The position numbers and the translations under genes were made by a program. This document shows positions 1 to 64,000 of a stretch of DNA of 64,000 nt, one piece after another. This DNA is from Malacoraja senta (lineage: Eukaryota). The DNA is taken from NCBI GenBank assembly GCA_038087875.1, contig CM075993.1:9674001-9738000 (forward strand), read 5' to 3'. The notes beneath the pieces were generated by a model, which did no database searches, had not been told where the DNA came from, and saw nothing but the letters and a program-made list of their open reading frames with translations. Every line of letters starts with the position of its first letter. The first letter of the stretch is position 1.

Positions 1-3000
1 AACCCGTCCTCTGCCCATTTGAATGAGGTTAAAGAGCGAGGGAGCTGCTTAGCCAATGAGTTAATCGGTAATAGCTCACTCTTTTGGTAGTTAAGTTTAT
101 AACCAGAATACGCTCCAAACCGTTCTAAAATATTCGTAATCACAGGGAGAGAACTGACTGGGTTCGAGATGTACAGGAGCAGGTCATCCGCATACAATGA
201 GACTTTATGAGTTGTGTCGAACCGTGTAATACCTTTAAAGCCCTTCTCTGAGCGTAACCAGACCGCCAAGGGTTCTATCGCGACAGCAAACAGGAGTGGT
301 GATAACGGGCAACGCTGTCTGGTACCTCTCTGAAGGGTGAAGTGGGGCGACAGTGTGTCGTTTGTTTGTACTGAGGCCACCGGGGACGAATATAATAGAC
401 TGACCCAAAGAATAAAACTGTTACCAAGGCCAAACCTGTCCATCGCCTCATATAGGTACCTCCACTCGACCCTGTCGAAAGCTTTTTCGGCGTCGAGGGA
501 GACCACTATCTCCGGGGTCTCACTACTCGGAGAATGGATGATGTTAAGGAGACGCCTAGTATTGTGGGAAGACTGTCGGCCTGGTATGAACCGTGTTTGA
601 TCTAATGAGATAATAGAGGGCATCACTCGTTGAAGACGGAGCGCAAGGGCTTTAGAGAGGATTTTGAGGTCCACATTCAGGAGTGAAATTGGTCTATAGC
701 TACTACAAAGCAGGGGATCTTTCTCCTTTTTAAGAATTCGGGAGATAGTAGTCCACGACAAGGTGGGCGGTAGGCGACGATGTAAAAACGCCTCATTGTA
801 CATATCTCTCAGGACTGGTGCGAGGAGATCAGAGAAAGCTTTGTAATATTCTACAGTGAAGCCGTCAGGGCCGGGTGACTTTCCGCTTTGCAGCGATGTG
901 ATGGTTGCTTGAACCTCAGCAACAGTTATGGGACCACCCAAGTCTCTCGTGGCTTCATCGTCAATTCGGGGAAACGTCATACTACTGAACATGTCACCTG
1001 CAGTGGGAGGACAATCGGAATCGTATAGTTCAGCGTAGAATTTAGCTAATGCTTCATTCATTCTAAGAGGATCAGTATGAATCTCCCCTAAGCTGGATCT
1101 AATGGCTGGAATTAGCCGTGAAGTCGCCTCTGTTCTGGCCTGATGGGCCAAAAGCTTCCCAGCTTTATCCCCGGATTCAAAAAAGTGTTGCCTAGATTTA
1201 AGCAGTCGTAGCTTGGCTTTATTAGTAGACGTGAGGTCAAAGTCTGTTTGTAACCTAAGGCGTTCTCTATAAAGGTTAGGGTTTGGGTCAAATGCATATT
1301 TGTCATCAATGTCCTTTATTTTTTGTAACAGGTCTGCCGTTTGGGACGTCTCGGTTCTTTTCAGGTTGGAGACAAAAGAGATAAGTTGGCCCCTAATATA
1401 GGCTTTTGAAGCTTCCCAGAGTATACCTCTTTCTATGTCCGGCGAGTCATTCAGCTCAAAATATAAGGTGATTTGGGAGTGCAAGAATTGCATGTAGTGA
1501 GCCTCTGCTAATAATGAGGAGTTGAACCTCCACTTAGAGGGGTTAGTTCGTTTACGAAAATGGAGATCGAGGGAGGTCGCAGCGTGATCTGATATTACGA
1601 TGCTATGATACTCGCTGGATTTGATTTTGGAGAGCAGTCTGTTATCTAAGAGAAAGAAGTCTATACGGGTATAGGTACGGTGCACGTGGGAAAAAAATGA
1701 AAATAATTTAGTCGTGGGGAATGTAAATCTCCATGGGTCTGTGAGCCCAAGTTGTTTGGCAAAAGCATGCAGAGTCTTACCTGATTTAGTTAAAGTAGAG
1801 GCTTTGTTCGAAGATCTGTCCAGTATAGGGTCTTGGACCAGATTAAAATCTCCACCCACAATGACGTGGTGATTTTCAATATTTGACAAAGCGGCCAGCA
1901 GGATCCTCCACAGTTTTCTGTGGTTCGAACATAACGTTCTTACGAATCAGGATAGCAGTACCCCTAGCCCTATCATTAAATTTCGAGTGAAATAAGTGGC
2001 TAAACCAGCCTCCTTAAGCCGTGTTACGTCTCTGTTGCGAAGTTGGGTCTCTTGAATAAAAAATATATCGCCTTTGAGCTGTTGCAAGTGGGCCAAGATC
2101 CTGTCAGTCTTGGTAGGATTTCCCACCCCCCTCACGTTCCACGAGACAAATCTAAGAGTGGCGTTTGTGTTGGCCATACTTAGCTATATCCAAGCGAGTG
2201 GGCAGAGCGCTGTAGTACTGCAAGTCGAGACGGAAGAGCGCATCGAAGCCAGCTGCCAAGAGTGGGGATGTGGAGGGGGGGGGGAAGGAGTAATAAAAAA
2301 ATAATAATAATAAACAATAAAATAAAATAAAATAAAAAAGATACATACACACACAACAAACAAGTGGGACACATATCACTTAACCATCTTTCAGACCTGA
2401 GTCCCCGGACCTGAGATCCCCCATGTCCCAACTGAACCTTGAGTGCCCATTGCACCAAGGTGCGTTGTCCTCGCATCCGCATGGAGATATCCGATCTTAA
2501 CTCCCAATATTTCCACCTCCCAAAGCAACAAAATCGCTCAATGTCAGTAAAGTAACATAAAATGAAATAAGTATAGTAGTAGTAATGATAACAATGGTAA
2601 TAATAATTTGAAAAATAGAAAGTAGAAATAAAGTAAAATAAACATAAATAAATAAATACAAAGTTGAAATAATAGCCAAAGTAGTTGCACTGCCAATGTC
2701 ATTGCTAACACTAATGGTAATGATAGTAATCATGATAGTAATAATAAGACAAAGCAAATTAACAAAATGGTGATACTGAATAAGCAGGCCAACGTATAAG
2801 GGAAGCAAGAATAGCTTCCTTTGGTGTTACATAGTATATCTTAAAGTCGACAAAGTATAAAGAGAGAGTTAGCGTTGGAAAAGTTAGCAAATTACAAACT
2901 GGGCTCTTGGATTAAAGCGCAGGGCAAAAGAACATCAATTAAGTATTGTTAAACAAAAACGCTATAAGAGCAGATTGGTATTACATAGCCTTGGCTGTAA

Positions 3001-4160
3001 TGAGCTCTTATCAGCCCCAGACAGTCTGCTAGGAAGACTAGTGTAAACAAACTAGCCGAATGCTGACAGTGTTAGCAGCCAGCTGCTAAGAACAAGAAGG
3101 CAGAGACCAAGTCGCGAACCACAAAGTGGGTCCCTTAAGCCCAATTTTATAACATGTGCAGGTGAAGAACCTTTCAAGTATGATTACACATAAACAATAT
3201 AAGGAAAAGTTGGTATAAGATAGTCACGAATCGTGGTGAATTCTTACCAGCCTCATACATTTCAAGACAGGGGTCTAGTATAATCAGCAATGCCGAACGC
3301 TAGCAATGGCTAGTTACTAAGAGCAGTCAAGCTAAAGTTAGTCCATGTAACCGTAGATTAACCGGGCCCCTGTGCCACTCGGATATAGACGTACCGAACG
3401 AAGTCAGTCGTCTGTGGGTCCCGGTCTGCGTCGACGGTAAGATGAGATGAAATCCTGAGCGTCCTCTGGAGATGTTAGTCGTCGCCTCTTTCCCTCCCCG
3501 GCCATGATGAACAGCTTGGCTGGATAATGAAGGGAGGGTTTGAGACCCAGGTTGTACAGCTCCTTCATAACGTCTCGGTACGCGAAGCGTTGTTCAACTA
3601 TCTCGGGACAGTAGGCTTCGAAAATGTGGATCGGGGTATCCTTGTACTTCAGCTTACCCCTCTGCCTCCGAGCCTCACACACCACCAACTCGCGGGTCTG
3701 GTATTTATGGAAGCAGATCACAACTGCTTTGGGTTTCTCACCAGGGCTTGGCTTGGCTGTTAGCGTACGGTGGGCTCGGTCTAGCTCCGGGGCTGATTCC
3801 AGTGTGTGTTCGCCAAGAGTCTCGAGCAGGAGTTGAGAGAAAAAAGCTGTTGTTTGTGGGGCCTTCGATATTCTCGGGGAGACCGACTATCCTTATGTTA
3901 TTTCGGCGACTCCTGCCTTCCAGGCCGATAAGCTTAGACTTTAGCTTGGCGTTCTCTTCGGTCACCGTAGTTAGCATTGTCGTTATATCTCGTATGTCTT
4001 GGCTGGTGGTATCGGCAAAAGACTCTAATGACGAAAGACGGTGTTGGTGATCTAAAATAGTGGTCTGGATATTGTCCCGCTTCGTTTCCAGTTTGGTGAA
4101 CGCTGCGTTGAATTCTGCCAGTAGGTTGATTGCATTTGTCGAAAGAGGGCGGACCACGTG
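1..4160 (-). mobile_element. L1-clade LINE, 5'-truncated within ORF1, runs off the window edge; ORF1 ~4160-3404 and ORF2 from 2177, both disrupted
   Basis: ORF1 fragments EGRSRRNNIRIVGLPE and LKPSLHYPAKL. ORF2 endonuclease start SWNVRG...IQETQL; RT motifs toward position 1. Confidence 0.9.
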
Positions 4161-4714
4161 AAGGTTGCAATCTCCCACCCCATTTTTCATGCTGAATGAT
4201 TTGAATAATTTAAATATTTCTTCAGTCTCGACCTGAAACATCACATATTCCTTCGCTCCATAGATGCTGCTTCACCCACTGAGTTTCTCCAGCATTTTTG
4301 TCTACCTTCAATTTCTCCAGCATCTACAGTTCTTTCTTAAATATTTCCAGTAATCCCAATTTTTGTTTTGCACTGAAACAACTGAATTTGACAGCTGGCT
4401 CAGCCAGGGGGAGAAGATGAGACGTATGCAAGTGTGCTTCAGCATCTTTGAGTGTGGGTCTCATTCCTGCATCAATCCCTCTCCAGAGAACTACATGGAG
4501 GAAGCTCCACACCATTACTGCCTGCACTCTCATGCCCTTGGTTCAGTGCACCGTTCATCATACATTACAATTAAGTTGAAGCAGACACTTCAATACTTCC
4601 TGGGGTAATTTGCAATCACCCAAATTATATTACAGAACTATATTAGACAACCCCAGAAAAGCAAATCCTTTCCATCCTTTTTCTTGCTGCTTGAGATGCA
4701 GTAAATGGGTTTCG

Positions 4715-5030
4715 TTAGGTTTAGTTTAGAGATACAGCACGGTAACAGGTCCTTCGACCCACCGGGTCCGCGCCGACCAGCGATCCCCGCACACTAACAC
4801 TATCCTACACACTAGGGACAATTTTTTTCATTTACCAAGCCAATTTACCCACAAACCTGGACGTCTTTGGAGTGTGGGAGGAAACTGAAGATCTCGGATA
4901 AAACCCACGCCAGTCACGGGAAGAACGTACAAATTCCGTACAGACAGCACCCATAGCTGGGATCGAACCCGGGTCTCCGGCGCTGCAAGCGCTATAAGGC
5001 AGCAACTCTACCGCTGCGCCACTGTGCCGG
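4715..5030 (-). mobile_element. tRNA-derived V-SINE (HE1-like), near full length
   Basis: A box TGGCGCAGCGG, B box GGTTCGATCC, V-domain-like core (tttcctcccacactccaaagac) and a CR1-type 3' tail ending (ctaaa)n. Confidence 0.85.
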
Positions 5031-5733
5031 TTAAAAAGTGATTTGGAAGAACATCCACTCAGTCAGTAGGTTTAGCTACAGCAAAGGTATTTACTCAAGT
5101 GCAGAAAGAACGAGAAGGAAAATGAGTCCGAAGAAGGGTCCCGACCCGAAACATCACCCATCTTGTTCTCCAGAGATGCTGCCTGACCCGCTGAGTTACT
5201 CCGGCACTTTGTGTCTTTCCTTGGTAAACTAATATCTGAAGTTTCCTGTTTCTACAAGATGAAGTAACAGTTCTGGTTAATGATAATCCATTAACAGTGG
5301 TAGCGAGGCGAGACTGGACAGGTTGAGTGAAGTAATTTTTATTAATAATAAAAACGGAACGAAAACTCGTATAATTCGCGTGTCTGGCTTAGCTAACACA
5401 AACAGCTCCTGTTGCTGGGAGGAGCGCTGACGAATTAACTAAAAAGCCAATGAACGAACCCCCGCGATCACGAGATTGCTACAGTAGGAAAGAAGTAACT
5501 GGCAGCGTGCGTACGTGTGTGTTCACATCTTCTCGAAAAAGCAACGCGCGAACGGTAAAATTTTCACATATTCCGATATTTATCCCCTGGAGTCCGAAAT
5601 CGCCTTACCTGAAAATGTTGTTCTTTATTTCTCGTTTAAGAAGGAACTGCAGATGCTGGAAAATCGAAGGTAAACAAAAATGCTGGAGAAACTCAGCGGG
5701 TGAGGCAGCATCTATGGAGCAAAGGAAATAGGC

Positions 5734-5761
5734 GACGTTTCGGGTCGAGACCCTTCTTCAG
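5734..5761 (-). ncRNA. Minimal type-I hammerhead ribozyme motif
   Basis: CUGAAGA-A-GGGU(CUCG)ACCC-GAAAC-GUC. Confidence 0.7.
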
Positions 5762-5876
5762 ACTGAGGTGAGGGTGGGGGGGACGGGAAGAAGTAAGGAA
5801 GAGGCGGAGACAGTGGGCTGAGGGAGAGCTGGGAAGGGGAAGAGAAATTTCAGGTAGTCCCTGCTTTCTCCTCAGT

Positions 5877-5904
5877 CTGAAGAAGGGTCCCGACCCGAAA
5901 CGTC
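5877..5904 (+). ncRNA. Minimal type-I hammerhead ribozyme motif
   Basis: CUGAAGA-A-GGGU(CCCG)ACCC-GAAAC-GUC. Confidence 0.7.
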
Positions 5905-6049
5905 GCCTATTTCCTTCGCTCCATAGATGCTGCCTCACCCGCTGAGTTTCTCCAGCATTTTTGTCAACCTTCTTTATTTCTCGAGTTATTTATGAAAATG
6001 TTCACAAATCCGATAAAACGTAGAAAATAAAACGGCTCTTTCGCTGATG

Positions 6050-6420
6050 CCCACACTGGATCTGCCCACCTGCCGTCTGCTCGCTCTGCGAGTGACCTGC
6101 TCGCGCTGCGAGTGACTTCAAACCCCCACCTCTCCCTCTGTAAGCCTGGCCCGCCACTCCAGAGCTGTAGGTTAACCCGACGGGACAGGCAGAGTTGAGC
6201 TCCTCTTCTCCGCGCTGGCTGCAGGCCAGGGCCGCCGCTCCCATCGGTCCAGGCACTCGGGGAGGGGACGGGGATGGTCCAGTGGCGGTTCGGCAGCGCT
6301 GGAGACCCGGGTTGGATCCTGGCTGCGGATGAGGCGCCGGTCTGTGTGCGTGCAGCGGCACGATTGCTGAGAGTGTTTATCACGAGTTACCTTTGACAAA
6401 TCCCATGATTCCTTGCGTTT
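6050..6420. promoter_or_regulatory. CpG-rich segment with a ZNF143/SBS-like motif; possible promoter of a neighbouring gene
   Basis: High GC and CpG content. GACAAATCCCATGATTCCTTGCG at 6395-6417 resembles ACTACAATTCCCAnnATGCnnnGCG; TCACGAG at 6380-6386. Confidence 0.35.
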
Positions 6421-6996
6421 TTCAGGATATCGAACTCGCTTTATGAGCCATCCACAGCGTACAGATATATGATAAAGGAAATAACGTGAATAACATTTAG
6501 TGCAAGATAAAAATGCCAGAAAAGTCCAATCAAATATAGTCTGAGGGTGTCCAGTGAGGTGGATAGCAACTCAGGACTGCTCTCTAGTTGTTGGTCAGAT
6601 GGTTCAGTTGCCTGGGAAGAATTTGTCCCTGAATCTGGAGGTGTGTGTTTTCACACTTCTATACCTTTTGCCTGATGGGAGGGGTGAAGATGGAGTGGCC
6701 AGGACGAGACACCTCCTTGATTATGCTGCTGGCCTTGCATGTTCACCAGAGATGTTGCCTGACCTGCTGAGTTACGCCACCACTTTGTGGCTTTTGAAGC
6801 AATTACTATTTATTTTGCTGCAATAACATAGCATTGGGGCTCTGCTAATGGATTATTCCTGTTGACAAATAACAAAGACTCTTGTGTAACCTGAATACCT
6901 TCATGTGGAGTCTTGCTAACAATACTCAGGAGGCTTTGTGCATTGGACTTTTCACAGACCAGTAAACGGCACGACACGGATTGATGGTTCTGATAG

Positions 6997-7002
6997 TTTA
7001 TT
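6997..7002 (-). terminator. Candidate IREB2 polyadenylation signal (AATAAA), giving a ~0.8 kb 3'UTR
   Basis: AATAAA on the minus strand, followed 20-45 nt later by GU-rich gtgtcgtg/gtctgtg. An alternative AATAAA lies at 7223-7228. Confidence 0.45.
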
Positions 7003-7774
7003 CTTACAACCTATTAAAATGTACAGTTCATCAGTAGCATTTTGTACGGGAGAATCGTCACTAAATACACCTATCCTGGACACTCGTTTGTACAATACCA
7101 AAAGTTCTGATTGTAAAACTGTCATAAGGTTCTTGGCTGTCCCTTAAACTGTCAATCTCAAACCATCTGCCAGACAGCTCTGGCCCAAGGTTTTACACTG
7201 GGGGCTGCTTCCAACAACCACCTTTATTTCACAGTGTTTCAAATACTCGTCATCTTTTTTTTCCTTTTCGGTTTGGGAGACCACATACAGCAGAAGACTG
7301 AGACAAGGCCAAATCGTGATAAAGCACGATCCATAAAAAAACAAAAAAAACTGGACATTTACAAGCAAACTGGGCTTGTAGAAAAAACACACACAATAAC
7401 CCCATGATAATAAATGTGCAGGGAAAAGGCATTAGTGAATTAAATGAACAATGATGTCAAGTGGATGGCTCTCGGTCTGAAAGGGTCCGCAGAGTGGCAC
7501 ACGTGACATGTACATGAGGTTAAGTTACAAAAAAGGTACGAAAAATTATACAATGATTATAAAACCTAAAAGGAAGAAACCAAGTGTGGTTGAAGGCAAA
7601 TTGTCCGTTCACAGCCAGTTGCGAGGTGCCAGTAGACAGTTTCTGAGATATACAGTACACCGAGCATGAAGGATGCCAGCCACCATCTCCACCGCTCCAA
7701 CAGAGCCAGAGGCAACGCCATCCATGGGTGGGACCCAAACCGTGTTGCCGAGAAAGTCAAGTGATTGAACAGTT

Positions 7775-7884
7775 TTATAACATCTTTCTAGCGACATAGT
7801 TCAAAATACCACCTTGTCTGTAAAAGGTGACTTCCATTTGATTGTCAAACTTTGCTGCAGCTTGAATGCCTTTCCTGTGTTCGT
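7775..7884 (-). CDS. IREB2: IREB2 terminal exon 22 coding part (110 nt as assembled; 1-nt deletion)
   Basis: cag|ACG AAC ACA GGA AAG GCA TTC [-]AA GCT GCA GCA AAG TTT...AAG ATG TTA TAA; TNTGKAF/[29 protein letters not shown]. Confidence 0.92.
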
Positions 7885-10800
7885 CTGCAAGACAGAATAT
7901 ATGACAGCTTTTGATAATGAGGGCTCACATTGAAGTTTATTCAAACTTTGCTGCAGCTAGGAATGCTTTTACTATGTTCGTCTGCAAATCTCCCCCCACC
8001 CCCCACCCCCCTGAAAACATATGGAAGAAAACTGGCATCCAGCAAATCTTTGCCCCTGGCTTTTCATCGAGTCATACAGCACAGAAACAAACCCTTCAGC
8101 CATAGGGTAGGAATGAGCTTGAAGCAACTATGATGATGTGGGGTTTATGAATTCAGAAACCCTTGTTAGCCTTAGGCCATTGGGTAGGAATGAGCCTGAA
8201 AATTAGTTGGTTAAATCCTTGATTTTGACAAATCTATTCCCTTGAAGCGAGACGATGCAAAAGCCCATGAATCAGTTCTGGATGAGAGTCGCAAATTGCT
8301 TGGAGGACACACAAGAAACTTTGATACCAAAAGCTTGTCTAACCTCGAAAAGGTTGATTAAAAGAGTTGCAGGGAACTCAACCCTGAATATCAAAGATGG
8401 CAAACCCTCCTAGAAATCATGAGATTCTAAAATCTGTCCCAAATCTACATTTAGTAAACTTTAAGGGTCAGAATAGTGGCGCAGCGGTAGAGTTGCTGCC
8501 TTACAGCGCCAGGCCCAGGTTCGATACTGACTACGGGTGCTGTCTGTATGGAGTTTGTATGTTCTCCGTGACCTCATGAGTTTTCTCTGGTTTCCTCCCA
8601 TATTCCGAATATTGTCCCTAGTGTCTAGGATGGTGTTAGTGTACGGGGTGATCGCTGGTCAGCGCAGACCTGGTGGGCCAAAGGGCCTGTTTCCGCTCCG
8701 TATCTCTAAAGTCTAAACGTGATCGACGATGTGGACTCGTTGAGCCGAAGTGCAAAGACGTATAGGTTTATAAGTAAATTAGCTTTTGTAAATTGTCCCT
8801 AGGATGTAGGATAGAACCAGAGTACGGTGATCATTGGTGCGCGCTGACTCAGTGGGATGAAGGGCTGTATCTCTAAACTAAACTAAAGGTGAAATTTGGG
8901 TTCGGGACTGAAACGCCACCTATCCATGTTCTTAAGCGGTTGGACAGGCTAGATGCAGGAAGATTGTTCCTGATGTTGGGGAAGTCCAGAACAAGGGGTC
9001 ACAGTTTAAGGATAAAGGGGAAATCTTTCAGGACTGAGATGAGAAAAACATTTTTTACACAGAGAGTGGTGAATCTCTGGAATTCTCTGCCACAGAATGT
9101 AGTTGAGGCCAGTTCATTGGCTATATTAAGAGGGAGTTAGATGTGGCCCTTGTGGCTAAAGGTATCGGGGGGTATGGAGAGAAAGCAGGTACAGGATACT
9201 GAGTTGGATGATCAGCCATGATCATATTGAATGGCGGTGCAGGCTCGAAGGGCTACTCCTGCACCTATTTTCTATGTTTAGAGATGCTGCCTGACGCGCT
9301 GTTACTCCAGCACTCTGTGTTCTTTTTCAGTTGATCTAGTCCTTGAGGGACATGCCAGCTATCACCAAGACATCAATAGGTAATAAATGCAGACCATTTT
9401 CTATTGCATAATTCAGCCGAAATTTGCCCGTGCCAACCAGGATGCCCCATCTTCTCTAGTTCCATATCCCTCTAAACCTTTCCTATCCAGGTACCTGCCC
9501 AAATGTCTATTCAATGTTCTTTAGTACCTGCCTCAGTTACCACCTCTGTGAAGGTCGTGCGCTGATTAGTGCGGAGATGAATATCAGGGAGCTCCTAGCA
9601 TTTTCTGCTTTTATCTCAAATTTACAGCATCTGCAGATTCTTGAAACCCATGCAGTAACAAGGAGAACTTGCAGACAAAAACACAGCACCAAAGGTCAGA
9701 ATCAAACTGATAAATGAGGGGAGAGGAATTTAAGGGAGGGAGTGTAGTTAGGGAGAGCACACATCCCATATTCTATGCCACCCAACTGTTGAATGAAGGT
9801 GACGTGAGAGAACGTGAGAGAGTCGGTGTGAATAAGAGGTGAAGTGCACCACTGATATTCAGAGACACTCAGTAACTATTGAATTAATCAAATAACCAAG
9901 CGAACCGCTAGAACTAGTGAATGGGTCAGCATGGACTCAGGGGGCCGAAGGGCCTATTTCCATGCTGTATCTCTAAAACTAAATAAAGAGATAAGGAACT
10001 TCAAACTGTGCAAGATTGCTTTCTAATTTTTGTAACAGCTACATGCCTGCCAGCACTGGAAGTTTGAGAATAATGAGCCTTCATGGAAAATGCCTTTCAC
10101 ACAAACTCTTTCAACAAGCAGATAGCTGTGCTTTTACATTCTCCCCATGCCAATTCCACTTCCTGCAAAGCTGGCATGCTGAGGTGCTGAGCAAGCAAAG
10201 CCAGCACCCGATCTTCACTCTGTGCAGGGAATGCCCTAGTGTAAAGTGGGATAACATGCAACTAGTGTGAATGGGTGATTGATGGTCCATGTGGACTGGA
10301 TGGGCTGAAGGACCCGTTTCCATGCTGTATCTCTGAAACAAAAAACTAAAACCTCATCTTATCTGCACCTGGCAAAGCGAAGGAGCATGCAATTAAACTA
10401 ATAATCTGCATTGGATTTTCTGTCCGTACCGTTATGTCCACTGTTACCCCTGGAGACAGCTCTTTAGGAATAATTATTGTGTATCGCTCCTTTCCCGTGA
10501 GTCCCAGCTTATCTACAGTTTCACCCGGAAGGAACTGAAGGGGAATGACACCCATTCCAATCAAGTGGTTCTTGTGCATCTTCTCATAGCTCTCGGCCAG
10601 GATTGCCTTCACTCCCTGCACAGGATGAAACAGATGATTAGAGCAGCAACTTAAAGCAAAATTCGATGGCAAAATTCTTGCAAAGTGTGCGGAAACGAGT
10701 TGTACCAGCAAATAAGGCCCTTTGGCAGCCCAGTCCCTCGAATTACCCGAGCCGTATTTCTTCCCGGCTAAAATGATTAATGGAAAGCCTTCTCTCTGGT

Positions 10801-13800
10801 AGCGTTCTGCTGCGTCAAACACATCGAGCTGCAAAGGTAAAAAGGACAAAGCCTCAGTGGAAGGGGAAATGGACACAGCTTTACAGTTAAAGCATCAACC
10901 ACCCCAAGTGCTTACCGTTTGTCCTGATGGGATGTGCAATGTTTTAGGTGCAGTTTTGCCAATAAATTTGTTTAGGAGCCTGATGTTGGCGAAGGTCCCT
11001 CGAGTCATCACGGCGTCGTTACCCCTTCTTGCTCCGTAGGAATTAAACTCACGGGGAGTGAGGCTGAAGGTTAAAAAAAAAAAAAAGGATTTGCAAACTT
11101 TAAAAAAAAAAAATTATATTTAAATTTTTTATTAGAGGTATCTGCATATCATAGTCCAAACCATTACAAACTTTGTATAACGATTACATATTAAGTATCC
11201 AGGGTTCCGGGTACCCCGTTACCAAAGCAGCTGGGGTCCTCCTTTATCGGTTACATATTAACGTTGCCTCTAATTATTTATTTATATTTATAAATAATAA
11301 AAATAAAGAAAATAAAGAAATAAAAAGAAGAAATTAAAAAAGTAAGATAAACTATCAATAATACAACTTAGGAGAAAGGTCCATAGGTCAGAAAACGTAA
11401 CTATTCATCTAGTCCTGGGTTCAGGTTTCAGTCAGGCCTCCGCACCGGCCCAGTCTACCCCTTCAGATAATCTATAAACGGAGACCATATTTTAGTAAAT
11501 AATTCTGGTTTGTCAATTAAGACATATCTAATTTTTCCAAATATAAGGTCTCCGACATCTCCATAATCCACATCTTAATTGTGGGGGTTGCAGGGTTTTT
11601 TCCAAACTTTTAATATTAATTTTTTCCCAATTATTATGCTGTAGTCAAGAAAATTTCTTTGCTTTGTTGTAAGTTTTAGGTACTGTTCTGACATGCCCAA
11701 TATTATTAATTTAGGATCAGGATCCAGTTGAATATTAACAACTACAGAGATTATTTTTAAAATATCCATCCAATAATTTTTAATTTTTATACAATTTACA
11801 AAAGTATGGGTTAAATTAGCCGATGAGTGTTGGCATTTATCACAGATAGGGATATTAGGAAAGATTCTATTTAATTTTGTTTCTGAATAATGCAATCTAT
11901 GTAGTACTTTAAATTGTATTAAAGAGTGTCTGGTATTTAATGAACATTGATGTATATGTTGTAAACTTTCATCCCAAATATCTTTTGTTATAGGTTGGGC
12001 TAGTTCCTTTTCCCATGCTAGTCTATATAATTCCGTCGACGGAGTCTCACTGTCTAAAAGAGTATTATAAATATAAGATATTAATTTATCTGTATTAGGG
12101 TGTTTATTCAAACATTCATCTAGAATTTCTGGTTCTCTAGTTCTGTATTCTTGTGTATGTGATTTAACATAATCTTTAAGTTGTAAGTATCTAAAAAAAT
12201 TATTTGAATGTAATCCATAGTTCAGTTATAGTTCCTGAAACGAAAGAAAAATACCGTTTCTCTAAAGATGTCCCATCTTTTTAATTCCATGATTTTTCCA
12301 TTGTATCCTTTATCCAACACTGAGGGTTTAAATGAAGGATTATTTGCAATGGAGAGGGAAAATTATAAATTATCCAATTTTAATGTATTTTTTAATTGTT
12401 TCCAAATTCGAATTCCACTATATATTATAGGGTTTTCATTAGAGATTTTTTAATTCAGTTTTGTAGGAGCTAACAGGATCGGACCAATTTCAAAAGGTAA
12501 ACAATCTTCCTTTTCCATCTTTAACCAGTCTGGTTGTTGATCCATATCTTCCAACCAAAAATTCATGTTTTTGACATTTACTGCCCAAAAATAAAATAAA
12601 AAGTTTGGTAAAACTAATCCTCCTTTGGTCTTGGGTTTACATAGGTGTTTTTTGCTTATTCTGTGATTCTTATAATCCCAAATAAAACATGTCACAATAG
12701 AATCGACTTTTTTAAAGAATTTTTTTGGGAGATATATCGGGATTGATTGAAAGAGGTATAGCAATTGCGGAAGGAAAATCATTTTTATAGCATTAATTCC
12801 ACCGAGCATTGAAATGAGAAGTGTTTTCCAGTATTGAATATTCTTATGCAGTTTATTAAGTAAAGGCATGAAATTTGATTTAAATAGAGAGTTATATTTC
12901 CTTGTCACATAAATTCCAAGATATTTAAATTTTTCATTAACTATTCTAAAAGGTGAATGTTGCAATATATATGAATTAGATTCCGTTATTGGCATAATCT
13001 CACTTTTGTTCCAATTAATTCTATATCCTGAAAATAAACCAAATTGAGATAAGATTTAACAAGTTTGGAATGCTGGGTTTGTAATATATAATAATACATC
13101 GTCTGCGTATAGAGAGATTTTATTAACTGTATTTTTAGTATTATACCCATATATTTCTGGGTGTGCTCTAACTCTTTCTGATTGTGGTTCGATAACAAGG
13201 GCAAATAATAACGGTGATAACGGGCATCCTTGTCTGCAACCTTTAGATAAATCAAATTTTGTTAATAGCATTTGATTTGTCATTATTCTAGCTGTTGGGT
13301 TAGTGTATAAAAGCTGCATGTGCAAAACTTCTCACCCAATTGAAATTTTTCCATCACCGAAAATAAATAGGGCCATTCCACTTGATCGAATGCTTTCTCA
13401 GCATCTAACGATATGACTGCTAAATCTACATTAGCTATTCTGTTTGAGTATATAATATTAAATAATCGTCTCAAATTATAATATGAGTAGCATTTTGGAA
13501 TAAAGCCAGTTTGGTCAGGGTGTATTAATTTATGAATCACTAAACTTAATCTATGGGCTAAAATTTTAGTTAATATTTTCTGATCGGTGTTTAAGAGAGC
13601 GATTGCTCTATATGAATCTGGATCTTCAAGGTCCTTATCCATTTTGGGTATGTATTATTGTTGATTCGTTTAAAGTTTCTGGTAGTTTCTGTTGCATAAA
13701 GGCATGAGTATATAGTGTCTTTAAGTGTGTGGAGATCAGGTCATGAATTTTTTTTATAAAATTCGCTATTTAAACCATACGGGCCAGCGGCCTTTCCATT

Positions 13801-16800
13801 TTTTAGAGATCTGATAGATTCTTCAATATCTTTTACTGATATTTCGGCCCCTAATAATTCCCTCTTTCAGATCTAAACCTGTAAGATTACATTTCTGTAA
13901 GAATGATTCCATTCCTGCAGAGCCCACTATCGTTTTGGATGAATAAAATGTTTGATAGTATTGAGAAAATCTATCATTAATATCCTTGGGTAATGTTAGC
14001 ATTTCTCCCGTATCAGATTTAATTTTATAAATTGTTTTTTCCCCTTCCTGTTTCCGGAGCTGACGTGCTAGTAATTTTTATGGTTTATCACCAAACTCAA
14101 AGTATAGTTGTTTAGTATTTTGATAACGTTTTATGATTTGATCTGAATATAGTTGATTTAACTTATATTTAAGTGCTGCAATTTTATTATGTAATATCGT
14201 AGAGGGCGTGATTGCATTTTCCATATCTAATTGCCTTACCTCCTTTTCCAATTCCTGTTGTTCATGACCCGGTTCTCTTTATTACGAAAGGCTTGCGCAG
14301 AGATTAACACTCCTCGTATAAATGCTTTAAATGTTTCCCAAAAAAGGGAGGGAGTTATTTCCGGGCAATCATTAGTCTCAAAAAACATATTTATCTGTGT
14401 GGTAAGATATTCACAACATGCTTTATCATTTAAAATCTGAGGATTAAATCTCCATTGTGTCTGCTTCTCAGTCATTCCACTTAGTTTGATCATAAATGTT
14501 AGAGGTGCATGGTCCGAAATTATAATATTATGATATTTTGAGTTATAAGTAAATGGGATAAGCTTAGAGTCTACTAAAAAGTAATCTATTCTTGAGTAAG
14601 TTTTATGTACCGGTGAATAGAATGAATATTCCCTTCCAGATGGGTTTTTAATTCTCCAAACATCTTTGATATTAGTAGAGTTAATGTATGAGTTTATTAA
14701 TTCACTTGTTTTAGATTTTGCTTTTCTTTGTCTTGATGATCTATCTAAATAGTCTAGTGTACAATTTAAATCTCCTCCAATTATCAAGTTATGTTGTGTA
14801 ATTTCCAGGATATTATTAAGTATATTCTTAAAAAACAGTTATCAAAATTTGGTCCATAGACATTAAGAAGAATTACTTTTTTAAAATATAATTCACCCAC
14901 TAGTATTATATATCTACCATTCTTGTCCGCAATAGTTGATATGTGTTTAAAGGGTATACCTTTACGGATTACAATTGCAACCCCTCTAGCCTTACGGGAG
15001 AATGAAGAGTGATATGTTTCAACAATCCATTTTGCTTTCAATCTATGTTGTGCTTCATTTTTAAGATGAGTTTCTTGAAGAAATGTTACATCTGCATTAA
15101 GTGATTTTAAGTGTGCTAATACTTTACCTCTCTTAATTGAGTCATTAATTCCCTTAACGTTCCAGCTACAAAAAGTAATTCCTTGACCCCCAATTTTTCT
15201 ATTAACGTCTTGCATCTTATGGTTAGAATAGTCTATAATAGAGTAGGTAGCCCAGCGCAGTAAGCCAGACAATCCACCCGAACACAGGACAGATGAGTTT
15301 TAAATTGAATAGATCTTCCTCCTGGACCCCTCTCCACGAATAATACATATATTTCAAGTCAACTTTATGATAGAAATTAAGTACGAAATAAAGAAAGAAA
15401 ATAAAAAAATAAAGATTAATAAAGTGCAAGAAAAAAGAAGAAACGACATCTACAAATAGTGTAGTTAGTGTTAGCCACACTAACGTGGCTGGCCATCTAA
15501 GGACTTCCGTAGCCTTAGAAAAAAAAAAGTATTACTAGCTCCACGCTAAAAAAAAACAATAACTCAGTTAGTGTAATTTACGGGATTAATGTTATAACCA
15601 TTTTGGTCCAAAAGATTAGTAATCATATAATGAGAGACTATTACTCTCTTGGTTAAGTAGTAGTCAGTTATTAGTCTGATGTAAAAGAAAAAAAAGAAAC
15701 AACGATAAACATGGCTCAATTTAATTAATAAAATAACCAGGTTATACCTTGTTTGCAATTAATAATTAACTAATTAACTAATTATTCTAATAATAATAAT
15801 AGTAGTCTTAATAATTAGTATTTGTTAGTAATAATTAGTACAAAAATATTAAAATAATATGTCCATATCAATACGGTTTGTTCAGTTGTCGTTATCAGCT
15901 TTCATTAGTCCTTAAGTAAAATGACTTAAAGTTCCATTTATTCTCAGCAAGGTGAAGATATCATATGAATGTTATTCAATCAGCACTCAAGTCCGCGGTC
16001 TTCTGAGCGATCTTCTGGGCATACGCCAATGCTTCCTTGTGATCCGTAAAAAACATTTCCTTCTGCTTATAGAGATGACTCTCAATCTTGCAGGGTACAA
16101 CAATCCATATCTCAAATTGTCTATCTTCTTAAGAATCCCTTTTGTCTCAGTAAATAACGCTCTCTTTGTGACCACCTCCTTTGGGTAGTCTCTGAATATG
16201 CTGATTTTGTCCCCCTCGAACTGAAGATTTCTGGTGTTAGCAACTTTTTTCATGATATCCTCCAAGACGTGATCGTATTGCACCTTCACTATCAGTTGCC
16301 TTGGGGGAATGTCCAGGCCCGGGCGACGTCTCCCAACCCTGTGTGCCCGGCCTAATAAAGGTCTATGATCCAAATTCAAGACTTTTTTCAATAAGTCTGC
16401 AGCATAGTCACGGACGTCATTATTACCTTCTTTACCCTCTCGGACGCCAACAATTCTTAAGTTCTGACGTCTCTGATGTCCTTCCAAGACAATACATTTT
16501 TCAGTTACTGTATGCAGTAAATCTGATAACCGTTTGTTCTCTTCTAGAAGTGCTTCTGTAGTTTTCGAACTCGCATCAGCAATTGACTCCAAATAGCTTC
16601 AGTTTGTTGATTTATCGTGTCGTAAATAGGATCCAGCTTACCATTTAGATTGTCTTCAGTCCACCTAATTTTCTCATTTACTTCTTCAATTTGTAAATCG
16701 AGGTTAGCAGATATTTTCCCATTCATGGCAATCAGTTAGTTCTTCACGGACAAACTTAGAAATTTTCTCATCAAACATTAAAAATTCATTTTTGATTTCA

Positions 16801-19800
16801 TTTTTAAAACCTTTCATTTCTGTTTTTAAGTTTATCAGTTCATCTCTCATACTTGCTGTTTCCTTAGTAACACTTGCCATTTCCTTGGTGATAAAGATGT
16901 GAAGCTCTTCCATTTCAGTTTTCTTTGTCTTTGGCTTCTGGACCTTTGAGACATCCTCCTGGGATGACGTTGAAACTGAGCCCGAGGCTTCAGTCAGGCC
17001 TACTTCTTCCACCGGAGCTTTTTTCCCCGAGTTTTTTAGTTGCTCCCTTTGAGGGGGAGTGTTTTACCGACATTATACTCCGGAGTCGCAGGTCTGATGA
17101 CGTCACTCAGGCTGCCGGTGCGATTCTCTGCAGGTCAGACAGTTGTTTTTCTCCCGTTTTTTTCAGATGTTTGCGTGGAGCTAGCTGGCGCACGCTCTTA
17201 CTTCACCATTAGCCCCACCGGAAGTCAAGATTTGCAAACTTAATTATTGCTTTAATGGTTGAAATTCAGTCTGAAAACTTGGCTATTGGTACGTACAGAC
17301 AGCACCCATAGTTGGATGGGTGCAGTCTGCAGGGATTTTGTACCTGGGTCTCTAGCGCTGTAAGGCAACAATTCTACCGCTGTGACCCCAACTTCTAAAC
17401 ATGGAAACAGTGCAGCACAGGAACTGGCCTTTGGCATTGGGGCATTTTAGAATTTATTCTGGCTGAACAAATTCGTCCAACTCCAACAACTTCAAATTTG
17501 ACCAACAACTTTAACCTATAATTTTTAAAAGAGTATACGCGAGTTTCCAAATTTAAAAAGATTTGGAAAATTAAAGGCTACGGCCCTGAAAGAGTAAAAA
17601 AAGACAAAGTGCTGGAGCAACAGTGGGTCAGGCAGCATCTCTGAAGAACATGGACAGGTGACATTTCATGGGACCCGAAACATCACATTTCCTTGTTTAC
17701 TGGAGATGCTGCCTGATCCGCTGAGTTAATCCAGCACTTTGTGTCTTTTTTTTTGTAAACCAGCACCCGCAGTTCCTTGTAGCGCCCTGAAGAAGTGCTT
17801 CATTTCAGATTTTCAGTAACCACTTATTTTTCTTTTTTAAATAACTCAATTGAATTAATTTGTTTATTTACAGATACGTCCAACTTTGATCTTGATTTTT
17901 AAAATAATGGATCCAATGCTCTCATTTTAAACTCCATTCTTTAACAGTAGACAATAGGTGCAGGAGTAGGCCATTTGGCCCTTCAAGCCAGCACCATCAT
18001 TCAATGTGATCATGGCTGATCATCCCCAATCAGTACCCCGTTCCTGCCTTCTCCCCATATCTCCTGACTCCGCTATCTTTAAGAGCCCTATCTAGCTCTC
18101 TCTTGAAAGCATCCAGAGAATCTGCCTCCACCACCCTCTGAGGCAGAGAATTCCACAAACTCACAACTCTCTGTGAGAAAAAGTGTTTCCTCATCTCCGT
18201 TCTAAATGGCTTACTCCTTATTCTTTAACAGTAATAGAGTGAAAATGCTATCTCCCGTCCAGGAAGCACTCACCCCCTGGAGGTTAGGTACCGAGCTGCA
18301 GCGCTGTTGCGGGCAATGCTGCCAGCAGGGGAGATGTGGTCAGTGGTGACAGAATCGCCCAGGTATAGCAGCACATGAGCGTCTTCGATAGACTGTACGC
18401 AGCTGGGTTCCTTGGTCTGCGGAAAGAGAAAGAGCAAGAGAAGATGAGCACACACAGGGAGCAAGCACAGAAATAACTGTGGCCACGATCAGAGTGAAGA
18501 CAAATGTTTGGAGTAACTCAGCGACTGCGACACCTTCGCTGGAGGACACAGAAGCAGCAATTCAGGTCAGGATCCTTCCTCTCACTGATTCTGAAAATGG
18601 AAAAGAGGTGGTGGTGGGACAGAGCCAGCAAGTGATAGGTGGATACAGGTGATGGAGGGGGCAAGACAGACCCACTGAGTTACTCCAGCATTGTGTGTTC
18701 TATGCAAGATTCTGGCATCTGCAACTCCTTCTAACAACAACTTTAAACCTATAATTTAAAAAAAAAAAGAGTACACATGGCCTATTTAAAAGGATTTGGA
18801 AAATTTTGTGTCTGGATTTTATTGGATACAAATTTTAAGTAATCTTTCTCATACCATCTGTCCCCAGAAGGGGGGATCATATACGTTACAGGCTGGTACA
18901 GAAACAGAATAGGCTGCGATTTCAGATCTAAACATTTTGACTGTTGACGTTTGGGATTTGATTCGAGCCTTGGTTTGCATTCATACTACACCGGGGCTGA
19001 AAACACTGACTTCAATGTGAACTGGAAAAAAATTCAACTTATCCATTTAAAGCTTGGTTTGAATATGGCTACAAAAACCCAGCATAATCTTCTGGAATAG
19101 CACCTTATATATTCATGCCAGTGTGAATTTTTATTATTTAAAAAAAAAGAGTATCTAGGATACGTTCTCCAATATTGTTTAATCAGCTATTTTTTATCAA
19201 TGTATTCATTGTGTGGCGATTAGTAAATGGAGAAATTTGAACATAAATATTCATGTAGGTAGAGAATAAACAAATCCATTTCCCATCCTTTGAACAAAAC
19301 GGACTCAGCTAAACACAATGAACTGACCTCCATTAGCTGTGTACAAAACCCTGCACTTACTTTCCAATCAAGGACAACATTGTACAAGATATGCCCTGAG
19401 ACTAAATTAGCCGACTGCCTGCTTTCTTCTTCTTTAGGTTGAAGGTGAAAGCTCTCAATTACCAAGCCACAAGTTCCTGGAGAGAAACTGGAAGCTGCCT
19501 TGAAGGTCCTGGTGCAGAGCAATGTGAAGCTCTTCTGCAGATAAAAGTAGCAATCTGCAAGTGCTTCCTGGTCACCATTACTATAATTTATCATGAAATC
19601 AAACTCCATACAAACTTGTTTACAGTCGTTCATAAGGTTATAAGTGACAGTCACTGGTCGGGTTGCACCTAAACTGGAGGGGGACCAACATCCCAGCAGG
19701 AAGGTTCGCTAATGCTACACAGGAGGGTTTAAACTAGATTGGCAGAAGGGTGGGATCTCGTGCAGGACAGAGGCACGTGAGAGGCTAGAAGTTGTTATGG

Positions 19801-22800
19801 AGGGTGGTTAGTGGACAGAATAGGCAGGTGAAAGGCGGAGAGCGAGGAAGGAGAGTTGGTTTAAATTGCACGTATTTTAATGCAAGGGGCCTGACGGGCA
19901 AAGCAGATGAGCTTAGGGCATGGATAGGTACGAGCGACTGGGATGTTGTAGCCATGACTGAAACCTGGTCAAGGGACGGGCAGGACTGGCAACTCAATGT
20001 TCCGGCGGGGTACAGGAGCTTCAGGAGAGAAAGGGTTAAAAGAAAAAAAAGGAGGGGGGTTGCATTGTTGGTTAAGGAGGATGTCACAGTTATGTTCAGA
20101 GGTGACATTACGAACGGTTCATCTAGTGAGGCTATATGGGTGGAGCTGAGGGACAAGAAAGGGATGATCACTTTGTTGGGGGTGTACTACAGACCCCCGA
20201 ATAGTCAACGCGAATTAGAAGAGCAAATGTGCCGGGAGATTGCAGACAGCTGCAGGTCAAATAAGGTTGTTGCAGTAGGGGATTTTAACTTTCCCAATAT
20301 ACACTGGGAAAATCATAGCGTGAAAGGTTTAGATAATAATAATAATAATAATTCATTTTATTTACTGGCGCCTTTCTAAAACCCAAGGACACCTTACAAG
20401 GCATAGAATCACAAAAATACAAAACACATAATCGGAAAAAATTAAATATAAAAACACCACAGTACACAAATCAAGGACAGAATTCAATTTCAAAAGCACA
20501 AAAAGAAAATAAGAAACACAATTTGAGGAGAGAGCAGCGGCGACTAATTCGCGCCAGCGTCCACTCTCCCCTCCGACCGCCATCTTGCACACAGACTAAC
20601 AGGCACAGCACACAAAAATCATCCCCCCACAATGACCACCACTGTGGGGGAAGGCACAATGTCCAGTCCCCAACCCAGTTCTCCCCAGAGTCAGGCCCAA
20701 TGAGGCTTCCACAGTTGCCTCTACGGAGGCCCGATGTTCCTGGCCGTCGGGAGAGTCCTCGCAGCGGCTGGAACGGCCAGTTTCCCAGCGGAGTCGATGG
20801 CACCTGAAGCCGACGGGGCCGCGCCGATTTGGAGCCACGAGGCTCCCGATGTTGGAGTCGGCGCCGCCACTGGTCGCTCCGCAGTCCCGCAGCCCGGAGG
20901 TGTTGATCTCGGCGGTCAACGCATACCGGAGCTCCAGCGCGTCGATCCAGCGCGGCGACCCAGGCAAGGCATCGCCCGCTACGCTCTCCGATAGCGCTCC
21001 AGCGCTGTGCCGCCACCGAAGCTGAAGGTGCTGGGCGGTCCCTGTCAGGAAATGGCGCTCCATGCCCGCTGGTAGGCCATGAGGACGGGTCGACGAGGCA
21101 GCCTGGAGAAAAAGCTGCCTCACCGACCAGGTAGGGACCCAGAAATAGTTTCCCCTTACCCCCCCACATTAAAAGTCAAAATCCCCCAAACAAACAAAGA
21201 AATAAAAAAAGCTAAAACTAAAGAAAAAGTGAATTTGACGGACGGCTGCTGTTTAGCAGCCGTTCCTCCAAGATGGCGGCTCCTCCTTGATGGTACTCCT
21301 AGATGGGGTGCAATTCCTCAAAAGTGTTCAGGAGAGTTTTCTTAAGCAGTATGTGGAGACTCCCACACGTGAGAGGGCAACGCTGGATATAGTATTGGGA
21401 AATTGAGAAGGGCAAGTTAATGAAGTGTGTGCGGAGGAGCCTTTTGGGACAGTGACCACAGTTTGATTCGGTTTAAAATAGTTATGGATCGGGACGGAGA
21501 GGGTCCACGTGTTAAAATGCTCAACTGGGGTAAGGTCAACTTTGAGGATATGAGAGAAGGTCTCGCTCAAGTTGACTGGAGCAGGTTATTAGATGGGAAA
21601 GGAACATCAGCCAAGTGGGATGTTTTTAAAAGTTTACTGAAGAAAGCTCAGGATATGTACGTCCCCGTTAGAGTGAAGGGCAAAGCAGGCAAACGTAAGG
21701 AAGCTTGACTGACGAGGGAAATTGAGACGTTGGTCAAAAACAAGAATGGTGCATGGGACAGGTATAGGCAGCTGGGATCAAGTGCATCCCTGGAGGAGTT
21801 TCGGGAACTAAGGAGCAAAACTAAAAAATGGAAATCAGAAAATAGGGGCCAGGAGATAGCTCTGGCGGGTAGCATTAAGGACAACCCCAACAGATTTTAT
21901 AAATACATAAGGACGAAAAGGGTAACTAGAGAGAGTGGGACCTCTCAGGAATCCAAGCAGTCACCTCTGTGTGGAGCCACAGGAGGTGGGCAAGGTACTA
22001 AATTCTCCTCTGTATTAACCGAGGAGAAAGACAGTAGGACGGAGGAAATTGGAGCAGTCACTGGAATTGTGTTGAGAGCAGTCAGGGTTACCGTCGAAGA
22101 AGTACTGAAGGTATTGTTGTGTTTGAAGGTAGATAAATCTCCAGGGCCTGATCAGATATATCCAAGGTCGTTGAGGGAAACTCGAGTGGAAATTACGGGA
22201 GCCCTGGTTGAAATTTACGAGTCGTCCTTAAATACAGGAGAGGTGCTGGAAGACTAAAGGGTGGCAAATGTTGTGCCTCTTTTCAAGAAAAGCTGCAGGG
22301 AGAATGCTGGGAACGATAGGCCGGTGAGCTTAATGGGCCTGTCCCACTTAGGCGACTCTTTAGGGGACTGCCAGGGACTAGTTTTAATGGAATTCACCTA
22401 CGACACCTGGCGACAACCTATGACAGTACCTACGTCAACCTGCGACAGCAAAAATTGTCCCCACTGTCGCCGAAAATTTTTCAACATGTTGAAAATTTTG
22501 CGGCAGTTGCCTGCAGTTGCCCAGAAGATCGCCTAATTGGGACAGGCCCATAACATCTGTAATAGGTAAGTTACTGGAGAGTATTCTGAAGGATAGGTTA
22601 TACAGACATTTGGATGGGCAAGGGCTGATGAGGGATAGTCAGCATGGTTTTGTATGTCTCAAAAATCAGATTTTTGAAAATGTGACCAAAAAGGTTGATG
22701 AGGGTAGAGCTGTAGATGTTGTGTACATGGATTTCCGTAAGGCATTCAACAAGGTTCCGCATGGTTGGCTGCTCTGGAAGGTTAGATCGCATGGGATCCA

Positions 22801-25800
22801 AGGAGATATAGCTGAATGGATAGCAAATTGGCTCAATTTAAGGAAGCAGAGGATGATGTTGGAAGGTTGCTTCTCAGACTGGAGGCCTGTGACTAGTGGT
22901 GTGCCTCGGGGTTCGGTGCTGGGCCCGTTACTGTTTGTCATCTACATCAATGATTTGGATGAGAACATACACGGCAAGATTAGCAAGTCTGCTGATGATA
23001 CAAAGGTTAGTGGTTTTGCAGATAGTGAAGATTGTTGTGAAAAATGCAGCAGGATCTGGATCGATTGGCCAGGTGGGCGGGGGAATTGGTTGATGGAATT
23101 TAATACAGAAAAGTGTGAGGTGTTGCATTTTTGGACATCGAACAAGGGCAGGACCTACACAGTAAATGGTAGGCCTCTCGGTAGTGTTGTAGAGCAGAGG
23201 GTTTTAGGACTACAGGTGCATGGTTCCTTGAAGGTTGAGTCGCAGGTAGATAAGGTCAAAAAGGCTTTTGGCACTTTGGCCTTCATCAGTCAGAGTATTG
23301 AGTATAGAAGTTGGGAGGTCATGTTGCAGTTGGTGAGACCGCATTTAAAATATTGTGTTCAGTTCTGGGCACCATGTTATAGGAAAGATATTGTCAAGCT
23401 TGAAAGGGTTCAAAAAAGATTTGCAAGGATGTTGCCAGGACTAGAGGGTGTGAGCTATAGGGAGAGGTTGAGTGGTTTGGGTCTCTGTTCCATGGAGCAC
23501 AGGAGGATATAACCATATAACCATAACCATATAACCATAACAGCACGGAAACAGGCCATCTCGGCCCTTCAAGTCCGTGCCGAATAAGGATGAGGGGTGA
23601 TCTTATGGAGGTATACAAAATCATGAGAGGAATAGATCAGGTAGATACACAGTGTCTTTTGCCCAGAGTCGGGGAATCGAGGATCAGAGGACACAGGTTC
23701 AAGGTGAAGGGGAAAAGATTTAATAGGAATCCGAGGGGTAACTTTTTCACACAAAGGGTGATGGGTGCATGGAACAAGCTGCCGGAGGAGGTAGTTGAGG
23801 CTGGGACTATCCCATTGTTAAAGAAACAGTTAGACAGGTACATGGATAGGACAGGTTTGGAGGGATATGGACCAAGCGCAGGCAATTGGGACTAGTGTAG
23901 CTGGGACATTGTTGGTAGTGTGGGCGAGTTGGGCCGAAGGGCCTGTTTCCACACTATCACTCTAGGACCGTGATAGGGGCAGAATTTGGTCATTCAGCCC
24001 ATCAAGTCTACGCTATCCAATCATGGCTGATCTATCTCCCCGAACCCCATTTATCTGCATTCTCCCTATAACCCCTGACACCCATACTAATAACAAATCT
24101 GTCTATCTCTACCTTAAAAATATCTATTGTCTTGGCCTCCACAGCCTTCTGTGGCAAATAATTCCACAGACTCACCACCCTCTGACTAAAGAAATTCCTC
24201 ATCTACTTCCGAACGGAATGTTCTCTAATCCTTTAATTAAGGCTATGATCTTGGGTCCTAGACTCTCGTACTAGTAGAAACATCCTCTCCACATCCACTC
24301 TATCAAGCCTTTCACTATTCGGTAAGTTTCAATGTGCTTTTCCCCTCATCCTTCTAAACTTATGCGAGTATAAGCCCAGTGCTGTCAAACGCTCATCATA
24401 TGTTCTATGTTGTCCTATTTTCTCTTCCATTCACTATACACTAGGGACAATTTACAGAGGCCAATTAATCTACAAACCTGCACGTGTTTGGGATGTGGGA
24501 AGAAGCCCATGCAGTTACAGGGAGAACACCGCCTGGATCGAAACCTGTTCTCTGGTGCTGAGAGGCATCAACTCTACCAGCTGTGTGACCAAGTGATAAG
24601 ATCAACATGAACACAGTGGCAAATATAGAAACAGCAATCCGTTTATTAAAATATTACTTACAAGTTTATCAAAAAATGAAGGACATCTGATGTAGGTTGA
24701 CTTTGAATCCCATGGATACAGAAGTGACTCTGGAGCTTCCAAGGCGTTCCAGCGATTATTTCCTTTCTGGGGTGGAAAGAAAATATTTCAGCTGAATACC
24801 ACTGACATTACCACCGGGTGTTGCCTATAATGGCCGCCTCGCCTGCAGCCTGTCGAGTCCCTTCTCTATTTTTGTTATTTTGAGACCGAAGAAGGGAACT
24901 AAAAAGTTTGGCAGTTGGAGTTCAACTCGGGTGAGTTCACGAGCGACAGCACAGTAGTAGTTGACTATTAACTTGATGCGCGTGTGAGCGACGGGGCTGT
25001 GTCTGTTAATTATTAAACGGAGTGTTTACACAACGTGTGGATCTCTAAACCTCTGTCATTGATTTCCTACATTGTTTCAAAATCTATTTTAGCTGCAATA
25101 ATGCATCTCATCTTTCGTCAGGGAACATGCTTACATCCCAGCTTGAGAAAGGGAACACCTTTGCTGCTTTGACACGGAATGTGTTCATCCTGCCATTACC
25201 ACGTACATCTTGCATTGGGCATATATAAATTACTTGTTCAGTATTTAATAAATAGTTGATTTCACAGAGACATGGCTCACCCCCAGCTCCCCAAACTCAG
25301 CGGTCCAGCCTGAAGGTTTCTCCATCCATCGCATGGACTGTACACTGGCACCTGGGAAAGAGAGAGGAGGAGGCGTCTGCCTCATGGTCAACTCTGCGTG
25401 GTGTTCAGATGTGGCAGTCCTATCCAACTCCTGCTCTCCACACCTGGAACACCTGGCTGTGAAGTGCCGTCCCTTCTACCTACCGAGGGAATTCTCCTCC
25501 ATCATCCTGATCACGGTCTACCTCCCACCCCAGGCTGATGTCCACCTGGCACTGGGGGAGCTGCACGCCGTGGTCAACAAGCACCAGATGGCTTACCCCG
25601 AGGTGTTTACCACCTTAGCCGGGGAGTTCAACAAAGCCAACCTGAAGAAATCGCTCCCTAACTTCCACCAACATGTCTCTTGCAGCACCAAAGGACCAAA
25701 CACCCTCGACCACTGCCATATGACCATCAAAGACGCCTATCGCTCTATCCCTCGCCTTCAGTTCGGTAAATCCGACCATTCTGCGGTGCTGCTGCTTCCT

Positions 25801-28800
25801 GCCTACAGAAAGCAATTGAAAAGCGCACCCCCAGAAGTGAGGACTGTACAGAGCAGGTCGGGGGTGGGGGGGGGGGGGGTGGGGGGGCAGAGGAAGAACT
25901 CCAGGACTGTTAGGAGAATGTAGACTGGCCAATGTTCAGGGACTCGGCAATGGACCTGAATGAATACGCCACAGTCATTACAGACTTCATAAAGAAATGT
26001 GTGGAGGACTGCGTCCCAACAAAAACCTTCCGAGTGTTTCCTAACCAGAAGCCTTGGATGAACCATGAGATCCGCACTCTTCTGAAGTCCACATCCCAGA
26101 CATTCAGGTCTGGAGATGCAGTGGTCTACAAGAAGTCCAGATATGACCTTGGTAAGGCCATCAAAAAGGCCAAAAGGGACTTCTGCTCCATGCTGGAGGA
26201 TGAGACGGATGTTCGGCAACTGTGGCAGGGCTTGAATGCCATCACCTCCTACAAGGCGAAATCAGGAGGTAGCTCAATTGTCAGCGAAGCATCACTCCCT
26301 GACGAGTTCAATGCATTTTACGTACGCTTTGATAGGGAGAACACTGATGTGCCTTCTTGAGCCCCCATTCGCCGTGAATGGTATTTCAGTCAGTCACAGA
26401 GGCCGACGTCAGAAGATCTATCAGGATGGCTTTCTGTATTTCTTCTTCCGTGATGGGTTCATCTAACAACAGAGACTCATTATGTGGTAAATTTGGCAAG
26501 TTCAGTTTCTTTAAAAACTCATGCATTATATTGGAATCAGTAGGAAATTCTGATTGGTATAAAATTCCTGAAAGGATTTATTAATTTCGTCATGGTCTAC
26601 AGTTAGTGTACGATCCCGTTTACTCACTTTAATAATCTGACGTTTGGCCGACACCGCTTTCAACTGATTAGCGAGTAATTTACCAGATTTTTCGCCATGT
26701 ATATAAAATTGACTTTTGGTTTTAAGTAGCTGGTTCTCAATCGGTGATACTAATAACAAATCATATCTCAATTGAAGTTCAACTATTCTTATTGAGCTCT
26801 AAACTGAGAGCTTTTGAATATTTTTTAATCAATTTCTTTAATCTCGTCAGCCAATATAAGTATTTCTTTGTGAGCTTTTTTTTTAAATCCCGCGGAGTAT
26901 GAAATAATTTGTCCACGAATATATGTCTTAAAAGCATCCCAGACTACACCATTGGATATTTCTTCAGTAGAATTTGTCAAGAAGAAAAAAGCAATCTGAT
27001 CTTTAATAAAATTAACAAAATTTAAATCTTGAAGCAAAGTAGTTTAGCACTAAACTTGGAATCAGGTAGTTTGATTGATAGTTTAGCATTGTTTAGCACT
27101 AAACTTGGAATCAGGTAGTTTAATTGATAGTTTCAATGGTGCGTGATCAGAAATAGCAATTGCATCATACTCACATGCAGTGACCGTTGAAGCTAGCCGA
27201 GAATCTATTATAAAGTAGTCAATCCTAGAATAACTATGATATACATGAGAAAAAAAAGAAAATTCTTTGTCATTTGGGTGAAAGAATCTCCAAACTTCTA
27301 ACATTCCAGAGTCAAGTAAAAAAGAATTGATAAAATTAGCTGATTTATTTGGAAGCACATGATCAGATGTAGATCTGTCAATCAAGGGGTTCAGACAGCA
27401 GTTGAAATCTCCACCCATCATTAAAATGTGTTCATTTAAATTAGGAAAGGATGCAATTAACTGTTTAAAAAACTCAGGGTGATCAATATTTGGTGCGTAA
27501 ACATTCACCATAGCAACCTTTTGGTTATAAAGAACACCAGTAAACACCAAAAATCTACCATATGGATCAGAAATTGTTTCATAATGAACAAACGGAATTG
27601 AGGAGTCAATAAAAATAGAGACTCCTTTCACCTTAGCCTGTGAATTTGAATGATACTGCTGTCCTCTCCAAAACTTGAAAAATCGTTGATTGTCATTTTG
27701 CCTTACATGAGTTTCCTGGATAAAAATAATCTGAGCATTTAGTCTGCGAAGAACTTAAAAATTGTTTTCCTCTTAATGGGATGGTTCAAGCCATTCACAT
27801 TCCATGAAAGGAAGTTAATAACTTTATCCATATTGTTTGTAAAAATCATGTGGGATGTAAAGGGTTAATTTCTTAAAGCCTAATAGTTCATGATACTGGA
27901 AGAAGAAAAATCTAGGGCGGAGCCAGAAGTGATGACATTTCAGATATTTTTGTAGTTCAGATTTTGCTCAAATGAAAAACACTAAGTAAGAAACAAAAGC
28001 CCCCCCCCCCACCCATGTAAAGCCCGAAACTGACCAATAGACAGTCAGTAAGCTCCCTAATCCCTTCCCTACCCTCATCTCTCCTAGCAACAGCACCCAA
28101 CGTAGAAAAAAAGCATATTTGCCACTCAATAGCCATAACACGATCATTGTTGAGGTTTGAGAGAGGAGAAAAAAAAACCATGTTGGCAGTGAAGCTGAAG
28201 AGCAAGAGCTATATATTATTTATCCAAGGTCAAAATATGAAAAACAAGAACTGCGTTCACTTAATTTGTCTAAAGACAGGGGAAAACAAATTCCTTCAAT
28301 TTTAAGAATAAAAAATTAAGAGAGAGAAATTCTTTAAAATTAATATATATAAAATAAAAACAACTCGTCCAGTTAAATTCTTAATCATTACCAAACGATA
28401 TATTGTCAAAATAGGAACAGTAAATCTCCAATTATAACTTAATCAGCTTAAGAAGAACTTAAGAAGAAATACAGAAAGCAATCCTTTCAATGAATTCTGG
28501 TAAAGCTCCCGGTTTAGATGGGTCTACAGTAGAATTTTTAAAGTATTTTTCAAGTTTATTGTCTCCCTGGCTATGCAAGGTTTTTAAAGAAGCCTTTTTA
28601 AGGAATAGATTACTGCAATCTTTTTATGAAGCATCTCTTTAATTCTTTAAAAAGATAAAGACCCCACTGAAGTGACATCATATAGACCTATATCACTGTT
28701 GAATGTAGATTCCAAAATTCTTTCCAAAATATTCGCTATGAGATTGGAAAATATTTTACCGCAAATTATTTCTGAAGATCAGACAGGTTTTAGTAAAAAT

Positions 28801-31800
28801 CGTTACTCATACTTTAACGTTAGGAGATTAATGAATATTGTATATACAGCGTCAAATAAAACCCCACAATGTGTCATTTCACTTGATGCCGAGAAGGCGT
28901 TTGATAGAGTAGAATGGAAATACTTATTCAATACACTTGAAAAATGTAAGATTGGTCCAGAATTTATTTCTTGGATCAAGCTGATATATCATATACCTCA
29001 GTCTTCTGTACTTACTAATAATCAGAGATCCCCTTTTTTCAGGCTCTTTCGAGGTACTAGACAGGGCTGTCCTTTACTGTTTGATATTACTTTGGAACCT
29101 TTGGCCACCGCTATTAGGGAATCCTCTAATATTTTTGGTATTGTCCGCGGGGAATAAGACACATAAGCTATCTCTTTATGCAGATGATCTGTTATTATTC
29201 ATTTCTAACCCTGAGAAATCTATTCCGGCAATAGTAGCATTACTTAATCAATTTAGTAGTTTCTGGTTATAAACTAAATCTTAGTAAGAGTGGGCTCAAG
29301 AAGTTCAGAGTCCACAAACACCTCCTGGTCCGCTTCTATCAATCCATCATTGAAAGCATCATCACTTCCTCAATCACAGTCTGGTACGGAAACACTGACA
29401 GTCATTCACTAGACAGAATACAGCGCATTGTCTCCAAGGCCTCTAGGATCATCAACTCTCCCCTCCCCTCAATCCATTCCATTTACCTCCAACGTACCTC
29501 AAAACGGGCAACAAAGATCATCTCGGACCCCTCCCATCCAGCAAACCACCTTTTCCAGTCTCTCCCTTCAGGGAGGCGCCTTAGGTCACTTGCTACAAAA
29601 TCCACCCGTTTTAAAAACAGTTTCTTCCCCTCAGCAATAAGAACACTTAATTCCCTCCAATAACTTTTTGACTTTGATGTATACAGTGTCTTGTCTATGG
29701 TTTTTGTCTGTTCTTTTGCACTATGTATTGTTGGTGAGATTTGTGATTTGTGATGTGCTTTATTATTATGATCTGTGTTGTTATTAGTGTTAATGTGCTA
29801 AAGCAGTGTACCATCATGTACCGAACCCAATTACCACCAACCCTGGTCGTGTGGCAAATAAAGATTCTATCTATCTATCTATTAAATAATCTAGTTTCAA
29901 ATTATGGACAGTTTCCACTTAGATTGACTGCCGAAAGTTTTACTTATTTAGGTATTAAGATTACCAAGAAACACAAGGATTTATTTAAAGCTAATTTTAT
30001 GCCTTTAATTGACCATATCAAACAACAGTTTACTAAATGGTCACCAATGTCCTTATCTTTAATCAGCCGAATCAATGCTATTAAAATGTTCATTTTACCT
30101 AAATGTTTGTATTTATTTCAGACGATACCAATTTTTATTGCCAAATCTTTCTTTGATATTATTGATTCCAAAATTTCTTCATATATATGGCAGAATAAAA
30201 ATTCCAGACTAAGTAAAAAATACTTACAGAAATTAAAATAAGATGGTGGTTTGGCACTGCCGAACCTTAGATTCTACAGTTAATGTTCGTTATTTAACGT
30301 TTTGGACAAAAGATTTAGAAGATACCCAATGCCCAGGATGGATAAATCTTGAACGTGATTCTTTACAAGGGTTATCATTGGCTTCTATTCTAGGGGCCTC
30401 GTTACCTTTTACAATTACGAGATTGAATAAATATAAAATGACTAACCCAATAATAAGACATACGTTTCGAATATGGTTTCAATTTCGTACGTTTTTTTCA
30501 CTAAATGATTTTATTTTATCGAGTCCTATCTTATCTAATTTTCTCTTCCAACCTTCTAGTATTGATCAAGTCTTTCTGTTATGGAAGAGGAAGGGATTAG
30601 TAGCTTTTCGTGATTTATTTTTGGATGGTTGTTTTATGTCTTTCGAACAACTATCCAATAAATATAATTTACCTAATTCACACTTTTTTAGATATTTACA
30701 AATTAGACATTTTTTGAAGGCTTCTATACCCTTTTTTCCATTACCACATCAAACCGAAATTTTTGATTTTTTTTACATTTGAACCCTTATCAGAAAGGAT
30801 TAATAATGACTATGAGTTGATTTTGAAATTACAAATAGATATAGTTGATAAAATGAAGAATAACTGGGAAAGAGAACTCCAAATTTCTCTATCTATAGAG
30901 AAATGGGAGAGGATTCTTCAATTAGTCAATACCTCTTCAATGTGCAAGACACGCTTTGATTCAATTCAAGGTGGTTCAGAGTTCATATGTCAAAAGATAA
31001 GTTAGCTCGTTTTTATGGTCATATAAATCCTACCTGTGACAGATGTAACTCTGAAGTGGCCATATGTTTTGGTCCTGCCCACTTTTTGAAACATATTGGA
31101 AATACATTTTAATACTATTTCTGTAGTTTTAGGTATTGATTTACAACCTCGTCCTATTACTGCAATTTTTGGGCTACCAATGTTAGATTCTATTAATTTG
31201 TCCCGTTCCGCCCATCGGTTGATTGCTTTTACCACATTAATCGCCAGAAGATCTATTTTATTTAAATGGAAAGACTCCAACCCTCCGACCACACTCCATT
31301 GGTACTCTGAAACGATATCATGTTTAAATTTAGAAAAAATCAGGAGTGACATTGTTGAACCCTTGGTTAAATTTGATAAGACTTGGGGAAAATTCATTCA
31401 ACACTTTCACACAAATAAATTGCTCCCTCTCCAACCGTTATAAAAATTATTTTACCTTTATACGGTGGAACGGACTTGACGGACTTGATATTCTCAGCTC
31501 AGATTCTGTTTTGCTTTTTTTTCTCTCTTTAGTTTAGGGGGGTTTTGTTTCTTCCTTTTTTCTTTTTTTTCCCTTCTTTTTATCTTTGTGTTTTTTTCTA
31601 CATATAACTTTTCTTTTAAACATTTGACTATATTTACATAGAGACCGGGGAGGTCTATACTCAATGTGTATTTGGACACTGGACTCGTATTTAGGTTATA
31701 CCTGTTATTAATGTAATCCTGATCCCTATGTATCAATATCATTGTTATGTTTATCATTATTCTTTTTGTTGTGTTTTTTTGTTTTGTTTTTGTTTTTTGG

Positions 31801-34800
31801 AAAAAAACGAATAAAAAGATTTTAAAAGAAAGAAAGAAGATCCATCGGAACCCTCGGAAAGCGCCTGGACCTGATGGCATACCCGGCCGTGTTCTAAAAA
31901 CCTGTGCGGACCAACTGGCTGGAGTTTTTACGGACATTTTCAACCTTTCACTTCTGAGGTCTGAGGATCCCACCGGCTTTAATAGGGCATCAATAATACC
32001 GATGCCCAAGAAGAGCAAGGTGACGTGCCTCAATGACTATCGACCAGTGGCACTAACGTCTGGTGATAAAGTGCTTTGAGAGGTTGATTATGGCCTGGAC
32101 CCACTGCAGAACCTGGACCCACTGCAGTTCGCTTACCGCCACAACAGATCAACGGTGGATGCGATCTCGCTGGCTCTCCACTCCGCTCTGGACCATTTGG
32201 ACAACAAAAACTCATATGTCAGGCTGTTATTCATTGACTACAGCTCGGCATTTAATACAATCATCCCCTCCAAGCTGGTTACCAAACTCTCAGATCTGGG
32301 TCTCTGCACATCCCTCTGCAATTGGATCCTCGACTTCCTCACCCACAGACCAGTCTGTCCGTATTGGTGGAAATGTGTCATCCTCGAAAACAATCAGCAC
32401 GGGAGCACTTCAAGGCTGCGTGCTCAGCCCCCTGCGGTACTCACTCTATACTCATGACTGCATAGCCGAACATAACGCGAACTCCATCATCAAGTTCGCC
32501 GACGACACCGCTGTTGTGGGATGTATCACTGATGGTGACGAGTCAGAGTATAGAAGCGAGATCGACCGATTGACCAAATGGTGCCAGCACAATAACCTGG
32601 CTCTCAACACCAGCAAAACAAAGGAACTGATTGTGGACTTTGGAAGGGGTAGAATGGGGACCCACAGTCCCGTTTATATCAACAGGACGATGGTGGAAAG
32701 GGTCAAGAACTTCAAATTCCTGGGCGTGCATATTTCCGAAGATCTCTCCTGTTCCCAGCACACTGATGCAATTATAAAGAAAGCACGTCAGCGCCTCTAC
32801 TTCCTGAGAAGATTACAGAGAGTCGGTATGTCAAAGAGGACTCTTTCGAACTTCTACAGGTGCACAGTAGAGAGCATACTGTCTGGTTGCATCGTGGCTT
32901 GGTTCAGCAACTTGAGTGTCCAAGCGGAAAATAATGCAGAAAGTTGTGACCACTGCCCAGTCCATCATCGGCTCTGACATCCCCACCATCGAAGGAATCT
33001 ATCGCAGTCGCTGCCTCAAAAAGGCTACCAACATCAAGGACCCACACTATCCTGGCCACACACTCATCTCTCCGCTGACATCAGGTAGAAGGTACAGGAG
33101 CCTGAAATCTGGTACATCCAGGTTCAGGAACAGCTCCTTCCCCACAGCCATCAGGCTTTTAAACTCACCATCAAACAAACTCTGAATTATAACAGCCTAT
33201 TGCACTTTATCTGTTTATTTATGTGTGTATATATATGGTCTATGCTATATAGACACTCTGAACTGTTCTGTATTTATGCTTACAATATTCTGTTGTGCTG
33301 CAGCAAGCAGGAATTTCATTGTCCTATCTGGGACATGACAATAAACTCTCTTGACTTGACTTGACTACTGCACTCATGGATAGTGTTATCTTCTGCCAAC
33401 TATGACAGTGACAGTGCGTCTGTGACAGTGCGTAATGTGTCCTGGAGTAACTCAGCGCATCAGGCAGCATCTGTAGAGAATATGGATAGGCGATGTTTCG
33501 GGTCAAGACGGTCTGACAGACCCAAAATGTCACCTATGCATGTTCTTCAGAGATTACCTCCCGAACCAATCACCTCATTCTCACCCCCTTCCCAGAGGAG
33601 CTGCCACATACAGTCTGAAGATGGGTAGATGCACAGAGTCTCTTGTCCAGAGGTAGGGAATCGAGAACCACAGGTTTAAGATGAGGGGGGGGGGGGAAAG
33701 ATTTAATAGGAACCCGAGGGGTAACCTTTCCACACAAATGGTGGTAGGTGTATGGACTCGACCAGTCCTGGTTGTAAATGTCATAGGATTGTGGTGTCAT
33801 ACAGAGAATGCTAGTCTCATGCACTCCTGCCAACCAGAACACATTGCAGACGCAAGGAACTGCAGGTGCTGGTTTACAATAAAAGACGCACAGTGCTGGA
33901 GTAACTCAGCGGGTCAGGCAGCATCTCTGGAGAAAAGGAATAGGTGACGTTTTGTGTCGAGGCCTTTTTTCAGACTGCAGTCTGATGAAGGGTCTCGACC
34001 TGAAACGTCATCTATTCCTTTTCTCCAGAGATGCTGCCTGACCCGCTGAGTTACACCAGCTTTTTGTGTGTATCTTTGGTTTAAACCAGCGTTTGCAGTT
34101 CCTTCCTACACATTACAAGGATTAGCGCATCTTAAATTTGCTCTGTCTTTCCCCCTAAAAGAATGACTAACCTCTATTTTTTCCCTCAGTTCTCTGAACA
34201 TGGATGGGATCACGTGTTGTTCCTCCACTTTCTGGATCTCCTCTCTGCTCGGCCAAATGTCTTGCAGGTAGATTTCTTTCCCGTCTGAATTTACACCTTA
34301 AATAGTGGTACAAATTAAATTAATTTTATCCAACAATCAAAATGAAGCTTTAAAAGTGTCAAAGATCACTGACAGACCAAATGCTTACCCAAAGGCTCAG
34401 TTTCAAAGTCTATGTTAACTGTGCCAGCAATGGCATATGCCACCACTAATGGAGGAGAGGCCAGGTAGTTGGCACGAATGCAGTCGCAGAGGCGCCCTTC
34501 AAAGTTTTTATTTCCAGATAAAATTCCACATGCAACCAAGTCACCCTGTAGCAAAGAGGGAAAGAGAGCAAGTCAGCTAGTTGATCACATAATTTTTATT
34601 AAACCAGAGGATTACCACAAAATGGAATCACATTTAAACGTTACTACAATTAAGTTAACATCTGTAGCAGATCCAACACCATCTTAGGAGATATGGCATT
34701 TAATTCAGAAGGGTGCGAGGTATTGCATTTTGGGAAGTCAAACCAGGAAGGATCTTGGTACACTAGCGTTTATCGGTAAGGGCATTATGTATTGAAGTTG

Positions 34801-37800
34801 GGATGTTAGGCTATACAAGATAGCGAAGCCGCACTATTCTGCTCCGTTTTGGTTACCCTGCTGTCGGAAAGCTGCCATTAGAAATGAATGTCAAAACGAT
34901 TTACCTCGAGGATGTTGCCAGAACTCGAAGACCTGAGCCATGGGGAGAGGCTGGGCAGACGGGACCTTTATTCGCTGGAGTGTAAGAGGCTGAGGGGTAA
35001 TCTTATAGAGGTGCATAAAATCATAAGGGGAATAGAGAGGGTGAATTTTTCCAGGGTAAGGGGAATCACGAACTAGAGGGCATGGATTTAAGGTTAGAGG
35101 GGAAAAATTTAATAGGAACATGAGGGGCAAAATGGGCAAGGCAGCTACAATCCTTATCCTTTATCTATCTATATATACAACTCTGTGGCTGCCTGACTTG
35201 TGTCTGCCTGACTTGTGTCCGCCTGACTTTCACCAAATTCCCTTTGATACCGCCCTAGGCCCACACAGCGTGCAGAAAGGCCCATTTTTTTTTACATTTC
35301 AAAAGACATGACATTTATCTTTACAAATAGCCACTCCTGATTAAATTCGCTTGTGTTTATGTACACGCTTTTTAATAAAATCTATCCCCCCCCACCCTTA
35401 TTCGATTGTCTCCAATTTTCTCCGAAAACGACGCCATCTTTTTTTCGCCGATTTTCTCCGAAAACGACACCATCTTTTTTTCGCCGATTTTCTCCGAAAA
35501 CGACGCCATCTTTTTTTCCCACATTTTCACCCCGGGGTCTGAAGCACCTTCGGGAACAACACCCCGGGGTGTGAAGCACTTTCGGGGACCAGACCCAACG
35601 GGTCTGCACTTGGTCTAGTATAACTATAACACTCTGATCTTGGATGTGTGTGTGTGTGTATTTGTGTATTTATTTGTTTCTGTGCGATCACATATTCTCG
35701 AAAAAACAACGCTCTAACGGTAAAATGTTTACATATTCTGGTAGAGATTTATCCTGTGAAGTCAAAAATCGCCATCTGAAAAATGCATGCATTATTTCTT
35801 GTTATTAATCAAAATGTTCAAAAATCTGAAGAGACTTGGTAAAAAATAACTGCTTTTTCCCTGACGTCGCAATGGGACTGTAGCCCTGCTCGCAACATTG
35901 TTGCTATCCAAATACACTGAGTCCTGCTAGACCTAGCAAGTGCAAGTGCATTTTTTTTCAAAGTCACAGTACACTGAGCTCTTTTTTTTAAAGTTTATTT
36001 TTTTAAAGTTTAAAAATGAGGGAGGCTGCATAAAATGAGCAGCCCCTATGCAGTTGTTGGCTATGGGTGAGTGGTGGAATATTGCGTTGGGGAACGGGTT
36101 GCTTTGGGGGACCAGGCCTCCCGTGTGACAGGGACCCAACGGGTCCCATTTGGTCTAGTAATATTTAAAAGACTGGGAAGGATTAGAAGACTTTGGGTTA
36201 AATGCTGGCAAATGGGACTAGCTTAGATGGGGCACCTTTGTCGGCATGACCAAGGTGGGTCGAAGGGCCTGTTTCCATGCTGCGTTACTCTAGAACCACA
36301 ACTTAGAGAAAAATAGCAGTGTGCATAAATCATGGTCAATAACAAGCAAGCAAAACCATTCGAGATTGAGAACCTAAAGATTATCAATCCTCTGCGTATA
36401 AATTTATCTTGTGCCAGTGCTAAATGGGTGGCACAAGAGGCCAAGCAGTTAATTATGTTTCATGACCTCAGGTGCTGTGTGTGTCGAGTTTTCACATTCT
36501 CTATGTAATCACAAGGCTTCCACCCAGAGCTCCTATTTTCCCCCATATTCCAAATATGTGCTGGTATGTCAAGAGGCTACTGAGGATTACCACTTCATCA
36601 ATGATTAAAAAGGGATTATGAAAGGAATCACACAAACAAACAGAGCACAGACATATGCTGGACAGTTTACTTTAGAATTTACTTTAGAGATATAGCATGG
36701 AAAAAGGTCCAACAAGTTCACACTGACCTTCGATCACCTGCTCACACTAGTTCTATGTTATCCCACTTTCTCATCCACTCCCTACTCACTCAGGGCAATT
36801 TTACAGTGGTCAATAAACCTACAAAACTGCTCGTCTTTAGGATGTGGGAGGAAATCAGAGCCCTAGGAGGAATCCCACTCAGTCACAAACTCCACACAGA
36901 TAGCACCCAAACCTGGAGTCTGGCGCTGTGCTGCTCAAGATCCTCCAGTCAAAGGACATATACTCTCATCGCAAAATTTTGAATTCCAAAATTCACAGTG
37001 AATGTTTGCCCTTCCCCAGAGAACATATTCTACAATAACATTGCACATTCTATCAACACTGGAACAAGGTTCATATTATGAGCTGTTTAATAAGGAACGG
37101 CATATGCTGGAAAATCGAAGGTAGACAATAATTGACCTCTAATTTCAGGTAGTCCTTGCTTTCTCCTCCCCTTCTCAGCTCTCCCTCAGCCCACTGGCTC
37201 CTCCACTTCCTTTCTTCTTCCCCCCCCCCCCGCCCCCCTCACATCAGTCTGAAGAAGGGTTTCGGCCCGAAACGTTGCCTATTTCCTTCGCTCCATAGAT
37301 GCTGCCTCACCCGCTGAGTTTCTCCAGCATTTTTGTCTACCTCATATTATGAGCTGGTTGTTCATTCATCGACAGTCATAAAGTAACAAAACAGCATGAG
37401 AGTTACACATAGACATCTGCATTTACCGTTTTGATGCCAGTGATAACAGACTCCGGTAATGGGGCCGTGTTCCCCACGCAGGTGGCACAGCCATAGCCAA
37501 TCACTTCAAACCTGTTTCAAAAAGATAGATCACTTTAGTTTAGTTTGGAGATACAGCACGGAAACAGGCCCTCGGCCCACCGAGTCCACGCACACTAACA
37601 CTATACTACACACTAGGGACAATTTACAATTTTACCAAGATAATCAGCCTACAAACCTGTACATCTTGAGTGTGGGTAGAAACTGGAGCACCCAGAGAAA
37701 ACCCACACAGGTTACGGGGAGAACGTGCAAACTCCATACAGACAGCGCCCATAGCCAGGATTGAACCCGGGTCTCTGGCGCTGTAAGGCGCCGCTCAAAT

Positions 37801-40800
37801 GTATAATTCTTTCCTTTAGCTATATTACATTTACCTTTGGAAAAAATAGACAAACTATAGATGCTGGAAAAATTAAACAAACTTAAAATTCTGGAAATAC
37901 TCAGCATGTCAGGCTGCATCTGCGGAAAGAGAGTTAATATTTCAGGTTGAAGAGGTTAATAAAGGATCGTTGTCTTGTAACTCTGACTGTTCCTCTTCGC
38001 AGTCGTGGCCTGACCTGCTTACAGCATTTTGTTTTGACTTCCCTTTTACCACTGTCGGGACCTGGCTGATCAGTACATAAATTCACAGATCATTGCAGCT
38101 GTATAAGATGCAGCTGCAGAACACCACTGGAGATCCATTTTCCCTGTGACTATCAAACTGTACAACTGCTCCCCCTTGTGTTGTGGGGTAGAATGACTCC
38201 CTCCCCTTCACCCCCCCACCCCCCCCAATCTTTGCACATCCCCAATCCTGGACATTCCACTCGTCTTTTTAATTTCATGTATGTTACACAATAGACAATA
38301 GGTGCAGGAGTAGGCCATTTGGCCCTTCGAGCCACCACCGCCATTCATGTGATCATGGCTGATCTTCCCCAATCAGTACCCCGTTCCTGCCTTCTCCCCA
38401 TATCCCCTGACTCCGCTATCTTTAAGAGCCCTATCTAGCTCTCTCTTGAAACTATCCAGAGAACCGGCCTCCACCGCCCTCTGAGGCAGAGAATTCCACA
38501 GACTCACCACTCTCTTGTTACGTTTTACGACTGTTGGCAGACCAATTTCCCTCCTGGGATAAATATTCTATCGTATGGTATAGGATTTTGGTTAGGCCGC
38601 ATTTGGAATATTGCGTGCAGTCCTGGTCGCCCCGTTACAGGAAAAATGTGGAGGTTTTGGAGAGGGTGCCAGAGGACGTTCACCAGAATCCAGCCTGGTT
38701 TAGAGGGTTTCAGCTACGGGGAGAGGTTGCATAGACCTGGATAGTTTCTCCAGAATGTCAGAAGTTGAGACTTGATAGAAGTATGTAAAATTATGAGGGG
38801 TAGACAGTCAGAACCTATTTCCAGGGTGAAATGCCCAACACTAGAGGCCATAGCTAGAGGTGAGAGGGGGGGATTTTAATGGCGTTTCCGGAGGCAGTTT
38901 TTTTACTACACAAAATAGTAGGGGCCTGGAACGCATTGTTAGGGGTGGTGATAGTGGTGTTTAAGAGGCCCTTAGATAGGCACAGGCATGTGCAGGGAAT
39001 AGTGGGATATAGATCATGAACAGGCAGATGAGATCTGTTTAACTTGGCATCATTTCAGAACAAACATTGTGGGCCGAAGGGCCTGTTCCTGTACTGTTCT
39101 GTTCTATGTATCATGTACCAGGTCAGAGGGAGGCTTACACTTGTTGATTGGACCCAAGCGCTTCAGCATCTTAATAGAAGGACGTGTACCTTAATATTCC
39201 GTATTAATAGAATGTAAATCTAACATCCCTAGTGAGAATTAGACTAAGTGGGACCCATTAGGTCCCTGTCACACAGGAGGCTTGGTCCCCCAACGCAATA
39301 TTCCACCACTCACCCATAGCCCCCAACTGCACAGCGCAGCTGATTTCCCCTCATCCCAAGCACTCTCTTCACCCTCTTCTTTCCCCTCTCCTCCTCCCCA
39401 ATCCCTCCCTCACCTCTTTCCCTCTCCTTTCCCCTACCCTGTCCCTCCCTCCATAACTCCTCTCCCCTCCCTACCCCCCACCTCTCACCTTCCCCTATCC
39501 CCCACACTATCCCATCTCACCTCCCCCACTGCCCTCCTCTCCCTCTATTCCCCACTCCCTACCTCCTCTACTCCCCCCCCCCCTCCACCTTAAGGTTATG
39601 AGTGAGGAGACCAGTGACACGAGAGCACCTACCCAAGGCTGTGGAGATAAGGCAGCACACCGCTGGCATTCATGTAATACGTCACCATCCCACTGCCAGG
39701 CGACAAGCTGGTTTTAATGTAAGGTTTTACAGATAGGCCCGCTTCAATGGCCTTTTTAGCCAGCAAACCTGGAGGAAATATTTGAACATTCGTCAGAACC
39801 CTTTATAATAACAGGCAAATTAATGCATGAGCAAACCTCTAAAGACGTACAATAGGGAAGTTGAACTCTCTTTACAAGCTCAGAGACACAAATGGACAGA
39901 GCAGTGTCGTTGCCTGTCTTTGTCAGTCAGGGCTATTGAGTCGGGGTTATGTCTGCGCCTGGGTGATACTAGAGAGGGACTCTACGCGCTGTCCACAGGC
40001 GCCCTGGGGGATTTCCGGGACCGCTGGGCACTGCCGGGGGTGGAATGCATCCTTAATAAGGATGATGAGATAGTTGTATAATAGTATATTTAGTATTAAA
40101 GAATATTTGTTTGACTTGTGTTATGGCGGTGGGTTTTGTTTTGATTTATTTCGTACTGTACATATTTTCGTAAATAATTGAATACATTATTTTTGGTCTA
40201 AAGAAAGGGTTATTGAGTACCGAAGTGGGGGCGTCACAGTACAGCCGTACTCAATATCGGGAAGGCCACATTCGGAGTGCTGTGTACAGCTCTGGTTGTC
40301 CTGCTCCAAGAAGAATGTCATTAAACTGGAAAAGGCACAAAAAAGATTTATAACCATTTGACTGGATCAGAAGGTTTGAGGCTGGATAAGGTGGGTCCTT
40401 ATTTCCTGGAGTAAACTTACAAAATCAGATGTTTACAAAATCACAAGGGGGAAGATGAAATGAATAATCACAGTTGATTTTTTTAGGAAAGGGAAGTCTA
40501 AAATTAGAGGGCACAGGTTTAAGGCTGGAGGGGAAAGATTTAAAAGGGACCGCAGGCAGTCTTTTCCACACAGAGGGTGGCTGGTCAGTTCAGTTCAGTT
40601 TATTTTCATGTGTACCGAGGTATAGTAAAAAGGTCTTGTTGCGTGCTTTCAAGTCAGCAGAAAGACAATACATGATTACAATATTTGTGGAATTCCCAGA
40701 GGGCCGTGGAGGCCAAATCACTGAATGGATTTAAGAGAGAGTTAGATAGAGCTCTAGGGGCTAGTGGAATCAAGGGATATGGGGAGAAGGCAGGCACGGG

Positions 40801-43800
40801 TTATTGATTTGGGACGATCAGCAATGATCACAATAAATGGCGGTGCTGGCTTAAAGGGCCGAATGGCCTCCTGCACCTCCTGCATTTCTATGTTTCTGTG
40901 TGCCATTAGTGTATAGATACATGATAAGGGAATAACGTTCAGTGCAAGATAAAGCCAGCAAAGTCTGATTATGGATTGTCTGAGGATCATCAATGAGGTA
41001 GATAGTAGTTCAGCACTACTCTCTAGTTGTTGAAAGGATGATTCAGTTGCCTGATAACAGCTGGCAAGAAACTGCCCCTGAATCTGGAGGTGAGGTTTTC
41101 ACACGTATACCTTTTGCAGAGGATATGGAACGATCTGCTAGAGGAAGAGGTAAAGGTGGGTGCAATTACAACATTTCAAAGACACTTAGACAAGCACATG
41201 GTTAGGAAAGGATTGAAGGGATATGGACTGGACATAGTCAGCTGAGACTATCACAGCCAGGCAGCTCGGTCAGCATGGATGGGTTGTGCCGAATGACTCT
41301 TGGCACTTCTTGAATTGTGCAGTCATAGGATAGAGGAGCCTTGCAGACAGCTGAATCTGCACCTCTTTTATATAGGTGCAATCTAATGAGATCCATTCCT
41401 TTGTAATTTCCTTTCTGTATTTTTTGTCGACACAGAATTTTAAAGCTTCCTATTGAGTCCTTGTCCAGAACATAAATAGGTGGCACTTTTCAAGTACTAA
41501 CCACTTGCTGCGTGAATGAGATCCTCACTTCACCTCTGATCCTTTCACTAGTCACTAAATCTGTGGTCCTCTGGTCAGCAATCCCTTAGCCGGTGGAAAT
41601 AAGTCTTTCTTTATTTATGCCATCTAAATGTCTGACAAACCTCTCAATCTTTTCTTCTCTAAGGAGCATAACGCACTTCACCAGAAGGTCCATGTTACTG
41701 TAATCTTTCATCCCCAAAAACATTTCTCCCCCTCCCCAAGCTGCCAGATCGCTCCCAGTGAGCAAACGGGATAGGACACTGCAGGTAAGGTCTAACCAAT
41801 GGTCGATATAGATTTACCAGAACTTCCTGTATAAAGGCACAGAACCTCATGTTTGTTTAATTTGTGTCGTCACCAAATCTTCCCAGTCTCTGTTCTTCCA
41901 CCTACTTTAAAATTGTAAAATGTAATCTGTTTATTCTTCTGCTCAGCACACAGCACCAATTATTTTGCCTCTTCCTATTGAAGGAAACATCAGCTAACCG
42001 TTGCCCAGAACAAGGTCCCACAAACACTAGAGTAATACTGTATAACCTGTTGGACGAGAACACTAATTTGGTTCCCACTGGTTAGGATACTTTTCATATC
42101 TATGTTGAAGGTGTGGCCTTTTCATCAGGTTGACCTTAGTATAACAATAAAGTAACAGCAAAGATTTTATGTACACGGTCGTAGAACAGGCTCCACTACA
42201 TTTGACTCTGATCATAGAGTGCTACCCTCTGAGCCAAGCCTGATGTGCAAGGATTGTCTTTCAAAATCCAGCACTCTCTTGGGCTATTTATGTCCAGCAA
42301 CTGAATAGAACCATCTTGATGCCAAGATGAAAGGACACAAAGTGCTGAAGTAACTCAGCAAGTCAGGCAGCATCTCTGGAGAACATAGTTGGTGATGCTT
42401 TGGGTCAAGACAATGGCCATATGGTTCCATTCAGTTGCTAGCCAGTAATTACAATTACAGGAAAACTTCCCACAGACTGGAAATGTAAGTAGTTGGCCTC
42501 CAGGATGCCAAGTCTGTTGATTTGAGTTCTCAAGACTATAATGTTCAAGGCCCACAGAAATTGTATCTTATGTGACTGGTTAGCACACAACAAATGCTTT
42601 TCACTGTACCTAGGTACACGTAACAACAAACTAAACTCACTCTGGAATGTGTATCTGTGTTATGGATGGAGTCTGGGGTGGAGTGGGTACAAAACCAATT
42701 GATCTACCTGACCAGACCACACAAACATTTGCCTCTGCAGTCTTGATTTCGCCCATTTCCCAATATTTCTCTTCTCTGCTCACGCTAAACGTTCTCTGGC
42801 AACTTCAGAAAAACATCCCGGTTAGGCCCTCAAGTTCCAGGCTGTTGCTTTTCCAATGGATGGAGGGCAATTAGTCCAACTCATTTTACCATCAGGTGAC
42901 CCGAGCTCAGACTGAGGTGCTCAAGCTAAATGCAAACACGGGTAATCTTTGGCAACACCTTTTCCCCATTATAGGCGAAATTAAGAAATAGAGGGCATTG
43001 GTTTAAGGTGAGAGAGTAAAGATTTAATAGGAACTGAGAGGCAGGCTTCTCACACAGTGGTGGGTATATGGAACAAGCTGCCAGAGGAAGTAGTTGAGGC
43101 AGGTGCTATAACAGCATCTAAAAGCCATTTGGAAAGGTACATAGACAGGAAAGGTTTAGAGGGATATGGGCCAAATGCAGACAAATGGGACTCGTGTAGA
43201 TGGGGCATCTTGGTTGACATGGACCTGTTTGGACAAAGTGGCTGTTTCTCTGCTGTATGATGATGGCACTGAATCCCTAAGACAGTGATATACCAAGTGA
43301 AGAAATTATAATTTTATGCTGAATTAACTGGTCTAACCGTAAATACTTTACCTGCTGCGAGCATGACGGATGGGTTACAATTATTGGTACAGCTTATTAC
43401 CGCAGCAATTACAACAGAACCGTGGGCAAGGTTGTAATCTTTTCCCTCAAACTCAATGGCAACGACCTCTTTCTGCTTTTCTGGAAGAACCTGAAAGCCT
43501 TTAAAGCCAACCTGCAAATAAAATAAAATTTAGAATGCAGTTAGGAAGCCAACCAGGGTTAAAAGGGTCCAATATAATCTCCCCAAGCAAACTTCAATGA
43601 TGATAGACACAAAAAGCTGGAATAATTTAGCGGGTCAGTCAGCATCTCTGGAGAATAGGTCACGTTTCGGGTCGAGACCTTTCTTAATGATGTTTGTTGC
43701 AAAATGTTTATTCTCCAACCACTGCTGGTTCAGTCCGAGAACGAAGGGGGACCCGGCAGGCCTGGTTCGCCGCTGTGAGCAGAAGATAGGACTGTTCAGT

Positions 43801-46800
43801 GAACTTTATAAAACATTGTCGTTGCCAGATACATGGGGGCACTTGTGTGCTGCCTAGGTGAGGTCAGCTGTAAGATTTTACCGGGTTGTATGCAAAACAC
43901 AGCAATACACTGTACCTATTGTGACAATAAGTATCATTGAATCAGTCATCCCCGAAACTTGCCGATCCACAACTGGCTGTGCGGCTCAACAGTCAGGGAT
44001 CCTTCAGTAGCCAAATTAGCAATTAGTTGGTTTCAATACTAGCCAAAAGTGGGGAGGACATTGCTAGGCAAAATCCCGTTGTTACCAGATACCATGCCTA
44101 ACCCGAGGCTAGGGATAGCACTCCAGAGCAGCCAGAATAGAGATCAGCGAACCCTGCATACACTGATGGAGCTGGTGCTGTTCGTCAATGGGATTCAGTT
44201 ACTTTTACCACAAATATGATAAATTGCTGAGGAAGAGCAATCACAGTACGAGTCTCCAGCATTGTCACGGTGCGATTGGCATCCAGATTAGAAAGTCTAT
44301 CATTCAATTGATATGTAAAGCTAAAAGAAAAAAAAATTACCTGGGCTGTGATTCCCAAACTCACCCACTGTACAGGTACTGCTGTCAGGGTCAGAGTGAC
44401 AATCTCATCACGACAATAGTAGCAATTATTCAATAAATAATCTTTTTAAGGAGGAGATTGACACGTATTCTTGATTACTAAGTGTGTCAGGGCTTATGGC
44501 GAGAAGGCAGGAGAATGGGGTTGAGAGGGAAAGATAGATCAGCCATGATTGAATGGCAGAGTAGACTTGACGGGCCAAATGGCCTAATTCCACTTCTAGA
44601 ATTTATGAACTTATTTAATGGGAAAACATTTCAGTTACAGGAGAGTTTGGATTGAGTTCAGAGCTACTGCATCATCTAAATACAGTAAACTTCAATAATC
44701 CAAAACTTCGATCATCCAAAAATCCTGATGGGTTTGGCAATCGCTCACTAGTTATGCCTCTTCTGCGCACAAACTCCATACAAACAGCACCCATAGTGAG
44801 GATCGAACCTGGGTCTCTGGCACGATCAGGCAGCAACTCTACCGCTGTGCCACCTTTTGTCTGTGTGGTAACAAGCTCAATGACCATTTATCAATATTCG
44901 CAAAGTTGAAAATAACTCCAACTGGACATACCTTTTCACTCAAGCTGTTCTGGAAATCTTTCTTCATATTGGTGACCACAACTCTGTCTTGTGGTCGTTT
45001 TGGACCGCTCACATATGGGGCAATAGCTGACAGATTTAATTCTATTACCTGAGGAACAGTCAGACATTGTACAACATTAGAATAAATTAACCAAGCAAGA
45101 ATAAAATAAACGTGTAGCCAAATCAGCACTTTACAACCTTCTAGACGACAGCATTATCTTCAGGCAATGAAGTTGTTTCTCAAGTGTCACTTCTTAGTGC
45201 TTCACAGTTTAGTCTATTTGGATTTGATGAATAGATTCTTGTTTCGGTTTTTGATTTTGTTTTATTATTGTCATTGAGATATAATTTAAAAAAATCTTGT
45301 AGTGCAAATAATTTTTAAAAATAGGTACGCAAAATACAAGTTAAACTATATTACAAAGAGGTTTACTGAGACTGCACCATGCTTGTCTCCTGATCAAAAT
45401 GAAGGCCGAGAGAGAGGAGGGGAGCAGATTTTTTTCCCCAGGACTGCGGGGGTGCAGTGGCAACAGGTATGTAGCTGCAGACTTTAAATTGACAAAGATG
45501 ATAGCAATCAAGAAAGCTGGTGATAGGCTGGGGCAGTAGGACTTCTGTTGAAATAAACCCATGATTTTTGTGAATGAAAGAGCAGTGTATTACTGCTTCC
45601 TCGGCAGCATGCAGTCCTGGGGCACCCAGTGTAAATTTAGTAGAAACAAGGAACTGCAGATGCTGGCTTATACCAAAACAAAGTGCTGGAGTAACACAGT
45701 GGGTTAGGCAGCATCTCTGAAAAAATAAAGGACCAGTGGCGTTTTGGGCCGGGACACTTCTTCAGACTAAAGAAAGGTCCCGACCCAAAACGTCACCCAT
45801 CCTTTTCTGCAGGGTTGCTGCCTGACCCGATGCGTTACTCCAGCACTTTGTCTATATTTCAATTACACAGTGCAGGTAAAAGAAAAAAAGGGCATTAGTG
45901 AGAGATAAAGTTGCAGAAATGGGCCGGAGGGGGGGGGGGGGGGGGGGGGGAGAGATGATTGAGGCAGCATTGGGAGCCAGAATCATCACAATTGGATGAA
46001 TGGCCTCCAATGTCACAATAAATAACCATGTATATGGTAGATCAACATACATTTGCAGCAGCATTCTACGCCCTTCTCTCTTTAATATTATACCCCTTAC
46101 ATTGCACCGTCTTGCTCTATGTATCAAAATCAATCACCTGTGAATACTCTGGGTCATCTGAAGGATTCTGATAGTCTCTGAATAGTTTCACAGCTTTTAA
46201 ATATGTTTCCACAGATTCAAGCTTCTTCTCAGCATAACCTGTTAAATGAAAAATTGTTTTAAATAAATTGTAGGAAAAAGAAATAAAAGTGATGAGCTTT
46301 AAATAATTCCACAAGTTCTCCAGCATTCCCAGACCTGTTTGTTTTAAGTGCCTTAAGGTGACATCATCGACTGGGAAGAAGCTCACGGTAGCACCATATT
46401 CAGGAGACATGTTTGCGATTGTTGTTCTGTCTGCCACAGATAACTGGGACACCCCTGGGCCAAAAAACTCCACAAACTTGCCCGAAACTCCAACCTGGCG
46501 AAGTTGCTGCAGGAAACAAATTGGAGGCAATGAATCCACGTCTCTCCTGGTTTATAAGCTGGCAAAGGTTACAAGAGATCGTTTTCAAAGTTTCACCCTA
46601 CCTTGGTTATACTTAAAACAACATCAATCGATGTAGCCAAAGAGTTTGTGGTCCCCACCAGCTTACAGCCGACGACCTCGGGCAAGGTCAGCGTGACCGG
46701 TTGACCCAACATGACCGCCTCACTTTCTATCCCGCCAACCCCTGGAAAACAAACCAATACATTCCTCAAGCAACCACGAGCAGGACAAGGCTAGTAGTTT

Positions 46801-49800
46801 AGTTTAGAGATACAGATCGGAAACAGGCTCTTCGGCCCACCGAGTCCACGCCGACCACCGATCCCCGCACACTAACGCTATCCTATACACACTGGGGACA
46901 ATTAACAATTTTAGCAAGCCAATTAGCCCACAAACCTGTACGTCTTTGAAGTGTGGGAGGAAACCGGAGCACCTGGAGAAAACCCAAGCAGGTCACGGGG
47001 AGAACGTAGAAACTCCATACAGACAGCATCCCTAGTCAAGATTGAACCTGGGTCTCTGGCGCTATGAGGCAACAACTCTACCACTGCACCACCGTACCAC
47101 TCTCTTTTATGGTATTTATGGTAGTTCTAGAAAATCTTAAGTCTGAAGAAGGGTGCTGACCCGAAACGTCACCTCTTCATGCTCTCCAGGAGTGCTGCAT
47201 GACCCACTGAGTTACTCCAGCACGTTGTGTCTTCTTTTGTAAAACAGTATCTGCAGTTCCTTGTGTCTCCCTTAAATAGAGCACTTTGCTTGCATCTGCC
47301 TATATGCTTGTATGCATCTTCAGCAGATACAGTTTAGTCAAATCTATCAAACACTCCACCTAATGTAAGGAGTCAATTTTCCACCCAATCATTAAATATC
47401 ACATTGCATGAGCCGAAAGATACACTACACATGCACGTATGCATGCACGCACACATACCCTTTCCTTTAAATCTCTTAGAACATTGGAATCAAACAATTA
47501 TTGGTGATTGCTCCATCTTAGCCAACGAATGATTGAAAAATTCATTCAGATTTGTTCCATAATGCAGGGAATTGAGGGATCACATACAGGCAGGGTGATT
47601 AGTTTAACCTGGCATTATGTTCAGCACAGACATTATGGGCTGAAGGGTCTTACCCTTCGTTGAACGATTGCAGGCTAATCTACAAAAATTGCAACCTATA
47701 CATTATTATTTAAATTAGGTAAAGAGGTAGTATTTTAAAAAATACACTTTCTTCTGAATTTTTCTAAGACTCATTTTAAACTAGTGACCAATTGAGGCTC
47801 ATGAAAGAAGTATAAAATAACTTCAGCATCCAAGGATGGGAGTCGGAAGAAGGGTCATCTATCCACGTTCTCCAGAGATGCTGCCGGACCCGCTGGGTTA
47901 CTCCAGCACTTTGTGCCATTTTACGGGATTCTACTATTGGGTTGGTTCTGCTCTTTACAAACCATGTATCATGCGAGGGTGTTACAATTCTGAAAACGAA
48001 GATTCAAAAAGAAATGTACGACAAATAAAGAACAGAAATACTAATTAGAGAAATCACCCATTATAGCAGACTGCACATTGAGTTTAAAATAAATATTACC
48101 AAAACACTGCAAATTACTGGGTGCAGCAAATTACTGGGCCCGAAACGTTGCCTATTTCCTTCGGTCCATAGATGCTGCTGCACCCGCTGAGTTTCTCCAG
48201 CATTTTTGTCTACCTTCGATTTTCCAGCATCTGCAGTTCCTTCTTAAACGCTGCAAATTACTAACATGTTCAGTTTTTTGTTCTCGGTACCACTTCAGGT
48301 GAATGTTTGCTTTTAGCTTCATGATTTAAGTGATAAAAAACAATCGAGGTGCAAAGGATGAGTGAAGTCAGCTCTCTACTCACCCCATCCAAGGATACCG
48401 AGGCCATTCACCATTGTTGTGTGGGAATCAGTTCCCACCACACTGTCGGGATAGCAAACCCCTCCGAGGTCAAATACCATGCGGGACAGGTACTCGAGGT
48501 TGACCTGGTGGACTATCCCACTCCCTGGCGGTACCACAGTAACATTTGGAAAGACTTGGGAAGCCCACTGAATCAAAAAAGTAGACCATGGGAAAGGGGG
48601 AAAAAAAAAACGTTTAAAATTAAAACTATAGAAACCATCCCTTCTTTTAACATAACATTTTTCTTGCCATTTCTGTCATTCATCTGAATGCTCCAGGCTT
48701 TGGTTTGCATTTTTGCTTTTTCACTGTTCATACCACATTTCTGAAAATATTCTAAAACTCCTTAACTTGCTGTTACACCCTAATGTTGCTGTGTTCCAGA
48801 GTTGAGCGTTCGTTAGTGCAACACGGTGAATGTTTGTAGTTTAGAAATACAGCATGTTTTAGAGATGCAGCATGGAAACGGGCCCTTTGGCACACTGAGT
48901 CCACATCGATCATCACCCATTCACACTAGTCCTACAATGCCCTCCATAATGTTTGGAACATAAGACCCATCATTTATTTATTTGCCTCTGTAATTTGAGA
49001 TTTGGAATAGAAAAAAAGCACATGGTTAAAGTGCACATTGTCAGATTTTATTAAATGCCATTTTTATACATTTTGGTTACATCACGTAGAAATTACAGCT
49101 GTGTTTATACATAGTCCCCCCCCCCCCCCCCTCCACCCATTTAAGGGCACCATAATGTTTGGGACACATGGCTTCACAGGCGTTTGTAATTGCTCAGGTG
49201 TGTTTAATTGCCTCCATAATGCAGGTATAAGAGAGCTCTCAGCACCTAGTCTTTACTCAGTCTTTGCATCACCTTTGGAAACTTTTATTTGGAAACTAAT
49301 CGCAAAGGGACTGGCAGGCCAAGGAAGACCTCCACAGCTGATGACAGAAGAATTCTCTCTATAATAAGGAAACATCTCCAAACACCTGTCCAACTGATCA
49401 GAACACTCTTCAGGAGTCAGGTGTGGATTTGTCAATGACCACTGTCTGCAGAAGATTTCATGAACGGAAATACAGAGGCTACACTGCAAAATGCAAACCA
49501 ATGGTTAGCCGCAAAAATAGGATAGCGAGGGTTACAGTTTGCCAAGAAGTACTTAAAAGAGCAATCACAGTTCTGGAAAAATGGTCTTGTGGACAGATGA
49601 GACGAAGATCAACTTATATCAGAGTGATGGCAAGAGCAAAGTATGGAGGAGAGAAGGAACTGCCCAAGATCCAAAGCATACCACCTCATCTGTGAAACAC
49701 AGTGGGGGTGGTGTTATGGCCTGGCATGTATGGCTGCTGAATGTACTGGCTCACTTATCTTCATTGATGATACAACTGCTGATGGTAGTAGTATAATGAA

Positions 49801-52800
49801 TTCTGAAGTGTATAGACACATCCTATCTGCTCAAGTTCAAACAAATGCCTCAAAATTCATAGGCCGGCAGTTCATTCTACAGCAAAAAATGATTCCAAAC
49901 ATACTGCTAAAGCAACAAAGGAGTTTTTCAAAGATAAAAAATGGTCAATTCTTGAGTGGCCAAGTCAATCACCCGACCTGAACTCAATTGAGTAAACCTT
50001 TTATATGCTGAAGAGAAAACTGAAGGGGACTAGCCCCCAAAACAAGCATTAGCCAAAGATGGCTGCAATACAGGTCTGGCAGAGCATCACCAGAGAAGAC
50101 ACCCAGCAACTGGTGATGTCCATGATTCGCAGGCTTCAAGCAGTCATTGCATGCAAAGGATATGCAACAAAATACTAAACATGACTACTTTCATTTACAT
50201 GACATTGCTGTGTCCCAAACATTATGGTGCCCAGAAATGGGGGGGGACTATGTATAAACACTGCTGTAATTTCTACATTCTGAAGCCAAAATGTATAAAA
50301 ATACCGTTTAATAAAATCTGACAATGTGCACTTTAACCACATGATTTTTTTCTACTACAAATCTCAAATTGTGGAGTACAGAGGTAAATAAATAAATGAT
50401 GGGTTTTTGTCCCGAACATTATGGAGGGCACTGTATGTTATCTCACTTTCCACTCCCTACACTGAGGCAATTTGTTCTCCAACTCTTACAGAGCAGTCAC
50501 TAAGTGTGGAAGCAGCAACCCGTGGTTCTCGAGTTGTGTGCGGCCCCATGAGGATGCATTTGTGGCTCCCTTGTCACTAACCCCGTACTCCACAACCCAG
50601 CACGTGGTGTTGGGTGCAGGTCTGTCACTGAATGACACTGAGCACTGGGGGCTTGGGAGTGTTACCACATAACACTGACGTACTCTACATATGGGGGGTA
50701 GGTCTGCTGCTGTATTGGGGCAGAGCTAGGCACAAAGGAACTTATACTTGAAACGATGCACAAAAGCCACAAGATGTTCAATATAAAGGCTCACCTTAAG
50801 AAACTGTAGCCGTTCTTTATTTCTGTTGAATTCCATTTCTTGGCCCTTTAGTAATGCTTCTGGTCTAAAGAAAACAAATAATAACAATTCACAAAATATA
50901 TTGCAATTAAAATGTAGTTATATAAACTGCAATAATGACATGGAACAAATATTAACTGGACACAAACTAAAGACATTTATTTGTCTTTGGTCGCAGGTTG
51001 GAATGTGGGGACAGGAGTGTTTATCCTGTGATTGCTCCAATATTCAGCGATTGTTACTGATCTGTGATCTCACATCATACACCCATCTTTGCCCCATGTT
51101 TCCTGAAACCTCTGATCGACTGAAATGTATCAGATCTGGTAACCAACCTAGCGTCCACAGCTGATTATGGACCAGTGTGCTGCACTCTTTATCACCTCAT
51201 GCAGCATCTTCTAGTTTCACATCTAAAACTGATGGTTCTAATGTTTTCTCAAGCCAAGCCTCACAGTTTTGGATTCCCAACTAAAGCGAATGGTTTTTCT
51301 TCACCCACCATATTATTTTTCTCCGTTACGACGGGTCGGCACTGTGGTGCAGCGGAAGAGCTGCTGCCTTACAGCACCAGAAGCCCGGTTCAATCCTGAG
51401 AACGGGTGCTGTCTGAACAGAGCAATCCTGAGTACAGATGCTGTCTGTACGTTCTCCCTGTGACCGCATGGGATGTCTCCTAGTTTCCTCCCACACTCCA
51501 AAGATGTACAGGTTTGCAGGTTAATTGGCTTTGGTAAAATTGTAAATTGTCCCTAGTGTGTAGGATAGTGTTAGTGTACGGGGTGATCGCTGGTCGACGT
51601 GGAGTCGATGGGCTGAGTTGGATATAGCTTTTAGGGTAAACGGAATCAAGGGAGAAGGGGAGGAAGCAGGAACGGGGTACTGTTTTTGGATGATCAGCCA
51701 TGATCATATTGAATGGCAGTGCTGGCTCGAAGGGCCGAATGGCCTACGCCTGCACATATTTTCTAAATTTCTATGATCCCGTGCTGTATCTCTAAAGTCA
51801 AAAGTCTAAATACCTCAAAACTATATCACCCTTTCATTTCCTAAATTGTAGGGAATACAATCCAAAACTGAATAAAATTCAGCCATGATTTAATCTCAAA
51901 CTTGGTATCATTCTAGTAAAGAGAATCCGAGGAAGAGACCTGACCTGAAATGTCATCTGTCCGTTCACTCCCACATGCTGCCTGACCCGCTCAGGTCCTC
52001 AAGCACTGTGTTTTGATCATTCTAGTAAATCTCTACTCGTCTCCTCCAAGGCAAACGCATTATGTGGCATCTAGATTAGCACTAAGTACACCAGAAGTGG
52101 TCTAATCGGAGCACACAGCACAATTACCCACACCTTGTTTGCTAGCCCTCTAGAGACCAAGGCCAGTATTTCATTATCTATTTTGTGTGTACGACAGACA
52201 TCAAGAGATGGGCACAGACCATCCCTCCCACTTCCTTTCTCTCAAACAGGGGAAAGGAGGTACTGAAACAATACTAAACAATAACGTATACTTCAAAGCC
52301 AGCACTTAGTTTATTTTATTTTAGGAATACAGCATGGAATAAATCCTATGGCCCACAGAGTCCACACCAACCATCGATCACGCGTCACACTAGTTCTATA
52401 TTTTCCCACTTCCTCATCCACTCCCGACACATTGGGGCAATGTTTACCGAGGCCAATTAACCTACAAACACGCACGTCTTTGGGATGTAGGAGGAGGTTA
52501 GAGCACCTGGAGGAAACCCACATGGTCATGGGTGACGTGCAAGTTCCACACAGACAGCACACAAGGTCAGGATCAAAGCGGGGTCTCGGGCGTTGCGAGG
52601 CGGCAGCTCTACCCGCTGCGCCACTGTGCCGCCCCTTCTAACTTCCAACAATATTGAAAAAACTGAAGCAAACGCCGTACTCAGCCACAGGTTGCAGGTG
52701 GAAAGGGCAGAGCAAGGGAGTGCTCTCTATTTCTGCGCCGCGAGATCCCAGGGACATGGACCCTGCCTCCCTGTGGCATGAACTGAAACAGCCGCGGAAG

Positions 52801-55800
52801 CTTCGACACGGTGAGGTCTTTGACTGAAGCTTGGCATTGTAGGGTTTAGCTGCCGACCCAGAACCATCACCACAGCCAGGGTTCGGGGCATTTTGTATGG
52901 CACTGTGGAAAGAAAGCCACATACAATTATCCATTATGGTAAAATAGTATAACGTATAACCACATTAATAATATTTACAGGTTTTACATAATAACATTTA
53001 CAGATTTTCTTTTTGATAATCCAAATTAAACAGGGGGAGCAGAATTCTTTTAAATTTAGTTCCATAATTTAATTTACAACGCTTATAAATGTACATCTTA
53101 TTGCTGGATGAGGTTANNNNNNNNNNNNNNNNNNNNNNNNNNNNNNNNNNNNNNNNNNNNNNNNNNNNNNNNNNNNNNNNNNNNNNNNNNNNNNNNNNNN
53201 NNNNNNNNNNNNNNNNNNNNNNNNNNNNNNNNNNNNNNNNNNNNNNNNNNNNNNNNNNNNNNNNNNNNNNNNNNNNNNNNNNNNNNNNNNNNNNNNNNNN
53301 NNNNNNNNNNNNNNNNATTCTACTCCTATCACATGATTTTATGATCTTTTCTAGCAGTCCCTCAAGTTCAAAGATGACTGTGTTGTGGGTTCCGAGAGGC
53401 TGATGTGACCAATGCAAATTCCTCCTTCATGTCCAATGAATCCCAATCCTTCCATTGCTGGGGTAGAATTAGGGTTGTGTAGGTTGTTTCAAAACCTGAG
53501 GGGAGGAGGATTTAAAAAAATATATATTTTTTTCTCTCCCCATCTGTAATTTGGGATTCAATGCTGGGATATTGGCCTGGGAGAGAACACAGACATTGGA
53601 GGGACAGCACATCAATTGACTCGGCGTTTTCAGTGGTAACATACACAACACCTTCTGAATAATCTGCTCTTCAACTATCTCTGGCCAAGGCACAGAGCGA
53701 TAGTCAAAGATGGAGAAATGCGTGCTCATATGGCGATGTCGAAGAGGCAACGAAGTGGGCCGCTGGAGACCCTGAAGCTCCATTAGATCGGCTGCTACTC
53801 CAGGTAGCCGAGTTCGCGGATTGGACCTGGCATGTAGTGGTGGAGCAACAGTAGGGGACATCCACAAATCGTCTGGCCAGTCCGACCCTCTGTAACTCCG
53901 CCAGTGCCGCCTCCAGGGCAACTTATTTTAAAATTCTGATTTGAAGGGTACAATATGGCATCTAAAGCATGGCGACGTGTACTGGCTCAGTGTGGTCTAC
54001 CGTTTTACACTCATATACTTCGTATGATTGTGCTGACAGAGTAATTTTCACCACCCAATCTTCAAATGAAGCCAATTTCAGTCAATCAATATTTAAACAA
54101 ACTCAGTTTTGAATCCAAGCTAGACTCACGTGAAATCTTGCAGAAGGACACGGGCCGGCCAGAAGGGGACATCTGTTTGGGTTTGTTGATTTTTCCAATC
54201 AAGAATAGTTAAAGCATCTTCTTTTTTCACATTATGTCCATCACAATTTCGAATAGCAGCCTCAAATAATATACGGATGAGTATGGCAGTCCCACTTTTA
54301 GATACAAAGGTCAAATCAAATGAAAACTAGTGTGAAAACAATGAAATATTTACCTAACATTTTGTACTTACATAAGCCACGAAATGCCAGTTAATGGTTT
54401 TTTAATGCATCTCAAATATAAATACATAGGTTTATCAGTGGCAGACAAAATACGTTGAACACAACTACAACATTCAAAGGATATGTGAGAGGAATAAACA
54501 CAGTCTTTTGCCCAAAGTAGGGGAATCGAGAACCACAGGACATAGGCTCTTATTAAATCTTCCCTTCCCCACCCCCCCCCCCCCTCTTTTAACCTGAGGG
54601 GGAACTTTTTTTTTACACAAAGGATGTCGGTCTATGGAACAAGCTGCCGGAGGAGGTAGTTGAGGCAGGTTCTTTCGTAATGTTTAAGAAACAGTTAAGC
54701 AGGTACATGGATAGGTTCGTTTAGAGGGATCTGCGCCAACGCAGGCGGGTGGGACTAGTGTAGATGGGACATGTTGGTCGGTGTGAGCAAGTTGGGACGA
54801 AAGGCCTACTGTACGATTCTATGCAATTATTTTGTTCACTGCTTTCATGAATTGTACATTGCTTCCATCTTAATCTTACTGTGTGTTTTTAAATAAGGCT
54901 GACAATGCATCAGTAGAACAGAACAAGGTCACTGCTATATCAACCTTGTAATTGCTGCTTTCTCATTCTCTTCTGTGAACACATTGCCTTTTCCTTTATT
55001 AAGGCAATAACTCGTGCTTACATGCAATTCTCCATGGATTGTCACCTTGTCGTGGTGGAGAACCTTGTGTGGTCCTGAGATCCTGAGAGCGATGCCGCCT
55101 GGAGCTATGCTCCTGGTAGGGCCACCCATGGCGGTAAGGTCGAGGGGAGGTCCCTGACAAAGAGCAATCCAACCAAGACCTCAACAGTGGAACAGGCGGA
55201 GGATGATGGCTGACCTCAGTGGAGCGTCACAATGGCTGGGAAGGCGGATGAAGGCTGCAGCAGAAAAGGATCTCCGGTCGTCTTGTACTCCATGCCACTG
55301 GATCCTGACCCAGATCTGTCAAGGACCATGTGGTGGTTGCCTGTGCACCAGTCTTCCCACGTTAAACCAAGTCATGCACAGGCATCCTCCAACCCTGGAA
55401 ATACCCATGGTCAGCCAAGACCGAGGGGGGCCTAAAGGACATGCAATTCTCCAGCAGCAGTATAACAGTTCAGTCTGGGAGCGTATAACAGTTCAGTCTA
55501 ATGACCACTGTTCCACGTGAGCTTTCAGGCCAACTCGGTAAGCTGGCCAACTAACGCCTCCCTTGAGTCTGGGACTCCACAGCAGTTGTAAAAAGGCTGA
55601 CGATCTCAGCAGATCATGAATCAAACTTGGTGCAAGACTCTCTTTCGTCTGCCTGAAACCTGTTGGGCTCCCAGCACAGCAAGATGTCCATCAGGAAAGG
55701 TTGTCAAATGACCCATTCCAGACTGCAAGGCGACATGCTGAGGGACGCACTGAAGCCTGGTGCAGCCAATGCCAAGGCTCTGTGGGCGGAGGATCACAAC

Positions 55801-57107
55801 CTAGGGTCTTTCCAATGAGGTTATTACCTCAAAGGGTTACATGAGTGGCAAGGGTGTTTTGTTTAAAGATAGGTGTGAACACTAATGTACAGATGCCGAG
55901 AATGCCTGAAGAGGTTTTTTTCCCCACAGTTTTTGTTTTGTATTTTCTTAAATTCTGAATAAAGACGATTTTTGGAGAAAAGATAAGAATCAAACTTGTA
56001 ACCTCCAGGTCTGCATGACCCTATGATATCAACTTCAGTTTTTGGTATCTTATCACTTACTTTACCAGCTCTCCAGACCATTTTTAGAATGTTAAATTGA
56101 GTAAGCAGATTCAAATACAGGGGAGATTATGGTTAGATTATTAGATATAGTTAGATTATGGGTGGTTAGATTAGATATAATTAGATTATGGGTAGTGTTA
56201 GGGTGGACAGAGGAAATATTCGACTAAATGTATTACTGGAAGAGCGATGCAATACATGTAGCTGTAGAAAATGTACACCAGCATGATGCAGAAAGAAACA
56301 TAGTACCCCAGCAAAGAGAGAATCAACTATTTTAGACAGTGGGTTTAAAAAAATTGGTTTGGGGGGGAAATAGTTTGTTTCTGGCACAGTGAAAGCAGTT
56401 TATAGGCAATTCTCAGGAACGGAACCCTTATTCAACCTGGGGACTACCTGTATTTAATAAATGTCTATTAATCAGTTTTTCTGCAGAGGAGTCAATCAAT
56501 GGGAGGGGGAAACAGGGTAAGGAGGAATAGAAAGGGCCCAGATAATTGAGGACCTCCTATGATGTTTAAACTTTAAATTTGTTTCCGAGTTATAAAATTG
56601 ATCAGCACCGTGGTGCAGCTGCCGTTACATAACACCAGAGACCCGGGTTCAATCCCGACCCCAGGTATTATCCGATGGACTTTGCACGTTCTCCCTGTGA
56701 CCATGGGAGTTTCATTTGGGAATTCTGGTTTCTTCCCGAAGACATGTAGATTGGTGAGTTAAATAGCCATTGTCAATTGCCCCTGGCGGATGAAAGTGAT
56801 AGAATCAGAGAGCACTTCATGAGAATGTGTGGAGAATTTTTAAAATAGCATTAATAGAATATGGGCAGTTGATGGTCAGTGATTGTTGGCCACATTGCCC
56901 GTTTCCAATCTGTATGATTCCAGGAAGTTATTGAATGGATGTGTAAAGCAAAGCATGACCACCCCTTCATTTCAAATAACACTATTGGCCAAAACATATT
57001 TGAAAACATCTCACCATATCTTGGGTCACTGAGTTTAAGGACATTGAAGTATTTTTTATCAGGATCATCTGCAGATAATGGCTCAATTAAGTGATGAAAG
57101 GGATGTC
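7775..57107 (-). CDS. IREB2: Iron-responsive element-binding protein 2 (IRP2), multi-exon gene span; exon 1 not seen, exon 4 missing, two 1-nt frameshifts in this assembly
   Basis: 20 exons with GT-AG boundaries translate to an aconitase-family IRP. It has the IRP2-specific Cys-rich insertion (AIQNAPNPG...CPFHLQPV), [21 protein letters not shown] and YGSGNSRDW. Exon phases match throughout except at the two frameshifts and the missing exon. Confidence 0.96.
8466..8718 (+). mobile_element. HE1-like V-SINE, internally deleted
   Basis: gtggcgcagcggtagagttgctgccttacagcgcc...ggttcgatact head; tail tatctctaaagtctaaa. Confidence 0.75.
8934..9278 (+). mobile_element. CR1-clade LINE 3' fragment
   Basis: [10 protein letters not shown]...[11 protein letters not shown]...[15 protein letters not shown], a typical CR1 ORF2 C-terminus, plus 3'UTR. 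Confidence 0.85.
10430..10615 (-). CDS. IREB2: IREB2 exon 21 (186 nt)
   Basis: cag|GGA GTG...ATA ACG|gtacgg; [32 protein letters not shown]...[10 protein letters not shown]. Confidence 0.95.
10706..10828 (-). CDS. IREB2: IREB2 exon 20 (123 nt)
   Basis: cag|CTC GAT...TTG CTG|gtacaa; [41 protein letters not shown]. Confidence 0.96.
10916..11063 (-). CDS. IREB2: IREB2 exon 19 (148 nt)
   Basis: cag|C CTC ACT...CAA ACG|gtaagc; [49 protein letters not shown]. Confidence 0.96.
11101..17228 (-). mobile_element. Full-length (6.1 kb) L1 with disrupted ORF1 (~17073-15990) and ORF2 (15215-~11440), in IREB2 intron 18, sense orientation
   Basis: 13-bp TSD gatttgcaaactt (11088-11100, 17229-17241). 5' end GACTTCCGG. 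Endonuclease [39 protein letters not shown]-terminal CDKC...H; AATAAA at 11128-11133. Confidence 0.95.
18274..18416 (-). CDS. IREB2: IREB2 exon 18 (143 nt)
   Basis: cag|ACC AAG...AGG GG|gtgagt; [48 protein letters not shown]. Confidence 0.96.
20335..21299 (-). mobile_element. Non-autonomous ~965-bp element with an L2-type 3' end and (TAT)n tail, inserted in the CR1
   Basis: Minus-strand end tgtaaggtgtccttgggttttagaaaggcgcc..aaataaaatgaa(tta)n. 5-bp TSD tagat (20330-20334, 21300-21304). The CR1 frame resumes after it. Confidence 0.7.
22334..22550. mobile_element. PIF/Harbinger-type MITE (217 bp)
   Basis: TIRs tgggcctgtcccacttaggcga / tcgcctaattgggacaggccca and TAA TSD. Removing it restores CR1 PVSL-TSVIGK. 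Confidence 0.85.
23509..23586 (-). mobile_element. Short CR1/SINE-type 3' tail with (ggttat)n repeats inserted in the CR1
   Basis: TSD aggat (23504-23508, 23587-23591); minus-strand gaagggccgagatggcctgtttccgtgctg tail. Confidence 0.65.
24662..24766 (-). CDS. IREB2: IREB2 exon 17 (105 nt)
   Basis: cag|AAA GGA AAT...AAA CTT|gtaagt; [35 protein letters not shown]. Confidence 0.94.
25258..26422 (+). mobile_element. Rex1/Babar-like LINE, 5' part (endonuclease and linker)
   Basis: FTETWL...GGGVCLMVN...[11 protein letters not shown]...YLPP...[14 protein letters not shown]. Confidence 0.85.
26423..31834. mobile_element. L1 with 5' inversion (26423-~28460 minus, ~28461-31834 plus), inserted in the Rex1-like LINE
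   Basis: TSD agaagatc(t/c)atc (26411-26422, 31835-31846). Endonuclease ORFs on minus; RT and C-terminal ORFs on plus; A-rich tail at ~31800-31834. Confidence 0.9.
29293..29881 (+). mobile_element. Rex1-like LINE 3' fragment with (tatc)n tail, nested in the L1
   Basis: [32 protein letters not shown]...[18 protein letters not shown]...RFKNSFFP; aataaagattctatctatctatct. Confidence 0.8.
31847..33365 (+). mobile_element. Rex1/Babar-like LINE, 3' part (RT) with (cttga)n tail
   Basis: [41 protein letters not shown]; tail ctcttgacttgacttgac. Confidence 0.9.
33854..34104. mobile_element. Palindromic hammerhead-bearing element (~250-nt fold-back)
   Basis: Arms are reverse complements around cagactgcagtctg (33971-33984). 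Same family as 5635-5969. Confidence 0.75.
33982..34009 (+). ncRNA. Minimal type-I hammerhead ribozyme motif with canonical CUGAUGA
   Basis: CUGAUGA-A-GGGU(CUCG)ACCU-GAAAC-GUC. Confidence 0.7.
34172..34296 (-). CDS. IREB2: IREB2 exon 16 (125 nt)
   Basis: aag|GT GTA AAT...ATA GAG|gttagt; [42 protein letters not shown]. Confidence 0.94.
34389..34545 (-). CDS. IREB2: IREB2 exon 15 (157 nt)
   Basis: cag|GGT GAC...TTG G|gtaagc; [52 protein letters not shown]. Confidence 0.96.
35164..36158 (+). mobile_element. Composite non-autonomous Helitron-like element with two 3' termini
   Basis: Starts a|TC. Hairpins cagaccc-aac-gggtctg (35590-35606) and gggaccc-aac-gggtccc (36131-36147) are each followed by CTAG|t (35615-35618, 36155-36158). 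No TSD; it splits a CR1 3' fragment. Confidence 0.65.
35415..35520 (+). repeat. 36-bp tandem repeat, ~3 copies
   Basis: attttctccgaaaacgac(g/a)ccatctttttttcgccg starting at 35415, 35451 and 35487. Confidence 0.9.
37086..37341 (+). mobile_element. Hammerhead-bearing element with a short inverted 5' segment; hammerhead motif 37249-37276
   Basis: 15-bp TSD tcatattatgagctg (37071-37085, 37342-37356); CUGAAGA-A-GGGU(UUCG)GCCC-GAAAC-GUU. Confidence 0.75.
37427..37511 (-). CDS. IREB2: IREB2 exon 14 (85 nt)
   Basis: cag|G TTT GAA...AAA ACG|gtaaat; [28 protein letters not shown]. Confidence 0.94.
37535..37790 (-). mobile_element. HE1-like V-SINE
   Basis: Same B box, core and (ctaaa)n tail as 4715-5030. 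Confidence 0.8.
39633..39768 (-). CDS. IREB2: IREB2 exon 13 (136 nt)
   Basis: cag|GT TTG CTG...CTT GG|gtaggt; [46 protein letters not shown]. Confidence 0.95.
39935..40206 (+). mobile_element. Tx1-like LINE extreme 3' fragment
   Basis: [45 protein letters not shown] followed by an AT-rich 3'UTR. Confidence 0.5.
43352..43511 (-). CDS. IREB2: IREB2 exon 12 (160 nt)
   Basis: cag|GTT GGC...GCA G|gtaaag; VGFKGFQ...[24 protein letters not shown]. Confidence 0.95.
44932..45048 (-). CDS. IREB2: IREB2 exon 11 (117 nt)
   Basis: cag|GTA ATA GAA...GAA AAG|gtatgt; [39 protein letters not shown]. Confidence 0.95.
46138..46238 (-). CDS. IREB2: IREB2 exon 10 (101 nt)
   Basis: cag|GT TAT...TCA CAG|gtgatt; [34 protein letters not shown]. 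Confidence 0.94.
46335..46506 (-). CDS. IREB2: IREB2 exon 9 (172 nt)
   Basis: cag|CAA CTT CGC...ACA G|gtctgg; [57 protein letters not shown]. Confidence 0.95.
46602..46741 (-). CDS. IREB2: IREB2 exon 8 (140 nt)
   Basis: cag|GG GTT GGC...ACC AAG|gtaggg; [47 protein letters not shown]. Confidence 0.95.
46798..47098 (-). mobile_element. HE1-like V-SINE
   Basis: tRNA-like head, core and CR1-type tail as in the other copies. Confidence 0.8.
47143..47170 (+). ncRNA. Minimal hammerhead motif in a single-arm copy of the element (47141-~47270)
   Basis: CUGAAGA-A-GGGU(GCUG)ACCC-GAAAC-GUC. Confidence 0.65.
48384..48567 (-). CDS. IREB2: IREB2 exon 7 (184 nt)
   Basis: cag|TGG...TGG G|gtgagt; [29 protein letters not shown]...[15 protein letters not shown]. 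Confidence 0.95.
48935..50433 (+). mobile_element. Tc1-family DNA transposon, degenerate, IR/DR-type long TIRs
   Basis: TA TSD. TIRs ca(a/g)tgccctccataatgtt..., with internal direct repeat cataatgtttgggacac. Frameshifted transposase ([34 protein letters not shown]). Splits a SINE. Confidence 0.93.
50795..50864 (-). CDS. IREB2: IREB2 exon 6 (70 nt)
   Basis: tag|A CCA GAA...CTT AAG|gtgagc; [23 protein letters not shown]. Confidence 0.93.
52308..52635 (-). mobile_element. HE1-like V-SINE
   Basis: ggcacagtggcgcagcgggtagagctgccgcc head and typical core/tail. Confidence 0.75.
52681..52902 (-). CDS. IREB2: IREB2 exon 5, IRP2-specific Cys-rich insertion (222 nt)
   Basis: cag|T GCC ATA CAA...GTG GCT GA|gtacgg; [74 protein letters not shown]. 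Confidence 0.93.
53117..53316. other. Assembly gap (200 N) between IREB2 exons 3 and 5
   Basis: Run of exactly 200 N. Confidence 0.99.
54130..54294 (-). CDS. IREB2: IREB2 exon 3 (165 nt as assembled; 1-nt deletion)
   Basis: aag|TG GGA CTG CCA TAC TC[-] ATC CGT...TTC AC|gtgagt; (V)[19 protein letters not shown]...[10 protein letters not shown]. Confidence 0.92.
55035..55438 (+). mobile_element. Short non-autonomous element derived from an RTE-clade (Rex3/BovB-like) 5'UTR
   Basis: 15-bp TSD acatgcaattctcca (55020-55034, 55439-55453). Head ggattgtcaccttgtcgtgg...cctggtagggccacccatggc...ctgacaaagagc resembles RTE 5'UTRs as I recall them. Confidence 0.65.
57015..57107 (-). CDS. IREB2: IREB2 exon 2 (93 nt)
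   Basis: tag|GA CAT CCC...AGA TAT G|gtgaga; (G)[30 protein letters not shown] resembles the IRP N-terminus. Confidence 0.85.
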
Positions 57108-57504
57108 CTACAATGGAAAGAGAAAAAATGTTTATTGTATAACATCAAATATATTTATGTTTAACAATCTACTACACCTTCTAACCACGACATATCTGAT
57201 TAATTGTTTACTCAGATAAAGTACAAGGGCTGGCAGAGTATTAGCTTTTCAGGGCTCGACACAACAGAATGAACGATCTATTTAATAAATAAACAGTGAG
57301 GTGAAGGGCGTACATACAGGTTTGAAACAACTTCAAGCTGGGCTACACAGAGCATCAGTAACACATCTGCCAAAGGTATGGAACTCAATGAGTCAATTCA
57401 ATGATTCAATTACTCATTTCAATGATACTTAATTCAATGATATTTTATTGCCACATGTACCCAAGTATAGTGAAATGCTTTGTTTCGCATTCAACCCGGT
57501 AAAA

Positions 57505-58126
57505 TTGTGGAGATTCGGTATGTCAGAGAGGATTCTCTTGAACTTCTACAGATGTACAGAAGAGAGCATATTGACTGGTTACATCACGGCCTGGTTCAGC
57601 AACTTGAATGCCCAGGAGCGAAGACTGCAAAAAGTTGTGAACACTGCCCAGTCCATTACAGGATCTGACCCAACCCCATCATCGAAGGGATTTACAGGAG
57701 TCGCTGCCTCAAAAAGGCAGCCAGCATCATCAGAGCCCCACACCACTTGGCCACACTCTCATTTCATCCCAGCCATCGGGAAGAAGGTACAGGAGACTGA
57801 AAACTGTAACGTCCAGGTTCAGGAACAGCTTCTTTCCCTACAACCATCAGGCTATTAAACACTACATCCTCCATTAAGCTCTGAACTACATAGACTATTA
57901 TTGTACTATTATTGTTGTTTGTTTTTTATGTGTACGTATGTATGTGTATGAACGTGCGAGTGCGGGTGTGTGCGCGTGAGTATGTGCATATAAACACACA
58001 CTGAACTTTTTTCTCATTTATTGTGTTTACAGTGTACAATGTTTACATATTCTGTTACGCTGCTGCACGTAAGAATTCCATTGTTCGATCTGGGACATAT
58101 GACATTAAAACACTCTTAACTCTTGA
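57505..58126 (+). mobile_element. Rex1-like LINE 3' fragment
   Basis: LWRFGMSERILLNFYRCTEESILTGYITAWFSN...; 3'UTR matches 33180-33365. Confidence 0.8.
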
Positions 58127-58842
58127 AAGTCATATAGCAGACCTTCCCTAGGCAGCACAAAAGTATCGCCACATTTGGTACTGACAAAATGACAAACGTT
58201 CATGGAACAATCCTGACTACTGCCTGACGCATGTGTCAACCGTCACCCCCCCAGGTCCCCCTCCAGTCCTGGCGCCACCCTCATCACCCCCGGTCCCAGC
58301 GTTTTCGGTTGCCGCCAAGTAGCTGAAAACTAAAGCATCAGATCTTCCAATTCTTGTGTGGACTTAAAACATGCAAAGTGTGTGGAAAGTCAAGTCAGAC
58401 ACCGTGTTTCTTAAAACACGACCCTGCAATTTATACTCGAGTGTACCAATACTCTATCCTTGAGCACTGATAACTCTCAACTCCATTCCAGCTTTTTTCT
58501 TTATTCATTTTTTCAGGCTCTCGTCAAAGGCGGGGATTCTCCATCCCTGACCACGCTTAAGAGAGGGTGGTGAGCAGCCACCGTAACCCACGACAGCCCG
58601 CGATGAAGGAGTTGAGGAAGGAGTTCCACGGCTCGCACACGGTGCCTACAAAGGAACGGCAATACCACTGCAAGTGAAAATAGTGCGCAACTCAGAGGGG
58701 AACCTGTAGCTGGTGGTGCACCCATGTACCTGAAGCTCTCAAAATGTGTAGGAACTTCAGACTCTGGTTTAAATCGAAGGTAGACAAAATCCTGGAGTAA
58801 CTCAGCAGGGTCCGGCAGCATCTCTGGAGAGAAGGAATGGGT

Positions 58843-58869
58843 GACGTTTCGGGTCAAGACCCTCTTCAG
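58843..58869 (-). ncRNA. Minimal type-I hammerhead motif with canonical spacing, sense to IREB2
   Basis: CUGAAGA-GGGU(CUUG)ACCC-GAAAC-GUC within an element copy at ~58750-58873. Confidence 0.7.
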
Positions 58870-59131
58870 ACTGATTGCCTTTCCTCTGACTGGTTAGCAC
58901 ACAACAGAAGCTTTTCACTGTACCTCGGTACATGTGACAATAAACTAAACTATTGCAGGTGGTGCACAATGTACCTGCTACATAGCAATAGTGTGGGGGA
59001 TTAATGTGGTAGATGTCAAGCCCTAGATGGTGCAGAGCATCCTTGGTATTGTCAGAGCTGCAAACATCCTGGGCACGTGGAAGGAAATCCTTCATAGTCC
59101 TGATTTGTGCCTTGTAGACGGTGGAAGGCCA

Positions 59132-61260
59132 TCAAGTCAAGTCAAGTCACATTTATTTATATAGCACATTTAAAAAACAACTCTCGTTGGCCAAAGTGCT
59201 TTACATTTGTTATAAGAATAATATAAACAAACAAACTACATACATATATACATATAGCCCTCGCTCAGAGGACGTCAAGAAAGGCTTGGGAGTATAGATA
59301 CGTTTTTAGTCTTGACTTAAAGGCGTCGATGGAGGGGGCAGTTCTGATAGGAGGGGGGGGATGCTGTTCCACAGTCTAGGAGCTGCAACCGCAAAGGCGC
59401 GGTCGCCCCTGAGCTTATGCCTAGACCGCGGGATATTCAGCAACCCCAAGTCGGCCGATCTGAGGGACCTGGAGGGGGAGTGGTGGGTGAGAAGACTTTT
59501 AATGTAGGGGGGGGCAAGCCCATTGAGGGCTTTGTAGACATGGAGGAGGATCTTGAAATGTATATGGAACCGCACAGGGAGCCAGTGGAGAGAGGCCAGG
59601 ATCGGGTGATGTGGTCCCTTTTTCGGGTGCCCGTCAGGAGTCTCGCAGCGGCGTTTTGGACCAGTTGCAGGCGGGACAGGGAAGATTGGCTGATGCCAGT
59701 GTAAAGGGAGTTGCAGTAATCTAGGCGGGAGGAGATAAATGTGTGGATGATCTTTTCGGGGTCATCAAAGTGGAGGAATTGTTTTATTTTAGCTATCGCC
59801 CAAAGCTGAAAGAAGCTAGCTTTTACCACAGCATTGACTTGTTTGTCAAATTTCAGTGCTGAGTCAAATATCACGCCAAGGTTTTTGACGTGAGGTTTGA
59901 GTACTGGGGTAAGGCTTCCAAGGCTGCCTGCTATCATTTTGATTGAGTCCGAGGGGCCGAGAAGGATGACCTCAGACTTACTCTCGTTTAGTTGGAAGAA
60001 GTTCTGGGCCATCCAACACTTTATATCCTCGAGGCAGCGGGTAAGGTTAAGCAGATTTGATTGGTTTTTGGGCTTCAGGGGGAGATAGAGTTGTGTATCG
60101 TCTGCGTAGCAATGGAAGGAAATGCCGTGCCTTTCAATGACTTGGCCTAAGGGGAGCGTATACAGGGAGAAGAGAATGGGGTCAAGGGTGGAACCTTGTG
60201 GAACCGCACAGCAGAGATTAGCTGGGGAGGAGAAAGAGTTGCCTATGCTAGTCGAGAAACTCCTACCTTTGAGGTAGGAGATGAACCAGCTCAGGGCAGT
60301 GCCATCAATACCAACCCCGTACCGGAGACGGTCAATTAGGATGGTGTGGTCGACAGTATCAAATGCTGCGCTGAGGTCAAGGAGCAGGATTGCACGGTCG
60401 CCGGAGTCAACGGTGAGCAGTAGGTCATTATGTACCTTCAACAAGGCAGACTCTGTGCTGTGGTGAGCCCTGAAACCTGATTGGTAAGTTTCCAAGATAG
60501 TGTTTTGGTGAAGGTAAGACATAAGTTGACTTAAAATTACCTTTTCAAGGGCTTTTGAGAGGAAAGGCAGTTTAGAAATGGGTCTGTAGTTGCTTGGCAA
60601 GGTGGGGTCGAGGTTAGGTTTTTTCAGGAGTGGCTGGACCACCGCATGCTTGTAGCAGGTAGGTACAGTGCCAGTGGCCAGAGAGCTGTTGAAGATGGCG
60701 AGGATGCTGGGACCGGCTGTTGTAATTACGTCCTTTAGCAGGGCAGAGGGGACAGTGTCGAGGGGGCAGGTAGTAGGTTTCATGGTGGTGATCAGTTTTA
60801 CAAGGGAGGGTAGAGTAACGGGTTGGAAACAATCTAATTTTGAAGAGCAGACCAATGAGACAGCCAGGTCACGGGTGGGAGGGGAAATATTTGTTCTTAT
60901 GTTTTTTACCTTGCTGGTGAAAATGTAGTAAATTCCTCGCACTTAGCAGGGGACCCAGTTAAGCTGGTGCTGGGGGCAGGACAAATGAGGAGGTGATGGT
61001 GCTAAAAAGGACCTTGGAATTATGAGCGGTTTTGGAGATAAGGGTGGAAAAGTATTTAGTTCTTGCAGATTTTACCGCTTCCTGGTAATTGTGAAGATTG
61101 TTTTTTCAGGAGTTCAAAGGAAATTTGAAGCATCAGATTTGTACTTCCATTCTGATTTTCTGCATTCTCTTCTAGGGCTCTGGTGGAGTCATTGAGCCAC
61201 GGCTCGCCTTTAGGCTTAGGCTTTTTCATCAAGAGGGGAGTTAGTTGCTGCTGTATACTC
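59132..61260 (-). mobile_element. L2-clade LINE, 5'-truncated, with long RT ORF 60942-59437
   Basis: NYRPISKLPFLSK, LLLDLSAAFDTVDH, VPQGSTLDP, YADDTQ, SRLDYCN; L2 3' tail tgtaaagcactttggcc...gctatataaataaatg(tgact)n. Confidence 0.93.
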
Positions 61261-64000
61261 TGACTTGCTCTCCTCATACTTGCGGAGCAGACACCTTGAG
61301 CCAAATGGCCTAATTTATGTAACTAGTTCAGTTGAGTTTCTTGTCATTCATGTACCCAGGCTGTGGAGGCTAGCCCCATTGAATGTCAAATGCAGGTGCT
61401 TAAACAAGGTGAACAAGTTTAGATCCAAGCTAATATTACTGGCCCAAGCTGTAAAGATTGAACTCTAAAGATGAGGAATCACTTGCTGTAAGATGCCCAG
61501 CCTCTGTCACTGTCTAGCATTAGTGATGTGAACATTGCTTGCCACATATCAGCCCTTCAAAAATGTTAACTAGCCTTTTCAATGGACCATTTCAATAGCT
61601 GATGAGTTGCAGACATAAATGAACATTTTCAATTATTAGCAAACACTCCCACTGCAGACTTAATGAAGGAAGATACGTCAGGGATGAAGCAGCTGGTGGT
61701 GACTGGGCCTAGTGTATACCCCAAGGATTTCCTACGGTGAGCCCCTGGGAATGGGAGGATTGACAATTACTAGCGTCTCCTTTCTGTGAAACAGATCATT
61801 ACCCAAGAGTACGCAGCAAACAACCTCCTGATCCAGTGTTCCTGTCATATTTAAGTCAATTGATCAATTGTAGACAGCCACTACATAGCAACTCCTCCTT
61901 GTCCATAAAATCTGTTTATCTATACTTTGTGCAAAGGCCATGTACGCTGTCTGCGATATTCATGTTTAAGGTGGAGCTGACGTGTTATCAAAGAGCCGGC
62001 AAACACTGGCGGAGTTTTGCACAAACATCTCTACTGCTGCATCAACAACTGCACCCAGCGGTGGGCTGCAAATCAGCATGATAGTACAAGGGGAGGAACG
62101 GCAGTTGAAAAATAAATGCTGAAGATACTCATTTTTGGACAGAATTTATGTTTTCTCAGGCTTTTCTGTTTCAATGTCAGATATGCTAGGTTTTAATTCA
62201 TTCTCATCCTATTCCTTCTTTTCAACTGGCACATTAATTCTTCATTTCACTTGCATTGCTCCCGTTCTACAAAACTGCTCTAATAAATCTTGGGCAAAAC
62301 ACAAAGTGCTGGAGAAACTCAGCGGGTCAGACAGATTCTATTTAGGCAGCAGACCGGCGATGTTTTGGGTTGGAACCCTTCTTCAGAAGTCTGAAGAAGA
62401 GTCCCAAATCAAAACATCTATCCATCCCCATCACAGATGCTGCCCAACCTGCTGAGTTCCTCCGGTACTTTGCTTTGAGCAACATTCCAGGATCTTCAGT
62501 CTCTTGTTTCTAAATACAGCTTGGTGCAAGGCCAAGAAACACCTAAGTAATTCTCTATAAAACATACTTTGCAGCCTTGGCACAGTTACATTAGCTTATA
62601 TCTGGACCCAATTACTTCATACTCCCCAATTCTCTCAACCAGAATGCATTGAAATTAAGTTTACATCCAACATACCAATGACAGGGGAAGTATTCCCACA
62701 CTGCCTGAAGGGGTTCCCCTTCTGAAGGGTGGATCAGCCTTTACTCCAGTTTTAATGCTGTGTACGTCCACTGCTAACACCATCCCAACCCAGGCCCCGC
62801 TTACAAATTGCATCTTGTTACATTCTGTCCTGCCCCCACCTCTCTTCCAGCTTTCCTCCACTCCACCACAATCAGTTTGAAGAAGGGTTCTGACCAAAAG
62901 GTCACCTATCCATGTTTTCCAGAGATGCTGCCTGACCCACTGAGTTGCTCCAGCACTCTGTGTCCTTTTGGGTCTCTTTTTGTAAACCAGCACGTGCAGT
63001 GCCTTGTATCGACATCTTGTTTCTTATCTCTCTTACCACCTCATTTTGCCTTGCTTCTATCATGTAATCACACCTGCCATCCACCTTGCACCTCAGAGTC
63101 ATAGAGTCAGAGTGATAGAGTGTGGAAAACAGGCCCTTCAGCCCAACTTGCCCACACAGCTAACATGTCCCAGCTACACTAGTCCCACCTGCCTGCGCTT
63201 GGTCCATATCCCTCCAAACCTGTCCTATGTACCTGTCTAACTGTATCTTATCAAAAAATGCCTTTAGAAATTTCCTTGCAACCTGTATATTTTGTTGTGG
63301 ATAAATTATGTGGGAAGCGAGAGTGTTTATGTACCAATGGCAATAACGACCCATGCTATGGCCATGTCATGATAATTTTCGGTCCTTCACAGAAAACATG
63401 CTTGCATCAATCTGTAGTTGCATGGTTAAGCATTTGTGTTGCCATGGTCCAGGATTTATTGACACAGGTTGATCATACGCTGAATAATCCAACCACATTT
63501 TTGTTTGGAAGTGGAAAGAAATAATAGAAATTGCATTCATTGCAACGTGTAAAAAGAGTTTGAGATACTGTATTATAATTTTGCTGCATGTCATTGTGGT
63601 AGATATCATGTCTTGATTGGTGAATGTTTAGTTTGTGACTTTATTTGAAGCAGAAATAATATGTGAATGCTTCATTGAGCATAATTTTGACTGGTAACTA
63701 TGCACTTCGGCCGAGCACATTATCGCACGCGTCATGCAAGCCGTCTTAAATGACCACCTAAACTGTCATTTGGCAACCTAAAAAGCTGCCTAGGTTGCTC
63801 GGCTGACAACAGAGAAAAAAGTTAAGTGAGAGCCCTGTTTTCCCCTTCACCTCGAACCTATGTCCTCTGGTCCTCGATTCTCCTAATCTGGGCAAGAGAC
63901 TCTGATTCCTCATGATTTTATACAACTCTATAAGATTACTCCTCATCCTCCTGAACTCCAAGGAATAGAGACCCAGCCTACTCAGCCTTTCCCTATAGCT

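What the first reader, a model, noticed from the sequence alone, without database searches (positions are those of the whole stretch)
5635..5969. TSD-flanked non-coding retroelement with two divergent minimal hammerhead ribozymes, one per strand
Seen: a 335-bp insertion with a 14-bp TSD and ~100-bp inverted arms. Each arm contains CUGAAGA-A-GGGUnnnnACCC-GAAAC-GUC (minus 5734-5761, plus 5877-5904). Known: this is the minimal type-I hammerhead of Penelope-like element pLTRs and retrozymes. Its helix III is reduced to the palindrome ACGU and typically needs a dimeric fold, and Penelope insertions often carry an inverted terminal segment. Inference: this is a non-autonomous ribozyme-bearing element that was mobilised in trans, and any read-through transcript on either strand would carry a self-cleaving motif and a long hairpin. 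I do not know of a description of this family as ribozyme-bearing in chondrichthyans, but could not search.
Basis: partly seen in the sequence, partly recalled or inferred. Interest (0 to 1): 0.8.

Follow-up and report, generated by a model that had tools for sequence, protein, structure and literature searches.

The report
Truncated, inverted Penelope retrotransposon end
This 335-base DNA hairpin in a skate-like fish is a real insertion of two back-to-back end pieces of a very common, likely Penelope-type jumping gene; its two small self-cutting RNA motifs are a known feature of such elements and are predicted to be locked shut by the hairpin, so it is ordinary.

Summary
An uninterrupted paralogue of the target site lies at 35681-35864. 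The insert is one of about 21 insertions of one family in the window; 8 are two-armed. Its left end carries a 34-nt tail that the right end lacks. Read data continue the family upstream of 5846-5857 in an open frame that resembles a Penelope endonuclease end (motif recalled). So this is most likely a 5'-truncated Penelope-like element (PLE) with an inverted second pLTR piece; non-autonomy is not shown. This anatomy and opposite-strand hammerhead pairs are published. Any read-through RNA holds only one sense hammerhead, in the second arm, predicted fully paired. Helix I has 2 bp, and the core is no better conserved than the 3' block. The scan found this pattern before in other shark and skate DNA. 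What remains of interest: 6 of 8 two-armed inserts pair one tailed with one tail-less end, as expected if both target nicks prime at the two known PLE start sites.

The parts
5621..5634 (+). left copy of the 14-bp target-site duplication
   Evidence: single copy at the paralogous empty site
5635..5668 (-). 34-nt PLE-type tail, present only at this end (distal 3' end)
   Evidence: same terminus at 4341, 37086, 48248; loose ends pile up at 5634
5635..5847 (-). copy A: 5'-truncated pLTR with tail, hammerhead and pyrimidine-rich upstream part
   Evidence: 5668-5847 is 90% identical to sister 37160-37342
5734..5761 (-). minimal hammerhead core of copy A; predicted cut after 5734
   Evidence: compared by eye with the min-HHR consensus
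5844..5851 (.). inversion junction: 8-bp palindrome with 2-nt overlap (5846-5847) between copies A and B
5846..5857 (+). last three codons (N-F-R) and stop of the upstream open frame, likely the PLE endonuclease end
   Evidence: same 28 nt at 37141-37168; upstream continuation in loose ends; motif identity recalled
5846..5969 (+). copy B: pLTR piece with an internal jump of about 80 nt at 5872-5873, ending at the tail-less (proximal) 3' end
   Evidence: same end point as sister 37342
5877..5904 (+). minimal hammerhead core of copy B; predicted cut after 5904
5970..5983 (+). right copy of the target-site duplication
37086..37342 (.). sister insertion with the same two ends (tail left, tail-less right) and a 15-bp TSD
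35681..35864 (+). uninterrupted paralogue of the host repeat (empty site)

Best explanation
The insert consists of two back-to-back 3' end pieces of an abundant repeat between 14-bp target duplications, and is likely a dead, 5'-truncated Penelope-like retrotransposon insertion, probably made when the element's enzyme nicked both target strands and copied its RNA from each nick. Shown: TSD, empty paralogous site, tail at one end only, ORF stop inside the insert, a sister insertion with the same ends. Inferred: a dimeric RT-endonuclease nicks the two strands 14 nt apart; one nick primes at the distal (tail) start site and the other at the proximal start site 34 nt upstream; both cDNAs stop near the ORF end and join through a 2-nt overlap; copy B also jumps about 80 nt. 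The hammerheads are passengers of the pLTR. Their role, if any, is in the RNA of the tandem master element, as dimers or protein-assisted, and not at this locus, where they are predicted to be sequestered.
For: TSD and arms. Empty site. 3' ends of 28 family hits are bimodal: 14 tailed, 12 tail-less, 2 other; 6 of 8 two-armed inserts have one of each. Upstream open frame in loose ends of 4 of 4 runs. The arms differ at 4 of 98 positions, each private to one arm against the sister copy, so they were likely identical at insertion. Published anatomy: inverted truncated copy plus one-sided 30-40-bp tail (PMC8557442 passages; PMC3846280 passages; PMC2377424 passages). The anole PLE protein cuts and extends both strands, starts at two sites that bracket the tail, is predicted dimeric and does not need hammerhead cleavage (PMC11167929). 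Whole-element folds of -218.7 and -214.0 kcal/mol with stem II probability 0.
Against: No full-length RT plus GIY-YIG ORF was obtained: no genome is held, collection scans were empty and two protein searches gave no PLE protein. The endonuclease reading of the upstream frame rests on a recalled motif in 30-letter consensus loose ends. 6 of 7 classifiable pairs is only suggestive (binomial 0.06 by hand), one pair has two tails, and tail-less ends of old copies may be alignment ends. The palindromic junction also fits fold-back priming.
Confidence: 0.85

Rival explanations
1. Same element, different route to the inversion: one cDNA folds back (or an antisense template self-primes) at a palindrome, and the endonuclease resolves the intermediate at the tail boundary.
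For: The junction is an 8-bp palindrome and the arms were likely identical at insertion. Self-priming is proposed in PMC3846280 (passage), and endonuclease resolution as the source of the tail in PMC8557442 (passage). Several old pairs join at a perfect palindrome.
Against: Here it needs two extra deletions against one jump. In the pair at 33849/33978 the tails are of different subtypes (69% identical; 79% to another copy), although the 5' parts are closest to each other (89%). Solo copies also end at the tail-less point with a TSD (51924). The confidence given is for this route within the PLE reading; I put double priming at about 0.55.
Confidence: 0.3
2. A non-autonomous, SINE- or retrozyme-like derivative (about 125 nt from hammerhead to tail, or the whole hairpin) is transcribed and mobilised in trans.
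For: About 12 of 28 hits start right at the 5' edge of the hammerhead with no upstream pLTR by eye, and loose ends pile up at 5763-5767. pLTR sequences can act in trans (PMC3846280 passage). Retrozymes are proposed PLE derivatives and are reported in one chondrichthyan.
Against: This insert and its sister reach the ORF stop. Inversion junctions differ from insert to insert. No head-to-tail tandem, the mark of non-LTR retrozymes, is seen among the 28 hits. 1 of 28 hits (9262, decayed) starts near the predicted cut site.
Confidence: 0.1
3. The insertion acts as a bidirectional self-cleaving or dsRNA element that affects the neighbouring aconitase/IREB2-like gene, whose last coding exon ends about 1.8 kb away.
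For: Intact cores in both arms; a predicted 100-bp duplex; position downstream of a minus-strand aconitase-family gene.
Against: The sense motif is predicted sequestered, helix I has 2 bp beginning with a U-G pair, and stem II probability is 0.006 even in isolated 68-nt pieces. Published min-HHR monomers were inactive and dimers weak. Intact cores are expected from youth alone; 5 of 12 gap-free cores in the window are intact.
Confidence: 0.04

Closest known systems
Complex insertions of endonuclease-positive PLEs (Adineta Pen2a/Pen2, PMC3846280; general scheme, PMC8557442; D. virilis Penelope, PMC2377424)
   Same: Inverted 5'-truncated pLTR, tail of 30-40 bp at one end only (34 nt here), TSD, palindrome or short overlap at the inverted junction, internal microhomology deletion.
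   Different: Almost no ORF is left (three codons and the stop); TSDs are 10-17 bp here against 8-10 bp in the Adineta examples read; very high density (28 pieces in 64 kb).
[quoted passage not shown]
   Same: CUGANGA plus an extra A, G10.1-C11.1, GAAA followed by the palindromic C-G-U-C; dual motifs on opposite strands 100-700 bp apart were reported.
   Different: Helix II is 4 bp and helix I 2 bp, at the short end of the published set. No chondrichthyan row was seen in the part of the supplementary alignment read or by term search of the searchable file.
Poseidon element of Anolis carolinensis (PAc; Frangieh et al. 2024, PMC11167929)
   Same: Two 3' ends bracketing a tail, downstream of a hammerhead; no read pile-up at the cut site in RNA-seq.
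   Different: PAc's ORF starts at stem II; no start codon is at that place in these two arms. The clade of the present family was not determined.
Non-LTR retrozymes (PMC7229834, listing only; bioRxiv 10.64898/2026.07.22.740005)
   Same: Short, non-coding, type-I hammerhead, PLE-related; reported in one chondrichthyan.
   Different: Retrozymes are head-to-tail tandems with hammerheads on one strand; here the copies are solo or head-to-head.

Membership tests
EN+ Penelope-like element | pLTR with a minimal hammerhead | tested here: met
EN+ Penelope-like element | optional 30-40-bp tail, often at one end only | tested here: met
   34-nt tail 5635-5668; bimodal 3' ends 14/12/2 of 28
EN+ Penelope-like element | adjacent inverted 5'-truncated copy | tested here: met
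   8 two-armed inserts among about 21; inversion joints in contigs
EN+ Penelope-like element | target-site duplication | tested here: met
   14 bp here with empty paralogue; 10-17 bp repeats at 6 of 17 units examined, the other 11 had 9 nt or less
EN+ Penelope-like element | single ORF with telomerase-like RT and C-terminal GIY-YIG endonuclease | tested here: inconclusive
   only the last about 17 codons seen (window plus loose ends); motif match is recalled; no PLE protein retrieved
EN+ Penelope-like element | partial-tandem master copies | not testable with these tools
   no genome held
minimal type-I hammerhead | core CUGANGA(H)...GAAA, NUH cut triplet, G10.1-C11.1, palindromic 15.2-16.2 | tested here: met
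   against the consensus
minimal type-I hammerhead | helix I of about 3 or more pairs | tested here: inconclusive
   2 contiguous pairs only; 2-bp helices occur in published rows such as D. virilis
minimal type-I hammerhead | core conservation and stem II covariation across copies | tested here: inconclusive
   non-CpG core mismatch 15/164 against 52/527 in the 3' block (p=0.88) and 81/318 in the linker; G12 lost in 8 of 25; one double change in stem II among 17-19 copies
minimal type-I hammerhead | self-cleavage as a dimer or with protein help | not testable with these tools
   needs an in vitro assay
non-LTR retrozyme | head-to-tail tandem units, each with a same-strand hammerhead | tested here: not met
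   all 7 adjacent pairs among 28 hits are head-to-head
non-autonomous unit mobilised as a whole | same junction repeated at several sites | tested here: not met
   junctions differ among the 8 two-armed inserts of the window; genome-wide not tested

The most novel reading that the evidence does not exclude
This very abundant skate PLE family is a fossil record of how PLEs insert: both target nicks prime, one at each of the two RT start sites (each lying just after a repeated CCAGCA motif), which explains inverted pLTRs and one-sided tails in one step; and copying stalls at an intron-like acceptor directly before the hammerhead, not at its cut site, so integrated cDNA comes from uncut RNA.
Probability: 0.4. 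Interest if true: 0.4.

Novelty: new member of a known kind. Interest (0 to 1): 0.14.

Why it matters
As a locus it matters little: it is one decaying copy of a common repeat with published anatomy. As a family it offers a very large sample of short insertions whose ends can test how PLEs make inverted repeats and tails, which PMC8557442 calls still undefined. It also warns that hammerhead scans of skate genomes will return very many passive motifs.

Tried and rejected
Rfam: no match at gathering score in 64 kb; at E<=10 only hairpin-like chance hits, no hammerhead family. No whole genome is held. Exact-pattern scans of metagenome, viral and prokaryote contigs found 0. No further copy reaching into the ORF in the window. 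Protein searches with window frames: 2 hits among 7 candidates, neither a PLE protein; 1 weak unrelated hit. Run search: no RNA holder listed. One polyA run of another organism, about 6% read, showed no pile-up of starts or ends, and 95% of laid reads ran on into other sequence; this is uninformative on cleavage or on expression of this locus. Single arms fold no better than shuffles (z -0.2 to -0.6, 4 of 4). A promoter or CpG-island reading of the flanks was dropped because the flanks are themselves a repeat. The bacterial promoter scan does not apply. The 2017 paper on dimeric small hammerheads (PMC5785218) is not held, so I saw only its citation. Literature searches for a description of this family: (hammerhead or Penelope with shark, elasmobranch, skate, cartilaginous fish) listed nothing relevant; (Penelope, twin priming, inverted) listed 2 off-topic papers. 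Repbase and Dfam could not be searched. bioRxiv supplements are closed, so the chondrichthyan retrozymes of the 2026 preprint could not be compared; one supplementary file of PMC4209133 was not searchable.

Full report
Observation. A 14-nt direct repeat flanks 5635-5969 (5621-5634 and 5970-5983, 14 of 14), and the arms 5666-5771 and 5867-5972 are 95% complementary. The cores are at minus 5761-5734 and plus 5877-5904; of 10 loose hammerhead-core matches in the window, 8 are cores of this family. The target lies in another repeat, and a paralogue at 35681-35864 joins both flanks with a single target copy, which fixes the insertion as real. Rfam does not detect the motif.

Family. A profile built from 9 window copies finds 28 pieces in 64 kb; 7 adjacent pairs are all head-to-head, which gives about 21 insertions. 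With the sister at 37086-37342, whose short tail piece BLAST found, 8 are two-armed. Two public runs laid 149,828 (X1) and 127,078 (X2) contigs on 5250-6450, nearly all on the arms; among the 15 joints shown of 1,031, eight join 5763-5766 to 5872-5875, which are head-to-head fusions at the hammerhead edge in other loci. The tool warns that summed depth is no copy number, so I claim only very high abundance. A gene model of Leucoraja erinacea contains the same sequence at 90% identity in translation, so the family occurs in skates. The window's host gene is an aconitase-family gene on the minus strand (IREB2 by recall), ending near 7780.

Anatomy. Copy A (minus, 5847 to 5635) is a 5'-truncated pLTR ending in a 34-nt tail. 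Copy B (plus, 5846-5969) starts with 28 nt found at 37141-37168 in the sister, jumps about 80 nt, and ends 34 nt short of the tail end, at the same point as the sister. The junction is an 8-bp palindrome with a 2-nt overlap. Across the 28 pieces the 3' ends fall in two classes, 14 tailed and 12 tail-less, with 2 unclear. Six of the 8 two-armed inserts have one of each, one has two tails and one is too decayed. TSD-like repeats of 10-17 nt were found at 6 of 17 units examined; the other 11 gave 9 nt or less. The arms differ at 4 of 98 positions, each private to one arm against the sister.

Coding parent. Laying four runs on 37040-37250 gave loose ends before 37131 or 37137 in all four (X1 45 and 90 contigs, X2 55 and 114, X10 78, RNA run X22 96 reads). 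Their consensus is in frame with the N-F-R-stop at 37141-37152 and 5846-5857 and contains P-S-G-M-N, which I recall as the C-terminal motif of PLE GIY-YIG endonucleases; PMC8557442 names a conserved catalytic N beyond the GIY-YIG core (passage). I could not obtain the full ORF, so this defining feature stays inconclusive. It nevertheless makes simple truncation of a coding element more likely than a separate non-autonomous family.

Ribozyme. The core fits the published min-HHR consensus (PMC4209133 supplement 2, part 2 of 3), with a 4-bp helix II and a 2-bp helix I that starts with U-G in these two arms. On either strand the only sense motif is in the second arm, transcribed after its complement; whole-element folds are -218.7 and -214.0 kcal/mol with stem II probability 0, and isolated 68-nt pieces give 0.006. 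Conservation is mixed. Over all 28 pieces the non-CpG core differs from the majority at 16 of 199 cells against 239 of 1,476 downstream (p=0.002, copies not independent). In the 17 pieces spanning both regions it is 15 of 164 against 52 of 527 for the 3' block (p=0.88) and 81 of 318 for the linker. G12 is lost in 8 of 25 copies in a CpG context, stem II shows one double change, and 5 of 12 gap-free cores are intact. This looks like constraint in the parents and neutral decay in the copies (inference).

Mechanism. Shown: TSD, two classes of 3' end, inversion with short overlap. Inferred: staggered nicks, each priming at one of two start sites. This follows the anole PLE work, where the protein cut and extended both strands, began at two sites bracketing the tail, was predicted dimeric and inserted uncut RNA (PMC11167929, parts 1-2 of 4 read; its supplements 1-2 gave little text). 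The rival is self-priming with endonuclease resolution (PMC3846280 and PMC8557442 passages). The pair at 33849/33978 has tails of different subtypes but 5' parts closest to each other, a weak hint for two templates. Sixteen of 28 pieces start at profile position 6 or less; the profile starts there, and 4 of them continue upstream, leaving about 12 that begin at the hammerhead edge by eye. One decayed piece starts near the cut site. The edge follows a pyrimidine tract and CAG, and in D. virilis the pLTR intron ends at helix I, so an intron acceptor here is plausible but untested.

Prior knowledge. PMC4209133 (parts 1-2 of 4 read) reports dual min-HHRs 100-700 bp apart on opposite strands and most motifs as truncated PLEs. 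PMC8557442, PMC3846280, PMC2377424 and PMC6765202 (passages) describe the inverted copy, tail, TSD and dimer model. The 2026 preprint (parts 1-3 of 5 read) reports hammerhead retrozymes and PLEs across vertebrates including one chondrichthyan; its supplements were closed. Searches for this family in cartilaginous fish listed nothing relevant, but Repbase and Dfam were not available. A sequence look-up in this scan's notes found nothing; a word look-up returned 8 earlier AI reports of the same pattern in shark and skate DNA. These are leads, not support; my reading was recorded before that call.

Verdict. Real, but ordinary: a further member of a known kind. Interest 0.14; the mechanistic reading of the family's ends would merit about 0.4 if confirmed genome-wide.

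Noticed in passing
window 5290-5620, 5984-6047 and 35681-35864: The target is itself a CpG-rich, multi-copy repeat of unknown type (summed depth far above single copy; paralogue).
   Followed up: partly
window 37149-37247: Between the ORF end and the hammerhead lies a GT...pyrimidine tract...AG segment of about 100 nt that looks like a retained intron, as in D. virilis Penelope.
   Followed up: no
window 5635-5700 and family copies: Both classes of 3' end lie shortly after a repeated CCAGCA motif, one copy per end; it may mark the two RT start sites.
   Followed up: partly
window 33839-34117: Two-tailed head-to-head pair with a 10-nt TSD (one mismatch) whose tails are of different subtypes.
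   Followed up: partly
P0001: A Leucoraja erinacea NmrA-like gene model includes about 40 residues read from this pLTR, probably an annotation through an insertion.
   Followed up: no
window 35586-35620: A short hairpin followed by CTAG, resembling a Helitron 3' end (recalled), just upstream of the host-repeat paralogue; three short tandem units lie at about 35420-35515.
   Followed up: no
window 1876-4271, 11575-16598, 21709-23895, 25252-32977, 59306-60942: Many decayed LINE-like ORFs (endonuclease and RT pieces, by eye and recall) fill the introns and flanks of the aconitase-family gene.
   Followed up: no
window 53117-53316: Assembly gap of 200 N.
   Followed up: no
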